This document shows, in pieces, positions 1-64,000 of a stretch of 64,000 bases of DNA. The notes beneath the pieces are model-generated. The model made no database searches, was not told where the DNA came from, and saw only the letters and a program-made list of their open reading frames with translations. Source of the stretch: Flavipsychrobacter sp. (GTDB lineage Bacteria; Bacteroidota; Bacteroidia; Chitinophagales; Chitinophagaceae); the NCBI GenBank assembly GCA_965218185.1, contig CBDCKE010000003.1, positions 43,935 to 107,934 of the forward strand, written 5' to 3'. Position 1 is the first letter of the stretch, and the number at the start of each line of letters is the position of its first letter. Both the position numbers and the translations under genes were made by a program.

Positions 1-596
1 AAGCCATCGTTTTTAAGGAGGTCGATAATGCGGCTGCGCTCCACATCCAACAGGCTCATGGAAAATGGTTTTCCTTTTGTGAGGACGGTTTCATCAGCAT
101 GTTTTTTCAGCAGGTTTTTGATGTCGTCATCATCCACCCGAAGCCTCGTTTCATTAATCTGATAATTAAAGCCCGCCTGAACATCATAAACCGGATAGGC
201 TTTTTTGCCTTTAAACTTCACGGTGTCGTCCACTTGTGCATAAAAATATCCCTGGTTAAACATGTAGCTGCGCATGTTTTCTTTGGAACGCGGAATGGTG
301 GAACTGTCAAAGATTACAGGCGGTTCCACCGTTTTTGATTTCAGTTGATAATTGGTGGAATCGTTGCTAAACTTTTTATAGCGGGCATTGTAGAAAATCA
401 GTTTAAAGGGAATGCCGAAAAAGCGGGTGTTAGGTTTTTGAACTACTAACTGCGAAAGGTTGTCTGTGTATTCACTTTTGTTTGGAATGGTGTATTCGGA
501 GTGGAGTTTTATGGTGTTGTTTTGAAGCAGGTATTGCCCTTCGGGAATGTTTTTAGTGATGTTGCAACCCGCAGATAGGAAAAGGGCAAACGCCAT
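1..596 (-). CDS. BamA/TamA-family outer-membrane protein, N-terminal part (gene runs off the left edge)
   Basis: Absent from the ORF track because it has no stop in the window. Manual reverse-strand translation from ATG 596..594 gives MAFALFLSAGCNITKNIPEGQYLLQNNTIKL...NQGYFYAQVDDTVKFKGKKAYPVYDVQAGFNYQINETRL and stays open to position 1. It has a lipoprotein-like LSAGC and POTRA-like segments. Confidence 0.5.
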   Translation of the reverse strand, partial: MAFALFLSAGCNITKNIPEGQYLLQNNTIKLHSEYTIPNKSEYTDNLSQLVVQKPNTRFFGIPFKLIFYNARYKKFSNDSTNYQLKSKTVEPPVIFDSSTIPRSKENMRSYMFNQGYFYAQVDDTVKFKGKKAYPVYDVQAGFNYQINETRLRVDDDDIKNLLKKHADETVLTKGKPFSMSLLDVERSRIIDLLKNDG

Positions 597-671
597 TAAA
601 AGCCAATGCTGCTGCGGCTTACAGGTTTTGAAGAAAAAAGGGATAATGCATTTAAGGTAGCTTTGCACGCT

Positions 672-1448
672 ATGTTTTCGAAGGCGCAAATTAAATACAT
701 TCAGTCGTTAGGGCACCGCAAAAGCCGCATGCAGGAGCAGGCATTTGTAGCCGAGGGGGAAAAGCTTGCTGCGGAATGGCTGCGCAATGCTGCCCCTGTT
801 TTAATGATTGTAGCGCTTGAAGATTGGGTGGCGGAAAACACGGTGCTGCTATCTAATCATCCGGAAGCGGCATTGCACATTGTGCCGGAGCATGTGCTGC
901 AAGCTGTTTCTTTTTTGAAAACGCCCAACAAGGTTTTGATAGTTAGTCCTATTCCTGCGGCATCTCCATCGCTTCCTGATTCAGGTTGGGTTTTAGCGTT
1001 GGATGAAATTCAGGATCCGGGGAACATGGGAACTATCATCCGCATTGCTGATTGGTTTGGGATTCAACATGTTGTTTGCTCGACTGACAGTGCCGATGTG
1101 TATAACCCAAAAGTGGTGCAAGCTGCCATGGGCGGGCATTTGCGGGTGAAGACGCACGTAGCAGATTTGGAAGATTTTTTGAAGAATGCACGTATTCCTG
1201 TGGTAGCAGCTACGCTTGAAGGCGGGTCTGTTTTTGAAGAAAAGCGACTAGAAGCAGCCATTCTTTTGATTGGAAATGAATCGAAAGGCATCAAACAATC
1301 GTTGCTGCAGTTTGCTTCAAAACACGTAACTATTCCGAAAAATGGCGGAGCAGAATCTTTAAATGCAGCAGTGTCGGCAGGTATTTTATGTGCCCTGCTT
1401 AAGCCGTTTCAGGAAGCAGCGCAAGGCGGAATTTATAGTGATAAATAA
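672..1448 (+). CDS. TrmH/SpoU-family RNA 2'-O-methyltransferase
   Basis: SpoU motifs DEIQDPGNMGTIIR, LIGNESKGI and IPKNGGAESLNAAVSAGI, plus an N-terminal substrate-binding-like KYIQSLGHRKSR. I prefer ATG 672 over track start 606, which would lie 10 nt from the divergent gene start at 596. Confidence 0.85.
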   Translation: MFSKAQIKYIQSLGHRKSRMQEQAFVAEGEKLAAEWLRNAAPVLMIVALEDWVAENTVLLSNHPEAALHIVPEHVLQAVSFLKTPNKVLIVSPIPAASPSLPDSGWVLALDEIQDPGNMGTIIRIADWFGIQHVVCSTDSADVYNPKVVQAAMGGHLRVKTHVADLEDFLKNARIPVVAATLEGGSVFEEKRLEAAILLIGNESKGIKQSLLQFASKHVTIPKNGGAESLNAAVSAGILCALLKPFQEAAQGGIYSDK

Positions 1449-1995
1449 CGGCAGTAAACCGCCCAATCATAGCGCCAATAAGCCCTCCTAAAATCACATC
1501 AAGTGGGAAATGGACGCCTACGTAAACCTGTGCGTAGCTCACTATTGCAGCCCAAAGCATGGCAATCCACCAGATGCCTTTTACAAACCGCTTCATGGTG
1601 ACGGCACTGAAAACTGCCAGTGCAAAATGGTTGGAAGCATGGGAAGATGGGAAACTGTAACCGCTTCCGCAAGGCACTAAAAGGTGCACATACGCATCCA
1701 GTTTTGGATTGTTACAGGGGCGCACGCGCTGGAAAATTTCTTTTAGGAAATGGGCACTCACCTGGTCTGAAATGGCGAAAGTGAGCAGAAAAAAAAGACA
1801 CCAGATTAATCCGTTTTTAGCGCCGAAATTCTGAAGCATCAGCACCAGCAAAAAAAGGTAAAGCGGCACCCACGTCCATTGATTTCTGAAGAAAGGAATG
1901 ATGGCATCAAGCGTGTCGTTGCGCCACACGGAATTGATGAAATACCACAGGTTGTAATCGAACCAAAGAAACCACTCGTGCAAGGTTTGCAGCAT
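1399..1995 (-). CDS. PAP2-superfamily phosphatase (membrane)
   Basis: Multi-pass hydrophobic protein with PAP2 motifs KEIFQRVRP, SFPSSHASN and GVHFPLDV. Confidence 0.85.
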   Translation of the reverse strand: MLQTLHEWFLWFDYNLWYFINSVWRNDTLDAIIPFFRNQWTWVPLYLFLLVLMLQNFGAKNGLIWCLFFLLTFAISDQVSAHFLKEIFQRVRPCNNPKLDAYVHLLVPCGSGYSFPSSHASNHFALAVFSAVTMKRFVKGIWWIAMLWAAIVSYAQVYVGVHFPLDVILGGLIGAMIGRFTAVIYHYKFRLALLPETA

Positions 1996-1998
1996 CTT

Positions 1999-2739
1999 TT
2001 AGTTTTTAAAAACCATAATCATTCGCGGGGAATTTTCCGGGTTGTAAGCATTTAGCTGGTAATCTCCGAACGTATGTTCCAGCTTTAAACCTGTTGCCTC
2101 AAACATGCGTATAAAATCCGGAAGCTCAAAAGCAGCAACGCTTTCCGTGAAATGGCGCTCGCGTCCCGCGGTGTCAACAAACTGAATGTGCTTCAAAAAA
2201 TGCCCGTCTTTTAATTCCCTGCGGATGTGGAATTTCAATGTGCCTTTGTCAATCATTTCTTCCGCAACCAGGGCATTTACTGCCGGTATTTTATTGAGGT
2301 AATCCATTACGAGTGTGCCCTCTTTTTTTAGCGCTTTCGCGAATGATTTTGCAGCCGTTTCATTATCTCTTTGCGTAGCAAAATATCCGAAGGAAGTAAA
2401 AAAATTGAAGGCAAAATCAAAATAGCGGATGTAAAAAGGATAGCGCATATCGTGCACCAAAAAGTGGAGATTTTCTGCCTCGTGGTGTAAGGCTTTTTCA
2501 ATGCTGGCGTAGGAAAGGTCTATTCCGGTAACATCAAAACCATGGGCGGCAAGCTGAATGGCAAATCGTCCTTCGCCACAGGCAATATCCAGCATTTTAC
2601 TTCCGGCAGCAGGGTGTAGAAAAGCGATTAAATTTTCGACAAAAACCTGTGCTTCTGCCTGGTCGCGGTTTTGATAAAGAATAGGGTAGTAAGGGGATCC
2701 GAACCAGCTTTCAAACCAATCGACCTGTGTCTGCTGCAT
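1999..2739 (-). CDS. Class I SAM-dependent methyltransferase
   Basis: Motif I LDIACGEGRFA followed by GIDLS. It lies 3 nt upstream of the PAP2 gene on the same strand. Confidence 0.85.
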   Translation of the reverse strand: MQQTQVDWFESWFGSPYYPILYQNRDQAEAQVFVENLIAFLHPAAGSKMLDIACGEGRFAIQLAAHGFDVTGIDLSYASIEKALHHEAENLHFLVHDMRYPFYIRYFDFAFNFFTSFGYFATQRDNETAAKSFAKALKKEGTLVMDYLNKIPAVNALVAEEMIDKGTLKFHIRRELKDGHFLKHIQFVDTAGRERHFTESVAAFELPDFIRMFEATGLKLEHTFGDYQLNAYNPENSPRMIMVFKN

Positions 2740-2803
2740 GGGGGCAAATTTAGTTGTTGGCTTCAGTTGTGGCGGATGGTGCGTGATTTTGGAAAACCAA
2801 AAA

Positions 2804-3436
2804 TTATTTCCAGCGGATAACTTCTTTTTCAGCCACTACGTAAATATGTTTCCAGCTTTTTATTTCCAGATTAAACGTTCCGGTGAAAGATCCGAAAGCT
2901 GGCAAAATCATTCTTGTTTCTTCCTCCGCAAAGCAGCAAAGTTTCAGGCTTTGATGACCCTTTCCCGTAAGCCGCACGCTTGGGTGTACATGCCCGTGGA
3001 TCACGAAATGCGCATTTTCGATGGCATCATGCGCAAAGCAAAATGGTTCCATTTCCAGGCAGGTGGGGTGATGTTGCAAATCGAAACCATCGTATTGAGC
3101 ACGGGGTAAAATGTCGTGGTTGCCCATCACCAAATCAATGTGCAAACCTGCATGGCTGGTTCTGAAGTGCTTAAAAGTTTCTACCTGCTTGTTGCTTCGC
3201 GAATGGAATAAATCGCCTGCTATCACTAACCGCTCTGCTTTTAAAATTCGGATTAAGGCAGCAAGTTTCATTTCATCACCGGTTTGTGACGCATTCGGGA
3301 TGGCAATGCCGTTTTTTCTGAAATGGGCTGTTTTGCCCCAATGCAAATCTGCAACTACAAGTGTTTTCTGAGCTTCCCACCACAACGCTTTTTCGGGCAA
3401 AAGGCAAAGTTTTTCTCCGCGAATTTCAATCTCCAT
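2804..3436 (-). CDS. pdeM: Ligase-associated DNA damage response metallophosphoesterase PdeM-like
   Basis: Calcineurin-like motifs ADLHWGK, GDLFHS, GNHD and GHVHP. Size and N-terminus (LLPEKALWW) match my recollection of PdeM. Confidence 0.7.
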   Translation of the reverse strand: MEIEIRGEKLCLLPEKALWWEAQKTLVVADLHWGKTAHFRKNGIAIPNASQTGDEMKLAALIRILKAERLVIAGDLFHSRSNKQVETFKHFRTSHAGLHIDLVMGNHDILPRAQYDGFDLQHHPTCLEMEPFCFAHDAIENAHFVIHGHVHPSVRLTGKGHQSLKLCCFAEEETRMILPAFGSFTGTFNLEIKSWKHIYVVAEKEVIRWK

Positions 3437-3531
3437 GAGCCGCGAAATTATTGTCCAAAGCGCCTTAACATACTGCTACCATTTTTTGGAGCGCTTTTTT
3501 AAGATAGCTTGTTTCACTAAAAACGGAAGTC

Positions 3532-3747
3532 ATGAAAATGAAAATCATTGCCGCTGCCTTGCTGGTGTTTTTTACGCTCGGATCTGTACAGGCAGATGCT
3601 CAAGGGCATCACAGAAAGAAAAAACACAAACGCCATCACAAACGTGGATACTATCATCGTCATCGTGCTCCGCATCCACCGCGTGCACACGCTTTGCCAC
3701 CACGGCCACCGTTGCCGCCAAAGCCGCCTTTGCCTCCGCATCCATAA
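3532..3747 (+). CDS. Small secreted His/Arg/Lys/Pro-rich peptide (71 aa)
   Basis: Clear signal peptide MKMKIIAAALLVFFTLGSVQADA, then GHHRKKKHKRHHKRGYYHRHRAPHPPRAHALPPRPPLPPKPPLPPHP. A hairpin terminator follows directly. The other frames over this region lack any such features. Confidence 0.55.
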   Translation: MKMKIIAAALLVFFTLGSVQADAQGHHRKKKHKRHHKRGYYHRHRAPHPPRAHALPPRPPLPPKPPLPPHP

Positions 3748-3762
3748 GCTCGTAATAATGGA

Positions 3763-3796
3763 ACTGCCTTTTGATTTTTCGAAGGCAGTTTTTTTA
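3763..3796 (+). terminator. Rho-independent terminator after the small peptide gene
   Basis: Stem actgcctt / aaggcagt with an 11-nt loop, followed by a T7 run. Confidence 0.7.
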
Positions 3797-3859
3797 TGTT
3801 GTTGAAAATGCCAAAAGTGAAAACCTACCGATTCATTTCTTCCTTTCCTTTAAAAAATC

Positions 3860-3867
3860 TACTTTTG
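3860..3867 (+). promoter_or_regulatory. Bacteroidota-type -7 box (TACTTTTG) upstream of atpG
   Basis: Exact match to the TAnnTTTG consensus, 27 nt before the atpG ATG. No clear -33 TTTG is present. Confidence 0.45.
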
Positions 3868-3893
3868 CGCGCGGTCTAAAAAACCTATTTTGA

Positions 3894-4781
3894 ATGTCAG
3901 GACAGCTTAAAGAAGTACGCACGCGGATTAAATCCGTAATCTCTACCCAACAAATTACCAAAGCCATGAAAATGGTGAGTGCAGCCAAACTCCGCCGTGC
4001 TCAGGATGCCATTGTGCAGATGCGCCCCTATACGCAAAAACTACAGGAAATGCTTTCCAACATCGTGAGCGCAGCAGCCTCCGACATGCATTTGCCACTC
4101 GCTGAAGAACGCCCCGCAGAGCGCGTTTTAATGATTCCGATAACTTCTGACCGGGGTCTTGCTGGCGCTTACAACACCAATATCATTAAGCTGACGCGTG
4201 ACACGATTGAGAAAAAATACAGCACAGCAAAAGACAAAGGAAACGTAACCATTCTGCCCCTTGGTAAAAAAGCCTACGAGTATTTTCTGCGCAATAATTA
4301 CAAGGTGATAGATGATTACTGGACTGTTTTTGCAGACCTTTCTTTTGAACACGTAAAGCACGCAGCGCAATATGCACAACAAGCTTTTTTAAACAAGGAA
4401 TATGACCGGGTGGAATTGGTGTACAGTCAGTTTTTAAATGCTGCCACACAGGTTTTCGTAGCGGAGCCTTATTTACCTATTCCGCAAATTATTCCAGCAG
4501 GCGATTCTAAAAAACAACTTGATTTCATTTTTGAGCCTACCAAAGAAGTGTTGCTGACGGAGCTGATGCCTAAAATTTTAAACACGCAGGTTTTTAAAGC
4601 CGTGCTTGATGCCAATGCTTCAGAACATGGAGCGCGCATGACGGCGATGGATAAAGCCAGCGAAAATGCCAACGAATTATTACGCGATTTGCGGATTTCT
4701 TACAACCGCGCAAGACAGGCTGCCATCACTACGGAACTTACAGAAATTGTTAGCGGCGCTGCAGCTTTGCAGGCAGGTTAA
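3894..4781 (+). CDS. atpG: F0F1 ATP synthase subunit gamma
   Basis: MSGQLKEVRTRIKSVISTQQITKAMKMVSAAKLRRAQ at the N-terminus and ARQAAITTELTEIVSGAAAL at the C-terminus are canonical AtpG sequences. Confidence 0.95.
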   Translation: MSGQLKEVRTRIKSVISTQQITKAMKMVSAAKLRRAQDAIVQMRPYTQKLQEMLSNIVSAAASDMHLPLAEERPAERVLMIPITSDRGLAGAYNTNIIKLTRDTIEKKYSTAKDKGNVTILPLGKKAYEYFLRNNYKVIDDYWTVFADLSFEHVKHAAQYAQQAFLNKEYDRVELVYSQFLNAATQVFVAEPYLPIPQIIPAGDSKKQLDFIFEPTKEVLLTELMPKILNTQVFKAVLDANASEHGARMTAMDKASENANELLRDLRISYNRARQAAITTELTEIVSGAAALQAG

Positions 4782-4808
4782 TTGTTTGGATAGAATGCTT
4801 ATTTTAAA

Positions 4809-4848
4809 AGCCGTTGTTCCGCAAGTGCAACGGCTTTCGTAATTTTAG
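4809..4848 (+). terminator. Probable terminator after atpG
   Basis: Stem agccgttg / caacggct followed by a T-rich tract (ttcgtaatttt). The T-run is interrupted. Confidence 0.45.
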
Positions 4849-4875
4849 AACTTCCCCCTCCCAAAATAATTTTTA

Positions 4876-6750
4876 ATGAAGAAGTACCCGGTTTTATTTC
4901 TCGTTTTTAGTCTTTTCATCCTCCAGGCAAATGCGCAATCTTCCAAACCTAAACGAGGCGCTGTTCCTTTGTCAGCCACAGCAGTGCTTTCAGCAGAAGA
5001 TAAAAAGTATGACGCGCAGGTTTTTAATGTAGAAGCGCCTGAACCGGATGCAGCCGCAGAGCAGCTTAAATTGATGGAGATTAAGAAAGAGTCTGCAAAA
5101 CGTTTTCCGCACCGCGCCTCCAACAGTCAAAAAAAAACGACACAAGCAGGGATGCCGGTATTGATTAGAGGTTATGCTTCTGATACTGCAACCGGCGTTC
5201 CTCCTGATAACCATTATGCTGTGGGCAATAACAATGTGGCACTTTCCGTAGTTAATTCAAGCATTACTTCCATTGATGTGGGGAGCGGAAACATAAATTA
5301 TACTGCATCTCTTTTTTCTTTTACAAAAAGTGTAGGGCTTAATAACACGCCCGGAAACCAGGGTAATTACCGTTTTGATCCAAAGATTATTTATGATCAG
5401 GAAGCCAATCGTTTTATACTGATTGTGCTGAACGGCGTGAACGGAAACAACTATATCGTGGTAGGTTTTTCTCAGACAAATAACCCTGACAGTGCCTGGG
5501 CTTTCTACAAGTTTTATGGTAATTATGATAATGACGCGACCTGGTTTGATTATCCAACTGTTGCCATCACCAAAGATGAATTGTTTGTGACCGGAAATAA
5601 AATACAGTTCAATGGCTCCTGGCAATTAGGTTTCAGCAAGTCTGTGATTTATCAGATCCGCAAACAGGATGGTTACACCGCCGCGCCGCTTTTAAATTTT
5701 CAGCTTTGGGACAGCACTTATTTTAATGGAGCGCCACTACGCAATTTGTTTCCCGTGAAAGGTGGTGCAGATTTAAAAGGTCCTTCTCAATATTTTTTAT
5801 CGAACCGGAATTTTGCTGTTCAGAACGACACCATTTTTTTGGTGAAGCTGCCCGATACAATTGGAAGTGCAAACACAAATCTTACCGTCACACCCCTTAT
5901 TGCATCGCTTCCTTATGGTGTGCCGCCAGAGGGCAGGCAAAAACCTTTAGCCGGAATTAATCCGCTGGCAACAAATGACGGACGGATATTGGGAGCGTAC
6001 ATAGAAGGTAACGAAATTCAGTTTGTAAGCGCTTCTGTGAATCCTGCCAATGGCGCGTCCGGCTTGTATCACGGGGTGATAAGTACGGTAAATACAAACC
6101 CTACGGTGCAGGCAAATTTATTTTCTGTTGACACGCTTGATGTTGGTTATCCCAATCTTTCCCACACCGGAAAAGACGCCGGTAAAAACACGTCCATAAT
6201 TTCTTTCGACTACAGCGGACCGAATGATTATCCCGGCTTTGGTGCACTTTATTATGATGGCTCACAGCTTTCAGATATGCTGCGGGTAAAAGAGGGCGAC
6301 AGCGTTTTATTTGTGCAAACGGACCCAACACAACGTTGGGGAGATTATTCTGGGTCGCAACCTGCATGGAGCACATCAGGAACTGTTTGGGCATCCGGAA
6401 TTTTTGGAAGAAAGAACCAGCAATATGGTATTTATGCAGCAAAAATCGGCAAACCTGGTAGCGTTAATATCTCTACACCGGAAAGTTCAAATGCAACTTC
6501 AGTAAAAGTTTATCCTAATCCAGCAAGTGAATTAATACGCATTGCTTTTGAGTGTAAGAAAGCAGCCACTGTGAGCTTCGTTGTGTATGATTTGCAAGGG
6601 AAATTAGTTGCTCAAATTTTGGAAGAAAATTGCAGGGAAGGTGATAATATTTTGCAGTTGAACATTGCCTCTTTTGCCCCCGGAGCTTACATTTTGAAAG
6701 GATTTACCGACAAGGAAAATATTGTAGCTCACCGGTTTGTAAAGCAATAA
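4876..6750 (+). CDS. Secreted protein with T9SS type-A C-terminal sorting domain
   Basis: Signal peptide MKKYPVLFLVFSLFILQANAQ and a C-terminal VKVYPNPASELIRIAF...GAYILKGF motif typical of Por/T9SS sorting domains. Confidence 0.8.
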   Translation: MKKYPVLFLVFSLFILQANAQSSKPKRGAVPLSATAVLSAEDKKYDAQVFNVEAPEPDAAAEQLKLMEIKKESAKRFPHRASNSQKKTTQAGMPVLIRGYASDTATGVPPDNHYAVGNNNVALSVVNSSITSIDVGSGNINYTASLFSFTKSVGLNNTPGNQGNYRFDPKIIYDQEANRFILIVLNGVNGNNYIVVGFSQTNNPDSAWAFYKFYGNYDNDATWFDYPTVAITKDELFVTGNKIQFNGSWQLGFSKSVIYQIRKQDGYTAAPLLNFQLWDSTYFNGAPLRNLFPVKGGADLKGPSQYFLSNRNFAVQNDTIFLVKLPDTIGSANTNLTVTPLIASLPYGVPPEGRQKPLAGINPLATNDGRILGAYIEGNEIQFVSASVNPANGASGLYHGVISTVNTNPTVQANLFSVDTLDVGYPNLSHTGKDAGKNTSIISFDYSGPNDYPGFGALYYDGSQLSDMLRVKEGDSVLFVQTDPTQRWGDYSGSQPAWSTSGTVWASGIFGRKNQQYGIYAAKIGKPGSVNISTPESSNATSVKVYPNPASELIRIAFECKKAATVSFVVYDLQGKLVAQILEENCREGDNILQLNIASFAPGAYILKGFTDKENIVAHRFVKQ

Positions 6751-6788
6751 AGAAAGCCGCTGGAAATTTCTTTTCGCCCTAATTTTTC

Positions 6789-8030
6789 ATGCAGTTCTTA
6801 TTCAATCTTACGCTTGCTTTCAGGGCACTGAAAAATAACAGGCTGCGTTCCATCCTCACCATATCTATTATAGCACTGGGGTTGTGGGCTTTAATTGGCA
6901 TTCTTACCTGCATTGAAGTATTGAAAGCGAGCGTGAATTCCAACTTCAGCAGTTTGGGTTCTAACTCTTTTCAGATCACAAGCGAAGTCGTAAAAAAGAA
7001 AAGAAGAGGAGGAAACGTGAGCATTTCAAGCTCAGAAGGAAAGTCCATTTCTTTTGATGAAGCCACCCAATTTAAAGAGCGTTTTTCTTTTCCCGCCACC
7101 GTTGGATTATCTACCACAGGTTCCGGCATTGCAACCGTAAAAGCAGGCTCTGAAAAAACAAATCCCAATGTGCGCACGGTGGGCGTAGATGCGCAGTATC
7201 TTTTACTTACCGACACCAAACTGGATGCAGGAAGAAATTTTTCCAGACAGGAACTTCTGGACGGAAGCTATGTGTGCATTATCGGACATGGCGTAGCCCG
7301 TAAAATCTTCAAATCGAAATACAGAAGCGCTGTTGATAAAATGGTGTCCGTAGGCGACGTAAAATATCGGGTGATTGGCGTGAGCGAAAGCAAAGGAGGA
7401 AGCATGATTATGAACGCCGACAATACGGTTTTAATTCCCCTGGAAAATGCAAGAGCCGTTTATGGAGGAGGAAATAGCGTGGTTATTTCAGTGATGGTGA
7501 AGGACGTTAATCAGAAAGCAATTGCTGCAGAAGAAGCGGAAGGGATTTTCAGAATTATCAGAAAACAAAGGTTGGGAACGGAAAATAATTTCTCCATAAA
7601 TCAAAATGATACGCTTGCTGCTTCGCTGCTTGATATTGTGCAGTATATCGGCTGGGCGGCTTTGCTTATTGGCATAATTACCCTGCTTGGTTCCGTGATT
7701 GGATTGATGAACATCATGCTGGTTTCTGTGGCTGAAAGAACCCGTGAAATAGGCATCAGCAAAGCCCTTGGCGCCCGTTCGGCAACCATCCAAAAGCAGT
7801 TTTTAACGGAGTCTGTTTTGATAAGTCTTGTGGGTGGATGTACCGGTATTTTAATCGGAATTCTTACCGGTAATTTATTAGGTCTTGCTTTCGATTCCGG
7901 CTTCATTATTCCCTGGATGTGGATAGGCATCGGCATTAGTTTATGTGCGGCGGTGGGCATTATTTCCGGCATTTATCCCGCACTAAAGGCTTCCCGACTT
8001 GATCCGATTGTTGCGCTTCGCTATGAATAA
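6789..8030 (+). CDS. ABC transporter permease, MacB/FtsX family
   Basis: N-terminal TM helix, a large periplasmic domain, and a C-terminal FtsX domain with ERTREIGISKALGA and GIYPALKASRLDPIVALRYE. Confidence 0.9.
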   Translation: MQFLFNLTLAFRALKNNRLRSILTISIIALGLWALIGILTCIEVLKASVNSNFSSLGSNSFQITSEVVKKKRRGGNVSISSSEGKSISFDEATQFKERFSFPATVGLSTTGSGIATVKAGSEKTNPNVRTVGVDAQYLLLTDTKLDAGRNFSRQELLDGSYVCIIGHGVARKIFKSKYRSAVDKMVSVGDVKYRVIGVSESKGGSMIMNADNTVLIPLENARAVYGGGNSVVISVMVKDVNQKAIAAEEAEGIFRIIRKQRLGTENNFSINQNDTLAASLLDIVQYIGWAALLIGIITLLGSVIGLMNIMLVSVAERTREIGISKALGARSATIQKQFLTESVLISLVGGCTGILIGILTGNLLGLAFDSGFIIPWMWIGIGISLCAAVGIISGIYPALKASRLDPIVALRYE

Positions 8031-8060
8031 TAAAGGTGCCCGATGGATTAACTTGCGGGC

Positions 8061-8987
8061 GTGCAGGGTATCGTTTATAAATCCACCGGAAGCTGGTATC
8101 AGGTGAAAGATGAGCAGGGAAACATGCGCAGTGCGCGCATTAAAGGCAAGCTGAAAATTGATGATGAAATCAGCTCCACAAATCCGATTGCCGTAGGCGA
8201 TAAAGTTATTTTTGATGAGGAAGCAGGGGCGGAAGAACAAGGCATTATTAAAGACATTGCGCCCCGCGAAAACTACATCATCCGCATATCGCCGCACAAT
8301 AAAAATCAACGCCACATTGTAGCTGCCAATATCAGTCTCGCTTTGGTTATGGCTTCCATCCAGTCGCCGCGCACTTCTCCTTCTTTTGTAGATCGGTTTT
8401 TAGTTACTGCCGAAGCGTATCACATCCCTGCTATTGTGGTGATTAATAAAGTGGATCTGCTGAAAGAAAAGCAACAAAAAGTATTGGACAGGTGGCGCAA
8501 AATGTGGAATGACGCGGGTTACGAAGTGTTTGAAGTATCTGCAAATAATTCGGAAACTTTAGCGCTGCTGCATGAGAAAATCAAAAACAAAATCACCCTT
8601 TTTACCGGTCATTCAGGTGTAGGAAAAAGCACGATGATTAATCACTTTATTCCCGATGCCGATCTCAAAACAAAACAGGTTTCAAACTGGAGCGGAAAAG
8701 GACAGCACACCACCACATTTGCGGAGATGTTTGACTTGCCCGGAGGCGGTAGCATCATTGATACACCAGGCGTAAAAGAGTTTGGACTGATGGATATTGA
8801 ACGGGAAGAATTAGCGCAGTATTTTCCTGAAATGAAAGCACTTTTGCCCGATTGTAAATTCAATAACTGCGCACACATTAATGAACCGGGTTGCGCCGTG
8901 AAAGCCGCGCTGGAAGCGGGAAACCTGTCTGCTGCACGTTATGAAAGCTATTGCGCCATTCTGGAAACCATTGAAAAGGAATGGTGA
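8061..8987 (+). CDS. rsgA: Ribosome small-subunit-dependent GTPase A
   Basis: Circularly permuted GTPase motifs INKVDL and GHSGVGKST, plus the zinc cluster CKFNNCAHINEPGCAV. GTG start. Confidence 0.92.
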   Translation: MQGIVYKSTGSWYQVKDEQGNMRSARIKGKLKIDDEISSTNPIAVGDKVIFDEEAGAEEQGIIKDIAPRENYIIRISPHNKNQRHIVAANISLALVMASIQSPRTSPSFVDRFLVTAEAYHIPAIVVINKVDLLKEKQQKVLDRWRKMWNDAGYEVFEVSANNSETLALLHEKIKNKITLFTGHSGVGKSTMINHFIPDADLKTKQVSNWSGKGQHTTTFAEMFDLPGGGSIIDTPGVKEFGLMDIEREELAQYFPEMKALLPDCKFNNCAHINEPGCAVKAALEAGNLSAARYESYCAILETIEKEW

Positions 8988-9022
8988 TTTTTGGAACCGA
9001 AAATTTTTTTAAAAAAGCATCG

Positions 9023-9322
9023 ATGATCGTTTACAACGTCACCATAAAACTGGAAGCAGGAATTGAAAAACAATGGCTGAAATGGATGAAAGAGGAGCAT
9101 ATTCCGGAATTGCTGAACACCGGTTTATTTGAAGATGCAAAACTTTGCCGGTTGCTGGAGCTGGAAGAAGAGGGGGAAACTTTTGTAGCGCAGTATTTCT
9201 GCAAAAACATGGAAGCTTATAAAACGTATCTGGAGCTGCACGCAACCTCCATGCGAGAAAAAGGGTTTGAGCGCTTCGGAAATAAATTCATTGCCTTCCG
9301 GACGCTTATGGAAGTGGTTTAG
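9023..9322 (+). CDS. DUF4286-family protein
   Basis: MIVYNVTIKLEAGIEKQWLKWMKEEHIPELL matches my recollection of DUF4286. I prefer the internal ATG 9023 to track start 8981, which overlaps rsgA. Confidence 0.6.
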   Translation: MIVYNVTIKLEAGIEKQWLKWMKEEHIPELLNTGLFEDAKLCRLLELEEEGETFVAQYFCKNMEAYKTYLELHATSMREKGFERFGNKFIAFRTLMEVV

Positions 9323-9436
9323 TTTTCTCTTTTTTCAGGACTGCTCTATATCTGAGCCATACTTTGGTTTTTAGGCGTTTAGCTAAACATGGATACAGGC
9401 AAGGGTTTCAGGCTGAAAAAAAATTTTAGAGCAAAC

Positions 9437-9466
9437 TTGCAAGAGAAAAAAAGGGGAGTATATTTG
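9437..9466 (+). promoter_or_regulatory. Putative promoter of hup (-33 TTG, -7 TATATTTG)
   Basis: TAnnTTTG box at 9459-9466 with a TTG 19 nt upstream, 44 nt before the hup ATG. Confidence 0.5.
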
Positions 9467-9509
9467 TTACAGTTCAAACTTTTTCTTTTACAAAAAAACA
9501 CGCACCGTC

Positions 9510-9791
9510 ATGAACAAAGCTGACCTGATCGATAAGATCTCCAAAGATTCAGGCATTACCAAAACACAAGCCAATGAAGCACTGGATTCATTTACCAACA
9601 CCGTTACCACTGCCCTCAAAAAAGGCGATCGCGTAACGCTGGTAGGGTTTGGTACCTTCTCCGTTTCTGAACGCGCCGCCCGCAACGGTCGCAATCCGCA
9701 AACCGGAGCCGTCATTAAAATCAAAGCCCGCAAGGTGCCAAAATTTAAAGCGGGAAAAGATTTTTCAACGCGTATTTCCGGTAAGAAATAA
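9510..9791 (+). CDS. hup: HU-family DNA-binding protein
   Basis: MNKADLIDKISKDSGITKTQANEALDSF...GFGTFSVSERAARNGRNPQTGAVIKIKARKVPKFKAGK is canonical HU. Confidence 0.95.
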   Translation: MNKADLIDKISKDSGITKTQANEALDSFTNTVTTALKKGDRVTLVGFGTFSVSERAARNGRNPQTGAVIKIKARKVPKFKAGKDFSTRISGKK

Positions 9792-9809
9792 GCCCATTTT
9801 TTTTACGAA

Positions 9810-9848
9810 AAAAGCAGGTTATCAATGTGACCTGCTTTTTCTATTTTT
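9810..9848 (+). terminator. Rho-independent terminator after hup
   Basis: Stem aagcaggt / acctgctt with a 10-nt loop, then tttttctattttt. Confidence 0.7.
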
Positions 9849-9849
9849 G
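9842..9849 (+). promoter_or_regulatory. -7 box TATTTTTG upstream of the THX-like gene
   Basis: Matches TAnnTTTG, 24 nt before ATG 9873. It overlaps the T-tail of the hup terminator. Confidence 0.4.
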
Positions 9850-9872
9850 CAAACTAAAAAATTTACAGCATT

Positions 9873-10304
9873 ATGGGTAGAGGTGATAAGCGCACCAAGC
9901 GCGGAAAAATTGCAATGGGCACTTTCGGACGTAGCCGTTTAGCAAGACCAACGAAAACCACCGCTTCTGTGGAAGAAACCGAAGCAAAAAAATCGGCCGC
10001 GAAAGAAACAAAAGCCGCAAAAGCAAAAGCGCCGAAAGAAAATGCTGAAGTAGCAGAAACAAAAAAAGCTACAAAAGCTCCGGCATCAGAATCAAAAGTA
10101 AAAACGGAGTCTAAAATGCCTACTGATTCTGCGGATACAAAAGAAGCCAAACCAAAAACGGAAGCAAAAGCTAAAGGCAAAGACAAAGAAGAAAAGGCAT
10201 CTGCTGATGAACCAAAAACTTCAAAGCCTAAAGCAGAAGCTAAAGAAACCAAGGCATCTGCCGAAGAAAAGACTTCTAAAAAAGAAGAGAGTAAAGACAA
10301 ATAG
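9873..10304 (+). CDS. 30S ribosomal protein THX homologue fused to a long Lys/Ala/Glu/Thr-rich tail
   Basis: The N-terminal MGRGDKRTKRGKIAMGTFGRSRLARPTK closely resembles Thermus THX ([26 protein letters not shown] as I recall it). The remaining ~115 aa are low-complexity, KAAKAKAPKE / KPKTEAKAKGKDKEEK. Confidence 0.7.
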   Translation: MGRGDKRTKRGKIAMGTFGRSRLARPTKTTASVEETEAKKSAAKETKAAKAKAPKENAEVAETKKATKAPASESKVKTESKMPTDSADTKEAKPKTEAKAKGKDKEEKASADEPKTSKPKAEAKETKASAEEKTSKKEESKDK

Positions 10305-10318
10305 TGCATCGCATTTTA

Positions 10319-10341
10319 AGCCGCCAACTGGCGGTTTTTTA
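10319..10341 (+). terminator. Rho-independent terminator after the THX-like gene
   Basis: Stem ccgcc, loop aact, stem ggcgg, followed by a T6 run. Confidence 0.65.
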
Positions 10342-10411
10342 TTGAGGCAAAAGATGCTGTTACAAGCTTATTATGTCAATCGTAGCCTTTCTTCTAATGG
10401 ATGCTTTCTTT

Positions 10412-10419
10412 TAAGTTTG
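10412..10419 (+). promoter_or_regulatory. -7 box TAAGTTTG upstream of the sugar dehydrogenase gene
   Basis: Matches TAnnTTTG. It lies inside the track ORF start (10401), which supports the downstream ATG at 10458. Confidence 0.4.
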
Positions 10420-10457
10420 CAGCCTTAAAATCACACCAAAAATTTTTACCCAAAACC

Positions 10458-11747
10458 ATGTACCAACAACTGTTGAATAAGGAGCAACAGCTTGCCGTAA
10501 TCGGATTAGGTTATGTAGGACTTCCCATTGCACTCGCGTTCGCCAAAAAAATAAAAGTCATTGGCTTTGATATAAATCCGCAACGCGTAGCCATGATGCG
10601 CGAAGGCAAAGATCCAAGCAACGAATTGGAAGCCGAAGCTTTTGCAGATTGCGATATTGAATTTACAAACGACCTGGAGGTGCTGAAAAAAGCACGCTTC
10701 TTTATTGTTGCAGTTCCCACGCCTGTTGATGAACACAACGTGCCGGATCTCACACCGGTTTTACGTGCTTCTGAAACATTGGGAAAGGTGGTGAAAAAAG
10801 GAGATTATGTGGTTTATGAATCCACCGTTTATCCCGGTTGTACAGAAGAAGATTGCCTTCCCGTAATTGAAGAAATTTCAGGACTAAAAGCAGGAGAAGA
10901 TTTTAAGTACGGTTATTCTCCTGAAAGAATTAATCCGGGTGATAAGGTGCACACGCTTCAGAATGTCGTGAAGGTGACTTCCGGAAGTGATGAAGAAGCT
11001 TCCCAAAACATTGGTGACGTTTATGAATTGGTAGTTACTGCCGGCGTGCATCGCGCATCCTCCGTGAAAGTGGCTGAAGCTGCAAAAATTATTGAAAACA
11101 CACAGCGCGATTTGAACATCGCTTTGATGAATGAGCTCTCCATAATTTTTGATAAAATGGGGATCAATACACATGAAGTGCTTGCCGCTGCCGGAACTAA
11201 ATGGAACTTCCTGCGATTTTATCCGGGTTTGGTTGGCGGGCATTGCATTGGCGTTGATCCTTATTATCTCACTTACAAAGCACACCAGTTAGGTTATCAA
11301 AGCCGCGTAATCCTTTCAGGGCGTGATATAAACGATGGCATGGCTGCGCATGTTGCCAAAAAACTGGTGATGGGGATGATAAAAAACAAAGTGAACATCA
11401 TCCAGGCAAAGGTTTTAGTGATGGGCGTAACGTTTAAGGAAAACGTGAGTGACATCCGCAATTCTAAAGTGGCTGACCTGATTAAAGAGCTTTGTGACTA
11501 CAATGTGAAAGTGCACATTATGGATCCTTATGCCGATAACGACGAACTAAAACACGAATACAATCTCGAATTGAAAAGCTATGCCGACAGTGATTATGAT
11601 GCGGTAATAATGGCCGTGAATCACGACGCTTACAATGATTTTGACGAGGCGTATTTTGAAAATATCATGAAGCCGGAAGCCATTTTGGTGGACATAAAAG
11701 GCAGTTACAGAAACAAGATTAGCAACCTAAAATACTGGAGTCTATAA
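10458..11747 (+). CDS. UDP-N-acetyl-D-hexosamine 6-dehydrogenase (TviB/WbpO-like nucleotide-sugar dehydrogenase)
   Basis: Rossmann motif AVIGLGYVGLP and catalytic GGHCIGVDPYYL, with length and layout typical of TviB-type enzymes. Starts at MYQQLLNKEQQLAVIG. Confidence 0.85.
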   Translation: MYQQLLNKEQQLAVIGLGYVGLPIALAFAKKIKVIGFDINPQRVAMMREGKDPSNELEAEAFADCDIEFTNDLEVLKKARFFIVAVPTPVDEHNVPDLTPVLRASETLGKVVKKGDYVVYESTVYPGCTEEDCLPVIEEISGLKAGEDFKYGYSPERINPGDKVHTLQNVVKVTSGSDEEASQNIGDVYELVVTAGVHRASSVKVAEAAKIIENTQRDLNIALMNELSIIFDKMGINTHEVLAAAGTKWNFLRFYPGLVGGHCIGVDPYYLTYKAHQLGYQSRVILSGRDINDGMAAHVAKKLVMGMIKNKVNIIQAKVLVMGVTFKENVSDIRNSKVADLIKELCDYNVKVHIMDPYADNDELKHEYNLELKSYADSDYDAVIMAVNHDAYNDFDEAYFENIMKPEAILVDIKGSYRNKISNLKYWSL

Positions 11748-12739
11748 TGCAGCAATTTCATGAAGGAAGCCTCAGCGGGAAACGCTTCTTAATCACTGGT
11801 GGTGCGGGTTTCATCGGTTCGCACATTGTAAGTTATCTGCTGAAAGCCGGAGCCGGAAAAGTGCGTGTTCTGGATAATTTTAGTACCGGCTTTAGAAAGA
11901 ATATTGAGCCATTTCTCTCCAATCCTGCTTTTGAATTGCTGGAAGGTGATATCCGCGATGTAGATGCCTGCAAGGCAGCTTGCGCAGGAATCAATTTTGT
12001 AAGTCATCAGGCAGCGTTAGGCTCCGTTCCTCGATCCGTAAAAGACCCGCAAACAAGCAACGACGTGAACGTGACCGGTTTTCTGAACATGCTGACAGCC
12101 GCCCGCGATGCGCAGGTAAAAACATTTGTGTACGCTTCCTCCTCCGCTGTTTATGGCGATGAACCTAACCTTCCAAAAGTGGAGCAGCGTGTAGGTAATC
12201 CGCTTTCACCCTACGCTGTCACCAAAAAAACAAACGAACTGTATGCCGATGTTTTTGCTTCGCTTTACGGAATGAAAATTTGCGGTTTCCGGTATTTTAA
12301 TGTGTTTGGTCCGCGCCAGGATCCTGATGGACCTTATGCGGCTGTTATTCCATTGTTTGTGAGCGGCATTTTAAACGACACACCGGTTTTCATAAATGGC
12401 GATGGAGGCCAAACGCGTGATTTTACGTTTGTGGATAATGCAGTGCAGGCAAACGTCCGCGGAATGCTTACAGAAAATGAAGCTGCTTTTGGGCAGGTTT
12501 ATAACATTGCCGTGGGTGAAAATTTTTCGGTTAATTTTTTGTACGAAGCCATTCGGGAAGATTTAGGAATGGAGCATCAACCAACTTACAGGGAACCCCG
12601 CGAAGGAGACATCCGCAATTCTCTGGCAGATATTTCAAGAGGACAAAATCTCTTAGGGTATGCGCCCACACATCGTTTCAGCGAAGGCTTGAAAGAAACG
12701 GTTGCCTTCTTTAAAGAAAAATACAGCACAAAGGTTTAA
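11747..12739 (+). CDS. NAD-dependent UDP-sugar 4-epimerase (TviC/WbpP-like SDR)
   Basis: GGAGFIGSH, SSSAVYGD and YAVTKKTNE (YxxxK) motifs. Its start overlaps the upstream stop (TAATG). Confidence 0.88.
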   Translation: MQQFHEGSLSGKRFLITGGAGFIGSHIVSYLLKAGAGKVRVLDNFSTGFRKNIEPFLSNPAFELLEGDIRDVDACKAACAGINFVSHQAALGSVPRSVKDPQTSNDVNVTGFLNMLTAARDAQVKTFVYASSSAVYGDEPNLPKVEQRVGNPLSPYAVTKKTNELYADVFASLYGMKICGFRYFNVFGPRQDPDGPYAAVIPLFVSGILNDTPVFINGDGGQTRDFTFVDNAVQANVRGMLTENEAAFGQVYNIAVGENFSVNFLYEAIREDLGMEHQPTYREPREGDIRNSLADISRGQNLLGYAPTHRFSEGLKETVAFFKEKYSTKV

Positions 12740-12745
12740 GCAAGT

Positions 12746-13918
12746 TTATTGCACCTGCACTATCAGAAACTTCAGGTATTCTGTGTTCGGCACATTCCAT
12801 AAAATAGGATGATCCGAAGCCTGCGTTCGCCAGGTTACCTGCCTCAGTTTCCTCTTTGCATCCTTCGCAGCAAGCGCAATAGTTTTAAGAAATAATTCGG
12901 GCGCTACAAGGTTTGTGCAGGAAGCCGTCACCAGAAAACCGCCCGGCTTCACAAGGTGCATTCCACGAAGATTTATCTCTTTATACCCCGTTAGTGCCTT
13001 CTGAATATTTTCTCTGCTTTTAGTGAATGCAGGAGGGTCAAGAATTACAACGTCATACCTCCTACCTTCTTTTACCCACTTTTTTAAAACGTCGAAAGCA
13101 TTTACAGTCTCAAAACTGCAAACCGCTGAAAAGCCATTCAATGCTGCGTTTCGGCGAGATGTTTCCACTGCGGCTTCTGAAATATCCAGTCCGAGGGTTG
13201 ATTTTGCGCCATACTTTGCGGCGTTCAATGAAAAAGTTCCGGTGTAGCAAAATGCTTCCAGCACGTCGGCATTTTTAGAGATGTGCTGAATGGCGCGGCG
13301 GTTATCCTGCTGGTCTAAAAAGTAGCCTGTCTTTTGTCCGTTTTCGATGTCCACATGAAACTGCAAACCATTTTCATTGATTAGAATGTTGGTGTCAAAA
13401 GGCGCGGATAGAAAACCTTTTTGCTGCACCATTCCCTCCAGTTCCCGCACCGGCACATCGTTTCGTTCATAAATGCCTTTAGGAGAAAATGTTTTTTGCA
13501 GCGCCTCCACAATTGCACCTTTCCATTTTTCAATGCCGAGCGCCAGCGTCTGGATCACAAAATAATCGTTGAACTTATCGATGATGAGCGCAGATAGTCC
13601 ATCCGCTTCTCCAAAAATCAGCCTGCAATTTTCAACGTAGCCAATTTGCTGCCGGTATGCCCAGGCTTCTTTTATTTTTTTGAGAAAGAATTCAGGATTA
13701 ATCTCTTCTGCTTTTTCCCGTGTTAGCAGCCTGATGCGGATTTGAGAAGCCTCATTGAAATATCCTTTGCCTATAAAAGAACCGTTTGAAGAATAAACTT
13801 CCACGATTTCTCCGGCTGCCGGGTTCCCATCCTGATCACCAATTTCGTTGGCAAAAATCCAGGGATGTCCAATCAGAATACGGTCTCCGATTTTTTTGCG
13901 CAGAAAAAATTTAGCCAT
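12746..13918 (-). CDS. Class I SAM-dependent rRNA methyltransferase (RlmI-like, PUA + MTase)
   Basis: N-terminal PUA-like GHPWIFANEI, FLDQQDNRR, and a C-terminal MTase with VILDPPAF. Confidence 0.85.
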   Translation of the reverse strand: MAKFFLRKKIGDRILIGHPWIFANEIGDQDGNPAAGEIVEVYSSNGSFIGKGYFNEASQIRIRLLTREKAEEINPEFFLKKIKEAWAYRQQIGYVENCRLIFGEADGLSALIIDKFNDYFVIQTLALGIEKWKGAIVEALQKTFSPKGIYERNDVPVRELEGMVQQKGFLSAPFDTNILINENGLQFHVDIENGQKTGYFLDQQDNRRAIQHISKNADVLEAFCYTGTFSLNAAKYGAKSTLGLDISEAAVETSRRNAALNGFSAVCSFETVNAFDVLKKWVKEGRRYDVVILDPPAFTKSRENIQKALTGYKEINLRGMHLVKPGGFLVTASCTNLVAPELFLKTIALAAKDAKRKLRQVTWRTQASDHPILWNVPNTEYLKFLIVQVQ

Positions 13919-13997
13919 TCCGCAAAAGTAGCTTCACGCGAATGGAATCGGTAAGCCATTCCCTTCTTTGCCTAAATTCGCGACTCCCACTATTCCT

Positions 13998-15662
13998 ATG
14001 CTTCAAAAGCTGCTAATCACAAACTATGCAATTATTGACCATCTTGCCCTTGAACCGGACGCAATGCTCAATACCATTACCGGTGAAACAGGTGCAGGTA
14101 AGAGCATCATTGTTGGCGCTTTGTCGCTGATTTTGGGCGCCCGTGCTGATACTTCGGTGCTTATCGACAAAACAAAAAAGAGCATTGTGGAAGCCCATTT
14201 TGGCATTGTTCAAAACGATGCGTTTAAAATTGCTTTGCGCGAAGAAGAACTGGATGAAGAGGAAGGTGAAACCTGCATCATCAGACGTGAAATTGCAGTG
14301 AGCGGTAAGAGCCGTGCTTTTATAAATGATACGCCCGTTACGCTTCCCGTTTTAAACAAACTCACTTCTCTGTTAGTGGATTTGCAGGAGCAGTTCGGCC
14401 ATTTATCTTTTGAAGATGATCAGTTTCAGATGGATGTGCTGGACGCAATTGCGGGCACATCTGAAAAGCGAACAGCGTATGAAACAACGTACAAACAATG
14501 GCGTGAAACTACGCAGCAAGTGAAGCGACTAATAGACGAACAAATGCAGTTGCAAAAGGAGGCAGATTACAAAGCATTTCTGCTGGAAGAATTGCAAACC
14601 CTTTCGCTTCAGGAAAATGAAATTGAAAACACAACCCTGCAATTAAAACAAGCCGGTAATGCCGAAAAGATTTTGCAGGCGCTCACTGCTTCATCTGCCT
14701 TTTTGGAAACCGGAGAGCAACCCATGATTATTGAATTGCGCCGGATAATGCAACAACTTTCTTCCATTGCCGAAACGCTTCCTGAAGTGACTTTTTTAAA
14801 CGAACGGCTTCAATCAGTGTATGCAGAATTGCAGGACATTTCATCCGAACTGCAAACGCTGGAAGGCAATGTGAGCCTCGATCCTGAGCGAATGCAAATC
14901 TTACAGGAACGGTTTGATGCCGGTTATAAACTCCTAAAAAAACACAACGTAAACACAACTGCCGAGTTGCTTGAACTGCAGGCTTCTTTAGAAAGCGAAT
15001 TACAAACCTCTGACCAGTTATCAAAACAAATTGAAGCAGTAAGCGAACAACTTGCCGCGCAGGAAAAGGAGCTTATTAATACAGCGTTGCTGCTTTCTGA
15101 AAAAAGAAAAATTGCTGCGCCGGGTTTTGCTGCACGCATTAATGAGCTCCTGAAACTAGTAGGTATGCCAAATGCCATCATCCGCATTGAAATGGAACGT
15201 TTACCGAAGCCCGCACCTGTGGGAATGGATGCCGTTTTCTTTTTGCTGGACGCCAATAAAAGCGGGCATTTTCAGCCGGTGAGTAAAGCCGCATCGGGTG
15301 GCGAAATGTCGCGGATAATGCTTTGCATTAAAAGCCTGACCGCGAAAGCGATGCATTTACCAACGCTCATTTTTGATGAAGTGGATACCGGAATTTCAGG
15401 GGAAGCAGCGAAGCAGGTGGGGATTTTATTAAGACAGCTTGCAGAAGCCCATCAGCTCATTTGCATCACCCACCAACCGCAGGTAGCAGCGCGGGGCACG
15501 CGTCATTTTTTGGTTTATAAAGACGCCACGGCAACGGATAGAATCACTACAAAAATTCGCCCATTGCAACCGGAGGAACGCGTGATGAGCATTGCCAGAA
15601 TGATTGGCGGCACGGAGCCCGGTGCGGCCGCCATACAACATGCGCAGGAATTGGTGCAATAA
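13998..15662 (+). CDS. recN: DNA repair protein RecN
   Basis: MLQKLLITNYAIIDHL, Walker A GETGAGKSI, a long coiled-coil middle, signature SGGEMSRIML and Walker B LIFDEVDTGISG. Confidence 0.93.
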   Translation: MLQKLLITNYAIIDHLALEPDAMLNTITGETGAGKSIIVGALSLILGARADTSVLIDKTKKSIVEAHFGIVQNDAFKIALREEELDEEEGETCIIRREIAVSGKSRAFINDTPVTLPVLNKLTSLLVDLQEQFGHLSFEDDQFQMDVLDAIAGTSEKRTAYETTYKQWRETTQQVKRLIDEQMQLQKEADYKAFLLEELQTLSLQENEIENTTLQLKQAGNAEKILQALTASSAFLETGEQPMIIELRRIMQQLSSIAETLPEVTFLNERLQSVYAELQDISSELQTLEGNVSLDPERMQILQERFDAGYKLLKKHNVNTTAELLELQASLESELQTSDQLSKQIEAVSEQLAAQEKELINTALLLSEKRKIAAPGFAARINELLKLVGMPNAIIRIEMERLPKPAPVGMDAVFFLLDANKSGHFQPVSKAASGGEMSRIMLCIKSLTAKAMHLPTLIFDEVDTGISGEAAKQVGILLRQLAEAHQLICITHQPQVAARGTRHFLVYKDATATDRITTKIRPLQPEERVMSIARMIGGTEPGAAAIQHAQELVQ

Positions 15663-15751
15663 TTTTCAAATTTTTTTCAGAAAAATCGTTTCACTACGAG
15701 CATTTAAGGAAGCGAACTGATTCTTAATTTCCAGAATGTTCGAGATGTCAA

Positions 15752-17083
15752 TTATTCCCGTTCAAAAACAAAACTCCCACCGCCTTGCTTCAGCGTAAAT
15801 GACCCTGCTTTTTGTTGGTTAAATTTCATTTCAATCCCCGCTGCATCAAACCGGAAAGTGCTGTCGTCAGTAGCGTCTAGCGGGAAAGCGCCTTGTCCCG
15901 TTGCCTGCGCCATCAGCGTTCCGTTCTCTTCCCACACTTTTATTTTTAGCGGCAATGTTTTAGAAGCATAATTGCCTGCATAACTTTTCAAAATCGCAAC
16001 ATCCACGTCCACCGTTTCAAACGTCGGAAGCATATAAGGCTGGTCGAAAGCAATGCTTAGCACGCCGATAATGATGTCGTTCAGTTCATAGTTCAAACCA
16101 TTGCCCGTGTATGCCATAGCAAGGCTGTCATCAGGAAAATACAGCAGCATAGAATTGAAGCCGTCAATCCCGCCCGTATGTCCATAGCCCCATTTCTTTC
16201 CAAACGGCAAGCGAAACATACCCGCCCCATAGCCGTCTTCAATGTTCATCATCTCGTCAAGGTGGTTTTTAGAAATCAGCTTTCCTGCAAACAGCGCTTC
16301 AATAAACTTTGTAAGGTCCTGCGTGGTTGAAACCACAGCGCCCGCACCGCCCGGCACACTCATGTCCGTTTCCGGTTGCTTCACCCATTGCTTCCCTGCA
16401 AATTCAAACGATGCCGCTTCATTTTTCGATGCGCTTATGGGCGTGCCATAATAAGTTTCGGTGAGGCCTGTTTTCTGCGCAATCATTTTCTGCAAAGCCT
16501 GCGCATAAGTTTGTTTGGTAAGGTCTTCAATGATGTAACCTAACAACACAAAATTGGAGTTGCTGTATTCCCCTTTTTCTCCGGGCTGAAACTCCGGTTT
16601 TGAAGAATTTATTTTTTCGAGCAATGCCGCTCTGGTGTGGGGTTTCGTGTTGTAGTCAAGGTAATCCGCATCGTCTGTAAAACTGTGTAATCCGCTGTGG
16701 TGATGCAGCATTTGCGCGATGGTTATTTTTTCGGCATTCGGCACCTTCGGAAAAAACGTTGCAAGCGGCGTCGTAAGGCTTAGTTTGTTGGATTCAATAA
16801 GCTGAAAAATCATCACCGCCGTAAACATTTTGGAGATGGAGCCAATGCGATATTTGGTATGCACATCAGCCGGCAATTTCTTTTCCCCTTCAATGCTTTT
16901 GTAGCCCCATGCTTTTTGGTAAACCGGCTTGCCCTTTTTGCTGAGCGTCAGTTGCCCCATCGCTTTTTTGTTAGCATCCACAGCGGCAATCAGACTGTCC
17001 ATTTTCTTCGTGTTGAAATTGTTTTGCGCCAAAGAGGAAATGGAAAAAAGCAGGCAAAGCAGCACAGTAAAAAGTTGTTTCAT
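15752..17083 (-). CDS. Serine hydrolase, beta-lactamase/PBP4-like family (secreted)
   Basis: Signal peptide MKQLFTVLLCLLFSISSLAQ (ATG at 17083), catalytic SISKMF (SxxK) and YSNSNF (YxN). Confidence 0.85.
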   Translation of the reverse strand: MKQLFTVLLCLLFSISSLAQNNFNTKKMDSLIAAVDANKKAMGQLTLSKKGKPVYQKAWGYKSIEGEKKLPADVHTKYRIGSISKMFTAVMIFQLIESNKLSLTTPLATFFPKVPNAEKITIAQMLHHHSGLHSFTDDADYLDYNTKPHTRAALLEKINSSKPEFQPGEKGEYSNSNFVLLGYIIEDLTKQTYAQALQKMIAQKTGLTETYYGTPISASKNEAASFEFAGKQWVKQPETDMSVPGGAGAVVSTTQDLTKFIEALFAGKLISKNHLDEMMNIEDGYGAGMFRLPFGKKWGYGHTGGIDGFNSMLLYFPDDSLAMAYTGNGLNYELNDIIIGVLSIAFDQPYMLPTFETVDVDVAILKSYAGNYASKTLPLKIKVWEENGTLMAQATGQGAFPLDATDDSTFRFDAAGIEMKFNQQKAGSFTLKQGGGSFVFERE

Positions 17084-17247
17084 TGTTTGATTTTTTAGTA
17101 AAAGCGAAAGTAGTTTTTTGGTAAAAGGTTTTGTTTGAAAGAATGCCGTTGCAAAAGAAGAACGCAACAATCTTCTGAATTTTCCGTCCGCGTTTCGTTA
17201 GCTACAAAGCCCTGAAAGGGCGACATCTCAAAGCGATGGGTGCAGCC

Positions 17248-17330
17248 CTTCGGTTCTTCAATTGGTGTCAGTTCTCTTCGGTTCTTCAATTCGTTTCAAT
17301 TCCCTTGCTTCTTCTCTTCGTTTCAATTCG
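17248..17330. repeat. Short direct repeats in an intergenic region
   Basis: cttcggttcttcaatt occurs identically at 17248-17263 and 17276-17291. The related cgtttcaattc occurs at 17292-17302 and 17319-17329. Confidence 0.7.
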
Positions 17331-17334
17331 GATT

Positions 17335-18321
17335 TTAATTAAGCCCGCAAAGAAATTCCATCGTATCCACCCCATCAGCATAATCAGTTAATGCAGGCTG
17401 CTGCGCCTCGCCAAAAGGCACAAATCCTTCCCCGATTATCGCCTGTATATCTTCACTTTTCTGAAGCGCATCTTCCAACGATTTCCGGTGTTCATAATAC
17501 CGGTAATGCAACACACCCACGGCTGAAAACGGCAACTTATTTTCTACCAGCAGCAAACTTTCATTGGTCAGGTAGGGCACTCTGTTCAGCAAAAAAATGG
17601 CGAGGTGGTAGTCATAATTGTTCTTGTATTTATGGTGATGGATGAAGCTTTCATAAGCCTTGCAGGCATCCAGCAGCGGCGTAAAATCATACCCTTCCGG
17701 CACGCACACCTGCGTCACATTCCGGCAGCCCAATCCGTAATAAGTAAAAATGTCGCGCGCCAGGTTTTGTAAATCCGCTTCTGTTTCAGAACCGTCAAGA
17801 ATGGCTACAGACGTGCGGTTGCGCCGGATGATGTGCGGATACTTGCCAAAGTATTGCTCAAAATACCGCGAAGTATTGTTGCTGCCTGTTGCTATGTAAG
17901 CGTCACATCCTTTCAGGTTTTCGGCAAACACAATTTTCTCTGTAAGTGCAGGTTCCCATTCCATCAGTTTCTCCGAAAAATGTTTAATCAGCACCGCATC
18001 TTTTGTGGATAGTTTGATGTGCATTTTGTGTCCGCTTGCCACCCCGCAAAGCCAGTCGTGAAAGCCTACCATGGGTATGTTTCCCGCCATCACAATGCCC
18101 ACGGTTTTTTTCTTTTCGGGGAGATGATAAGGTTGCAACCAGGCTTCCAGTTTTTCTTTTTTCAGCAATACAGCATTATAGGTTAGCGCGGTTTCAATCT
18201 GCTCCATCGTAAACCATGGGTTTGAAAGCATCGCGCGTTCTTTTGCCTCTTCAAGCGCATCATCTTTGCTTTCTAAATAATCACCCAACCTTGTCAGTAA
18301 TTCAATTCGTTCTTGCATCAT
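17335..18321 (-). CDS. Acyl-CoA reductase (LuxC-like) family protein
   Basis: Overall similarity to the Bacteroidota LuxC-like 'acyl transferase/acyl-CoA reductase' family (GNIPMVGFHD, YGLGCRNV). Assigned from memory of the family. Confidence 0.6.
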   Translation of the reverse strand: MMQERIELLTRLGDYLESKDDALEEAKERAMLSNPWFTMEQIETALTYNAVLLKKEKLEAWLQPYHLPEKKKTVGIVMAGNIPMVGFHDWLCGVASGHKMHIKLSTKDAVLIKHFSEKLMEWEPALTEKIVFAENLKGCDAYIATGSNNTSRYFEQYFGKYPHIIRRNRTSVAILDGSETEADLQNLARDIFTYYGLGCRNVTQVCVPEGYDFTPLLDACKAYESFIHHHKYKNNYDYHLAIFLLNRVPYLTNESLLLVENKLPFSAVGVLHYRYYEHRKSLEDALQKSEDIQAIIGEGFVPFGEAQQPALTDYADGVDTMEFLCGLN

Positions 18322-18354
18322 TCCAAACCGTTTAAAATTCTGTCTGCGAAATTG

Positions 18355-18362
18355 TAACTTTG
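18355..18362 (+). promoter_or_regulatory. -7 box TAACTTTG upstream of the ferredoxin gene
   Basis: Matches TAnnTTTG, 29 nt before ATG 18391. Confidence 0.4.
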
Positions 18363-18390
18363 GCGGCGTTTAACCACAACAAAATTCTGT

Positions 18391-18738
18391 ATGGCAATTA
18401 AGATAACCGATGAATGCATAAACTGCGGCGCCTGCGAACCCGAATGCCCTAACAATGCCATTTATGAAGGCGGCGTTGAGTGGGCAATTACTGATGGAAC
18501 TTCCGTGAAAGGCAGCTTCACTTTAATGAACGGTTCCCAAACCGACGCTAATGAAAAGCATGAACCCCGCGCGGTGGATGTGTATTACATCACCCCTGAA
18601 AAATGCACCGAATGCCAGGGTTTTCACGAAGAGCCGCAATGCGCTGCTGTTTGTCCGGTGGATTGCTGCGTGCCGGATGAAATGTATCGCGAAACGGTGG
18701 ATGAACTTTTAGAGAAAAAGGAAAAACTCCACCTTTAA
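18391..18738 (+). CDS. 4Fe-4S dicluster ferredoxin
   Basis: [12 protein letters not shown] and [18 protein letters not shown] cysteine clusters. Confidence 0.92.
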
Positions 18739-18762
18739 TTCTTTCTTTTTAAGCAATAAAAA

Positions 18763-18801
18763 AGCGACGCTGCAAAATCATTGCAGCGTCGCTTTTATTT
18801 T
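18763..18801. terminator. Bidirectional intrinsic terminator between convergent genes
   Basis: Perfect 12-bp stem gcgacgctgcaa / ttgcagcgtcgc with a 5-nt loop, flanked by an A-run on the left and a T-run on the right. Confidence 0.85.
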
Positions 18802-18816
18802 AACCGGCTCCTCAAT

Positions 18817-19311
18817 CTATTCTTCTTTCGTACCGTCACTAATTTTTGTCCACGAAGCATCCGGTTTTATCTCGCGGTCTATAATGCCGGCAATCTCTTT
18901 TAAATAGTATGGTCCGAAATGCGCATTGCGGATGGTTTGCGTGGTGTTTGTTCGGTCAATTGTAAAATCTAAACCCGGCAAATCAGAAATCAGCATCGGG
19001 TATTCACGCTTGCAGGTATCCACATTGTAATCTCCAAAAAGTTTAAACAATTCTGCCACTTTTTTTTCACCCACATTCTTTTCATAAACGCCCGTCATCT
19101 CCGTAAATCGTTTTCCTGTGTAGCGCACCAGTCCATCTTTATGGAGCACCAAAGTATAATCAGGGCATCTTCCAAAACAAGTGCTGCGGTGCATCGTAAC
19201 GGCGTTTATTTCCGTTTTCGTTTCCGTATTTTTTGAGTTCTTTTTTTGATGAGCGCAAGCCGTAAACACAATTAATGCAAAGGCAAAAAGAAAGGACAAT
19301 CTGGTTTTCAT
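18817..19311 (-). CDS. DUF6438-like lipoprotein
   Basis: Lipoprotein signal MKTRLSFLFAFALIVFTAC. The CFGRCPDYTL motif matches the DUF6438 family as I recall it. Confidence 0.55.
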   Translation of the reverse strand: MKTRLSFLFAFALIVFTACAHQKKNSKNTETKTEINAVTMHRSTCFGRCPDYTLVLHKDGLVRYTGKRFTEMTGVYEKNVGEKKVAELFKLFGDYNVDTCKREYPMLISDLPGLDFTIDRTNTTQTIRNAHFGPYYLKEIAGIIDREIKPDASWTKISDGTKEE

Positions 19312-19370
19312 ATTTTTCGGATTTTACGGCTCAAAGATAACCGCACGTTATTTTCACCCCTTTTGCAAGA

Positions 19371-20483
19371 ATGTTGCCAAACCGTTCCCCCGACCATTAT
19401 TATCTCATAGCCCTCAGCATGATTGATGGCATCGGCTCCAAAACCGCCCGCAGTCTTTTACAGCATTTCAAAACCGCAGAAGCCATTTTCCATGCCTCTC
19501 CAAAACAACTCCGCAACATTGCCGGAGTGGGGGATACGCGCGCAAAACTTTTTCAGCTCGAAACCGTGAAAGCCGCGGTGGAAAAGGAAATGGAGTTTGT
19601 AGAGAAACACAAAATAGAAGTGTTGTCGCTGCAGGATGCGAATTATCCCAAAAGGTTATTGCAGTGTGATGATGCGCCGCTGCTGCTTTATTACAAAGGC
19701 AACGCAAACCTGAACAGCGCAAAAATGTGCGCCATTATAGGCACCAGAAAAAATACCGATTATGGGCAGCGGTGTACAGAAATGCTGATTGAACAGCTTG
19801 CCGGTCAGCAGGATTTAATAATCGTGAGCGGACTGGCACTTGGCATTGATACCATTGCGCATAAAAATGCACTCCTTCAAAACCTGCCAACTGTGGGCGT
19901 AATGGGGCATGGGTTAGACCGCATTTATCCTTTCACCAATAAAAACCTGGCGAATGAAATGGTGGAACGGGGCGGATTGCTTACAGAATTTCCATCCGGC
20001 ACAAAGCCCGACCGCCAAAATTTCCCCGTCCGAAACCGCATTGTTGCCGGCATGTGCGATGTGTCCGTAATCGTAGAAAGCGACATTAAAGGAGGCGCCA
20101 TGATAACTGCCTATGTTGCCCTCAGTTACAACCGCGAACTGGCTGCATTTCCCGGACGTATTTATGATTCAAAATCAGAAGGGCCTAACCACCTAATCCG
20201 GCAAAACATGGCAGCCATGATAACCAATGCCACCGACCTGCTGCAATTCATGAACTGGGAACAAAGCGCCGCCACCAAAGCCGTGCAACAACAACTATTT
20301 GCCGCGCTTTCCCCCGATGAGCAAAAACTGATTGAATTGCTGCAATCAAAAGATGCTGTGCACGTGGATGAACTGATGAAACAAATCGGCTTAAACTATC
20401 CGCAACTCGCCGCCACGTTGCTGCAACTGGAAATGCAAAACCTGATTAAGACATTGCCGGGGAAAATGTATCGGCTGAATTAA
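19371..20483 (+). CDS. dprA: DNA-processing protein DprA
   Basis: Rossmann-like core IIGTRKNTDYG...VSGLALGIDTIAH...GVMGHGLDRIYP...FPVRNRIVAG and a C-terminal winged-helix-like tail. Confidence 0.92.
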   Translation: MLPNRSPDHYYLIALSMIDGIGSKTARSLLQHFKTAEAIFHASPKQLRNIAGVGDTRAKLFQLETVKAAVEKEMEFVEKHKIEVLSLQDANYPKRLLQCDDAPLLLYYKGNANLNSAKMCAIIGTRKNTDYGQRCTEMLIEQLAGQQDLIIVSGLALGIDTIAHKNALLQNLPTVGVMGHGLDRIYPFTNKNLANEMVERGGLLTEFPSGTKPDRQNFPVRNRIVAGMCDVSVIVESDIKGGAMITAYVALSYNRELAAFPGRIYDSKSEGPNHLIRQNMAAMITNATDLLQFMNWEQSAATKAVQQQLFAALSPDEQKLIELLQSKDAVHVDELMKQIGLNYPQLAATLLQLEMQNLIKTLPGKMYRLN

Positions 20484-20560
20484 AACCCGCTTTTTTTCCT
20501 GCAAAAAACCAGACGCTTAAAAACAGAAACAGTGCCATCCATAAAAAAACTTCCGAAACC

Positions 20561-22028
20561 ATGTTTGAACAGACTTTCAAAAACATTGACGACATACTTT
20601 ACAAAGATGCCGGCGCCGATAGCGAACTCGATTACATTGAACAAACCTCCTGGTTGCTTTTCCTGCGATACCTTGATGAACTGGAAAAAGAAAAAGCCGA
20701 CATCGCCCAACTGGAAGGCAAAACCTACAGCTTTATTTTGGAAGAACGCTACCGCTGGAGCAAATGGGCAATGCCGAAAACAAATGATGGCGCGCCGGAT
20801 ATTCATCAGGCCGTTACAGGCCCCGATTTGGTGCAGTTTGTAGACCAGAAACTCTTTCCTTACCTCGCCGGTTTTAAAGCCAAAAGCATCGACAATCCAA
20901 AGTCTATTGAATACAAGATTGGAGAAATTTTTAGTGAGCTGAACAACAAAATAAAAAGCGGCTACAACCTTCGGGAAATTATTGAAATGGCGGATGAACT
21001 GGAATTCCAGAGCGCACAGGAAAAACACGAGCTAAGCCACCTCTACGAAACCAAAATCAAAAACATGGGCAACGCCGGGCGCAACGGCGGACAATACTAC
21101 ACACCGCGCCCGCTCATCCGCGCCATGATAGCCGTTACAGACCCGAAAATTGGTGAAAAAATTTATGACGCTGCGTGCGGCAGTGCCGGATTTCTTTGCG
21201 AAGCATACGCTTACCTCTATGAACGGATGGAGAAAACAACCACCAACCTGAAAACACTGCAGGAAGCAACCCTTTACGGCAAAGAGAAAAAGAACCTGGC
21301 ATACATCATTGGCACCATGAACATGATTTTGCACGGCATTGAAGCGCCCAACATTACGCACACCAACACGCTTTCTGAAAACATCCGCGACATACAGGAG
21401 CAAAACCGCTACCACATCATCCTTGCCAACCCGCCGTTTGGCGGCAAAGAACGCCCTGAAGTGCAGCAAAACTTTGACATCAAAACCAGCGAAACCGCTT
21501 CGCTTTTCCTGCAGCATTTTATTAAAAGCCTGAAAGCCGGCGGACGGGCAGCCATTGTTATTAAAAACACGTTTCTCAGCAATTCTGACAATGCCTCTGT
21601 GAGCCTGCGCCGCCATTTACTGGAAAGCTGCAAGCTGCACACCGTGCTCGACATGCCGGGCGGAACATTTTTGGGAGCGGGCGTAAAAACGGTGGTGTTG
21701 TTTTTTTACCAAAGGCGAACCCACCGAAAAAATATGGTATTACCGGCTTGCGCCGGGCAGAACGATGGGCAAAACCAGCCCGCTGAGCGATGCCGACATG
21801 AAAGAATTTGTGGCGTTACAGAAAACTTTTGCCGACAGCCCAAACTCCTGGACGGTAAACCTTTTGGAACATGAAGGCATGAAAAATGGCAGTTACGACC
21901 TGAGCGTTAAAAACCCGAATGCACCGGAAGCTGCGCCCTTGCGGGAGCCGGAAGAAATACTGGAAGAAATGAAAGCGCTGGATGCGGAGAGTGCGGATAT
22001 TTTGAACGCAATAATGGAGATGATATGA
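20561..22028 (+). pseudogene. hsdM: Type I R-M system DNA methyltransferase subunit HsdM, interrupted by a +1 frameshift in a T7 run
   Basis: HsdM_N-like N-terminus (IDDILYKDAG...EQTSWLLFLRYLDE), GQYYTPRPL, DAACGSAGFL and NPPFGG. After VVLFF the track frame becomes nonsense, while the +1 frame reads TKGEPTEKIWYYRLAPGRTMGKTSPLSDADMKEF... through to the stop at 22028. Removing one T at 21701-21707 restores a 488-aa protein. Confidence 0.9.
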
Positions 22029-23176
22029 GGAAGGAATGGAAGTACTTTCAATTAGATGATGCCGTCACAAAAGGTTCATCCAATGTTTCATTGAACAAGG
22101 TTAATGATGAGGACGGAGATTTTCCTCTTTTTGGTGCTCAAGGATTTGTTCAAAACGTTTCTTTTTTTCAACAAGAAAAAGAATATTTGGCGGTTATAAA
22201 AGACGGTGCAGGAATTGGTCGCATTTCCAAACATCCCCCTAAATCATCAGTTTTGGCGACAATGCAATATATAATTCCTAAAGATGGATTTAATATAGAT
22301 TTTATTAAGTATTTTTTAGAAGGAATTGATTTTGAAAAGTTTAGGAATGGCAGTACTATTCCTCACATTTATTTTAAAGATTATAAAAATGTTGCATTCC
22401 CAAATCTTCCACTTCCTGAACAACTGCGTATTGTAGCCATTTTAGATAAAGCCTTTGCTGCGATTGCCAAAGCAAAAGCGAATGCAGAGCAGAATCTGCA
22501 AAATGCCAAAGCACTTTTTGAAAGTTATTTGCAGAGCGTGTTTGAGAAAAAAGGAGAAGGTTGGGAGGAGAAGAAGTTATGCGAAATTGGATTAGCACAA
22601 ACAGGGACTACACCAAAAACTTCTGAAAAGGAAAATTTTGGTGACTTTATTCCTTTTATAAAACCTGCTGACGTTGATTTTAAAGGAAGTGGGAATATTC
22701 GTTATGAAAAGGACGGATTAAGTGAAATTGGTTTAAAAAAAGGCAGAAAAATGGAAAGTGGTTCTGTACTAATGGTATGTATTGGAGCAACTATTGGCAA
22801 AGTGGGATTTTCAGAAAAAGTAGTTTCATGTAATCAACAAATTAACTCACTAACCGTGAAGGAAGTGTTTGAGGCGAAGTTTTTTTATTATGGCATGACT
22901 ACAAATTCATTTCAGGAAAAAGTTTTGTCAGCCGGTAAAAGTGCTCAAGCAACCCTTCCTATTATAAATAAATCAAAATGGGAACATCTTACGCTGAATT
23001 TTCCGAAATCGAAAACCGACCAACAATCCATCGTCCGCCGACTGGATGCATTGCGTGCTGAAACTCGAAAGCTGGAGCGTATTTACCGCCAAAAAATCGA
23101 TAATCTAGATGAATTGAAAAAGCGTATTTTGGAGAAAGCGTTTAGAGGGGAATTGAAAACGGAAATAAATCAATAA
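22025..23176 (+). CDS. hsdS: Type I R-M system specificity subunit HsdS
   Basis: Two variable target-recognition halves separated by conserved helices (LPEQLRIVAILDKAFAAIAKAKANAEQNLQNAKALFESYL and QQSIVRRLDALRAETRKLERIYRQKIDNLDELKKRILEKAF). ATGA overlap with the hsdM stop. Confidence 0.9.
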   Translation: MRKEWKYFQLDDAVTKGSSNVSLNKVNDEDGDFPLFGAQGFVQNVSFFQQEKEYLAVIKDGAGIGRISKHPPKSSVLATMQYIIPKDGFNIDFIKYFLEGIDFEKFRNGSTIPHIYFKDYKNVAFPNLPLPEQLRIVAILDKAFAAIAKAKANAEQNLQNAKALFESYLQSVFEKKGEGWEEKKLCEIGLAQTGTTPKTSEKENFGDFIPFIKPADVDFKGSGNIRYEKDGLSEIGLKKGRKMESGSVLMVCIGATIGKVGFSEKVVSCNQQINSLTVKEVFEAKFFYYGMTTNSFQEKVLSAGKSAQATLPIINKSKWEHLTLNFPKSKTDQQSIVRRLDALRAETRKLERIYRQKIDNLDELKKRILEKAFRGELKTEINQ

Positions 23177-23181
23177 AATAT

Positions 23182-24006
23182 ATGCCTTATTTATCAGACC
23201 CTGCTTATCAACTGCCGCAAATTGTGGCGCTAAGCAGCTTCAATCCATTTTCGAGCGGTTCCACAAAGCCGATGGGCGTACACGGGGTGAATGTAAAAAC
23301 AGGAGAAAGAGGTCAGTATGTAGTAAAATTTCGTAACTCTGGAAGAATGAGCGTAGAAAGTTCTTGTAGGGAAATGTTGGGCGCATGGATGGCATTGGAA
23401 CTGGATATTTCTTGTGTGGAACCGGTTATGATGAACATCACCGATGCATTTGTAAAAACGCTCATTGGCAGGGAAGGTTATAAAGCTGCATTGCAAAGTA
23501 TTGGTAATAATTTTGCGTCTGTATATGAAGCATGCTATCAGATTGTGCCTTTGGTGAAGTTTCATCTAAATGAGGATTTTATACAGCAAGCACGTAAAAT
23601 TTTCATGTTCGACATGCTGATTCATAATGCCGACAGGGGTGCGCGGATGCCAAATGTGTTGTCTAACTCTGAAAAATTACTGGTATATGACCATGAAATG
23701 GCTTTCTCTTTTGTGAATTATCTTTCGTTTGGAAAAAATAGTGCTCCATGGGAAATAGGTCCATCAGAAATGGAAATGGTCAAACTGCATTATTTTTACG
23801 GTATTTTGAAAGAAGAAACAAACGATTTTACACAACTTATCACCCTACTGGATCGTTTTACAGATAATTTTTGGCAGAAAACACGCAAATGGATTCCACC
23901 TGATTGGCAAACCGATGACCTGAAAATCATTAAGGAACACGTTACACAAGTCGTATCACATAAGCACTTGTTTGCTGAGCAACTCACTTTAATTTTAGCG
24001 CCATGA
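23182..24006 (+). CDS. HipA-like (HipA_2-type) serine/threonine kinase-fold protein
   Basis: Kinase-core motifs are present. These are a candidate ATP-binding lysine in QYVVKF, a helix-C-like SCREMLGAWMALELDI, the catalytic loop FDMLIHNADRGARMPNVL and a metal-binding LLVYDHEMAF. It starts 5 nt after the hsdS stop. Confidence 0.65.
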   Translation: MPYLSDPAYQLPQIVALSSFNPFSSGSTKPMGVHGVNVKTGERGQYVVKFRNSGRMSVESSCREMLGAWMALELDISCVEPVMMNITDAFVKTLIGREGYKAALQSIGNNFASVYEACYQIVPLVKFHLNEDFIQQARKIFMFDMLIHNADRGARMPNVLSNSEKLLVYDHEMAFSFVNYLSFGKNSAPWEIGPSEMEMVKLHYFYGILKEETNDFTQLITLLDRFTDNFWQKTRKWIPPDWQTDDLKIIKEHVTQVVSHKHLFAEQLTLILAP

Positions 24007-24845
24007 CCAGTTATCAATATCAACTTATTCGTTACGTTCATGATCAATTTACGGGCGAATTTATCAATATGGGTGTCATCCTTTACGCGCCTGAAAAAAA
24101 TTTTTTAGACTGCAAAGTAAACAGCCGTTATCAGCGTTTGAATGCTTTTTTTCCGGCGGCTAACGGGAGGTTCACAAAACAAATTCTGCAAAACATAGAA
24201 CACCAGATAAAAAAGGAGGCTAAAAGTTTACAGGAGCTGTTTCTTCCTTCTGAAAATCTTTCTGTAGTAACTCAAAAAATTTATCCTGACGATGACAGCG
24301 CCATTCGATTGTCTGAAGTAAAAATGGGGTTGGATATTGATATGGAGGCAGCGCTGAATTATTTGTATTATGAAATGGTCGAAAAAAATTCAGAAGAAAT
24401 TCCAGAACGGATTTCATTGAGTGATGATGACGTGTGGAAGAATAAATACAAAGAGTATTTTGACAAGTATCATATTTCGGATGCGCTTACAAGCCACACC
24501 GTAAACACTCCAAACGATCATTTTACTTTTGAACGTGCCTGGAAAAATGAATCCTGGCATTGTTATGAGCCGGTATCATTTTATCTATTAAATAAAGAAT
24601 CAATAAAAGATAAAGCATACAAATGGGCGGGGAGAGTAAAAGGATTGCAGGATACTGTTGAACAGGTGCATTTAACCTTATTAGCTTCCATAAACCCTGA
24701 ATTTAATGAGTTAAGAAATTTTATGGACCATTTAATTGAAGTTCATAATGATGAAAAGGTAATGGTAGATATCGTTTTTGAAGATAAAGCAGAAGCAATT
24801 GCTCAGCACATTCGGAAACAAATGGATGCGCATAACAACGTTTAA
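24003..24845 (+). CDS. DUF3037 domain-containing protein with a C-terminal extension
   Basis: The N-terminus YQYQLIRYVHDQFTGEFINMGVILYAPEKNFL matches the DUF3037 signature as I remember it (Y..lRYvPd...gEfvNvGvvl). Its ATG overlaps the kinase stop (ATGA at 24003-24006). Confidence 0.65.
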   Translation: MTSYQYQLIRYVHDQFTGEFINMGVILYAPEKNFLDCKVNSRYQRLNAFFPAANGRFTKQILQNIEHQIKKEAKSLQELFLPSENLSVVTQKIYPDDDSAIRLSEVKMGLDIDMEAALNYLYYEMVEKNSEEIPERISLSDDDVWKNKYKEYFDKYHISDALTSHTVNTPNDHFTFERAWKNESWHCYEPVSFYLLNKESIKDKAYKWAGRVKGLQDTVEQVHLTLLASINPEFNELRNFMDHLIEVHNDEKVMVDIVFEDKAEAIAQHIRKQMDAHNNV

Positions 24846-24882
24846 TCCTTTTATTTAGAAAAAAAATTTAGACTGCCATATA

Positions 24883-27282
24883 TTGAACATGAACGAAACC
24901 GAAACCAAAGCCGAACTTATTGACCCTGCCTTGAAAGCTGCAGGTTGGGGCGTGGTAGAAAGCAGTCGCATCCGCATGGAGTTTCCCATAAATAAAGGCA
25001 GGATTTTGGGACATGGGCAACGCAGCAAACCCGATAAGGCCGATTATATCCTTCAATACAAAAACAGAAACCTCGCCGTAATAGAAGCCAAAGCAAAAGA
25101 CAAATATTACACAGAAGGCGTAGGGCAGGCAAAAGATTACGCAGGGCGATTGCAAGTGCGGTTTACCTACAGCACTAACGGCGTAAAAATATACCGGATA
25201 GACATGCAGCAAGGCATGGAGGGTGACATTCCTAACTTTCCCACGCCTGATGAACTTTGGGAGGCAACCTTTGGAAATCAAACTGCGCTGCAACCAATTG
25301 CACAGTTCTGGAGCGAAAAATTATTGTCCGTTCCTTTTGAAGACCGCGGCGGAACCTGGCAACCCCGGTATTATCAGGAAAACGCGGTTACAAATGTGCT
25401 CGAAGCCATAGCCAACGACCAGCAGCGCATTTTACTGACGCTTGCCACCGGTACCGGAAAAACAGCCATCGCCTTCCAGATAGCGTGGAAACTTTTTCAG
25501 GCAAAATGGAATATCCACAAAGACGGAAACCGCACACCACGCATTCTTTTTCTTGCAGACAGGAACATCTTAGCCAATCAGGCTTTCAACGCATTTTCGG
25601 CTTTTGAAGAAGATGCATTGGTGCGCATCAGTCCATCCGATATAAAGAAGAAAGGCAGGGTTCCTAAAAACGGAAGCATATTCTTCACCATCTTCCAAAC
25701 CTTTCTTTCCGGACCGGATGAAACGCCGCATTTTGGTGCCTATCCCAAAGATTTTTTTGACCTCGTAATAATTGATGAATGCCATCGCGGCGGCGCCAAT
25801 GATGAAAGCACCTGGCGGGCTATCATGGAATATTTTAGTCCTGCCGTGCAGTTGGGATTAACGGCTACGCCCAAACGAACCATCAATGCAGATACCTACA
25901 ATTATTTTGGTGAACCTGTGTATGTCTATTCATTGAAAGAAGGCATTAATGATGGCTTCCTGACGCCGTTTAAAGTGAAGCAAATTGACACCACAATCGA
26001 TGAATACATCTTCACGTCTGACGACACCGTTTTAGAAGGTGAAGTGGAATACGGACGGAATTATCTGGAAGAAGACCTTAACCGCATTATCGAAATAAAA
26101 GAGCGGGAAGAATACCGGGTGAAGGTGTTCATGAGCCTGATTAATCAAAACGAAAAAACGCTGGTTTTCTGCGCTACGCAATTGCATGCGCTGGCTATCC
26201 GCGATTTAATCAATCAAACTGCAGCCATTAAAAATCCGAATTATTGCCACCGCGTAACAGCGAATGATGGGAAAGTAGGGGAGCAGCATTTAAGCGATTT
26301 TCAGGACAATGAAAAAAGCATCCCTACCATTCTCACCACGTCGCAAAAACTAAGCACCGGTGTGGATGCGCCGGAAGTGAAAAACATTGTGCTGCTGCGA
26401 CCTGTAAATTCTATGATAGAGTTTAAGCAAATTATCGGGCGCGGCACCAGGCTTTTTGAAGGCAAGGATTACTTTACGATCTACGATTTTGTGAAAGCCT
26501 ACCACCATTTCAGCGATCCGGAATGGGATGGCGAACCGCAGGAACCTGAAACCGGAAGCGCCAAAGTGCAGCCTCAAATTTGCGCCATTTGCGGGCAGAA
26601 ACCCTGCATTTGCAGCAAGCCTGAAAACGAGCCCTGCACCACTTGCGGCTACCGGGATTGCCGCTGCGATAAACCACCGCGCCGCATGATAAAAGTGAAA
26701 CTGGCGGATGGAAAAGTGCGTCAGTTGCAACACATGGTGAGCACGTCTTTCTGGAGTCCTGATGGGAAACCCATTTCTGCGGAAGATTTTTTACAATCGC
26801 TTTTTGGAACCATCCCTGCGTTCTTTAAAAATGAAGAAGAACTGAGAACAATCTGGAGCAATCCGGAGACACGGAAAAAGCTGCTGGCAGAACTTTCGGA
26901 AAAAGGATTTGCGAAACAACAACTGCAGGAGTTTCAGAAAGTACTGAATGCCGAAAACAGTGACCTCTACGATGTGCTGGCATACGCTGCTTACTGTTCT
27001 AAAATTTTTACCCGCATGCAACGGGCAGCTAAAGCAAAAGTGCAGTTAAGCAATTACGAACAAAAGCAACACGCGTTTTTAAACTTCGTTTTGGGGCAGT
27101 ATGAAGTGCAAGGCGTGGATGAACTGGATGATAGCAAAATCAGTGAACTTCTGGTGCTTAAATACCACACCATTTCCGACGCAAAAAAGGCATTGGGAGA
27201 TGTGGACTCCATCCGAGAGGCTTTTGTAGGCTTTCAGAAGCATTTATACGGGCAAATGCAGCCGTCCAGGTTTGCTTTCTAA
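24883..27282 (+). CDS. hsdR: Type I restriction endonuclease subunit R (EcoEI/EcoAI-like HsdR)
   Basis: HSDR_N start MNETETKAELIDPALKAAGW, helicase motifs LATGTGKT, IIDECHRG, GLTATP and QIIGRGTR, and a C-terminal EcoEI_R_C-like region (DLYDVLAYAAY). It also carries an unusual Cys-rich insert, CAICGQKPCICSKPENEPCTTCGYRDCRC. Confidence 0.9.
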   Translation: MNMNETETKAELIDPALKAAGWGVVESSRIRMEFPINKGRILGHGQRSKPDKADYILQYKNRNLAVIEAKAKDKYYTEGVGQAKDYAGRLQVRFTYSTNGVKIYRIDMQQGMEGDIPNFPTPDELWEATFGNQTALQPIAQFWSEKLLSVPFEDRGGTWQPRYYQENAVTNVLEAIANDQQRILLTLATGTGKTAIAFQIAWKLFQAKWNIHKDGNRTPRILFLADRNILANQAFNAFSAFEEDALVRISPSDIKKKGRVPKNGSIFFTIFQTFLSGPDETPHFGAYPKDFFDLVIIDECHRGGANDESTWRAIMEYFSPAVQLGLTATPKRTINADTYNYFGEPVYVYSLKEGINDGFLTPFKVKQIDTTIDEYIFTSDDTVLEGEVEYGRNYLEEDLNRIIEIKEREEYRVKVFMSLINQNEKTLVFCATQLHALAIRDLINQTAAIKNPNYCHRVTANDGKVGEQHLSDFQDNEKSIPTILTTSQKLSTGVDAPEVKNIVLLRPVNSMIEFKQIIGRGTRLFEGKDYFTIYDFVKAYHHFSDPEWDGEPQEPETGSAKVQPQICAICGQKPCICSKPENEPCTTCGYRDCRCDKPPRRMIKVKLADGKVRQLQHMVSTSFWSPDGKPISAEDFLQSLFGTIPAFFKNEEELRTIWSNPETRKKLLAELSEKGFAKQQLQEFQKVLNAENSDLYDVLAYAAYCSKIFTRMQRAAKAKVQLSNYEQKQHAFLNFVLGQYEVQGVDELDDSKISELLVLKYHTISDAKKALGDVDSIREAFVGFQKHLYGQMQPSRFAF

Positions 27283-27516
27283 AATTTTTTTTTCAGGTTT
27301 CAGGGCTAATGCCGATAAAGTTGTTTCCGTTTTTTTTCAAAAAATGCCATTCTGAATAAATCTTTGCAGGCTTCGAATTTTTTCTTTAAAAGAAAAATAA
27401 GCTACGAAAGCTAAGCGGGGAAAGGGTTTCAAGTGTTTTCCAGAAACACTTTTTGCAGTAAAACCGGTTGAATTAAGGAGCGAAAACCCTGCTCCCGAAA
27501 AAAATTCAAAAATAAA

Positions 27517-27547
27517 TTTGGCAGGTAAAAATGAACCCCTACCTTTG
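27517..27547 (+). promoter_or_regulatory. Putative S10-operon promoter (-33 TTTG, -7 TACCTTTG)
   Basis: TTTG at 27517-27520 and TAnnTTTG at 27540-27547 with a 19-nt spacer, 37 nt before the rpsJ ATG. Confidence 0.55.
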
Positions 27548-27583
27548 CAGTCCCAAATTTTAGGGTAGAAGCTATTTATAAGT

Positions 27584-27889
27584 ATGTCACAGCGTATCAG
27601 AATCAAGCTGAAATCTTACGACCATAACCTGGTTGATAAGTCTGCAGAAAAAATCGTGAAAACGGTGCGCAACACGGGAGCAGTCGTTACAGGTCCTATT
27701 CCGTTGCCTACAGACAAGAAGATCTTTACAGTATTACGTTCTCCGCACGTAAACAAAAAAAGCAGGGAGCAATTTCAACTTTGCACGCACAAGCGTCTGT
27801 TGGATATTTATACCTCTTCTTCCCGCACGGTAGATGCGCTTTCAAAGCTCGATTTGCCAAGTGGTGTTGAAGTAGAAATCAAAGCATAA
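27584..27889 (+). CDS. rpsJ: 30S ribosomal protein S10
   Basis: [23 protein letters not shown]...[25 protein letters not shown] is canonical S10. Confidence 0.98.
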
Positions 27890-28012
27890 CAGTTATAGAG
27901 TGGGGAGCGGTTTCGAAAAATCGTTTTCAAAGTTCTTCTAACAATAAAGAAATCAGTTAATCCCGAATTTGCCAAAAAAGCATTTCCGGGCGCTTAACTA
28001 AAATGATACAAA

Positions 28013-28630
28013 ATGAAAGGTATTATTGGAAAAAAATTAGGCATGACAAGTGTCTTTGAGCCGAATGGCAAACACACGGCTTGCACAATTATTGAAGCCG
28101 GTCCATGCACCGTTACCCAAAAGAAAACCGTAGATACCGACGGTTACAACTCATTGCAGATTGCATTTGGAGAAGCTAAGGAAAAGAATACGACTAAAGC
28201 ACTCCTCAATCACTTCGCAAAGGCAAATACAACGCCTAAATCTGTAGTTAAAGAAATTCGCAATTGTTCTATTGATAAGCAAGTAGGTGAAGAAGTTACT
28301 TGTGAGATATTTACCGAGGGAGAGAAAGTGTCCGTCGTTGGCACCTCAAAAGGTAAAGGCTTTCAGGGCGTAGTTAAGCGTCATGGTTTCTCTGGTGTGG
28401 GTGAAGCATCTCATGGTCAGCACGATCGGCAGCGCGCCCCGGGTTCCATTGGTGGCTCCTCTTATCCAAGCCGCGTATTTAAAGGTATGCGCATGGCAGG
28501 CCGCATGGGTGGCGACCGCGTAAAAGTGAAGCAATTGCGTGTGGTAAAAGTTTTCACAGACAAAAATTATATTTTGATTGCAGGCTCTGTTCCTGGTCAT
28601 ATTGGTTCTATCGTTTTAATTCAGAATTAG
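28013..28630 (+). CDS. rplC: 50S ribosomal protein L3
   Basis: MKGIIGKKLGMTSVF...GTSKGKGFQGVVKRHGF is canonical L3, in operon position. Confidence 0.98.
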   Translation: MKGIIGKKLGMTSVFEPNGKHTACTIIEAGPCTVTQKKTVDTDGYNSLQIAFGEAKEKNTTKALLNHFAKANTTPKSVVKEIRNCSIDKQVGEEVTCEIFTEGEKVSVVGTSKGKGFQGVVKRHGFSGVGEASHGQHDRQRAPGSIGGSSYPSRVFKGMRMAGRMGGDRVKVKQLRVVKVFTDKNYILIAGSVPGHIGSIVLIQN

Positions 28631-28636
28631 TCAGCA

Positions 28637-29275
28637 ATGCAGATTGATGTTATAAATATTAAAGGTGAAGGTGTTGGTCGTTCTATTGAATTGCCGGAAG
28701 AGATTTTTGGGATTGAACCCAACGATCATTGCATCTACCTTGCCGTGAAACAATACCTTGCAGCGCAGCGGCAGGGAACGCACAGCACTAAAACACGTGC
28801 AGAAGTGCATGGCTCCTCCAAAAAATTGCATCGTCAAAAAGGTACCGGTGGTTCCAGAAAAGGTAACATCCGCAACCCGCTTTATAAAGGTGGTGGTACG
28901 GTGAACGGTCCAAAACCGCACGATTACAATTTTAAACTGAATCGCAAGGTGAAGGATTTGGCTAAAATGTCGGCGTTGGCTTACAAAGCGCAGGAAGGCA
29001 AAATAATTATCGTAGAAGATTTAGCGATGGATGCTCCTAAAACAAAAGATTTTTCGGGTATCGTGAAGACGCTGAAAGGAGATAATCGCAAATCTCTGGT
29101 TATTTTGAAAGACCATAATGAACAGATTTATTTAAGCGGCCGCAATTTGAAGGATCATAAAACTTGCATTTTGAGTGATATGAACACCTACGATTTGATG
29201 AATGCAAGTGTGTTGATTTTTACAGAAAGCGCAGCAAAATTATTTCAGGAAGAGCCTGAAATGGAAGAAGCGTAA
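28637..29275 (+). CDS. rplD: 50S ribosomal protein L4
   Basis: AQRQGTHSTKTRAEVHGSSKKLHRQKGTGGSRKG is canonical L4, in operon position. Confidence 0.97.
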   Translation: MQIDVINIKGEGVGRSIELPEEIFGIEPNDHCIYLAVKQYLAAQRQGTHSTKTRAEVHGSSKKLHRQKGTGGSRKGNIRNPLYKGGGTVNGPKPHDYNFKLNRKVKDLAKMSALAYKAQEGKIIIVEDLAMDAPKTKDFSGIVKTLKGDNRKSLVILKDHNEQIYLSGRNLKDHKTCILSDMNTYDLMNASVLIFTESAAKLFQEEPEMEEA

Positions 29276-29332
29276 ATTGGATAAAATAGCTCAATAATAA
29301 GACTTTTCTATAAAGTTAGTAAATTATAAAAA

Positions 29333-29629
29333 ATGAAACTTACAGACGTAATTGTTCGTCCCATACTTACTGAAAAAGTAAATTCCCAAATGGAAAAAGC
29401 GGGTCGTTATACTTTTGAAGTGGATAAGCGCTCCAATAAACTGGAAGTGAAAAAGGCAGTAGAGGATTTCTACGGCGTGAAAGTGGATGAAGTGAACACA
29501 TTAATCGTCCCCGGAAAAAATAAATCCCGTTTCACGAAAGCAGGATATTTGCAAGGTGTTCGCGGCTCTTATAAAAAAGCAATTGTTACCCTTTCAGAAG
29601 GGGAGTCTATAGATTTATTCTCCCTGTAA
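29333..29629 (+). CDS. rplW: 50S ribosomal protein L23
   Basis: IVRPILTEK...YTFEVDKRSNKLEVKKAVEDFYGVKV is canonical L23, in operon position. Confidence 0.97.
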   Translation: MKLTDVIVRPILTEKVNSQMEKAGRYTFEVDKRSNKLEVKKAVEDFYGVKVDEVNTLIVPGKNKSRFTKAGYLQGVRGSYKKAIVTLSEGESIDLFSL

Positions 29630-29681
29630 ATACAAACAAAAAGCATTAAAAGGTTTCGGACTTTTTATTTAAAGAATTAAA

Positions 29682-30515
29682 ATGGCATTACGTAAATATA
29701 AACCAGTTACAGCCGGCACCCGCTGGAGAATTGGAAACGCATACGCAGAGGTTACTACTAATGAGCCTGAAAAAACACTACTTGAATCCATTAAAGGCAC
29801 AGGTGGTCGCAATGCTCAAGGTCGGCGCTCTATGCGTTATATCGGTGGCGGCAATAAGAAAATGTACCGTATAATTGATTTTAAGCGGAATAAATTAAAC
29901 GTTCCGGCTACAGTTAAATCAATAGAATACGACCCTAACCGTACTGCCTTTATTGCCTTATTACATTATGCTGATGGTGAAAAGCGTTATATCATTGCAC
30001 CGCAGGGTTTGGAAGTGGGAGCAACCGTAGTAAGTGGAGAAGCCGTTGCGCCTGAAGTAGGGAATGCCTTGCTTTTGAAAAATATGCCATTGGGTACTGT
30101 GGTTCATAACATCGAACTGCAGCCCGGAAAAGGTGGTGCCATTGCCCGTTCAGCCGGCACTTATGCGCAACTGAATGCGAAAGAAGAAAAATATGCGGTG
30201 TTGAAAATGCCATCAGGTGAACTGCGTAAAGTATTAATTAATTGCAACGCAACCGTAGGTATTGTTTCTAATAGTGATCACGCGCTTGAATCTATGGGAA
30301 AAGCGGGTCGCAACAGGTGGAAAGGTATTCGTCCGCGCAACAGAGGTGTAGCCATGAACCCCGTAGATCACCCGATGGGTGGTGGTGAAGGTCGCTCTTC
30401 TGGAGGTCACCCACGTAGCCGCACCGGTAAATATGCAAAAGGAGAAAAAACCCGCAGTCGCACCAAAGGTTCTAATAAGCTGATTATTCAGCGCAGCAAC
30501 GGTAAGAAACTCTAA
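29682..30515 (+). CDS. rplB: 50S ribosomal protein L2
   Basis: [14 protein letters not shown]...[12 protein letters not shown]...[16 protein letters not shown] is canonical L2. Confidence 0.98.
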
Positions 30516-30556
30516 CATACTATCTTAAAAGACAATAGCAACAAGTAAAAAGTATT

Positions 30557-30823
30557 ATGGCTCGTTCGATTAAAAAAGGTCCTTATGTAGATGCCAACCT
30601 AGATCAAAAGGTGATGGCAGTAAACGATGGGAAAGCTAAGAAAGGTGTTATCAAAACCTGGAGCAGACGCTCTACTATCACTCCGGATTTTGTAGGTCAT
30701 ACATTCGCTGTGCATAATGGAAATAAATTTATTCCTGTGTATGTTACGGAGTATATGGTTGGTCATAAGTTAGGTGAATTTGCCCCTACAAGAAATTTTA
30801 AAGGGCATAGCGGAGGAAAATAA
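30557..30823 (+). CDS. rpsS: 30S ribosomal protein S19
   Basis: [12 protein letters not shown]...[22 protein letters not shown]...[11 protein letters not shown] is canonical S19. Confidence 0.98.
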
Positions 30824-30930
30824 ACATAACGAATTTTAAAAGTAATAAAACTACAAAAGCAAAACTCAATATCGTTGCCTCGTTTTAAGGCTTTCGACTT
30901 TTATCTTTTCGCTTTTAATCAAATACAAAA

Positions 30931-31326
30931 ATGGAAGCAGTAGCTCGTTTAAGAAATTATCCTACATCACCGCGCAAAATGCGCCTGCTGGCAGATCTTG
31001 TTAGAGGGAAAGATGTTGAAATGGCGTTGAACCTATTGAAGTTCAGTACAAAACACCCATCAATCGCTTTAGAAAAACTTTTGTTGAGCGCTGTTGCCAA
31101 TTGGGGCGTGAAAAACAAGGATGTAGATGTTTCCAGTGCGGAGCTTTTTATAAAAATAATTATGGTTGACGGTGGAAGAATGTTGAAAAGAATGCGCCCC
31201 GCGCCGCAAGGTCGCGCCAACCGTGTTCGGAAACGCAGCAACCACGTTACGCTGATTGTTGACAGCCGCACGGCGCAATCACAAACAAATGAAACAACTA
31301 ATACAAATAAAACTCAACGTTCATAA
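30931..31326 (+). CDS. rplV: 50S ribosomal protein L22
   Basis: [23 protein letters not shown] and [24 protein letters not shown] are canonical L22. Confidence 0.97.
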
Positions 31327-31336
31327 TTTATAAAGA

Positions 31337-32155
31337 ATGGGTCAAAAAGCAAATCCTATAGGTAATAGATTGGGGATCATCCGCGGATGGGACTCCATGT
31401 GGTATGGCGAAAAGAAGGATTTTGGTCAGAAATTGGTAGAAGACCATAAAATCCGCACATATCTTAATGCACGTATCAACAAGGGCGGCATCTCCCGCAT
31501 TGTAATTGAGCGCACCTTAGGAAAATTAATTGTTACCATTCACACTTCAAAGCCTGGTATCATTATCGGTAAAGGCGGTTCCGAAGTGGATAGAATAAAA
31601 GAGGAGCTAAAAAAACTTACCGGCAAAGAGGATGTTCAGATTAACATCATGGAAATTCGCCGCCCTGAGTTAGATGCGCAGATTGTGGGTGAAACCATTG
31701 CCCGCCAAATTGAAGGTCGTGTGAGCTTTAAAAGAGCAATTAAAATGGCCATCCAAACAGCGATGAGAATGGGTGCTGAAGGAATTAAAATTAAAGCCGG
31801 AGGCCGTTTGGGCGGTGCAGAGATTGCCCGTTCAGAAGAATTTAAACAGGGACGTACACCATTGCATACCTTCCGTATGGATATCGATTATGCCAACGTT
31901 TACGCCATGACCGTTTACGGAAAAATTGGGTTAAAAGTATGGATTTGTAAGGGCGAAGTTTTAGGAAAGCGTGATTTAAACCCGAACCTGAATGCAAGCG
32001 CCGATAACCGTGGCAACAATCGTCCGGCAGGTTCCGGCTTTGACGGCGGCGGAAGAGGAGATCGTCGTGGTGGCGGAAGAGGTGAAGGCGGCGGAGACCG
32101 CAGAGGTGGCGGAACCGGCAGTGGAAACCGTGGAGGTGGACGCAGCAAATCATAA
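31337..32155 (+). CDS. rpsC: 30S ribosomal protein S3 with a Gly/Arg-rich C-terminal extension
   Basis: [14 protein letters not shown]...KH domain...[11 protein letters not shown] is canonical S3. The last ~50 aa are RGG-type low complexity ([34 protein letters not shown]). Confidence 0.97.
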
Positions 32156-32188
32156 AAATATTTACCAGTACACAAAAACATTGTAACC

Positions 32189-32611
32189 ATGTTACAGCCA
32201 AAGAAAGTAAAACATAGGAAAGCGCATAAAGGAAGGATAAAAGGAAACGCACAACGCGGCGCTACAGTCGCATTCGGTTCCTTCGGATTGAAAGCAATGG
32301 AGCCAAAATGGATAACCAACCGCCAGATTGAAGCAGCCCGCCAAAGCATGACCCGTCACATGAAGCGTGAGGGTAACGTGTGGATTCGCATTTTCCCTGA
32401 TAAGCCAATTACCCGCAAACCCCAGGAAGTACGTATGGGAAAAGGTAAAGGAAATCTGGAGTTTTGGGCGGCCGTTGTGAAGCCGGGACGCATTATGTTT
32501 GAACTTGACGGCGTGCCGATGCAGGTAGCCAAAGAAGCTTTAGCACTTGCAGCTCAGAAATTACCGATTAAAACAAAATTTGTGGTGCGTCCTGATTATG
32601 CAGGAGCTTAA
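32189..32611 (+). CDS. rplP: 50S ribosomal protein L16
   Basis: [16 protein letters not shown]...[24 protein letters not shown] is canonical L16. Confidence 0.98.
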
Positions 32612-32661
32612 TAATAGAAACCGGACCTCAATAATATTATCCATTAGTTATCAATAAAGAA

Positions 32662-32877
32662 ATGGCAAACGAAAAAAAATCAAAAATGGAGGATTACACT
32701 TCATTGGATGAACAGGCGCTGAACGAAAAAATTCAGGAAGAAGAAATCAGGATTAAGAAATTGCACTACAGCCATTCCGTTAACCCGATTGAAAATCCTT
32801 CCTCCATCCGCATTCTTCGCCGCAGTATTGCCCGTATGAAAACCGAACAGCGTAAAAGAGCTTTAGGAGCTAAATAA
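32662..32877 (+). CDS. rpmC: 50S ribosomal protein L29
   Basis: Size, operon position and the [18 protein letters not shown] motif. Confidence 0.93.
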
Positions 32878-32890
32878 AGTATCGTTACAG

Positions 32891-33157
32891 ATGTCAACAA
32901 TGATAGAAAGAAAACGCAGAAAAACCCGAATCGGGATCGTAAGCAGCGACAAGATGATGAAAACCATCACCGTAGCTGTAGAACGTAAAATCAAACACCC
33001 TATCTACGGTAAGTTCCTGAAAAAAACGACCAAATTCCATGTTCATGATGAGCAAAATACAGCCGGTACCGGTGACACTGTTCGCATTATGGAATCACGT
33101 CCTTTAAGCAAAACCAAGCGCTGGCGTTTGGTAGAAATAATTGAAAAAGCAAAATAG
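32891..33157 (+). CDS. rpsQ: 30S ribosomal protein S17
   Basis: [40 protein letters not shown]...SKTKRWRLV is canonical S17. Confidence 0.97.
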
Positions 33158-33255
33158 TATTAAGTCGAAAGTTTTAAGTCTGAAGCGATTTTTTTAGGCC
33201 TTATTATCTGACTTTCTACTTCCAACTAATTTACTTTCTTACTAAAAAGAAAAAA

Positions 33256-33624
33256 ATGATACAACAAGAATCCCGTCTCAGCGTAGCTGATAATAGTGGA
33301 GCCAAAGAAGTGCTTTGCATCCGCGTGTTAGGCAATTCGGGACAAGATTATGCTGGCATCGGTGATAAAATTGTAGTTACCGTGAAAGACGCACTCCCAG
33401 GTGGTGGCGTAAAAAAAGGTACCGTTTCAAAAGCCGTTATCGTGAGGACTAAAAATAAATTGCGCCGTCGCGATGGATCTTACATCAATTTTGATGACAA
33501 TGCTGTAGTGTTATTAAACGCAGCCGACGATCCGCGTGGAACCCGAATTTTCGGACCCGTAGCCCGTGAACTTCGTGATAAAGGCTACATGAAAATAGTT
33601 TCCCTCGCTCCTGAGGTTTTGTAA
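33256..33624 (+). CDS. rplN: 50S ribosomal protein L14
   Basis: [26 protein letters not shown]...[11 protein letters not shown] is canonical L14. Confidence 0.98.
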
Positions 33625-33692
33625 TAAATGTTGTACATTTGCACCCCCGTTTAAAAAAGCGACCCGCGAAAGCAAACAAATTTTAAAAGAAA

Positions 33693-34040
33693 GTGAAGCA
33701 GAGATTTAAACCAAAATTCAATATCCGCAAAGGCGACGACGTAATAGTTATTGCCGGCGACGATAAAGACCGCAGCACCCCAAGAAAAGTGCTTGCCGTA
33801 TATCCCCAAAAGAGCCGGGTGCTCATAGAAGGTGTTCAGATGGTAACCAAACATTTGAAGCCAAATGCGCAAAATCCGCAGGGTGGCATCGTGCAGGAGG
33901 AAGCCGCTATCCACATTTCAAACGTGATGCTTTGGGATGCAAAATCTAAGACGCCTGTTCGCATTAAGCGTGAGCGTAACGAAGGAACTTTTAAGCGTGT
34001 TTCTAAAAAATCAGGCGAGGAGCTGAAATTTACTAAATAA
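33693..34040 (+). CDS. rplX: 50S ribosomal protein L24
   Basis: [14 protein letters not shown] (KOW motif) and operon position. GTG start. Confidence 0.93.
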
Positions 34041-34627
34041 TGGCAACGAATACTAATTATCCAAGGCTTCAGAAAAAATATAAAGAAGAAGTAATCCCTG
34101 CTTTGATGAAAAAGTTTGGTTACACTTCTGTAATGCAATGCCCTCGCCTCATTAAAATTTCTTTGAACCAGGGCGTAAAGGGTTCTGTGGCTGATAAGAA
34201 GCTGATTGATGATGCGATGAATGAAATGTCCAACATTACCGGACAAAAAGCCATTCCAACATTGTCTAAAAAAGATATTTCCAACTTTAAGCTTCGCAAA
34301 GGAATGCCGATTGGCGTGCGCGTAACGCTTCGTCACACTAAAATGTACGAGTTTCTGGATCGCTTTATTGCTATTTCCCTCCCTCGTGTCCGCGATTTCA
34401 AAGGCATTAGTGAAAAATCTTTTGATGGTCGTGGAAACTACACCATGGGCGTTACGGAACAAATCATTTTTCCAGAAATTGACATTGATAAGCTAAATCG
34501 CATTAGCGGTATGGACATCACTTTTGTAACTACTGCCAAAACGAACGAAGAAGCCTACGAACTGTTGAAAGAATTGGGAATGCCTTTTAAAAACATGAAG
34601 AAATCGGGAGACGAAAACGCAGCTTAG
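34040..34627 (+). CDS. rplE: 50S ribosomal protein L5
   Basis: [21 protein letters not shown]...[17 protein letters not shown]...[17 protein letters not shown] is canonical L5. TAATG overlap with rplX. Confidence 0.98.
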
Positions 34628-34668
34628 TTCCCAAACAAAAAAATTAATTCAAGAACTTATAATTATAA

Positions 34669-34938
34669 ATGGCAAGAGAATCAGTAAAAGCCCGTCAACG
34701 AAAAAGAGAACGCATGGTAGCATTGTACGCCGAAAGACGTGCTGCGCTTAAAGCTGCAGGCGATTATGCCGCTCTTGATAAGTTGCCAAAAAATTCATCC
34801 GCTGTGCGCCTTAAAAATCGCTGTCAGCTAACAGGCCGTCCCAGGGGTTACCTACGCTATTTTGGAATGTGCAGAAATGTGTTCCGCGATATGGCTCTTG
34901 ATGGAAAAATACCGGGCGTAAAGAAAGCAAGCTGGTAA
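34669..34938 (+). CDS. rpsN: 30S ribosomal protein S14
   Basis: [14 protein letters not shown]...[39 protein letters not shown] is canonical long-form S14. Confidence 0.97.
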
Positions 34939-35054
34939 ATAAATACTGCTGTTTTAAATTGATATTACCTATCAATTTGAGCAGTCATGTTTCAAAGTCA
35001 GGAAAAAATTTTAACTCCTGATACTCGTAACAACTTAAAAACTTAAAACAAATA

Positions 35055-35453
35055 ATGGTAACTGATCCAATAGCAGATTTTTTAACCCGCATTCGCAACG
35101 CCCAAATGGCGCGTCACCGCATCGTTGAAATTCCGGCGTCCAACCTTAAAAAAAGAATGACCGAAATCTTGTATGATAAGGGTTATATTCTTAAATACAA
35201 GTTTGAAGAGGATTCCAAACAAGGGCTTATCAAAATAGCATTGAAATATGATGCGGAAACTAAAGAGCCCGCCATCCGTTCGTTAGAGCGTATCAGCCGC
35301 CCGGGTCTGCGTCAGTATGCAAAACCAAAAGAAATTTCCCGCGTTAAAAACGGATTAGGAATAGCCATTGTTTCCACCTCAAAAGGCGTAATGACGGATA
35401 AAGAAGCCAGAACCGGAAACGTGGGTGGCGAAGTGCTTTGTTACATCTATTAA
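35055..35453 (+). CDS. rpsH: 30S ribosomal protein S8
   Basis: [17 protein letters not shown]...[31 protein letters not shown] is canonical S8. Confidence 0.98.
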
Positions 35454-35503
35454 ATGCAATTGTTGACGGAAGCGATGCTTTCATCTTTAAATAAATAATT
35501 ATT

Positions 35504-36058
35504 ATGTCACGGATAGGCAAACAAACTATAAACATTCCCAGCGGCGTTACCATTTCGGTTTCTCCTTCAAATGAAGTAACGGTAAAAGGGCCGAAAGGCA
35601 CTTTGAAAGAAACTTTGGATCGCGATATTAAAGTGGACGTGAGCGGCAACGAAGCAAATGTAACCCGCCCAACCGACCAAATTCGCCATCGTGCACTCCA
35701 TGGTTTATATCGTGCCTTAGTTGCAAATATGGTGGAAGGTGTTACCAATGGCTTTAAAAAAGAACTTGAATTGGTGGGTGTAGGTTATCGAGCTGCCGTT
35801 ACCGGTCAGCAAATTGATATGGCTTTAGGTTTTTCCCATAACATTATTATGGAAATCCCGAAAGAGGTTAAGGCGTCCTCATTAGCCGAAAAAGGACAAA
35901 ATCCACGGATTATCCTAGAGTCTATTGATAAGCAATTATTAGGTCAGGTAGCTTCCAAAATTCGCAGCCTGCGCAAGCCGGAGCCTTATAAAGGAAAGGG
36001 TGTGCGTTATTCTGATGAAATTGTACGCAGAAAAGCAGGTAAATCGGCTGGTAAGTAA
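35504..36058 (+). CDS. rplF: 50S ribosomal protein L6
   Basis: MSRIGKQTINIPSGVTI...VKGPKGTL...ELVGVGYRA...PEPYKGKGVRY is canonical L6. Confidence 0.98.
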   Translation: MSRIGKQTINIPSGVTISVSPSNEVTVKGPKGTLKETLDRDIKVDVSGNEANVTRPTDQIRHRALHGLYRALVANMVEGVTNGFKKELELVGVGYRAAVTGQQIDMALGFSHNIIMEIPKEVKASSLAEKGQNPRIILESIDKQLLGQVASKIRSLRKPEPYKGKGVRYSDEIVRRKAGKSAGK

Positions 36059-36128
36059 AAATTTAAAACAACTCCGGTAGCTATCTTCAGTTTTAAAAAG
36101 ATAAGCCCGTAAAACAAAAATAAAAAAC

Positions 36129-36488
36129 ATGGCTCTTGATCCAAAAGTTGTCCGCAGGCAAAAACTTCGCTGGCGTATAAGAGGTAAAGTAAAAGGAACC
36201 GCTGCAAAACCGCGTTTATCCGTATTTCGCAGTAATAAAGATGTCTATGCTCAATTGATTGATGATGCTACCGGCACTACGTTAGCCGCTGCAAATTCCC
36301 GTCAAAAAGATTTGACTGCAACCGCAGGAAATAAGGTGGAGAAATCTGCAGCGGTGGGTAAGGCATTAGCAGCAAAGGCAGTTGCTTTGGGTGTTGAAAA
36401 TTGTATTTTTGATCGCGGTGGGTATCTGTATCACGGTCGTGTGAAGGCGGTGGCAGATGGCGCAAGGGAAGGCGGATTAAAATTCTAA
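36129..36488 (+). CDS. rplR: 50S ribosomal protein L18
   Basis: [19 protein letters not shown]...[26 protein letters not shown] is canonical L18. Confidence 0.97.
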
Positions 36489-36558
36489 ACTGAACAAATA
36501 AAAAGGCGATAGTGTTAGGTTTTATGCCCGGCATTTTATCAACAACTAAATAGTAAAA

Positions 36559-37077
36559 ATGGCAAATAATCAAGCAAACCGCATTAAAACCGGAGAACTG
36601 GAACTTCATGAAAAAGTTGTTTCTATTAACCGCGTAGTAAAAACAACAAAAGGCGGACGTGCATTTTCTTTCTCAGCACTTGTGGTGGTGGGAGATAATA
36701 ACGGCGTAGTGGGACATGGGTTAGGCAAGGCAAAAGAAGTGCAGGAAGCAATCACCAAAGGCATTGATGATGCAAAGAAAAACCTCATTAAAGTGCCCAT
36801 AATGAACGGTACTATTCCGCATGATCAACTGGCTAAGGAAGGCGCTGCCAAAGTGTTTATCAAACCTGCAGCTCACGGAACGGGTGTTATTGCCGGAGGA
36901 AGCATGAGAGCCGTATTGGAAGCTGCCGGAATTACCGATGTGCTTTCAAAAAACCAGGGTTCTGCTAATCCGCACAATGTGGTGAAAGCTACTTTTAAGG
37001 CATTGAGCCTGCTTCGCGAACCAACCGCGGTGGCTAAGCAAAGGAATATCACTTTGAAAAAAGTTTTCAACGGGTAG
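36559..37077 (+). CDS. rpsE: 30S ribosomal protein S5
   Basis: [42 protein letters not shown]...[19 protein letters not shown] is canonical S5. Confidence 0.98.
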
Positions 37078-37110
37078 TCTCTTTTAAGAATAAAAAATGG
37101 TTTAAATTTT

Positions 37111-37147
37111 AACCGTTGAGCTTTTTTCAGTTCAACGGTTTTTTTCT
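37111..37147 (+). terminator. Strong intrinsic terminator immediately after rpsE
   Basis: 9-bp stem aaccgttga / tcaacggtt followed by a T8 run. Confidence 0.8.
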
Positions 37148-37279
37148 TTTAAATACTATTCTGATGTTTTCGGACGCAGTTGCACCATTTGGATAGACGT
37201 CAGTCAACCTGTGAATTGCAAATGTGATAGTATAGTTAATAGTTTTTACATTGCGATATTCCAATGTGCAGTTTAGGGT

Positions 37280-39904
37280 TTAATACTTAGAAACGGGCAT
37301 CGTAAATGTTTCCTTTTCTGTAATAACTTTGAGGATGTAATAGCCTGGTGCAACATCGGCGGAATTAAATTCCTGAATGCTGCCGGTTGTAGTTTTCCAC
37401 TTACGGATAATCCTTCCACTGACGTCCAAAAGCAATAATTGATCACCGGGATTTAAACCTTCAATCTGAAACGTATTGGAAAAAGGATTTGGATATGCTT
37501 TGATGTTAGTTTTTCCCTGACCAAAGTGGGCAATGCTGAGGGGTGCGGTGGTAAAAGAAAGTGTATCCCATACAGAGTTATTGCTATTTCCGCAATTGCT
37601 TCTTACAAAGAAATAATAGGTTGTATTTGGAAGTAAAGCATTGCTGCTAAAACTTTGGTTGTTGGTGTTGGTGAACATGCCCGGTATATTGTTCGTGGTG
37701 GTTAATGCATAATCGTAACCATTGGTGGGAGTCGTAGATGAAGTCCAGTGAATGGAAACCGAATTCATGGTTACAAAATCCAAAAGAGGATGTGGAGTGG
37801 AGCAAGGATTAATGGGTAATATAATATTGCTAGCCGATTTTTTTACGAAAATTCCTTCTGAAAAATAACTTACATACACGTCATTTCCAGTTGCTGCCAG
37901 TTGAGGATTAGAAGAGCTATCTCTTGAAATAGTCTGACTGCCAAGCAAACCGAAACCAGCTCCATCAAATTTTGTGACTACCACGGATTTTAAAATTTTA
38001 TCGGTATAAGCCAGATGTACGGTATCGTTATGGATTAATAAATTCAGTTCTTTTGCCTGGCCGAAGGAAAAATTGGGCGCTCCAAGCGTTGTCCAGTTGG
38101 TGCCGTTATATTTAGTAACCGCTGGTTTATTAAGTGATGTGAGGTAAGCTACCACCTGCTCACCGGAACCGGTAACCTTTATCTGATAATCTAAACTGGT
38201 TGTATTGGCTGCTGAATTTCCAACAGCGTTCCAGTTTGTGCCATCAAAACTTTTTACTAATAAATTAGTTCCTTCCTTGTAAAGCACGCTTATTTTATTA
38301 GCAGAATCGCACACGATCAGTGGCTTTTCACTTGCGCTTGCTGAGATAAAAGGCACAACGAGAGATACATCATCCCAGGTTGAACCATTGTATTTTTTTA
38401 CCCTTACCCTATCACCTCCAAAACCACTATTATCAATCATGGCTGCGAAAGGAGTGTTGTTTTTATCAATTACAAAGTAGACATACCCAAAATTAGGATT
38501 AATACTACTAGTGAAAGGAACCCAGGTTGAGCCGGAAAGTTTGGCGAGGTAGGACCCGTATTGTCCGTTAAATAAAGTGTACACGTTGTTTGCTGTATCT
38601 AATTCAATCTGAAATTCGGATTGATTACTATTGAAGTCAAAACCTGTGACCGACATAACTGACCATGCGTTGTTGATGAAGCTACTAACTGCACTGCCCG
38701 AACGGGAAAAAATATTCAAATGCTGGTTTTTATCTACAAAAAATGAATAAAAAGGGTAGGAATGATAAACTCCATAAGTACCGAGAGTTCCTCCTCTGAA
38801 TGGTGGAATACTTAATGGAAATTCATCCTTCCAGTTATTATTCACTCTTTTTTGCACTTTTATTTTGCTATTGTTGAAATCAGATCGTACTGCTGCGTAA
38901 AAAGTAGAATTACTTGTTATAGCCAGATTACCCGCAGCACCAAAATCGGTAATGCTGGTGCCAGATATTTTCCAAATGGTACCGCCGGTTAGGTAGATAT
39001 TACCTGAGTTATCAAACACTACGTGGGTAGAGCCAGTAATTGGAATATACGGAACGGCAAATCCATTATTAGCTGAGATATCAGCAATCGAAACCCATGT
39101 GTTGCCATCAAATTTTATTAGGTTTGCAGTTGGTGTGTATGAAAATGTGCCTCCATAATAACCATTTGATCCATAGGAAATGTAAAAGCTGTCATTGTGG
39201 ATTGTTAGCTCGCCAAAAGGAGGTGCGTTCATAACAAAAACCCATGCTGTGCCGTCATGTTTTTTAATTTGGCGAGCATTGGTGAAGGCATCATGAAATA
39301 AAACGAATGGGGCGTTGCTACTATCAAAATCAAAGGAAATTTTGTCGTAAGAGGTGTTTGCAATAGCACCGAGTGACGCCCAGTTCGTGCCGTTAAATTT
39401 TATCATTCCCGGGTACACATTTAAACCATACTCGCTGTAAAGGATGTAAGGCACTTCGTTGCCGTCCAGTTTTATTTTGATGAAGGGTTTTGATGCATAG
39501 GGAAGCGCGTAAGGAGTGCCGTAATTTGCCCACGTGCCGGAGCTAAATTTCCTGACAATGATGGATGCTGCGCCGCCGATTACCGTATCTACTGCGTAAT
39601 AAATACTGCCTGCTTTATCTATTGTGAAGGTGGGGCGCACATTAGAGTTTGTGTCTTTTACCTGAGTGATTTGAACCCACCCTGATGGCATTCTCCGTTT
39701 AATTACGGTGCGCCGAAAATTGGTAGTGGTAGAATCCTGAAAGATGATGTAAGGAACGTTTGCAGAGTCCAGAAATATTTCAGGGTCAGTAGCGCCGGGT
39801 TTGGAAATTTGCTTAAAATCGTCAGGACCGACGGCTTGCCAGGGCTGGGCATGAATGGACGAAAAAGTGCAAAATAAAATGGCGAAGGATAGAAGCGTTT
39901 TCAT
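37280..39904 (-). CDS. Large secreted repeat protein with an Fn3-like domain and a T9SS type-A sorting domain
   Basis: Signal peptide MKTLLSFAILFCTFSSIHAQ and about 10 recurring (F/Y)(D/N)GTNW / GSTW modules suggesting beta-propeller blades. Also an Fn3-like VSIHWTSSTTPTNGYDYAL...TTYYFFVRSNCG and a C-terminal IKAYPNPFSNTFQIEG...GYYILKV. Confidence 0.8.
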   Translation of the reverse strand: MKTLLSFAILFCTFSSIHAQPWQAVGPDDFKQISKPGATDPEIFLDSANVPYIIFQDSTTTNFRRTVIKRRMPSGWVQITQVKDTNSNVRPTFTIDKAGSIYYAVDTVIGGAASIIVRKFSSGTWANYGTPYALPYASKPFIKIKLDGNEVPYILYSEYGLNVYPGMIKFNGTNWASLGAIANTSYDKISFDFDSSNAPFVLFHDAFTNARQIKKHDGTAWVFVMNAPPFGELTIHNDSFYISYGSNGYYGGTFSYTPTANLIKFDGNTWVSIADISANNGFAVPYIPITGSTHVVFDNSGNIYLTGGTIWKISGTSITDFGAAGNLAITSNSTFYAAVRSDFNNSKIKVQKRVNNNWKDEFPLSIPPFRGGTLGTYGVYHSYPFYSFFVDKNQHLNIFSRSGSAVSSFINNAWSVMSVTGFDFNSNQSEFQIELDTANNVYTLFNGQYGSYLAKLSGSTWVPFTSSINPNFGYVYFVIDKNNTPFAAMIDNSGFGGDRVRVKKYNGSTWDDVSLVVPFISASASEKPLIVCDSANKISVLYKEGTNLLVKSFDGTNWNAVGNSAANTTSLDYQIKVTGSGEQVVAYLTSLNKPAVTKYNGTNWTTLGAPNFSFGQAKELNLLIHNDTVHLAYTDKILKSVVVTKFDGAGFGLLGSQTISRDSSSNPQLAATGNDVYVSYFSEGIFVKKSASNIILPINPCSTPHPLLDFVTMNSVSIHWTSSTTPTNGYDYALTTTNNIPGMFTNTNNQSFSSNALLPNTTYYFFVRSNCGNSNNSVWDTLSFTTAPLSIAHFGQGKTNIKAYPNPFSNTFQIEGLNPGDQLLLLDVSGRIIRKWKTTTGSIQEFNSADVAPGYYILKVITEKETFTMPVSKY

Positions 39905-40132
39905 AAGCGAAGCATTTTATAAAAACTGCAAATGCAGTGCTTACAAAGCTACATGAAAATTTTTCAGGAAAAGATGCTTATTTGCAGTGGAAATTGATGT
40001 TCCGCCCACCGGAAAGACCGCCCAGATGAGCATACTAACGCGCATTAAAATCCATTTTTCAGTCGTGCAATTTTAGCGTTTTCATGCCATTCTGCAGCTG
40101 TTGATTTTTTTCTTTCGTATAACCGAATTCTA

Positions 40133-40651
40133 CTACTTTGCATAAAGCTCCATTGCATCTGCATCGCCGGAATCGGCAAAAAGCTTCCACGCATCATTAG
40201 GTGGCAGATATATTCCAAAGTACTGGTCTTTTTTGTGCTTTCTGTAAATACTCTGAAATTCTTTTCCATTATCTTCTACCAGTGCCTTGTAATCATTGTA
40301 ATAGCTGCTCCAATGAAGAAAAGCGGGAGAAACGCCTTTTCTGCGTGCCATTTCTATCAGTTCCTGCGGGGTTTTGGTTGATAGATATCCTGTAAGGTAA
40401 TCCCTTGCCTGGTCATACAATCCGTCTGCATTGCTAACTTCAAAAAACTCGCTGACGAGTGGATGGATAACGGCAGACGGCGGATCGTTTAATTTTAAAG
40501 TAGGAATTTGCTTGCGGATGGTATCGACAGGCCATTTCCATCTTTGAAGTGAATTTAGAAGCGGTGCAGAGAGGCGTTTTGCCAATCTCAACAGCGTGGC
40601 GTAATTGTACCTTTTGGTAAACGGTAAGCTTCTGTTCCAAATCATTCCCAT
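40133..40651 (-). CDS. Hypothetical protein (172 aa)
   Basis: Intact ORF with normal-looking composition. I recognise no family. Confidence 0.4.
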   Translation of the reverse strand: MGMIWNRSLPFTKRYNYATLLRLAKRLSAPLLNSLQRWKWPVDTIRKQIPTLKLNDPPSAVIHPLVSEFFEVSNADGLYDQARDYLTGYLSTKTPQELIEMARRKGVSPAFLHWSSYYNDYKALVEDNGKEFQSIYRKHKKDQYFGIYLPPNDAWKLFADSGDADAMELYAK

Positions 40652-40859
40652 ATTTCACCGCTGTTTGAGATGTTCCGCAGGATCATCCCGAACTTAGGGA
40701 TAAAGCGGATTTGCAATCCGCCTTGCTTTGCTTTTTGAATCGCAGATTTTAATCGATTGCACAGATTACACGGATTATCCCCTGTCGGGTAAAAAATCAG
40801 CGCAATCCTTTAATCCGCCTAATCAGCGATTCAAAATCAGCGTGACTATACTTCTCTTC

Positions 40860-40889
40860 CGATTGCTTCCGGCAAGCCCTCGCACGATG
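40860..40889 (-). repeat. REP/MITE-like dispersed repeat copy (inverted relative to the 63479 copy)
   Basis: The reverse complement catcgtgcgagggcttgccggaagcaatcg matches gtcattgcgagggcttgcccgaagcaatctg at 63479-63509 at roughly 26 of 30 positions. It is embedded in a patch of AATCAGCG / AATCCGCC short repeats (40690-40860). Confidence 0.7.
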
Positions 40890-40956
40890 TGGCGCAAAAA
40901 TCATATCCAATCATCCCCATCTTAAAAGTCTGCGTTCCATCACCCAACCCTTACCA

Positions 40957-41004
40957 ACTTATCAACCTAACAACTTATGAACTTATCAACCTACCACCTT
41001 ATCA
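40957..41004. repeat. Imperfect 24-bp tandem duplication (2 units)
   Basis: acttatcaacctaacaacttatga followed directly by acttatcaacctaccaccttatca. The core CTTAT(C/G)AAC is present 4 times. The repeat straddles the stop codon of the ClC gene. Confidence 0.75.
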
Positions 41005-42359
41005 ACTTCCCCCTCTCCACCCGTCAGCTCTTCCATATATTCCTGCTTCAACTGCTCATAAAGCGAACGTTTATCAATCAAAAACGCCGCAATGTTGGAC
41101 GTCAGCGCAGCAAGCATCAGGTGGAAAATAACGCTGTGGCGGTCGGTCATTTCAAGCACGAGGATGGCGGAGGTAAACGGCGTGCGGGTAACGCCGGTAA
41201 GGAAACCCACCATGCCGCTCAGTATCAGAATATTGGCATTGCCGCCCGTGACGTGGAAAAGATGACTCAGAAAAGCACCCACCGCCGCACCGGCTGAAAG
41301 TGAAGGCGCAAACACACCGCCCGAAGCCCCGATATTAAAACTCATGATGGTGCCGAAAAGCCGCACCACCAGCGTATCCCAGGTAGTATCTTTTATGTTG
41401 GAGAAGAGCACGCCGTTCATTAATTCCTTGCCGGAACCTAACACATGGTCATTGAAAAAGAAGGCTACCGAAGCAATGGCAAGCCCTGTCAACAGGATAA
41501 AAACAATGGTTTGCGCCTGACTGAAATTCCGCTTCCAGCGCATTATTTTGATAATTAGTTTGCCCGTCAGTCCGCCAATCATCCCGGCAATAATAGCCGC
41601 CACCAGCACACCGGCATACACAAACACAGGCAGGTTTTTAACGTCAGGATAGCCGAGGTAGAGGTAAGGCCCCAACATGCCCTGCGCCGTAAGTCCGGCA
41701 ATAATTACCGCCGTAAAAAGCGCCGTCCGCAGAAAGCTGATATGGATTTTCGCGAGTTCCTCGATGGCAAACACAATTCCGCCCAAAGGCGTGTTGAAAG
41801 CAGCCGCAAGGCCTGCCGCCGCGCCGGTGAGGATAAAACTCATCTGGCTCAGTTTGGGCCAGCTTTTGGGCGTCCATTTATTCACCAGGCGGAACACCGA
41901 ACCGGCAATCTGAATGGTTGGTCCTTCCCTTCCAATTGCCGCGCCGCCAAACACCATAAACAGGCTGGAAACAATCTTCACGCAAATGATTTTAAAGTTC
42001 AGCAGCAGGTCAATCTTTTTTTCTGTTTTTGAGGAAGCCGATACTTCAATTGCCGCCATTACCTGTGGGATGCCGCTGCCGCGTGCCATCGGTGCCAGCT
42101 TCACAATGAACCATGCGGTGAGCAGGCAAGTGGGCGTGATGATGAAAATGTACCAGCGCTGCCTGCCTAAGGCATCCTGCAAAAGCTCTTCTGAAAACGT
42201 GAACATGCGCGTGTATGCCACGGCAATAAGTCCGGTGAGGATGGATGCCACCCAAAACGGAATGGCTTGCAGAAATTGCGTCCTCACCTCTTCGCCCGCA
42301 ATAACTTCGAACACAAATTTTGCCTGCTTCGCGATGCTATGCCACCATTTTCGAATCAT
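40986..42359 (-). CDS. ClC-family voltage-gated chloride channel / H+-Cl- antiporter
   Basis: Motifs GSGIPQV, GREGPTIQIG, GAAAGLAAAFNTPLGG and GGVFAPSL. I prefer ATG 42359 (MIRKWWHS...) to the track start 42545, which lies only 12 nt from the divergent gene. Confidence 0.9.
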   Translation of the reverse strand: MIRKWWHSIAKQAKFVFEVIAGEEVRTQFLQAIPFWVASILTGLIAVAYTRMFTFSEELLQDALGRQRWYIFIITPTCLLTAWFIVKLAPMARGSGIPQVMAAIEVSASSKTEKKIDLLLNFKIICVKIVSSLFMVFGGAAIGREGPTIQIAGSVFRLVNKWTPKSWPKLSQMSFILTGAAAGLAAAFNTPLGGIVFAIEELAKIHISFLRTALFTAVIIAGLTAQGMLGPYLYLGYPDVKNLPVFVYAGVLVAAIIAGMIGGLTGKLIIKIMRWKRNFSQAQTIVFILLTGLAIASVAFFFNDHVLGSGKELMNGVLFSNIKDTTWDTLVVRLFGTIMSFNIGASGGVFAPSLSAGAAVGAFLSHLFHVTGGNANILILSGMVGFLTGVTRTPFTSAILVLEMTDRHSVIFHLMLAALTSNIAAFLIDKRSLYEQLKQEYMEELTGGEGEVDKVVG

Positions 42360-42557
42360 GTTTTTGCGCTGCGCGGATGGAATTTTTGAAGGTGGATAAA
42401 AGGCAAGCCGGAAGGCATTTGTAACAGGGAAGGAAGCGCGCAAATATATTGCCTCCCGCAACACCTGCCGGTTAGGATGGTGCACAAAAGCGATTGGATT
42501 TTTTAAAAAAAACCATGAGCAACGATTGGCATAATAGTTATTCATACCATCGCATTC

Positions 42558-43124
42558 ATGCCTTCCACTTCCAATCCTGATGTTCCTATTGCCTGGTCTT
42601 ACAATCCATCTTCCTGGGCGCAGCGCATTCCATTAATTATAGTTGCCACTGTTGGTTTTCTGATAGCCATGTATCTCGGTTTGTTTCAGTTAGGTGTCAT
42701 CCATTCTGTGTGGGATCCGTTGTTTAAAGGAGGTAGTGAAAAAGTGCTGACGTCTGATATTGCGAAGTCAATACCCATTCCTGATGCGGTGTTAGGTGCG
42801 CTAGGTTATTTGCTGGATATTGTTACGGCTATTATTGGCGGCACGCGCAGGTGGAAGAAGATGCCCTGGATTGTGATTGTGTTTGGGATAGCTGTGGGGC
42901 CTCTTGGTTTTGTGAGTATTCTTTTAGTGATTTTACAACCGATAATCGTGCATGCCTGGTGTTTCCTTTGTTTGATGACTGCGTTCATTTCGCTGATACT
43001 GATTAGTCCGGCAATGGATGAACTGTTGGCGAGTTTGCAATATCTGCACAGGGTGAAGCACCAAAAAAAGTCTGTGTGGAAGGCATTCTGGGGCGATAAA
43101 ACAATTTCTGAAACCGTAAAATAA
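42558..43124 (+). CDS. Vitamin K epoxide reductase (VKOR)-family membrane protein
   Basis: Multi-pass membrane protein with a CxxC redox motif in a TM helix (HAWCFLCLMTAF) and VKOR-like layout. Confidence 0.65.
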   Translation: MPSTSNPDVPIAWSYNPSSWAQRIPLIIVATVGFLIAMYLGLFQLGVIHSVWDPLFKGGSEKVLTSDIAKSIPIPDAVLGALGYLLDIVTAIIGGTRRWKKMPWIVIVFGIAVGPLGFVSILLVILQPIIVHAWCFLCLMTAFISLILISPAMDELLASLQYLHRVKHQKKSVWKAFWGDKTISETVK

Positions 43125-43131
43125 TAAAGCA

Positions 43132-43494
43132 ATGTGGGGAGCCATAATTAATATGCTTTTGGGCGCGTGGGTCATGCTGTCACCCAATTTCCTTTCAATG
43201 AACGCAGCGGAGACAAACAACTGCCAGATAGTTGGGCCACTGATTGTCACCATTGCGCTCACGTCTTTCAGTGGCATCAACCGGTCTATCCGTTATCTCA
43301 ATATTCTTTCGGGCTTATGGCTGGCGGCATCGCCATTTGTTTTCGGCTCCACGGGTCTTGCATTCTGGAACCACTTACTGGTAGGGGCGGCAATCATTGG
43401 TTTTTCTTACGTGAAAGGCAAAAACAAAGAGCGGTATGGTGGCGGATGGAGCGCGCTGTTTTCAAAGCATCCGCCTTATTTCTACCGCCAATAA
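43132..43494 (+). CDS. SPW-repeat membrane protein
   Basis: Two copies of the LLGAWVMLSPNF / LSGLWLAASPFVF pattern typical of the SPW-repeat family. It lies 7 nt after the VKOR gene. Confidence 0.55.
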   Translation: MWGAIINMLLGAWVMLSPNFLSMNAAETNNCQIVGPLIVTIALTSFSGINRSIRYLNILSGLWLAASPFVFGSTGLAFWNHLLVGAAIIGFSYVKGKNKERYGGGWSALFSKHPPYFYRQ

Positions 43495-43529
43495 TCTTTA
43501 GTCATCTCTTCAAAAAAACAAGCACAATT

Positions 43530-43901
43530 ATGAACATCGGCAAAAAAGAATGGGCAATTGCAGAAGGTTATATCCCACCATTTGGCACGGGGCCTGAACC
43601 GGAAATGATAAGCCATGAAACTGCCTGCATCCTCAATGCAAATGATGAAGATGCACACATAGAAATCACCATTTTCTTTTCAGACCGCGAGCCGGTGGGG
43701 CCTTATAAAATCACGGTTCCGGCGCGGCGCACAAAGCATGTCCGCTTCAACGACCTCACCGATCCGGAGCCGGTTCCCAAAGGCACGGACTACAGCAGCG
43801 TCATCATTTCTGACCAGCCGATTGTGGTGCAGCACACCCGCCTCGATAGCCGTCAGGAAGCGAATGCATTGCTTTCTACCATTGCGTTTCATGGAGGTTA
43901 A
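43530..43901 (+). CDS. Sensory rhodopsin transducer (ASRT / DUF1362) family protein
   Basis: WAIAEGYIPPFGTGPEPEMISHETACILNANDEDAHIEITIFFSDREPVGPYKITVPARRTKHVRFNDL...PIVVQHTRLDSRQ..NALLSTIAF is near-collinear with the Anabaena ASRT sequence as I remember it. The real start is ATG 43530, inside the longer track ORF 43167..43901. Confidence 0.8.
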   Translation: MNIGKKEWAIAEGYIPPFGTGPEPEMISHETACILNANDEDAHIEITIFFSDREPVGPYKITVPARRTKHVRFNDLTDPEPVPKGTDYSSVIISDQPIVVQHTRLDSRQEANALLSTIAFHGG

Positions 43902-43905
43902 GTAA

Positions 43906-44892
43906 TTGCTGGTTCCGGGAAAATTGTTTGATTGCATCTTTGCGGATCTTTCATTTTTTCTGAAACTCTTGGTGCCTCATTCCATTTCCATTCTCATCCT
44001 TACCCACAACAGGGCGGACGATTTATTGCTGCTTTTAAAAAGCCTTGCTTCGCTGCGCCGTTATGATAAAGTAGTGGCTGAAATATTGTTGCTGAACAAT
44101 GCCTCCACCGAATCGTACAATCAGGTAGAAGCCTTTATTGATGCGCATCAGGAGCTGAAGGTTCAATACATTTTATCGGCTGAAAACCTGGGCGTAGCGG
44201 GTGGAAGAAATAAGCTGATGCGCATGGCAAAAGGGGAGCTGCTCCTCACCATTGATGATGACATGATTTTTCCGCAGCGGGAAAGTTTGGAGCGGATGTC
44301 TATGCTTTTTGAGCAACCCATTTTTAAAGAAAACAACACGGCTATCATCACCCTTAAAGTGATTTATTACAGCACTAAGGAAATGCAGCGCAGTGTTTTC
44401 CCGCACAAAAAATGGGATAAATACATCGGGCACGATCAATTCCTGACGCTCTATTTTGCCGGCGGAGCTAACCTGATGAAGCGGGAAGTGTTGCAACAGT
44501 CAGGATATTTTCCGGAAGACTTTTTTTACGGAATGGAGGAGTATGATTTGTGCTATCGCGTGCTGGATGCGGGTTTCAGCATTGGTTATGATAACAGCGT
44601 AACGATTGAACACAAAGAATCACCGGAAGGCAGGCAGCCGTCTTACAAAAAATTGCAGATGCAGTGGGTGAATAAAAGCAAGGTGGCGTGGCGCTATTTG
44701 CCGTTCGTTTATTTTTTGAGCACTGCAGTGATGTGGAGCTTTCAGTTTCTGAAAATAGCCAAAGGACACTGGGGCACGTTCTTTAAAAGCTGGGGGATGA
44801 TTTTCAGAATTTCTTTCACTGAAAAAAGAAAACCGGTTTCAAAAACGACGCTTGATTATCTTAAAAAAGTAGAAGCGCGGTTGTGGTTTTAA
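43906..44892 (+). CDS. Family 2 glycosyltransferase
   Basis: ISILILTHNRADDL, LLNNASTE, NLGVAGGRN and the DDD motif LTIDDDMIF. The start is uncertain: TTG 43906, or TTG/GTG at 43969/43972. Confidence 0.85.
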   Translation: MLVPGKLFDCIFADLSFFLKLLVPHSISILILTHNRADDLLLLLKSLASLRRYDKVVAEILLLNNASTESYNQVEAFIDAHQELKVQYILSAENLGVAGGRNKLMRMAKGELLLTIDDDMIFPQRESLERMSMLFEQPIFKENNTAIITLKVIYYSTKEMQRSVFPHKKWDKYIGHDQFLTLYFAGGANLMKREVLQQSGYFPEDFFYGMEEYDLCYRVLDAGFSIGYDNSVTIEHKESPEGRQPSYKKLQMQWVNKSKVAWRYLPFVYFLSTAVMWSFQFLKIAKGHWGTFFKSWGMIFRISFTEKRKPVSKTTLDYLKKVEARLWF

Positions 44893-44908
44893 ACCGCTGA
44901 AAGCTGCG

Positions 44909-45577
44909 TTAGGCACCGCTTCCCATAAACACATACTGAATCAGGTTGGCACCCATTTGCAAAGCCTGTTCATGTTTCACCTGCGCATCGTGATGCACTT
45001 CCGGGTCTTCCCAACCATCGCCTAAATCTGTTTCTACAGAATAGAAAACCACCAGTCTGCCTTTGTAAATCAAGCCATAACCTTTGGGTGGTTTGTTGTC
45101 GTGTTCATGAATTTTAGGGATGCCATTCGGGAAGTTGTATTTCTGATGATAAATGGGGTGGGAGAAAGGAAGTTCGGTAAGCGTGAGTTCGGGAAACACT
45201 TTTTTAAGTGCGGGTCGCACGTATTCATCCAGCCCGTAGTTATCATCAATGTGCAGAAAGCCGCCGCTCTCCAGGTATTTTCTGAGATTTTGTGCTTCCG
45301 GATCCGTCAGGCTCCAGCGCCCATGTCCGGTCATGTGGAGGAAGGGATAGTTATACAATTCCGGATTACCGATTTCCACCTGTGCTTCTTTTAAATCAAA
45401 ACGCGTGTGGAGTTGGGTGTTGCAGAATTGTGCAAGGTTTTTCAGCGCTGTAGGATTAGCATACCAGTCGCCGCCGCCACCATAAACCAGCAGCGCCAGT
45501 TTCATGTTTTGCGCATTGACTGATGATTGAACTCCGGCAAAAAATATCAGGAAGAAAAGCAGTTTCAGTTTGTTCAT
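44909..45577 (-). CDS. DUF4159 domain-containing secreted protein
   Basis: Signal peptide, then YGGGGDWYANPTALKNL and YPFLHMTGHG, which are typical of DUF4159. Confidence 0.7.
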   Translation of the reverse strand: MNKLKLLFFLIFFAGVQSSVNAQNMKLALLVYGGGGDWYANPTALKNLAQFCNTQLHTRFDLKEAQVEIGNPELYNYPFLHMTGHGRWSLTDPEAQNLRKYLESGGFLHIDDNYGLDEYVRPALKKVFPELTLTELPFSHPIYHQKYNFPNGIPKIHEHDNKPPKGYGLIYKGRLVVFYSVETDLGDGWEDPEVHHDAQVKHEQALQMGANLIQYVFMGSGA

Positions 45578-45595
45578 TTCTTAAAAAATTGACGG

Positions 45596-46309
45596 TTAGT
45601 TGTTGATAAGATTAAAGTAAGCAACGGCTGCCATGGCTGCTGTTTCGGTGCGCAATCTGGTATTGCCTAAAGAAATGCTTTTGCAGTTTTGTTGCAACGA
45701 TTGTTCCACCTCCTCTTTTGTAAAATCACCTTCAGGCCCGATCAATAAAAGCGTTTCCAGTTGCGGCTTTAGAGCATCTTTTAAGGGTGTTCGGTTTTGC
45801 TCCATGCAATGTGCCAATAGTTTTTGTGGAACGGAGTTAAAGCGTTTTAAAATTTCGGGAAGTGGAGTGGGCTGCATTAAAACGGGTAAATAATATTGCT
45901 GGGATTGTAAGATTGCGGAAGTCAGTATTCCTTCCCACCTTTCTTTTTTAAAACGTTCTTTTTCGCTTCGCTGTGCAATTAATGGAATGATGGTTCGCAC
46001 GCCCATCTCGGTAGCTTTTTCAAGCAGCCATTCATTTCGCGAAGCGCTTTTAGTAAACGCTACCGCAAGGTGCAATGCCGGTTCCGGGAGTGAATGATTT
46101 TCTATTTCAGAAACCTGTACGGAGCAATGCTTTTTCCCTGCTTCAGCAATGCTTGCAAATGCTTCTGCACCTTGTCCGCTGGTAAGCCTCAAATCAGCGC
46201 CGGGCTTCATTCTTAGCACGTTCACTACGTAATGCGCTGTGTCTTGCGGCAATGCAATAATTTCTTTTTCTGAAAAATTGCCTGCATAGAAAAACAACGG
46301 TAACGACAT
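45596..46309 (-). CDS. rsmE: 16S rRNA (uracil1498-N3)-methyltransferase
   Basis: HYVVNVLRMKPGADL (PUA-like), KSASRNEWLLEKATEMGV and IGPEGDFTKEE...LGNTRLRTETAA are canonical RsmE. Confidence 0.9.
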   Translation of the reverse strand: MSLPLFFYAGNFSEKEIIALPQDTAHYVVNVLRMKPGADLRLTSGQGAEAFASIAEAGKKHCSVQVSEIENHSLPEPALHLAVAFTKSASRNEWLLEKATEMGVRTIIPLIAQRSEKERFKKERWEGILTSAILQSQQYYLPVLMQPTPLPEILKRFNSVPQKLLAHCMEQNRTPLKDALKPQLETLLLIGPEGDFTKEEVEQSLQQNCKSISLGNTRLRTETAAMAAVAYFNLINN

Positions 46310-46336
46310 GCCGCGAAATTAAAGTGGAAGCAAGCC

Positions 46337-46921
46337 TTAGCGCAATACCATTTTTTGGTCGGCTATCAGTTTGCGAATGTTGATGAGTGCGTAGCGCATT
46401 CTGCCCAAAGCCGTGTTGATGCTCACGCCCGTTATGTCTGCAATTTCTTTAAAAGAAAGCTCACCGTAAATCCGCATGATCACTACTTCGCGCTGATCTT
46501 CCTGTAATTGTTCAATCAGGCTTCTCACGCTTTCATGTGTTTGCCTGCGTTCCATCGCTTGACCTGCATGTTCTTCCTGCATGTTCAGGAGGTGCCAAAT
46601 GTCTTGCCCATCATGGGTTACAACCGGAATGCTGCTGCGGATTTTCCGGAAATGATCCATGCAGAGGTTGTGCGCCACGCGAAGTAACCAGGCTAAGAAT
46701 TTGCCTTGCTCATTGTAGCGTCCTTCCTGCACGGTGCGGATGGTTTTCAAAAAGGTATCCTGGAAAAGGTCTTCAGCGAGATACTGATCCTTTACAAGCA
46801 TAAAAATGGCGGTGTAAACGCGGTCTTTATGGCGTCTAATTAATGTTTCAAGTGCGTTGTTGTCTCCATTGCGAAAAGCAAGGATTAATGCTGCATCGGA
46901 AGTTGGATGAGTCGTTTGCAT
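46337..46921 (-). CDS. ECF-type RNA polymerase sigma-70 factor
   Basis: Region 2 (DLFQDTFLK, FLAWLLRVAHNLCMDHFRK) and region 4 (SFKEIADITGVSINTALGRMRYA). Confidence 0.92.
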   Translation of the reverse strand: MQTTHPTSDAALILAFRNGDNNALETLIRRHKDRVYTAIFMLVKDQYLAEDLFQDTFLKTIRTVQEGRYNEQGKFLAWLLRVAHNLCMDHFRKIRSSIPVVTHDGQDIWHLLNMQEEHAGQAMERRQTHESVRSLIEQLQEDQREVVIMRIYGELSFKEIADITGVSINTALGRMRYALINIRKLIADQKMVLR

Positions 46922-47238
46922 AGTTTCTACCTTTTTTAAGGATGGGTAATGCGCAGTTTTTTTATGGAGTGGCTACGCGTAATAATTGTTTAGGTAGAAG
47001 TGTATAATGTATAGCAAACGTGTTTTAGAAGTTTTTAAAAAAAAGGCTTAAAAGCAGTTGCAAAAAAGGTTAAAAGGATGGACAATACCAAATAAAACTT
47101 TTGAGGTGCCGTTTGTGCCTGAATGGTAAAAGACGCGGCGTTGGGTTCAGGCGTTGGGCGATACCGGAAAATAGGGGAGCAAATGAAGTTTTCGTGACAA
47201 ATCACATACGCGCCTGCTGCAATCACATTCATCGAAAC

Positions 47239-47272
47239 AAAAAAAGCAGCGCTTAAAAAAGCGCCGCTGCGG
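47239..47272 (-). terminator. Intrinsic terminator downstream of the 47468..48187 gene
   Basis: The minus strand reads ccgcagcggcgc-ttttttaa-gcgctgc followed by a T7 run. The stem is imperfect. Confidence 0.6.
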
Positions 47273-47467
47273 ATTTAATAAAAATCCACCCTCTAACGTA
47301 ACGAGGTGAAAATGAAATAGTGGGAGTTAAAGGGGCTGTTCCTATTACGACTTCTGGATTGCAAAAGTAACAGGCAGGTAAAGGCTCACAATACCAAATA
47401 AAAGGTAGGGAAGCATCCGTATTGGCGCGGAGGTGTGTAGAAAAAAGTGAGGGTAAGTTAACTGATG

Positions 47468-48187
47468 CTATTTCGTCAAATTTTGTACGGCAGTTATAAT
47501 ATCATTACAATACATTTCCTGAGTGACACCTGTAGTACTAGTTCGTTGCGCAGGGTGATAGGTCTCGATGAAAATTTTATCATCTTTAAGAAAATAATTA
47601 AGTCGCCCATGTCTTATCGCATCCTTTTGGGATAAACCTAATTCATCTTTAAAATACCCTAAGGTAGATCCGCCGATTATAATGTTAGGATTTATCAATT
47701 CAATCTGCTTTAATAAAATTGGCTTTGTGCTTTCGTACGCGGCATTAACTGTCTTATAATGGCTAGCTTTTAAACCTGGTAATTTCTTGACGTTAATATA
47801 GGCAACACTTTTTAAAGCTTCAAGCATTGTAGGATCTTGATTGACATCTTTCATATCCTTCCAAAGACAAAAATCATTTAGAATTCCCCAACAAGTATAA
47901 ATCATTGGCAAAAAGGTTCTCCGTCCGCCAGTAAATTCCCCGAAAGTAGTTTTAGGTAAAATAGCATCTTTTAAATGCCAACCACCTCCGAATGCCACCC
48001 CCTTCTCATCAAAATCATCATAAGGCTCTTTTAATATCCAAAGAACCTTGTATTTAGCAGAAAGAAAACGTTCGGGATCAAGAACACCGTCGCAAATGGG
48101 GTATGTATTAATAGCGTCTGACTTGACGTTTTCGTTGATAAGTCTGTCTAAATCTTCTCCGATTTTAGTCAATTCTTGAACTGTCAT
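47468..48187 (-). CDS. Hypothetical protein, possibly a divergent uracil-DNA glycosylase-superfamily fold
   Basis: Motif order resembles family-4 UDGs. KVLWILKEPYDD..G sits where vlvVGEAPG..E..G would be, YINVKKLP where yiTNvvKCrP would be, PNIIIGGSTL where P.lIv.LG would be, and ETYHPAQR where HPS/HPA would be. The catalytic residues are not conserved. The gene looks A/T-rich by eye. Confidence 0.3.
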   Translation of the reverse strand: MTVQELTKIGEDLDRLINENVKSDAINTYPICDGVLDPERFLSAKYKVLWILKEPYDDFDEKGVAFGGGWHLKDAILPKTTFGEFTGGRRTFLPMIYTCWGILNDFCLWKDMKDVNQDPTMLEALKSVAYINVKKLPGLKASHYKTVNAAYESTKPILLKQIELINPNIIIGGSTLGYFKDELGLSQKDAIRHGRLNYFLKDDKIFIETYHPAQRTSTTGVTQEMYCNDIITAVQNLTK

Positions 48188-48263
48188 AAGGGGATTTCAT
48201 TTTTAGAATCTGCAAATAAAAGAAACTTTTCTTAGCGTCAAAGCGTCTGTTTCTAAAAACGCA

Positions 48264-48674
48264 TCACCGCTCACAAAAATATTCCACCCCTCCCACGTTC
48301 ATCACCATTTCCTCCCCATTAAGTTTCAGCATCGCATCCACAGGTTTGCCATTTTCCAGAAGGCGCAGATGGCGGGTAGAATCCGTAGCGTTTAAAATGT
48401 TGTATTCGCAATCACCAATTGCTTCGCCATCTTTTGCAATCATGCTGATGTGGTGCGGCATTAGAGAGAGGCGGGCAGGGAAAATAGTCGTGTCATCATA
48501 GATAAGTGCGGCAAGCATGATCGCAGAAAAATCAAGGTCTTTATTTGTGGTATCCAAATTCATTTTCACCACTTGCCATGTTCCTTCAAAACGCCCATCC
48601 GGCGCGGGGTTGGCAGTGCGGAGTTTGCAGGAAACTGCGAAGAAAAATGCGGCAATCAAAAGTTTGTTTTTCAT
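48264..48674 (-). CDS. Small lipoprotein, unknown function
   Basis: Lipobox MKNKLLIAAFFFAVSC. I recognise no family. Confidence 0.5.
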   Translation of the reverse strand: MKNKLLIAAFFFAVSCKLRTANPAPDGRFEGTWQVVKMNLDTTNKDLDFSAIMLAALIYDDTTIFPARLSLMPHHISMIAKDGEAIGDCEYNILNATDSTRHLRLLENGKPVDAMLKLNGEEMVMNVGGVEYFCER

Positions 48675-49153
48675 AAAAAATTGGTTTTAGGTTAATGCGC
48701 AAATGGGGAAATGGTAACCCGCGGGAGTTTGGGTAAAAAAAGAAAAGAATTGCTTGGTTCCTACATAAACTCATGCACGAAGAAATGTTTAAAGTCATTT
48801 GGTTGGAGTCCCTAATTATCATTTTTACCTCACCCCCCGACGGACTTAAGGGTTTGATACTGATGACTTTTGAAACGCTATTAGGAGGATTAAAGGATTC
48901 GCTGATTTTATATTCTCAAGACTTGATACTCACTAATTGAAAATTGAAAATTCCAGTCGCTTCTAAACAGCCCGTTAACCAGTTACAAAGAAGCCGTTAA
49001 GCGCGCCAATATTGTTTTTCAGCGGAATGCAGTGTTGCATCTTTGCAGCGCATTCAGGAGAAAATGTATAGCCATCCGGTTATCAATTATTAAAAGTTTC
49101 GGGGAGCAAATCCTTAAATAAAAGAGTCTCCATTCTCTCCTTATATAGAAGAC

Positions 49154-49181
49154 GGCCCCTTTCCAGGGGCTGTTCGTTTTT
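49154..49181 (+). terminator. Orphan intrinsic terminator-like hairpin in a 600-bp gene-free region
   Basis: ggcccct-ttcc-aggggct stem-loop followed by gttcgttttt. There is no upstream plus-strand CDS for more than 600 bp. Confidence 0.4.
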
Positions 49182-49274
49182 CGGGAATAATGGCTTTCGC
49201 CTGTGCTGTTGTTTTGAAAGTTGCAAATCCAGAAAATCTCCTCCTCAAAAAAACTATTGCTTCTTTGCCGTTGA

Positions 49275-49625
49275 ATGCTGAACTTGTCGGGTTCAAAACA
49301 ACACAGCATCATCATGAGCAAGACTTTGGGACCACTTACATTATCGCCCATTAAAGAGGATGGAAAATTTGTTTTTTTTAACCGGGAAGTCAGGATGAAC
49401 TACAAACTCAACAAAGGCGATTCCATCAAAATTTATGTGACTTCCTACGCGCCGAAAGACGAAAGAAACTTACTCACCGATGGCAAAAAATCTACCTCAA
49501 AAATGGTGGTGAAGGCACAAACAATCACTACTGAACATGAAGCAGATTATCCGTCGGTAGAAGCGTTGTATGAAGCCGTTTGTGAGCTTTACCGGAATCA
49601 GTTTCTTTTTGGAAAAATAGGATAA
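49275..49625 (+). CDS. Hypothetical small protein
   Basis: Intact ORF with an alternative ATG at 49314 (MSKTLGPLTL...). I recognise no family. Confidence 0.4.
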   Translation: MLNLSGSKQHSIIMSKTLGPLTLSPIKEDGKFVFFNREVRMNYKLNKGDSIKIYVTSYAPKDERNLLTDGKKSTSKMVVKAQTITTEHEADYPSVEALYEAVCELYRNQFLFGKIG

Positions 49626-49633
49626 AAAAGTTT

Positions 49634-51421
49634 TTAGCGAATGTTCATTTTGAAAGGCATCGTCATCTGCGCTTTGCCATTCATCGTTTTTAATTCCTGC
49701 ACCATTTTGTAGTAAGCATAATCCTCGCCCAACTCCTGTTTTAGCGCCATTGCATACGCCGAACCAAAGGCATTTACATTGCCTAACCGCTGCATCATCA
49801 TCTCAAATTTATCTACCGGCTCGGGGTAAGTAACCACGTCATAAGTTTTGAGCTTTGCAATTCTGGAGGCTGATAGAATCGCTCTGTCAAGTCCGCCTAA
49901 GGCATCCACCAAATAGATGTCGAGTGCATCTTTTCCACTCCACACTCTGCCTTGCGCAATGCTGTCAACGTCGGCTTCCGCAAGGTGTCTGCCATTTACA
50001 ACCCGCATTTTAAACGTGTGATAAATAGTGTCCACAATGGCTTGCATTTTAGCCGCTTCATCAGGCGTTAAAGGTTTTGAAAGCGAAGGAAAATCAGCAT
50101 AAGGCGCATTCTTCACCACATCGGTTGTAATGCCCAATTTGTTGTTCAAAAATTGTTTGGAATTAAACAGCATCGTAAACACGCCAATGCTTCCGGTAAT
50201 TGTTGTAGGCAAAGCAAAAATGCTGTCGGCGGCGCAGGCAATGTAATATCCGCCCGACGCTGCGAGGTCGCCCATAGAAACGATAAGCGGCTTTTTGTTT
50301 TTCAGCAATTGCAATTCGCGCAGGATAACATCAGAAGCAAGCGCACTGCCGCCGGGCGAATTAATACGGAGCACCACAGCTTTTATTTTATCGTTATTGC
50401 GCAGTTTCTGAATTGTTTTGTTGATGTCTTTTGAAGCAATTTGGTAGGCATCATTTGCTTCGCCATCCACAATATTTCCTTCGGCAAAAAGCACCGCTAT
50501 TCTATTATCTCCGGTGCTTGATTCGGCTTTCATGGTTGCGGCATAATTAGCCATCTCCACATAATTAACCTTAGCTGTAGCGCTTTTTCCGGTTTTCTTT
50601 CTGAGTAAATCTTCCACCTGGTCCCAATAAAAAAGGTCGTCTACCAAATGGTATCTCAAAGCATCAGAAGCAAACTGAACCGCGCCTGATTTTGTGAGTT
50701 GGTCAATCGTCGCTTCATCGGTGTGCGCATGTTGGGCAAAAGCCTTCAGGTACTCCGCCCAAAAGTCTTCCTGAAATGCTTCAATTTGTTTGCGGTTAGG
50801 TTCGCTTATTTCCTTTGCCCGAAAAGGTTCTGTTGCGCTTTTAAACTTTCCGGCATAAAAAATTTCCGGTTCAATTTCAAGTTTATCGAGCGTGCCTTTG
50901 AAGAATGCAAGTGTGGTGTATAGTCCCTTTAATTCAGGGAAACCTGCCGGATTAAGAAACACCTTTTCAGCCGCTGATGCAACGTAGTAAGCGCTTTGAG
51001 AAATTACTTCGCCGTAGGCATACACAAACTTGTTGCTTTTCCTGAAGTCTATAATGGCATCGCGTATTTGCTGTGAAGTCGCCATTCCGTTGCCTGAAAA
51101 CATGCCTTTGATGAGGATGCCTTTCACGTTGTTATCATTCGCTGCATGGCGGATGGCTTTTGTGGTGGTGTATAAGCCGGGCGTTAGCGCATTATCTCCT
51201 GTAAATGACGCGATGCTGTTCATTTCTCCCTGTTCATGAATTTGCTTTTCAAGGTCAATTACAAGCACGGCATTGGAACCTGTTTCGGCAGGCATATTAT
51301 TATCGGAAGTGAAGGATTTTGTGACGCTGAAAATGATACCCACAAAAATGAGCAACAGCACAACGCCTGCTACAAACATTGCCAGGAAAGAAGCGAAAAA
51401 CATTTTGAAGAACTGCTTCAT
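49634..51421 (-). CDS. sppA: Signal peptide peptidase SppA, 67K type
   Basis: N-terminal TM helix (MKQFFKMFFASFLAMFVAGVVLLLIF, ATG at 51421) and two ClpP/crotonase-like halves with SMGDLAASGGYYIACAAD and RINSPGGSALASD. Confidence 0.9.
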   Translation of the reverse strand: MKQFFKMFFASFLAMFVAGVVLLLIFVGIIFSVTKSFTSDNNMPAETGSNAVLVIDLEKQIHEQGEMNSIASFTGDNALTPGLYTTTKAIRHAANDNNVKGILIKGMFSGNGMATSQQIRDAIIDFRKSNKFVYAYGEVISQSAYYVASAAEKVFLNPAGFPELKGLYTTLAFFKGTLDKLEIEPEIFYAGKFKSATEPFRAKEISEPNRKQIEAFQEDFWAEYLKAFAQHAHTDEATIDQLTKSGAVQFASDALRYHLVDDLFYWDQVEDLLRKKTGKSATAKVNYVEMANYAATMKAESSTGDNRIAVLFAEGNIVDGEANDAYQIASKDINKTIQKLRNNDKIKAVVLRINSPGGSALASDVILRELQLLKNKKPLIVSMGDLAASGGYYIACAADSIFALPTTITGSIGVFTMLFNSKQFLNNKLGITTDVVKNAPYADFPSLSKPLTPDEAAKMQAIVDTIYHTFKMRVVNGRHLAEADVDSIAQGRVWSGKDALDIYLVDALGGLDRAILSASRIAKLKTYDVVTYPEPVDKFEMMMQRLGNVNAFGSAYAMALKQELGEDYAYYKMVQELKTMNGKAQMTMPFKMNIR

Positions 51422-51481
51422 GGAAAACGGTTTAAAATTTTGAAAAAAGACGCGCGAAGATACTGCTAAGTTTGCCGCACC

Positions 51482-51994
51482 ATGAACGATGTTTACTTGC
51501 TCACCGGAAGCAATGAAGGCAACAGAATCTACTGGCTGCAATTTGCACAAGAGGCTATTGAAAAGCAATGCGGGCGCATCATTCAGGCATCATCGGTGTA
51601 TGAAACTGCGGCATGGGGTAATGAAAATCAGCCTGCTTTTTTAAACATGGCGCTGCGCATTTTTACTGCTTTATCACCGCAGGAAATTCTTTTTGAAACC
51701 CAACAAATTGAAGTATCCGCTGGCAGAAACAGGATGGAAAAATGGGGACAACGAACGCTCGATATTGACTTGCTTTTTTATGGAAATCTGGTGATGGAGA
51801 ATGAGCGTTTAGTTATTCCGCACCCTCAGTTGCATCTTAGGAAATTCACACTGCTGCCTCTGTTGGAGATAGCGCCTTCCTTTGTTCATCTGGTGTTTAA
51901 TAAAACAATTGCACAACTTACCGCTGACTGCATTGATTCGCTGGAAGTGAAAAAACTACTACCGCTTTCCGCTTATAATTTGCCGCCTTTATGA
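51482..51994 (+). CDS. folK: 2-amino-4-hydroxy-6-hydroxymethyldihydropteridine diphosphokinase
   Basis: VYLLTGSNEGN...SSVYETAAWG...RTLDIDLLFYG...IPHPQLHLRKFTLLPL is canonical HPPK. Confidence 0.9.
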   Translation: MNDVYLLTGSNEGNRIYWLQFAQEAIEKQCGRIIQASSVYETAAWGNENQPAFLNMALRIFTALSPQEILFETQQIEVSAGRNRMEKWGQRTLDIDLLFYGNLVMENERLVIPHPQLHLRKFTLLPLLEIAPSFVHLVFNKTIAQLTADCIDSLEVKKLLPLSAYNLPPL

Positions 51995-52629
51995 ATTATC
52001 GCCACATCGCCATTGAGGGGAACATCGGCTCCGGAAAAACCACGCTTGCCACCATGCTTTCCCAACATTTTAATGCAAGGCTTATTCTGGAAGAATTTGA
52101 AGACAACGGTTTTCTACCTAAATTTTATGACGAGCCGGAACGATACGCTTTTCCTTTGGAGCTTTCATTTTTGGCTGACCGCTACAAGCAATTGAAACAA
52201 ACTTTATTGCAGGGCGATTTGTTTTCGCAACCCATCATCTCCGACTATCTTTTTATTAAAAGCAAACTGTTTGCGAAGATTAACCTGAATGAAGATGAGT
52301 ATGAACTGTTTCAGAAGTTGTTCGATATTATTGACGCGCAGTTGCCCGACCCGGAACTTTTAATATTTCTTCAAACACCTATCTCCAAACTGCAGCAAAA
52401 CATCCGCAAAAGGGGCAGAAGCTATGAGCAACAAATAGCGAACGATTATCTGGAGAAAGTGGAGGGCGTGTATCAGCAATATCTGAAGCAACAAAACTGC
52501 CCCATACTTTTTATTGAAACTGCCCATGTCGATTTTATTGCCAACAAAAAACAGTTTAAAATGGTGGTTGATTTTCTGGAAGGCGAGCGTGATTTTGAAG
52601 AATTTTATTTGAAACTTCCTACGGATTAA
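51991..52629 (+). CDS. Deoxynucleoside kinase
   Basis: P-loop IEGNIGSGKTTL, FPLELSFLADR and DRS-like ISDYLFIKS. ATGA overlap with folK. Confidence 0.88.
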   Translation: MNYRHIAIEGNIGSGKTTLATMLSQHFNARLILEEFEDNGFLPKFYDEPERYAFPLELSFLADRYKQLKQTLLQGDLFSQPIISDYLFIKSKLFAKINLNEDEYELFQKLFDIIDAQLPDPELLIFLQTPISKLQQNIRKRGRSYEQQIANDYLEKVEGVYQQYLKQQNCPILFIETAHVDFIANKKQFKMVVDFLEGERDFEEFYLKLPTD

Positions 52630-52795
52630 TTAACAAGGTTTGCGCTTTTGTTTGGTATGGATGATTTGTTTTTTATACCTTGTCGCTCGTACCTTCGTGT
52701 TCGCTTTTTTTCAGTGCTTTTAATCTACCCGATTTATTTTTCCCAAAGCCCAAAATGAATTGAATTTTACCCCACTATTTTAATTATAAACAGTT

Positions 52796-55024
52796 ATGGA
52801 TGCAGGTGTAGTTACCTCAAAAACCCAATATAATCTGAGTAAATCCCTTCAGGAACATTTTGGTTTCAGCGAATTTAAGGGCAAGCAGGAAGCAATTATT
52901 AAAAGCGTGTTAGACGGTCAGGATACTTTCGTGATAATGCCCACCGGCGGCGGTAAATCGCTCTGCTATCAGCTTCCGGCTTTAATGAGTGAAGGCGTTG
53001 CCATTATCGTTTCCCCGCTTATTGCCCTCATGAAAAATCAGGTGGATTTGATGCGCGGTTACAGCAGCGTTGAAAACATTGCCCACTTTCTGAACTCCAC
53101 CTTAAGCCGTGTACAACAAAGGAAAGTGAAGGAAGACCTGCTAAGCGGCAACACCAAAATGCTGTATGTAGCACCAGAAACGCTCACCAAACAAGAAAAT
53201 CTTGACTTCTTCGCCGACATCCATATTTCGTTTGTGGCTGTGGATGAAGCACACTGTATTTCAGAATGGGGACACGATTTCCGCCCGGAATACCGCAAAC
53301 TGCGCGGCATGGTAAACATGATTCGCCCTGACCTTCCAATCATTGCCCTTACCGCCACCGCTACGCCAAAAGTGCAGGATGACATCATCAAAAACCTGGA
53401 ACTGGAAGACGCCAACATCTTCATTGATTCCTTTAATCGCCCTAATCTTTATTACGAAATTGTTCCCAAAGGCAGCAAGGACACCGTGATGAAGCACATG
53501 GTGAAGTTTTGCACCGCCATGAAGGGAAAAAGCGGCATCATCTACACCCTGAACCGCAAAACCACCGAAGAACTTGCCAGCACTTTAAAAGCGAACGGAC
53601 TTTCGGCAGTGGCTTACCATGCAGGGTTGGATTCCACAGTGCGAGCCAACAGGCAGGACATGTTTTTGATGGAAAAAGTGGACATTATTGTTGCCACTAT
53701 TGCCTTCGGGATGGGAATAGACAAGCCGGATGTGCGCTTCGTGATGCACTGGAACATTCCAAAATCCCTCGAAAATTATTACCAGGAAACGGGCAGGGCA
53801 GGGCGCGATGGCATGGAAGGAAAATGCGTGCTTTACTACTCCCATAAAGACGTGCAGAAACTGGAGCACCTGATGCGCGACAAGCCCATGAGCGAGCGCG
53901 AAATGGGTTCGCAATTGATAACCGAAACCGTGGCTTACGTAGAAAGTGCAGCCTGCCGCCGCAAAATGCTGTTGTATTATTTCGGAGAGTTTTTAAAGCC
54001 TGACAACTGCGGCAACTGCGATAACTGCGTGCATCCAAAAGAAAAACTGGAAGTAAAAGACAGTTCTAAAATTGTGCTGGATGCTATTAATGCACTGGAT
54101 GAGCGCTTCGATATTAAGTACGTGGCGAACATCATTATGGGCATCTCCACACAGCAAATACAAACCTACCGGCACGATAAACTGAAGGTTTTTGGTAGTG
54201 GTAAAAAGATGGAAATGGAAGCCAACTTTTGGTATTCCCTCATCCGCCAAATGATGCTGGAAGGATTGGTGCGCAAGGATATTGAAGAATACGGTTTGCT
54301 CAAAATAACCGAAAAAGGACAGGAGTTTTTGCAGAAACCATTCTCTATAATGGTGGTGCTGAACCATCATTATAAAGATGCTGATGGCGATGATGATGAA
54401 CTGATTGCCTCGCAGGGAGAACCTGCCATTGCCGACCCGCAGCTTTATCAGATGCTGAAGGACGTGAGGCTTCAGGTGGCAAAGGAAAAAAATCTGCCGC
54501 CGTTCGTTATTTTCTTAGAAAATTCCTTGCAGGAAATGGCCATTTCTTACCCCACCACCATGGAAGAGTTGGAGCACATAGCCGGCGTAAGCAAAGGCAA
54601 GGCACTAAAGTTTGGTAGAAAATTCATCGACCTGATTGCTAACTACGTGGAGGAAAATGACGTAACGAAGCCGGAAGATTTTGTGATGAAAAGCGTGGTT
54701 AATAAAAGCGGCATGAAGGTGTTCATCATTCAAAACATCGACAAGAAAATTCCGCTGGAGATGATTGCAAAAAACAAAAACCTAACCCTGCCCGAACTGA
54801 TGAAGGAAATGGAATCCATCGTAGCCAGCGGCACGAAACTTAACCTCGATTACACCATTAATGAAGAGCTGGATGAAAACGAACAGGAAGATATTTTTGA
54901 ACATTTCCGCTGCTGCGCAGATGATGATTTGGATGCTGCCTACGAAGAGTTTAAGGACGATAACATAACGATTGAGCAATTGCAGTTGATGCGCATAAAG
55001 TTTTTGAGCACTTACGCGAATTGA
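52796..55024 (+). CDS. recQ: ATP-dependent DNA helicase RecQ
   Basis: PTGGGKSLCYQLPAL, DEAHCISEWGHDFRPEY, the zinc-binding CRRKMLLYYFGE...CGNCDNC, then RQC and HRDC regions. Confidence 0.96.
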   Translation: MDAGVVTSKTQYNLSKSLQEHFGFSEFKGKQEAIIKSVLDGQDTFVIMPTGGGKSLCYQLPALMSEGVAIIVSPLIALMKNQVDLMRGYSSVENIAHFLNSTLSRVQQRKVKEDLLSGNTKMLYVAPETLTKQENLDFFADIHISFVAVDEAHCISEWGHDFRPEYRKLRGMVNMIRPDLPIIALTATATPKVQDDIIKNLELEDANIFIDSFNRPNLYYEIVPKGSKDTVMKHMVKFCTAMKGKSGIIYTLNRKTTEELASTLKANGLSAVAYHAGLDSTVRANRQDMFLMEKVDIIVATIAFGMGIDKPDVRFVMHWNIPKSLENYYQETGRAGRDGMEGKCVLYYSHKDVQKLEHLMRDKPMSEREMGSQLITETVAYVESAACRRKMLLYYFGEFLKPDNCGNCDNCVHPKEKLEVKDSSKIVLDAINALDERFDIKYVANIIMGISTQQIQTYRHDKLKVFGSGKKMEMEANFWYSLIRQMMLEGLVRKDIEEYGLLKITEKGQEFLQKPFSIMVVLNHHYKDADGDDDELIASQGEPAIADPQLYQMLKDVRLQVAKEKNLPPFVIFLENSLQEMAISYPTTMEELEHIAGVSKGKALKFGRKFIDLIANYVEENDVTKPEDFVMKSVVNKSGMKVFIIQNIDKKIPLEMIAKNKNLTLPELMKEMESIVASGTKLNLDYTINEELDENEQEDIFEHFRCCADDDLDAAYEEFKDDNITIEQLQLMRIKFLSTYAN

Positions 55025-55052
55025 CAATTGCACGCCGCCAATATTCAGGATT

Positions 55053-55080
55053 CAGGAGCCTTTACGGCTCCTTTTTCTTT
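55053..55080 (+). terminator. Intrinsic terminator after recQ
   Basis: ggagcc-tttac-ggctcc followed by tttttcttttt. Confidence 0.7.
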
Positions 55081-55148
55081 TTCAAGCCGCACGTTTTCCG
55101 GACACCATTTCTGCCAAATCCTTAACCTCTTTCCCTCACCCCGCTCCT

Positions 55149-55156
55149 TACTTTTG
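55149..55156 (+). promoter_or_regulatory. -7 box TACTTTTG immediately upstream of surE
   Basis: The TAnnTTTG match ends 5 nt before the surE ATG (55162). Confidence 0.35.
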
Positions 55157-55161
55157 CCGCC

Positions 55162-55941
55162 ATGGCTGAAACTCCAATTATCCTCGTTACCAATGATGAT
55201 GGCATCACCGCCCCAGGCATCCGCAACCTTGTGGAAGCCGTGAAAAGTTTAGGCAAAGTAATTGTAGTGGCGCCCGATAGTCCGCAGAGTGGGATGGGGC
55301 ACGCCATTACCATTGGGCACCCGCTGCGCCTGCATAAAATGGAGGGCGTGTTTGAAGGCATTGAAGCCTGGCAAACCAGCGGTACGCCCGTAGATTGCGT
55401 GAAATTGGCGCGGGATAAAATTTTGCACCGTCTGCCGGATATTTGCGTGAGCGGCATTAACCACGGCTCCAATCACTCCATCAACATACTGTATTCCGGC
55501 ACCATGTCGGCAGCTATGGAAGCGGCTATTGAAGGCATTCCATCGGTAGGTTTTTCATTGATGGATTATAATTTCGAAGCTGACTTTTCGATAGCAAAAA
55601 GAGTAGCCCACGCCATTACGAAACGCATGTTGGAGCACCGCCTGCCTGCGCATTCATTGCTAAACGTAAACATTCCAAAAGTGGATGAAGCAGGTTTCAA
55701 AGGGATAAAACTTTGCAGACAGGCTTATGCAAAATGGCAGGAGGAATTTGATGAAAGGGTGGACCCGCGCGGTGAAAAGTATTACTGGATGACGGGGCGC
55801 TTCGTAAATATGGACGAAAAAAGCGGAACCGATGTGGAAGCATTGAAGGCGGGCTATGCCTCCGTAGTTCCTGTAAAATTTGATTTAACGGATAAGGAAA
55901 TGCAGGCAAGGCTGGAAGTGGATTGGGAGGGGTTGCTGTGA
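55162..55941 (+). CDS. surE: 5'/3'-nucleotidase SurE
   Basis: ILVTNDDGITAPGI, PDSPQSGMGHAIT, SGINHGSN and YSGTMSAAMEA are canonical SurE. Confidence 0.95.
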   Translation: MAETPIILVTNDDGITAPGIRNLVEAVKSLGKVIVVAPDSPQSGMGHAITIGHPLRLHKMEGVFEGIEAWQTSGTPVDCVKLARDKILHRLPDICVSGINHGSNHSINILYSGTMSAAMEAAIEGIPSVGFSLMDYNFEADFSIAKRVAHAITKRMLEHRLPAHSLLNVNIPKVDEAGFKGIKLCRQAYAKWQEEFDERVDPRGEKYYWMTGRFVNMDEKSGTDVEALKAGYASVVPVKFDLTDKEMQARLEVDWEGLL

Positions 55942-56007
55942 AAATAATTCACGAAGTCAATATGAACTATCCAAATTTCCTTTTAAAATCATCCTGGATC
56001 TTAAAAA

Positions 56008-56718
56008 TCATAAGGATCTGCGTTCCATCATTGCCGAATTCCCCCGCCGCCATTCCATCACACCCACATTCCCAAGCATTAAAAGCATCCCGTAAAAAAC
56101 GTCTTCAAACGGAATGGTGAAAATGCGGATGCCCAGGTTTTCAGCATCATTATAAAGCACAACAGGAATAGCCGTGAGGATGCCATTGACGATTAAAAAA
56201 GGAGCGAGGCTGATGGCATACATCCAGAGGAATGTGTTCGCACGGAAGCCCCGCATTTTCTTCCTGAAAAAATAAAAAAGCTGCAACGCCAATCCGCAAC
56301 CGCCGAAGGCAAAAACCGTGTAAGCGCGTTCATAAAAAACCATCGCAACCAGCAGCAACAAAATGCCAGTAACAAGGAAGATTTTCCAGGCAATAACTGC
56401 ATGTTTATTGAAAGAAAAATACCGCAGCAGGCATTCATAAATAAACACGCAGCAGTAAGGCACGGTAATAAAAAATAACCACTCTTCAATGGGCAGTCCG
56501 GCGATTTTAAAGCCGGTGATGTAAGCCTCGTTAAAACTCCAAATGCCTTGCCTGGTAAAGATTGCATCCCAAAAAACAAAAAAAGCGCCGGTGAAAAAGA
56601 TACCCCAAACCAGGTGTTTCCATTGTTTGTAGAAAGCAACTTTTTTATCGAAACTGAGGAGGAGCGGAAAGCAAATAGCAGCGGCATTGATGAGGAGATA
56701 CGTGAAATGCCTGTCCAT
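56008..56718 (-). CDS. Lycopene cyclase domain protein (fused CrtYc/CrtYd type)
   Basis: A 236-aa polytopic membrane protein with two repeated halves containing PIEEWLFF and IPFEDVFY motifs, which are characteristic of heterodimeric-type lycopene cyclase domains. Confidence 0.7.
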   Translation of the reverse strand: MDRHFTYLLINAAAICFPLLLSFDKKVAFYKQWKHLVWGIFFTGAFFVFWDAIFTRQGIWSFNEAYITGFKIAGLPIEEWLFFITVPYCCVFIYECLLRYFSFNKHAVIAWKIFLVTGILLLLVAMVFYERAYTVFAFGGCGLALQLFYFFRKKMRGFRANTFLWMYAISLAPFLIVNGILTAIPVVLYNDAENLGIRIFTIPFEDVFYGMLLMLGNVGVMEWRRGNSAMMERRSL

Positions 56719-56748
56719 GTTTTTTGGGAGATGATTTTGCGGACGGAA

Positions 56749-57225
56749 TTATGTTTTCTGTAACTGCGCTTCGCGTTTCACTTTTTGCCAGTAGCGCGCC
56801 GGTACAATTAATAATCCAAACGATTCTCCGGCATTTTTATCGAGGTTTTTATGGTGCATTTTGTGTGCCCAGCGCATCACACGCATGTATTGGTTATCGG
56901 CGCGGACAAACCATTTAAACCGTCGGTGAATCACCACATCGTGAATCAGAAAATAGCACACACCATAAAGCAAAATGCCTACGCCTATTGCCACTACCCA
57001 CCACACTTCGTTCATCCATCCAAGCATAATGCAAAGCCAGCTCGGGATGGCGAAAATCAGAAAAAAACTGTCGTTTTTCTGAAAGGGATGATAGCCGCCG
57101 TCGTGGTGGTCTTTATGAAGATGCCACAGGAATCCGTGCATCACAAATTTGTGGGTAGCCCAGGCAATCCCTTCCATCATTAGGAAGGCAGCAAGTGCGA
57201 TTAAAAATAGAAAAAGCAGGGTCAT
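56749..57225 (-). CDS. crtZ: Beta-carotene hydroxylase (CrtZ, fatty-acid hydroxylase superfamily)
   Basis: Histidine boxes HKFVMHGFLWHLHKDHH, HDVVIHRR and HKMHH. ATG 57225 forms an ATGA overlap with the upstream gene stop, giving a typical 158-aa CrtZ. Confidence 0.85.
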   Translation of the reverse strand: MTLLFLFLIALAAFLMMEGIAWATHKFVMHGFLWHLHKDHHDGGYHPFQKNDSFFLIFAIPSWLCIMLGWMNEVWWVVAIGVGILLYGVCYFLIHDVVIHRRFKWFVRADNQYMRVMRWAHKMHHKNLDKNAGESFGLLIVPARYWQKVKREAQLQKT

Positions 57226-57878
57226 AAAAACAAACGCAGCAAGAGGAAAAACAGGCACTGAATGAGAAACAAATTTATGCCGGATTGGTTGCGCGGTACT
57301 TTTAAAAAAAGCCAAAGCAAGCCGCATAAAAAAGAAAGTAAAAACCAGCAAACGTAGTTCCGCAGCGGGATGTAGCTATGCTGCCAATGCCAGTATCCCA
57401 GCTTTATGGCAACGGGTTCCATCAGCCAGTCGAAAGACGTGGCAAGGAGTGCAATTAAAAAAGCGATGACTAAATAATGCTTCCAGCCACGTTTTAAAAA
57501 AGGCTGCACAAGCGAAGCGATACCACAAATAAGCAATACCCAATTGGCGGCAATCAGCAGCGGTACTTCCTGAAATTTTACCCCGAGCGTAGTGCCGTAA
57601 GTGTAGTTTCCAAACAAGATGCCGGTGTGCACACCAATCCATTCTGCCAGAAAACTTGCGGCGCCAACAAGCATCGCCCCCACAAAAAAAAGTTGCCTTC
57701 CTGATGGCTGTGCGATTGCCAGCATTAGTAACATCAAAACCAAATGAAAAGGTGTGGTAGCCGCAAAATCAACGCCTTTCCAAAGGATGCCGATGAAGCC
57801 GATTGCATGAAAAAGCAAAGCAATTCCAGTGGTTATCCAAACGGTTTTTTTAGGTGAAAGCATCAGCGGGATGGGCAC
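57222..57878 (-). CDS. Carotenoid biosynthesis membrane protein (DUF422/Caroten_synth-like)
   Basis: A 7-TM-like hydrophobic protein in operon context directly upstream of crtZ. Assigned from memory of the family and from context. Confidence 0.5.
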   Translation of the reverse strand: MPIPLMLSPKKTVWITTGIALLFHAIGFIGILWKGVDFAATTPFHLVLMLLMLAIAQPSGRQLFFVGAMLVGAASFLAEWIGVHTGILFGNYTYGTTLGVKFQEVPLLIAANWVLLICGIASLVQPFLKRGWKHYLVIAFLIALLATSFDWLMEPVAIKLGYWHWQHSYIPLRNYVCWFLLSFLCGLLWLFLKVPRNQSGINLFLIQCLFFLLLRLFL

Positions 57879-59743
57879 ATTTTATCCAGGGCTTTTTGTG
57901 CTTCCGGAAAGTTGTGATTGAGGGCTTCATGCAAGTCGGCGCAAGGGTTTGAGCCCGCACTGCTTTTCATAATACCGCGCCAGTACCAGGCTTGCCCTAT
58001 GGAAGGATCAAGCGTTATTGTGCGGTCTAAATCAGCCATTGCATTTTGCATTTTCCGCCCGCGCGCCAGCAGCAATCCTCTTTGTAAAAAGAAAAGCGGC
58101 TCTTCATCATTCAAAGAAATAGCGGTGTTGTATGCATCCATGGCGGCGTTCAGATTTCCCAATGTTTCGTGGCTTTTTCCTTTGAGGAAATATGCCTTTG
58201 CATTTTCGGGTTCCTGGATGATTACGTTTTTAAAATCCTGCAACGCTTCTTTTGGTTGATTGTTTTGCTGCAACATTATTCCTCTGCTAAAAAGCGCTTT
58301 CGAAAAGTTAGCAATGCGGATGGATTGATTGAGCGCATCCATTGCCTGACGCGGCTTTCCGGTGCGTTGGTAAAGAAGTGCCAGATTGTAGTACGCCCGA
58401 TAATTTTGTGGGTCAATTTCAAGTGCTTTGTTGATGTGCTCTAATGCCTCGTCATACTTTCCAATCTTCATGTAAATGCCGCCCATGGTGTATTGCGCCA
58501 CGGTCGATTCCGGGAAGGTTTCAATCACATCATTCCAGAAATTAAACTCTGAAAGCCAGATATAGTTCCTGAAAAAAGTAAGCGCCGTAAACAAAAAACA
58601 AACGCAGGAAAGCGTCACAAAAGCAACAATTTCCTTTCCTCTTTTTTGGAAGAAATGAAGGAGATAATACACCGCTGGAAGCCAGATGCCGATGCACGGA
58701 ATGTAGAGATATCTATCAGCCGTCAGCACTTTTCCAAACTGAATGAATTGCAGCACCAGCGCGATGTTCACGGTGTAAAAAAGCAATCCGCCCAACAGCA
58801 TTCGTTCCTTCTTTTTAAAAAGAAAATAGCAGCCGATAGCTAACCCGATTAAGGCAATTAATGCCACCACATGAATGGCTTCCAAACCCAAAGGATGCGG
58901 ATACAAAACCGACAAATGGTAAGGGAAGAAGAGTTGAAAAATGTAGCTCCAGTAAGCATAAGTCGCAAAACAAATGGTGTGGAAAAAACTGGTTTGCGGA
59001 TTGAGGTTTAAAAAATCATCGTGTGCCTGTGCCTGAATAGCGATAATTCCAAAAACTAAAGACAATGCAAAAAGCGGCAGTTTTTCCAGCCAGGTTTGCA
59101 AGTTTCGCCATGATTTCCCTTGTATAATATCAATAGCAAGCAGCGAAAGCGGCAGCGCCACAGCAGTACCTTTTGAAAGCATGGAAGCCAGTGCAGCAGC
59201 GCACATCAGCCCATACCATTTCCATTTTTTGTTTTCAGAATACCGGATGTACCACCAAATGGAAAGCAGATAAAACAAGCCATACAAAACATTTTTCCGC
59301 TCTGCCACCCACGACACGGATTCCGTTTGCGAAGGGTGCAATGCAAACAATAAAGCCGTGAAAAGTCCCACCATTTTATTGCCCGAAAGTCTTGCAATAA
59401 TGGAGTAGAGTAGCAGTGCACTGCCGATGTGCAGCAACACGTTTACCAGGTGATACACAAACGGTTCACTGCCGCCAAAAGCATAATCAAGCGCATAAGA
59501 AAAAATAGTGATCGGCTGATAATTCCCGATGTAAAAACTGCTGAACCATTTGGAAATATTTTCGGCTGAAAGTGCGTGTACGTCACGGTTTTGGAGCACA
59601 TACTCTGTGTCATCCCACGGCATAAATCCGGCAGAAAAAATCTTGTAGTACGCCAGTAAAATCAGCAGAATGATGATGCCGAAATGCAGCTTTTTATCGC
59701 TCCAGAATGTTTGTGTTGTCGTGCTGTTCAGTTCCATACCCAA
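57863..59743 (-). CDS. Polytopic membrane protein with C-terminal TPR repeats (TMTC / PMT_2-like glycosyltransferase-fold candidate)
   Basis: About 10 N-terminal TM helices with an early DD/DT acidic motif (PWDDTEYV), then about 7 TPR units (AYYNLALLYQRTGKPRQAMDALNQSI and similar). Confidence 0.6.
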   Translation of the reverse strand: MGMELNSTTTQTFWSDKKLHFGIIILLILLAYYKIFSAGFMPWDDTEYVLQNRDVHALSAENISKWFSSFYIGNYQPITIFSYALDYAFGGSEPFVYHLVNVLLHIGSALLLYSIIARLSGNKMVGLFTALLFALHPSQTESVSWVAERKNVLYGLFYLLSIWWYIRYSENKKWKWYGLMCAAALASMLSKGTAVALPLSLLAIDIIQGKSWRNLQTWLEKLPLFALSLVFGIIAIQAQAHDDFLNLNPQTSFFHTICFATYAYWSYIFQLFFPYHLSVLYPHPLGLEAIHVVALIALIGLAIGCYFLFKKKERMLLGGLLFYTVNIALVLQFIQFGKVLTADRYLYIPCIGIWLPAVYYLLHFFQKRGKEIVAFVTLSCVCFLFTALTFFRNYIWLSEFNFWNDVIETFPESTVAQYTMGGIYMKIGKYDEALEHINKALEIDPQNYRAYYNLALLYQRTGKPRQAMDALNQSIRIANFSKALFSRGIMLQQNNQPKEALQDFKNVIIQEPENAKAYFLKGKSHETLGNLNAAMDAYNTAISLNDEEPLFFLQRGLLLARGRKMQNAMADLDRTITLDPSIGQAWYWRGIMKSSAGSNPCADLHEALNHNFPEAQKALDKMCPSR

Positions 59744-60486
59744 TTCAATGCGCCATGTGCATAAAATGCTTCTGTGCCATCCTCATGCAAAAGCAAAAGC
59801 CTTCCATCTTTTTGTGTTTCCAGTAGGGTGGCTTCAAACACATTTCCATCTTTTTCAAAAAGCTGCTTTTTGTTTTTTTTAAAGAGGTAAGCATTGTAAC
59901 GCTCCAAAGTTTCAAAGGTTGTTTTGGGATTTTTTATTGCTTCTAAAACGGCAATGCGAAGCGCATCAATCAACCCGCGTATTGCAAGGTTATTTCCGGT
60001 GGCAATTTTTAGGGAAGTAGCATATGGCAGGTCTTCAGGAAAATGATTTTGCAACACGTTGATTCCAACTCCAACCACGCTGTACGCCCAATGATTTCCG
60101 CGGATTACGTTTTCAATCAGAATGCCTCCTGTCTTTTTGGCATTAATAATAAGGTCGTTCGGGAATTTTATTTGCGGGTCAATGTTTTTATCAAAAGCTT
60201 TCAATACATCTGCAACGGCAACGGCAACGGCACAATTGAAAACCGCTTGCTCCTGTAAACCATGTTTGGGCGATGCAATAATGCTCATCAAAACGCTTTC
60301 ACCCGCCGCATCATACCATTTATTTTCACGCTGCCCCTTGCCTTCCGTTTGGCTTTTCGCTACGATTGTCAGCCCATCCTGCGCCTTATCGGCATCTATC
60401 AGCCGCATGGCATACTTATTGGTGCTGTCCGCAAAATCAAGCTCCACGACGGGTGCATCTTTAAGCGCGTGAAAACTGTGAGGCAA
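59728..60486 (-). CDS. birA: Biotin--[acetyl-CoA-carboxylase] ligase (group I, no HTH)
   Basis: STNKYA, SQTEGKGQRENKW (GRGRxGRxW-type motif) and KFPNDLIINAKKTGGILIE. Confidence 0.88.
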   Translation of the reverse strand: MPHSFHALKDAPVVELDFADSTNKYAMRLIDADKAQDGLTIVAKSQTEGKGQRENKWYDAAGESVLMSIIASPKHGLQEQAVFNCAVAVAVADVLKAFDKNIDPQIKFPNDLIINAKKTGGILIENVIRGNHWAYSVVGVGINVLQNHFPEDLPYATSLKIATGNNLAIRGLIDALRIAVLEAIKNPKTTFETLERYNAYLFKKNKKQLFEKDGNVFEATLLETQKDGRLLLLHEDGTEAFYAHGALNWVWN

Positions 60487-60493
60487 GAATCAT

Positions 60494-60501
60494 TAATTTT
60501 G
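60494..60501 (+). promoter_or_regulatory. -7 box TAATTTTG upstream of rsfS
   Basis: Matches TAnnTTTG, 39 nt before the rsfS start. Confidence 0.4.
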
Positions 60502-60539
60502 AGCGTAAAGATATTACCAAACAAAAACGCCCGCAGCAT

Positions 60540-60938
60540 TTGGAGAAAATAATCAACACACTTCAGGGAAGAAAGAAAACGGAACCCCGCCTCACCAGAA
60601 ACAGCAAATTATTTAAGGTTGTAATCAACGCTATCCGCGATAAAAAAGGAACAGCAATCGTTTCACTCGATTTAAGAAAAATTGAAGAAGGCGTAGCAGA
60701 TTTTTTTATTGTTTGCGAAGCACAATCGCATGTGCAGATTAAAGCCATCGCCGAAAATATTAAAGACGAAGTGTGGCAGCAATGCGATGAAAAACCTTAC
60801 CACATAGAACACGGCCAGCAATGGACGCTCGTGGATTACGTGAACATTGTGGTGCACATTTTCGACCAGGAACACCGCAAATTTTACGACCTCGAAAGCC
60901 TTTGGGCAGACGTTTCGCCCACAGACCACGAAGACTAA
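60540..60938 (+). CDS. rsfS: Ribosome silencing factor RsfS
   Basis: DKKGTAIVSLDL...ADFFIVCEAQSHVQIKAIAENI...WTLVDYVNIVVHIFDQEHRKFYDLESLW is canonical RsfS. TTG start. Confidence 0.9.
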   Translation: MEKIINTLQGRKKTEPRLTRNSKLFKVVINAIRDKKGTAIVSLDLRKIEEGVADFFIVCEAQSHVQIKAIAENIKDEVWQQCDEKPYHIEHGQQWTLVDYVNIVVHIFDQEHRKFYDLESLWADVSPTDHED

Positions 60939-60971
60939 AACCCTGTATTTTCTAAGACTACAAAACGACTA

Positions 60972-62969
60972 ATGGAAGAAAACAAACAAAATCCGATGCT
61001 GCCGGGCAGCAATAACCGCCCGCCGCGCAAAGGTCCGAAGTTCAATATCTATTGGGTTTACGGTATTATCATCCTCTCACTCATTGCTGTTCAGTTTTTT
61101 ACTAGCAATTGGAATTCTCCTGTTCGCGAAATGAGTTTTCAGGATTTCAGAAGGCAATATCTCGACAAGGGAATTGTTTCTAAACTGGAAGTGGTGAATA
61201 AAAATGAGGTGGACGTTTACACAAAAAATCAGCAGCCTTCCCAATCATCAAATCCTGTAAAAAGCAACGACAATCAACCTGCCATCACGTTTAAAATTGG
61301 TTCAGTAGAGTCTTTTGAAAACAATTTGAAAGAGGCTCAGGAAAACGTGCCGCCGGAGCAAAAAATCTCCCCCATTTATGTAGAGCGCGTTTCTATTTTA
61401 CACGATGTGCTGAGTTCCTTTTTGTTCCCAATCATCATCCTTGTTGCCATGTGGTTCCTCATTATGCGGAAGATGGGTGGCGGCGCTCCGGGCGGTGGTG
61501 CAGGCGGCATTTTCAACATCGGCAAAAGCAAAGCGCAGTTGTTTGAAAAAGGCACGCGCGTCAACATTACGTTCAATGATGTAGCCGGTTTGGATGAAGC
61601 AAAAGTGGAAGTAATGGAGATTGTTGACTTCCTTAAAAACCCTAAAAAATACACCGCATTGGGAGGCAAAATTCCTAAAGGTGCACTGCTCGTAGGACCT
61701 CCCGGTACGGGAAAAACATTACTTGCAAAAGCCGTAGCCGGTGAGGCGCAGGTGCCATTCTTCTCTATGTCCGGTTCTGATTTTGTAGAGCTTTTTGTGG
61801 GCGTTGGTGCAAGCCGCGTAAGAGATTTATTTAAGCAGGCTCGTGAAAAAGCCCCCTGCATTGTATTCATCGATGAGATTGATGCCATCGGTCGTGCACG
61901 CGGAAAAAACATGATGATGAGCAACGACGAAAGAGAAAACACCCTTAATCAGTTGCTTGTAGAAATGGATGGATTTAGTGGTGAAACAGGCATCATCGTG
62001 CTTGCAGCTACCAACCGTCCTGATGTGCTTGATACCGCTTTGCTGCGCCCGGGTCGTTTCGATAGGCAGATTTCCATTGACATTCCGGATGTGAAGGGAC
62101 GTGAGAAAATTTTTGACGTCCACCTGAAGCCGATTAAAAAATCCAAAGACCTCGACATTCATAAACTGGCGGTGCAAACGCCCGGTTTTGCCGGTGCCGA
62201 CATTGCCAATATTTGTAACGAAGCTGCGCTCATTGCTGCCCGCCAGGGGAAAACAGAAGTGGACATGCAGGACTTCAACGATGCTATCGACCGCGTAATT
62301 GGCGGACTCGAAAAGAAGAACAAAATCATCTCTCCGGAAGAGAAAAAAGTAATCGCCTTTCACGAATCAGGACATGCAATTTGCGGATGGTTTCTCGAAC
62401 ATGCACATCCACTCATTAAGGTGTCGATTGTGCCGCGTGGCGTAGCTGCTTTGGGATACGCACAGTACCTGCCAAAGGAACAATACCTCTACACAATGGA
62501 GCAATTGCAAGACCAGATGGTAGCGCTTTTTGGCGGCAGAGCAGCGGAAGAACTCACCTTCGGTCGCGTCTCCACAGGTGCACAAAACGACCTGGAGCGC
62601 ATCACCAAAATGGCATACAGCATGGTGAGCATTTACGGCATGAATCCACGCGTTGGTAACATTTCTTACCACGATAATAATCAGGAATACGCCACCACAA
62701 AACCATATTCAGAAGAGACTTCAAAAATGATTGATGAAGAAGTGCGGGAACTGATTTTGGGTCAATACAACCGCGCAAAGGAATTGCTCAGAAAACACCT
62801 GCATCATTTGAATGCACTTGCCGGAGAATTATTGAAAAAAGAAGTGCTTTTTAAAGATGATTTAGTGCGGCTGATTGGCGAGCGTCCTTACGAAGAAACA
62901 ACTCCTAACGAAGGCATTCCGCCCATTACAGGAACCGTTATTGAAGACAGTCCATTATCTGCTTCCTGA
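60972..62969 (+). CDS. ftsH: ATP-dependent zinc metalloprotease FtsH
   Basis: Walker [14 protein letters not shown], Walker [32 protein letters not shown] and the zinc motif HESGHA. Confidence 0.97.
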
Positions 62970-62994
62970 TTTTTTTTAGAAACTAAATTTTCAA

Positions 62995-63026
62995 AGCGAT
63001 GGCTGAAAGGCTGTCGCTTTTTTTTA
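62995..63026 (+). terminator. Probable terminator after ftsH
   Basis: Imperfect stem agcgatggc / gctgtcgct followed by a T8 run. Confidence 0.55.
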
Positions 63027-63058
63027 CTTATTTTCGGGTGTGCTTTAAAGGAAAATTT

Positions 63059-63208
63059 ATGAAAACGACAATTCTTATCATTGCTTACCTGTCAGGTTTT
63101 TTTGCTACGAAAGCTCAATTTGCCCCCGTTGGTGCAGAATGGAATTACACAAGCAATTTGGTAAAATTTATAAATATCAAGTCAGTAAAAGATACCATCG
63201 TCCCGTGA
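63059..63208 (+). pseudogene. 5' fragment of a secreted-protein gene (49 codons only)
   Basis: MKTTILIIAYLSGFFATKAQFAPVGAEWNYTS... is a signal peptide plus the typical opening of large Bacteroidota surface proteins, but a stop follows after 49 codons. Confidence 0.45.
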
Positions 63209-63437
63209 TGCAAACGTCACCCAGGAAACGTTTAAACAAAGCCAGAAATCCCTCACTGATGCTGCAATTATTGATTTCAATGATCTCTATAATGAAGTCA
63301 TTATAATGGCTGGCGTAGCCAAAATCGCCTATAAAGATGACCCAACAATGCTCGACCGCTTCACGTATAGCACCGTCTTGCGCAGCATGAACCGCACCCG
63401 CCGCCAAAGCGATCCACCACCACCTCCCGAGGCATAG
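63189..63437 (+). pseudogene. Start-less C-terminal gene remnant
   Basis: Manual translation of the frame from 63189 gives KIPSSRDANVTQETFKQSQKSLTDAAIIDFNDLYNEVIIMAGVAKIAYKDDPTMLDRFTYSTVLRSMNRTRRQSDPPPPPEA*. It looks protein-like, but there is no plausible start and an in-frame stop lies at 63186-63188. Confidence 0.4.
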
Positions 63438-63478
63438 ATAATACCATTTGGACTTGTAAAAGCTTTATAAAAGAAAAC

Positions 63479-63576
63479 GTCATTGCGAGGGCTTGCCCGA
63501 AGCAATCTGAAGCCAAACTTAAAATTTCATCAATCCTCCCCATTTCTTCATATAGCTTCACTGCGTTCGCTATGAT
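63479..63576 (+). repeat. REP/MITE-like element with imperfect terminal inverted repeats
   Basis: gtcattgcgagggcttgcccgaagcaatctg matches the inverted copy at 40860-40889. Its left end gtcattgcga is roughly complementary to tcgctatgat at 63567-63576. The cattgcgag...gaagcaatc theme is a repeat type I recognise from Bacteroidota genomes. Confidence 0.6.
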
Positions 63577-63670
63577 GCCCCAAATTGGTAATCTTAATGT
63601 CTATTTGATATAAATGCATAAAGCCCCCACTTTTTGGTAGGGGCTTCTTTTTGTATAATAAAATTAAATA

Positions 63671-63890
63671 CCTGAGTCTTCGTGGATCATTCCTAAGTCT
63701 TTTTTACTTACCCTAAGTCTTCGTGGATCATTCCTAAGTCTTTTTTAGTTACCCCGGGTCTTCGTGACCAAACCCCGGCTCTTCGCAGCCAATTCTCAAG
63801 CCTTCGCGGCCAAACCCCGGGTCTTTTTATTTCAACCCCACGTCTTCTGGATAAATTTCCATGTCTTCGTGCATTCACCCCGCCTTTCAG
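63671..63890. repeat. Phased array of about 10 GTCTTCGTG-like motifs (two 41-bp tandem units, then degenerate 20-21-bp units)
   Basis: Exact gtcttcgtg at 63676, 63717, 63758 and 63863. Degenerate copies (gtctttttt, ctcttcgca, gccttcgcg, gtcttttta, gtcttctgg) at 63697, 63738, 63779, 63800, 63821 and 63842. The spacing is a constant 20-21 bp. Confidence 0.85.
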
Positions 63891-64000
63891 ATATAAATTC
63901 CTAACTAAAATCGATTTTACCCCATCCTTTCGCCAAACCTGCACAACCTGACTACTCTTTCCCCCAACCCTATCTTCGCCCCATGCCCACATCCCCCGCC

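Follow-up and report, generated by a model that had tools for sequence, protein, structure and literature searches.

The two genes that lie between hsdS and hsdR of a Type I restriction-modification (R-M) operon in the window (the whole stretch of Flavipsychrobacter sp. DNA that was analysed, 64,000 nucleotides) are, judged by sequence, unambiguously a Bacteroidota member of PDC-M66, a system catalogued in PADLOC and also called HipAD or DS-6. The pair probably constitutes an autonomous abortive-infection system against phage, composed of a kinase toxin and a DUF3037 antitoxin and carried as a passenger in the R-M operon. The initial annotation had described it as uncharacterised, with no known experimental function. 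It instead belongs to a catalogued system, distant homologues of which have been shown by experiment to be stand-alone defence systems, and the finding is therefore real, but not new. The proposal of a toxin/partner module for defence, in which the kinase is the effector and the DUF3037 protein the antitoxin, is nonetheless supported. The locus comprises the following features:

20561..22028, + strand: hsdM, Type I R-M methyltransferase (Pfam N6_Mtase 2.9e-55, HsdM_N), with a +1 frameshift
22025..23176, + strand: hsdS, specificity subunit (Pfam Methylase_S 2.7e-29, two matched stretches)
23182-24006, + strand: ORF1, kinase of 274 aa (Pfam HipA_2, PADLOC PDC-M66A), predicted toxin/effector
23632-23634, + strand: codon of the catalytic Asp151 (HNADRG), aligned with DS-6A D139
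24003-24006, + strand: ATGA stop/start overlap of ORF1 and ORF2, read directly from the sequence, suggesting translational coupling
24003-24845, + strand: ORF2, DUF3037 protein of 280 aa (Pfam DUF3037, PADLOC PDC-M66B), predicted antitoxin
24883..27282, + strand: hsdR, restriction subunit with an EcoEI_R_C-type C-terminus (Pfam ResIII 3.7e-39, EcoEI_R_C 2.2e-29, Helicase_C)

The order hsdM-hsdS-[pair]-hsdR places the pair inside the operon. The hsdS stop at 23176 leaves a gap of 5 nt to ORF1, and the first start codon of hsdR, a TTG at 24883, lies 37 nt past ORF2, with an ATG at 24889. The ORF coordinates, both gaps and the overlap agree with those first annotated, and this tight packing supports the suggestion that the five genes form one unit. 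A scan for promoters and terminators gave counts at chance level; since it used the sigma-70 consensus, which is inapplicable to Bacteroidota, it is neutral on the question of a single transcription unit. The impression, gained by eye, that hsdS and the pair are A/T-rich was borne out by computation. Their G+C content is 0.357 (hsdS), 0.398 (kinase) and 0.357 (DUF3037 gene), compared with 0.48 (hsdM), 0.465 (hsdR) and 0.437 (whole window), and their GC3 is 0.27-0.37 versus 0.50-0.58 in the comparators, suggesting horizontal acquisition.

ORF1 matches HipA_2 (PF20613, 3.2e-14), which is its sole Pfam HipA-family domain at E <= 0.1, and it matches the PADLOC PDC-M66A profile over its full length (2.9e-90; residues 1-272, profile of 270 positions). 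In a kinase family alignment of 28 sequences, the invariant columns K49, D144, N149, D151, R152, N158, D170, H171 and E172 are all present in ORF1. Aligned in this way, ORF1 keeps every catalytic residue of the family, and the kinase motifs recognised in the initial annotation fall on these invariant columns. The aspartate that it had singled out as catalytic, D151, aligns with the DS-6A residue whose mutation abolished defence. A kinase fold is also confidently predicted for ORF1: the AF2 model has a pLDDT of 87 and a pTM of 0.88, and its best fold matches in the PDB are PI3K, Vps34 and PI4K, followed by eukaryotic protein kinases. HipA was absent from the top 50 Foldseek matches of this model, and the search of ORF1 against PDB sequences returned no HipA chain at E <= 10. 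For ORF1 and ORF2 alike, the PDB sequence search gave chance-level matches only (arbitrium receptor, TCTP), and NCBIfam held no model for either protein.

Canonical HipBA and HipBST have common ground with the pair in a kinase-like toxin of the HipA/PI3-4K-like superfamily and in the predicted logic of a growth-arresting kinase with a cognate neutralising partner. Canonical HipA is a protein of ~440 aa with N-terminal HipA domains and HipA_C, and is preceded by a gene for the Xre-type HTH antitoxin HipB. Assignment to canonical HipBA was rejected on the 274-aa length of ORF1, its possession of HipA_2 only, the lack of a HipA chain among its PDB matches and its top-ranking PI3K/PI4K folds. A HipB-type arrangement was likewise rejected, as the upstream gene is hsdS, and the partner gene lies downstream and encodes a DUF3037 protein in which no HTH match was found.

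ORF2 matches DUF3037 (PF11236, 5.3e-22) at residues 6-126, so that both Pfam families are those that had been expected, and it matches PDC-M66B over its full length (5.4e-97; residues 1-278 on positions 1-279 of the 281 in the profile). It is built of two domains, an N-terminal DUF3037 domain (~1-127) and a conserved C-terminal alpha/beta domain (~141-280), both of which appear in the AF2 model (pLDDT 88.9). When the C-terminal 143 aa were searched in isolation against Pfam, up to E = 10, no family was found. Foldseek returned nothing from the PDB at E <= 0.001 for the ORF2 model; weak fold matches were to the PD-(D/E)xK-type proteins Can2, Card1, Shedu, XisH and Mus81, and a PD-(D/E)xK fold was not assigned on matches of this weakness. 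A tblastn search of ORF2 against GenBank phage records gave no match, and distant viral relatives are present in PHROGs and BFVD. The ORF2 family spans 3,276 representative clusters in a library of 1.84 billion proteins, which indicates that the pair are real genes and not chance ORFs.

PDC-M66 is phage defence candidate M66 of the 'guilt-by-embedding' study, which took as candidates the genes found inside Type I R-M, BREX and DISARM loci (Payne, Hughes, Fineran & Jackson, 2024). The Type I R-M-embedded setting of the window pair is therefore the same as one of the source contexts of those candidates. There was no detectable difference between the window locus and PDC-M66, and the existing PADLOC tool would label it as such. 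An intact kinase, a two-domain DUF3037 partner within the size range of the family (~275-285 aa), and a same-strand kinase-then-DUF3037 order with an overlap were all found. Little is thus new here: a defence-annotation tool already names the pair, and protection against phage is on record for distant homologues. The remaining value is practical, in that the locus offers a clean, intact Bacteroidota example in a Type I R-M-embedded context. It could be used to study the kinase substrate of the family, the infection signal that frees the kinase and the contribution of the C-terminal domain of the partner, and to ask whether embedding in hsd loci matters beyond co-transfer and co-expression.

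HipAD and DS-6 are names for the same E. coli system, which comes from the DefensePredictor work (Science, 2026); the primary HipAD paper is reportedly that of Brenes & Laub from 2025. Profile comparison with hhalign linked ORF1 to DS-6A at 98% probability and ORF2 to DS-6B at 96.4% probability (columns 2-215), and the DS-6 proteins themselves match the PADLOC profiles (DS-6A to PDC-M66A at 6e-15, DS-6B to PDC-M66B at 3.8e-16). The kinase-then-DUF3037 order and the 4-nt overlap are common to DS-6 and the window pair, as are the catalytic motifs of the kinase (K in VxK, NADR and DH(E/N)) and a two-domain partner of similar length (275 aa in DS-6, 280 aa here). Identity, however, is only ~21% over aligned columns, prophages are the reported source of the E. 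coli system whereas the window pair lies in an hsd operon, and the C-terminal region of DS-6B is weakly called DUF1829 (HHpred 0.78) while that of ORF2 is without a Pfam match. DS-6 protects E. coli against phage, the D139A substitution removes this protection, and AlphaFold3 gave an A:B ipTM of 0.76-0.79 (PMC13092281).

A second homologue is the HipA/DUF3037 pair of the Retron-Sda1 operon, which its authors identified as PDC-M66 (PLoS Biol 2025, PMC12548924). Neither the RT nor the ncRNA is needed for this pair to defend against Bas51; deletion of HipA abolishes defence, and deletion of DUF3037 is toxic (PMC12548924). It resembles the window pair, as judged from the published description and not by sequence, in being a stand-alone defence system in which the kinase is the toxin and DUF3037 neutralises it, and differs from it in adjoining a type III retron RT and ncRNA where the window pair is set in a Type I R-M operon. 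The validated homologues come from outside the organism and clade of the window.

Experiments on homologues have thus established that the pair defends alone, that defence depends on the kinase gene and on its catalytic Asp, and that loss of DUF3037 is toxic. For the window we infer a functional locus, direct binding of ORF1 and ORF2, an abortive outcome, and the following kinase target and trigger. ORF1, as a compact HipA_2-family protein kinase, would be the toxin and effector. As long as the cell is uninfected, ORF2, the translationally coupled partner, would bind and neutralise the kinase. Phage infection would lift this inhibition, and the freed kinase would phosphorylate an essential host component, such that growth stops and the infection is aborted. 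By analogy with HipA and HipT, that component may be an aminoacyl-tRNA synthetase. Abortive infection is the authors' hypothesis for the homologues as well, and the publications covered here report neither the kinase target nor the phage trigger. The pair itself would be an embedded passenger, co-transcribed and co-transferred with hsdMSR yet working autonomously.

Of 80 related loci drawn from many phyla, ~75 have the kinase gene immediately before the DUF3037 gene, and two fused kinase-DUF3037 proteins were found. Among 14 related loci in which the pair is embedded, 12 show the same 4-nt overlap of the two genes. The initial annotation had asked how often such pairs lie near defence systems. 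Among the 45 loci with adequate flanks, 13 pairs were in a Type I R-M operon and 32 in other contexts, where the neighbours often included BREX PglX, Type IIG, MADS, CBASS and Type IV REase genes; some pairs had no R-M genes nearby. These defence neighbours outside Type I operons are in keeping with a self-sufficient module that settles in defence loci. Within the clade to which the window belongs, nearly every pair occupies the interval between hsdS and hsdR, so that autonomy of the window pair is extrapolated from other clades.

This positional constancy bears on whether the pair guards the R-M complex, as the initial annotation had offered as an alternative. Like the pair, PrrC of the EcoprrI hsd locus is encoded as a second-line toxic effector between Type I hsd genes, although the proteins are unrelated. 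By analogy, the R-M complex would keep the pair latent, and phage anti-restriction proteins that disable the complex would release it. At least 14 related loci, spread over several lineages of Bacteroidota and Balneolaceae, keep the pair between hsdS and hsdR; the three closest relatives that were examined are among them. In around half of the embedded loci the kinase start is -8 to +15 nt from the hsdS stop, and a second, independent association (R-M-S-[pair]) involves a different hsd family. All of this would suit a guard, but in the other half or so, other genes occupying 0.7-2.4 kb intervene between hsdS and the kinase, pairs of the same clade exist without nearby hsd genes (L006, L008, L014, L019-L021), and embedding is common among many unrelated autonomous systems. 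PrrC, moreover, has been described as almost exclusively hsd-embedded and kept inactive by the R-M system, whereas PDC-M66 homologues are mostly outside hsd operons and work alone. Because homologues need no R-M genes to function and the majority of related pairs lie outside hsd operons, a guard role is not needed to explain the locus, and we consider it unlikely. In the Bacteroidota clade specifically, the pair has become a fixed fourth and fifth cistron of the EcoEI_R_C-type operon and often overlaps the hsdS stop. It is similarly improbable that it has there evolved a dependence on the Hsd complex, which would make it a PrrC analogue built on a kinase; the DUF3037 protein might then, for example, use its C-terminal domain to sense that R-M activity has been lost or that an anti-restriction protein is at work. 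A weaker variant would have hsdS and the pair as a low-G+C cassette exchanged between conserved hsdM and hsdR frames. Identity between pairs is ~40-50% while that of HsdM/HsdR is 56% to 83%, and a Segetibacter MAG (L009) has an HsdM 83% and an HsdR 78% identical to those of the window, which by itself points to a Bacteroidota host that is probably Chitinophagaceae-like.

The remaining alternatives turn in part on hsdM, whose frameshift, noted in the initial annotation, is present in the sequence: a run of seven T occurs at 21701-21707 where intact relatives have six, and removal of one T gives an intact HsdM of 488 aa. The difference need not mean decay; it may just as well be a sequencing error in the homopolymer or a slip that can revert. 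In a check for an error-prone assembly, homopolymers were seen in the overlaps of three further ORF pairs, but Pfam did not show these to be split genes. Retention of the operon despite this frameshift, the low G+C of hsdS and the pair, and the toxicity of a DUF3037 deletion in a homologue would be compatible with a selfish addiction module, that is, a toxin-antitoxin pair that stabilises the hsd locus by post-segregational killing and provides no meaningful phage defence here. This is quite unlikely, given that two independent homologues confer measurable phage protection and that defence accounts better for the strong association with defence loci seen in different phyla; the frameshift, too, may be a sequencing error. 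Finally, the whole operon might be pseudogenising and the pair a non-functional remnant, as the hsdM frameshift and a related locus shattered by frameshifts (L018) could be taken to suggest. This appears very improbable. The single-T change carries the ambiguity described above, hsdS and hsdR are intact according to Pfam, and both ORFs of the pair are unbroken, match the PADLOC profiles from end to end and keep every invariant family residue.

The two genes between hsdS and hsdR in the window form a real, intact two-gene defence module, one that is already catalogued as PDC-M66 and whose family has been experimentally validated (HipAD/DS-6 and the Retron-Sda1 pair); there is little here that is new. 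In PADLOC-DB v2, the kinase gene (ORF1) is PDC-M66A (2.9e-90; residues 1-272 on a 270-position profile) and the DUF3037 gene (ORF2) is PDC-M66B (5.4e-97; residues 1-278 on a 281-position profile), both at full length. The PDC (phage defence candidate) systems were described by Payne, Hughes, Fineran and Jackson (bioRxiv 10.1101/2024.01.29.577857), who took embedding within Type I R-M, BREX and DISARM loci as a sign of a defence role and added 145 curated candidates to PADLOC. PDC-M66 is not named in the main text of that paper, and is linked to the PDC set here via the PADLOC model matches and a study of retrons (PMC12548924). The initial annotation had called the pair uncharacterised, having reached by the same embedding logic a system that was already in an annotation database. 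The genes of the operon are as follows:

hsdM: Pfam N6_Mtase and HsdM_N
22025-23176, + strand: hsdS, Pfam Methylase_S
23182-24006, + strand: ORF1, 274 aa, Pfam HipA_2 (PF20613, 3.2e-14)
24003-24845, + strand: ORF2, 280 aa, Pfam DUF3037 (PF11236, 5.3e-22, residues 6-126)
24883-27282, + strand: hsdR, Pfam ResIII, Helicase_C and EcoEI_R_C

ORF1 and then ORF2 occupy the + strand between hsdS and hsdR, with 5 nt from hsdS to ORF1, an ATGA overlap between the two ORFs (24003-24006) and 37 nt from the ORF2 stop to the first hsdR start codon. These coordinates and junctions were all read correctly in the initial annotation, and the profile search that it proposed returned HipA_2 and DUF3037 as expected. 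Its impression by eye that hsdS and the pair are A/T-rich also agrees with the computed G+C, which is 0.357 in hsdS, 0.398 in the kinase gene and 0.357 in the DUF3037 gene versus 0.48 in hsdM and 0.465 in hsdR (window, 0.437). In the same comparison, third-position G+C is 0.27-0.37 versus 0.50-0.58. On one side of the five-gene operon is dprA (window 19371-20483) and on the other, from 27584, the S10 (rpsJ) ribosomal-protein operon. These neighbours belong to the core genome and do not mark the site as an evident mobile element or defence island.

The previously noted frameshift in hsdM is present, and is caused by a single surplus T, which makes a T7 run at 21701-21707. Deletion of one T in silico yields an intact HsdM of 488 aa, and all intact relatives have T6 at exactly the same site. 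The T7 could be a true mutation (a pseudogene), a reversible, phase-variable slip or a homopolymer sequencing error. Since methylation and restriction by Type I R-M systems both need HsdM, a genuine frameshift should have inactivated the Type I system; the intact pair would then be the sole working defence of the operon and would need to be autonomous. Three more ORF pairs in the window lie in different frames and overlap by 118-153 nt (41559-42399, + strand; 61376-62366, - strand; 56749-57881, - strand); their overlaps contain T6/T7 or G5 runs. The pairs may be additional homopolymer frameshifts; Pfam did not demonstrate split genes among them, giving just a partial Caroten_synth match in one.

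Homologous pairs have been tested in two studies, where the initial annotation had known of no experimental function. DS-6 of E. coli comprises a HipA-related kinase (DS-6A) and a protein with DUF3037 and a weak DUF1829 call (DS-6B) (DefensePredictor, Science 2026, PMC13092281). It shields E. coli from phage, defence is lost in a catalytic mutant, and AlphaFold3 predicted an A:B interaction (ipTM 0.76-0.79) and, more weakly, B:DNA (0.67). The authors, who gave the system the new name HipAD, state that they had also come upon it independently, among prophages of E. coli (Brenes & Laub, 2025, Cell Host Microbe). In the other study, a HipA-like/DUF3037 pair beside Retron-Sda1, named there PADLOC PDC-M66, needed neither the RT nor the ncRNA to defend against phage Bas51 (PLoS Biol 2025, PMC12548924). 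Deletion of its kinase abolished defence and deletion of its DUF3037 gene was toxic, and the authors concluded that it is a stand-alone system of toxin (kinase) and neutraliser (DUF3037). It is in these homologues only that the pair has been shown to defend by itself, to depend on the kinase and its catalytic Asp, and to become toxic once DUF3037 is lost.

The window pair is like DS-6 in having the kinase gene first, the DUF3037 gene second and a 4-nt overlap. Against the two DS-6 protein sequences given in the supplement to DefensePredictor, the window-kinase family profile matched DS-6A with 98% probability, and the ORF2 family profile matched DS-6B with 96.4% probability over columns 2-215, which reach into the C-terminal domain, each at ~21% identity over aligned columns. 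PDC-M66A likewise matches DS-6A (6e-15) and PDC-M66B matches DS-6B (3.8e-16). The strain that lost defence carries a mutation of DS-6A D139 (in ILNADR), a residue whose aligned counterpart in the window kinase is D151 (in IHNADRG), the Asp (codon 23632-23634) that had been singled out for mutation.

Residues invariant in 28 family members include G26, T28 and P30 of the Gly-Ser/Thr-Thr-x-Pro loop, K49, D144, N149, D151, R152, N158, D170, H171 and E172. The window kinase keeps every one of them, which bears out the complete kinase core initially recognised in ORF1. The AlphaFold2 model of ORF1 is confident (pLDDT 87, pTM 0.88), and its best PDB fold matches (E about 5e-4, probability 1.0) are the catalytic domains of PI3K, Vps34 and PI4K-IIalpha, then eukaryotic protein kinases, which indicates that the modelled fold is protein-kinase-like. 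This placement agrees with the literature, in which HipA is placed near PI3/4-kinases. Canonical HipA was rejected as an identity for ORF1, which differs in having 274 aa and no other HipA-family Pfam domain; a sequence search of the PDB found no HipA chain, and there was no HipA among the top 50 PDB fold matches of the model.

The ORF2 model (pLDDT 88.9) has a beta-rich N-terminal DUF3037 domain (about residues 1-127) and a C-terminal alpha/beta domain (about residues 141-280), the relative orientation of which is uncertain (pTM 0.54). The C-terminal domain is conserved to the same degree as the N-terminal one, with invariant residues including D141, W145, F176, W180, N182, W185, H186, S192, K204, W208 and G210. 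Pfam placed this domain in no family, even with the cut-off relaxed to E = 10, and no PDB entry matched it significantly. Weak matches lean to PD-(D/E)xK-type folds (Can2, Card1, Shedu, XisH, Mus81), with weak viral matches to 'endonuclease-like', PD-(D/E)xK and DUF1828 proteins; this lean is in line with DS-6B, where DUF1829, a member of the PDDEXK clan, was called weakly (HHpred probability 0.78). No canonical D...(D/E)xK triad was seen in the domain, and we therefore only infer a non-catalytic role for it, in nucleic-acid binding or as a sensor. Two viral BFVD proteins resemble the whole ORF2 protein (E 3e-11 and 3e-10), and the window proteins match one functionally unannotated PHROG family each, phrog_3162 (1.4e-16) and phrog_5137 (2.8e-26, full length), in keeping with the report that prophages carry HipAD.

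In a library of 1.84 billion proteins, with representatives clustered at the 50% identity level, an E-value cut-off of 1e-3 gave 3,276 clusters for the ORF2 family, and a cut-off of 1e-30 kept 605. ORF2 relatives are encoded in 241 stretches (GTDB contigs, one genome per species) from Bacteroidota, Balneolaceae, Verrucomicrobiota, Proteobacteria, Nitrospira and others, and in about 75 of the 80 loci examined out of these a HipA_2 kinase ORF lies directly upstream of the DUF3037 gene. Two in-frame kinase-DUF3037 fusions (P0132, 556 aa; P0259, 471 aa) may lend Rosetta-stone-type support to a physical link; the DUF3037 protein is complete in both and the kinase part is complete in P0132 and truncated in P0259, and the fusions may be natural or artefacts of gene calling or assembly at the ATGA junction.

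The embedding in an hsd operon had suggested a guard of the R-M complex, like PrrC in the E. coli prr hsd locus. Among 45 loci with >= 6 kb upstream and >= 3.5 kb downstream, five have the window layout (M-S-[pair]-R) and eight an R-M-S-[pair] layout, while five have other large methyltransferase-like genes nearby and 27 have no hsd gene detectable with the window Hsd proteins. A PrrC-type guard family would be embedded near-exclusively in hsd loci, whereas the PDC-M66 family is mostly outside Type I layouts (32/45). Within three genes on each side of the pair in these 32 loci, PADLOC found BREX PglX, Type IIG enzymes, MADS, PDC-S02, further Type I subunits, a CBASS cyclase with a TIR effector, a Type IV REase, DrmC and others. 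The PDC-M66-type family thus shows a strong link to defence genes without being bound to Type I R-M: the expected kinase partner and defence context held up, with Type I layouts in just 13 of 45 loci. A guard function is not required, and for the window's own clade it is a less likely reading.

The best-supported model for the window pair is an autonomous toxin-antitoxin-like abortive-infection module that would be carried along in the hsd operon as a passenger. Its DUF3037 protein, whose translation is coupled to that of the kinase, would keep the kinase inactive until infection frees it, and the freed kinase would phosphorylate an essential host factor, causing growth arrest. Direct binding, the abortive outcome, the target and the trigger are what we infer for this pair, the target by analogy with HipA, which acts on GltX, and HipT, which acts on TrpS. 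The remaining interest lies in the kinase target, the trigger and any functional meaning that the Type I embedding may have.

Within the window's own clade, the pair is 38-51% identical to the window's in loci L002-L004, L007, L009-L013, L015 and L016, and three of the closest relatives examined, from metagenomes (L081-L083), are 67%, 51% and 49% identical to ORF2. All have the order hsdM-hsdS-[...]-kinase-DUF3037-hsdR with an EcoEI_R_C-type HsdR, and the kinase/DUF3037 junction is -4 nt in 12 of the 14 and -1 nt in two. In about half of these loci the kinase begins within -8 to +15 nt of the end of hsdS; the remainder carry 0.7-2.4 kb of extra embedded genes between hsdS and the kinase. HsdM and HsdR are 56-83% identical to the window's, while the pair stays flat at about 40-50% (L003-L016 versus window 20561-27282), and L009 has the closest HsdM and HsdR (83% and 78%) yet one of the least similar kinases (39%). 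These uncoupled identities and the low G+C of hsdS and the pair hint that this segment may evolve, or be exchanged, independently of the hsdM/hsdR frames. Same-clade pairs without hsd neighbours are found in Arcicella, Persicitalea, Arcticibacterium and Dyadobacter (L006, L008, L014, L019-L021). In the R-M-S-[pair] loci, HsdM and HsdR are just 27-37% identical to the window's, a divergence indicating that the association with Type I systems arose at least twice.

In the Balneolaceae MAG locus L018 (about 6500-13250), a homologous hsd operon and pair are broken into many short ORFs, the locus being either decayed or on a poor-quality long-read contig. L083 has a nuclease-like gene between hsdS and the kinase (6198-7133; DUF8426, YhcG_C and NucS_C matches) and an IS21-type element (rve and IstB) after hsdR (12217-14573). 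The HsdR proteins of L081 (4862-7693) and L083 (9022-11700) carry a GIY-YIG nuclease domain, absent from the window HsdR, inserted between the two ResIII halves.
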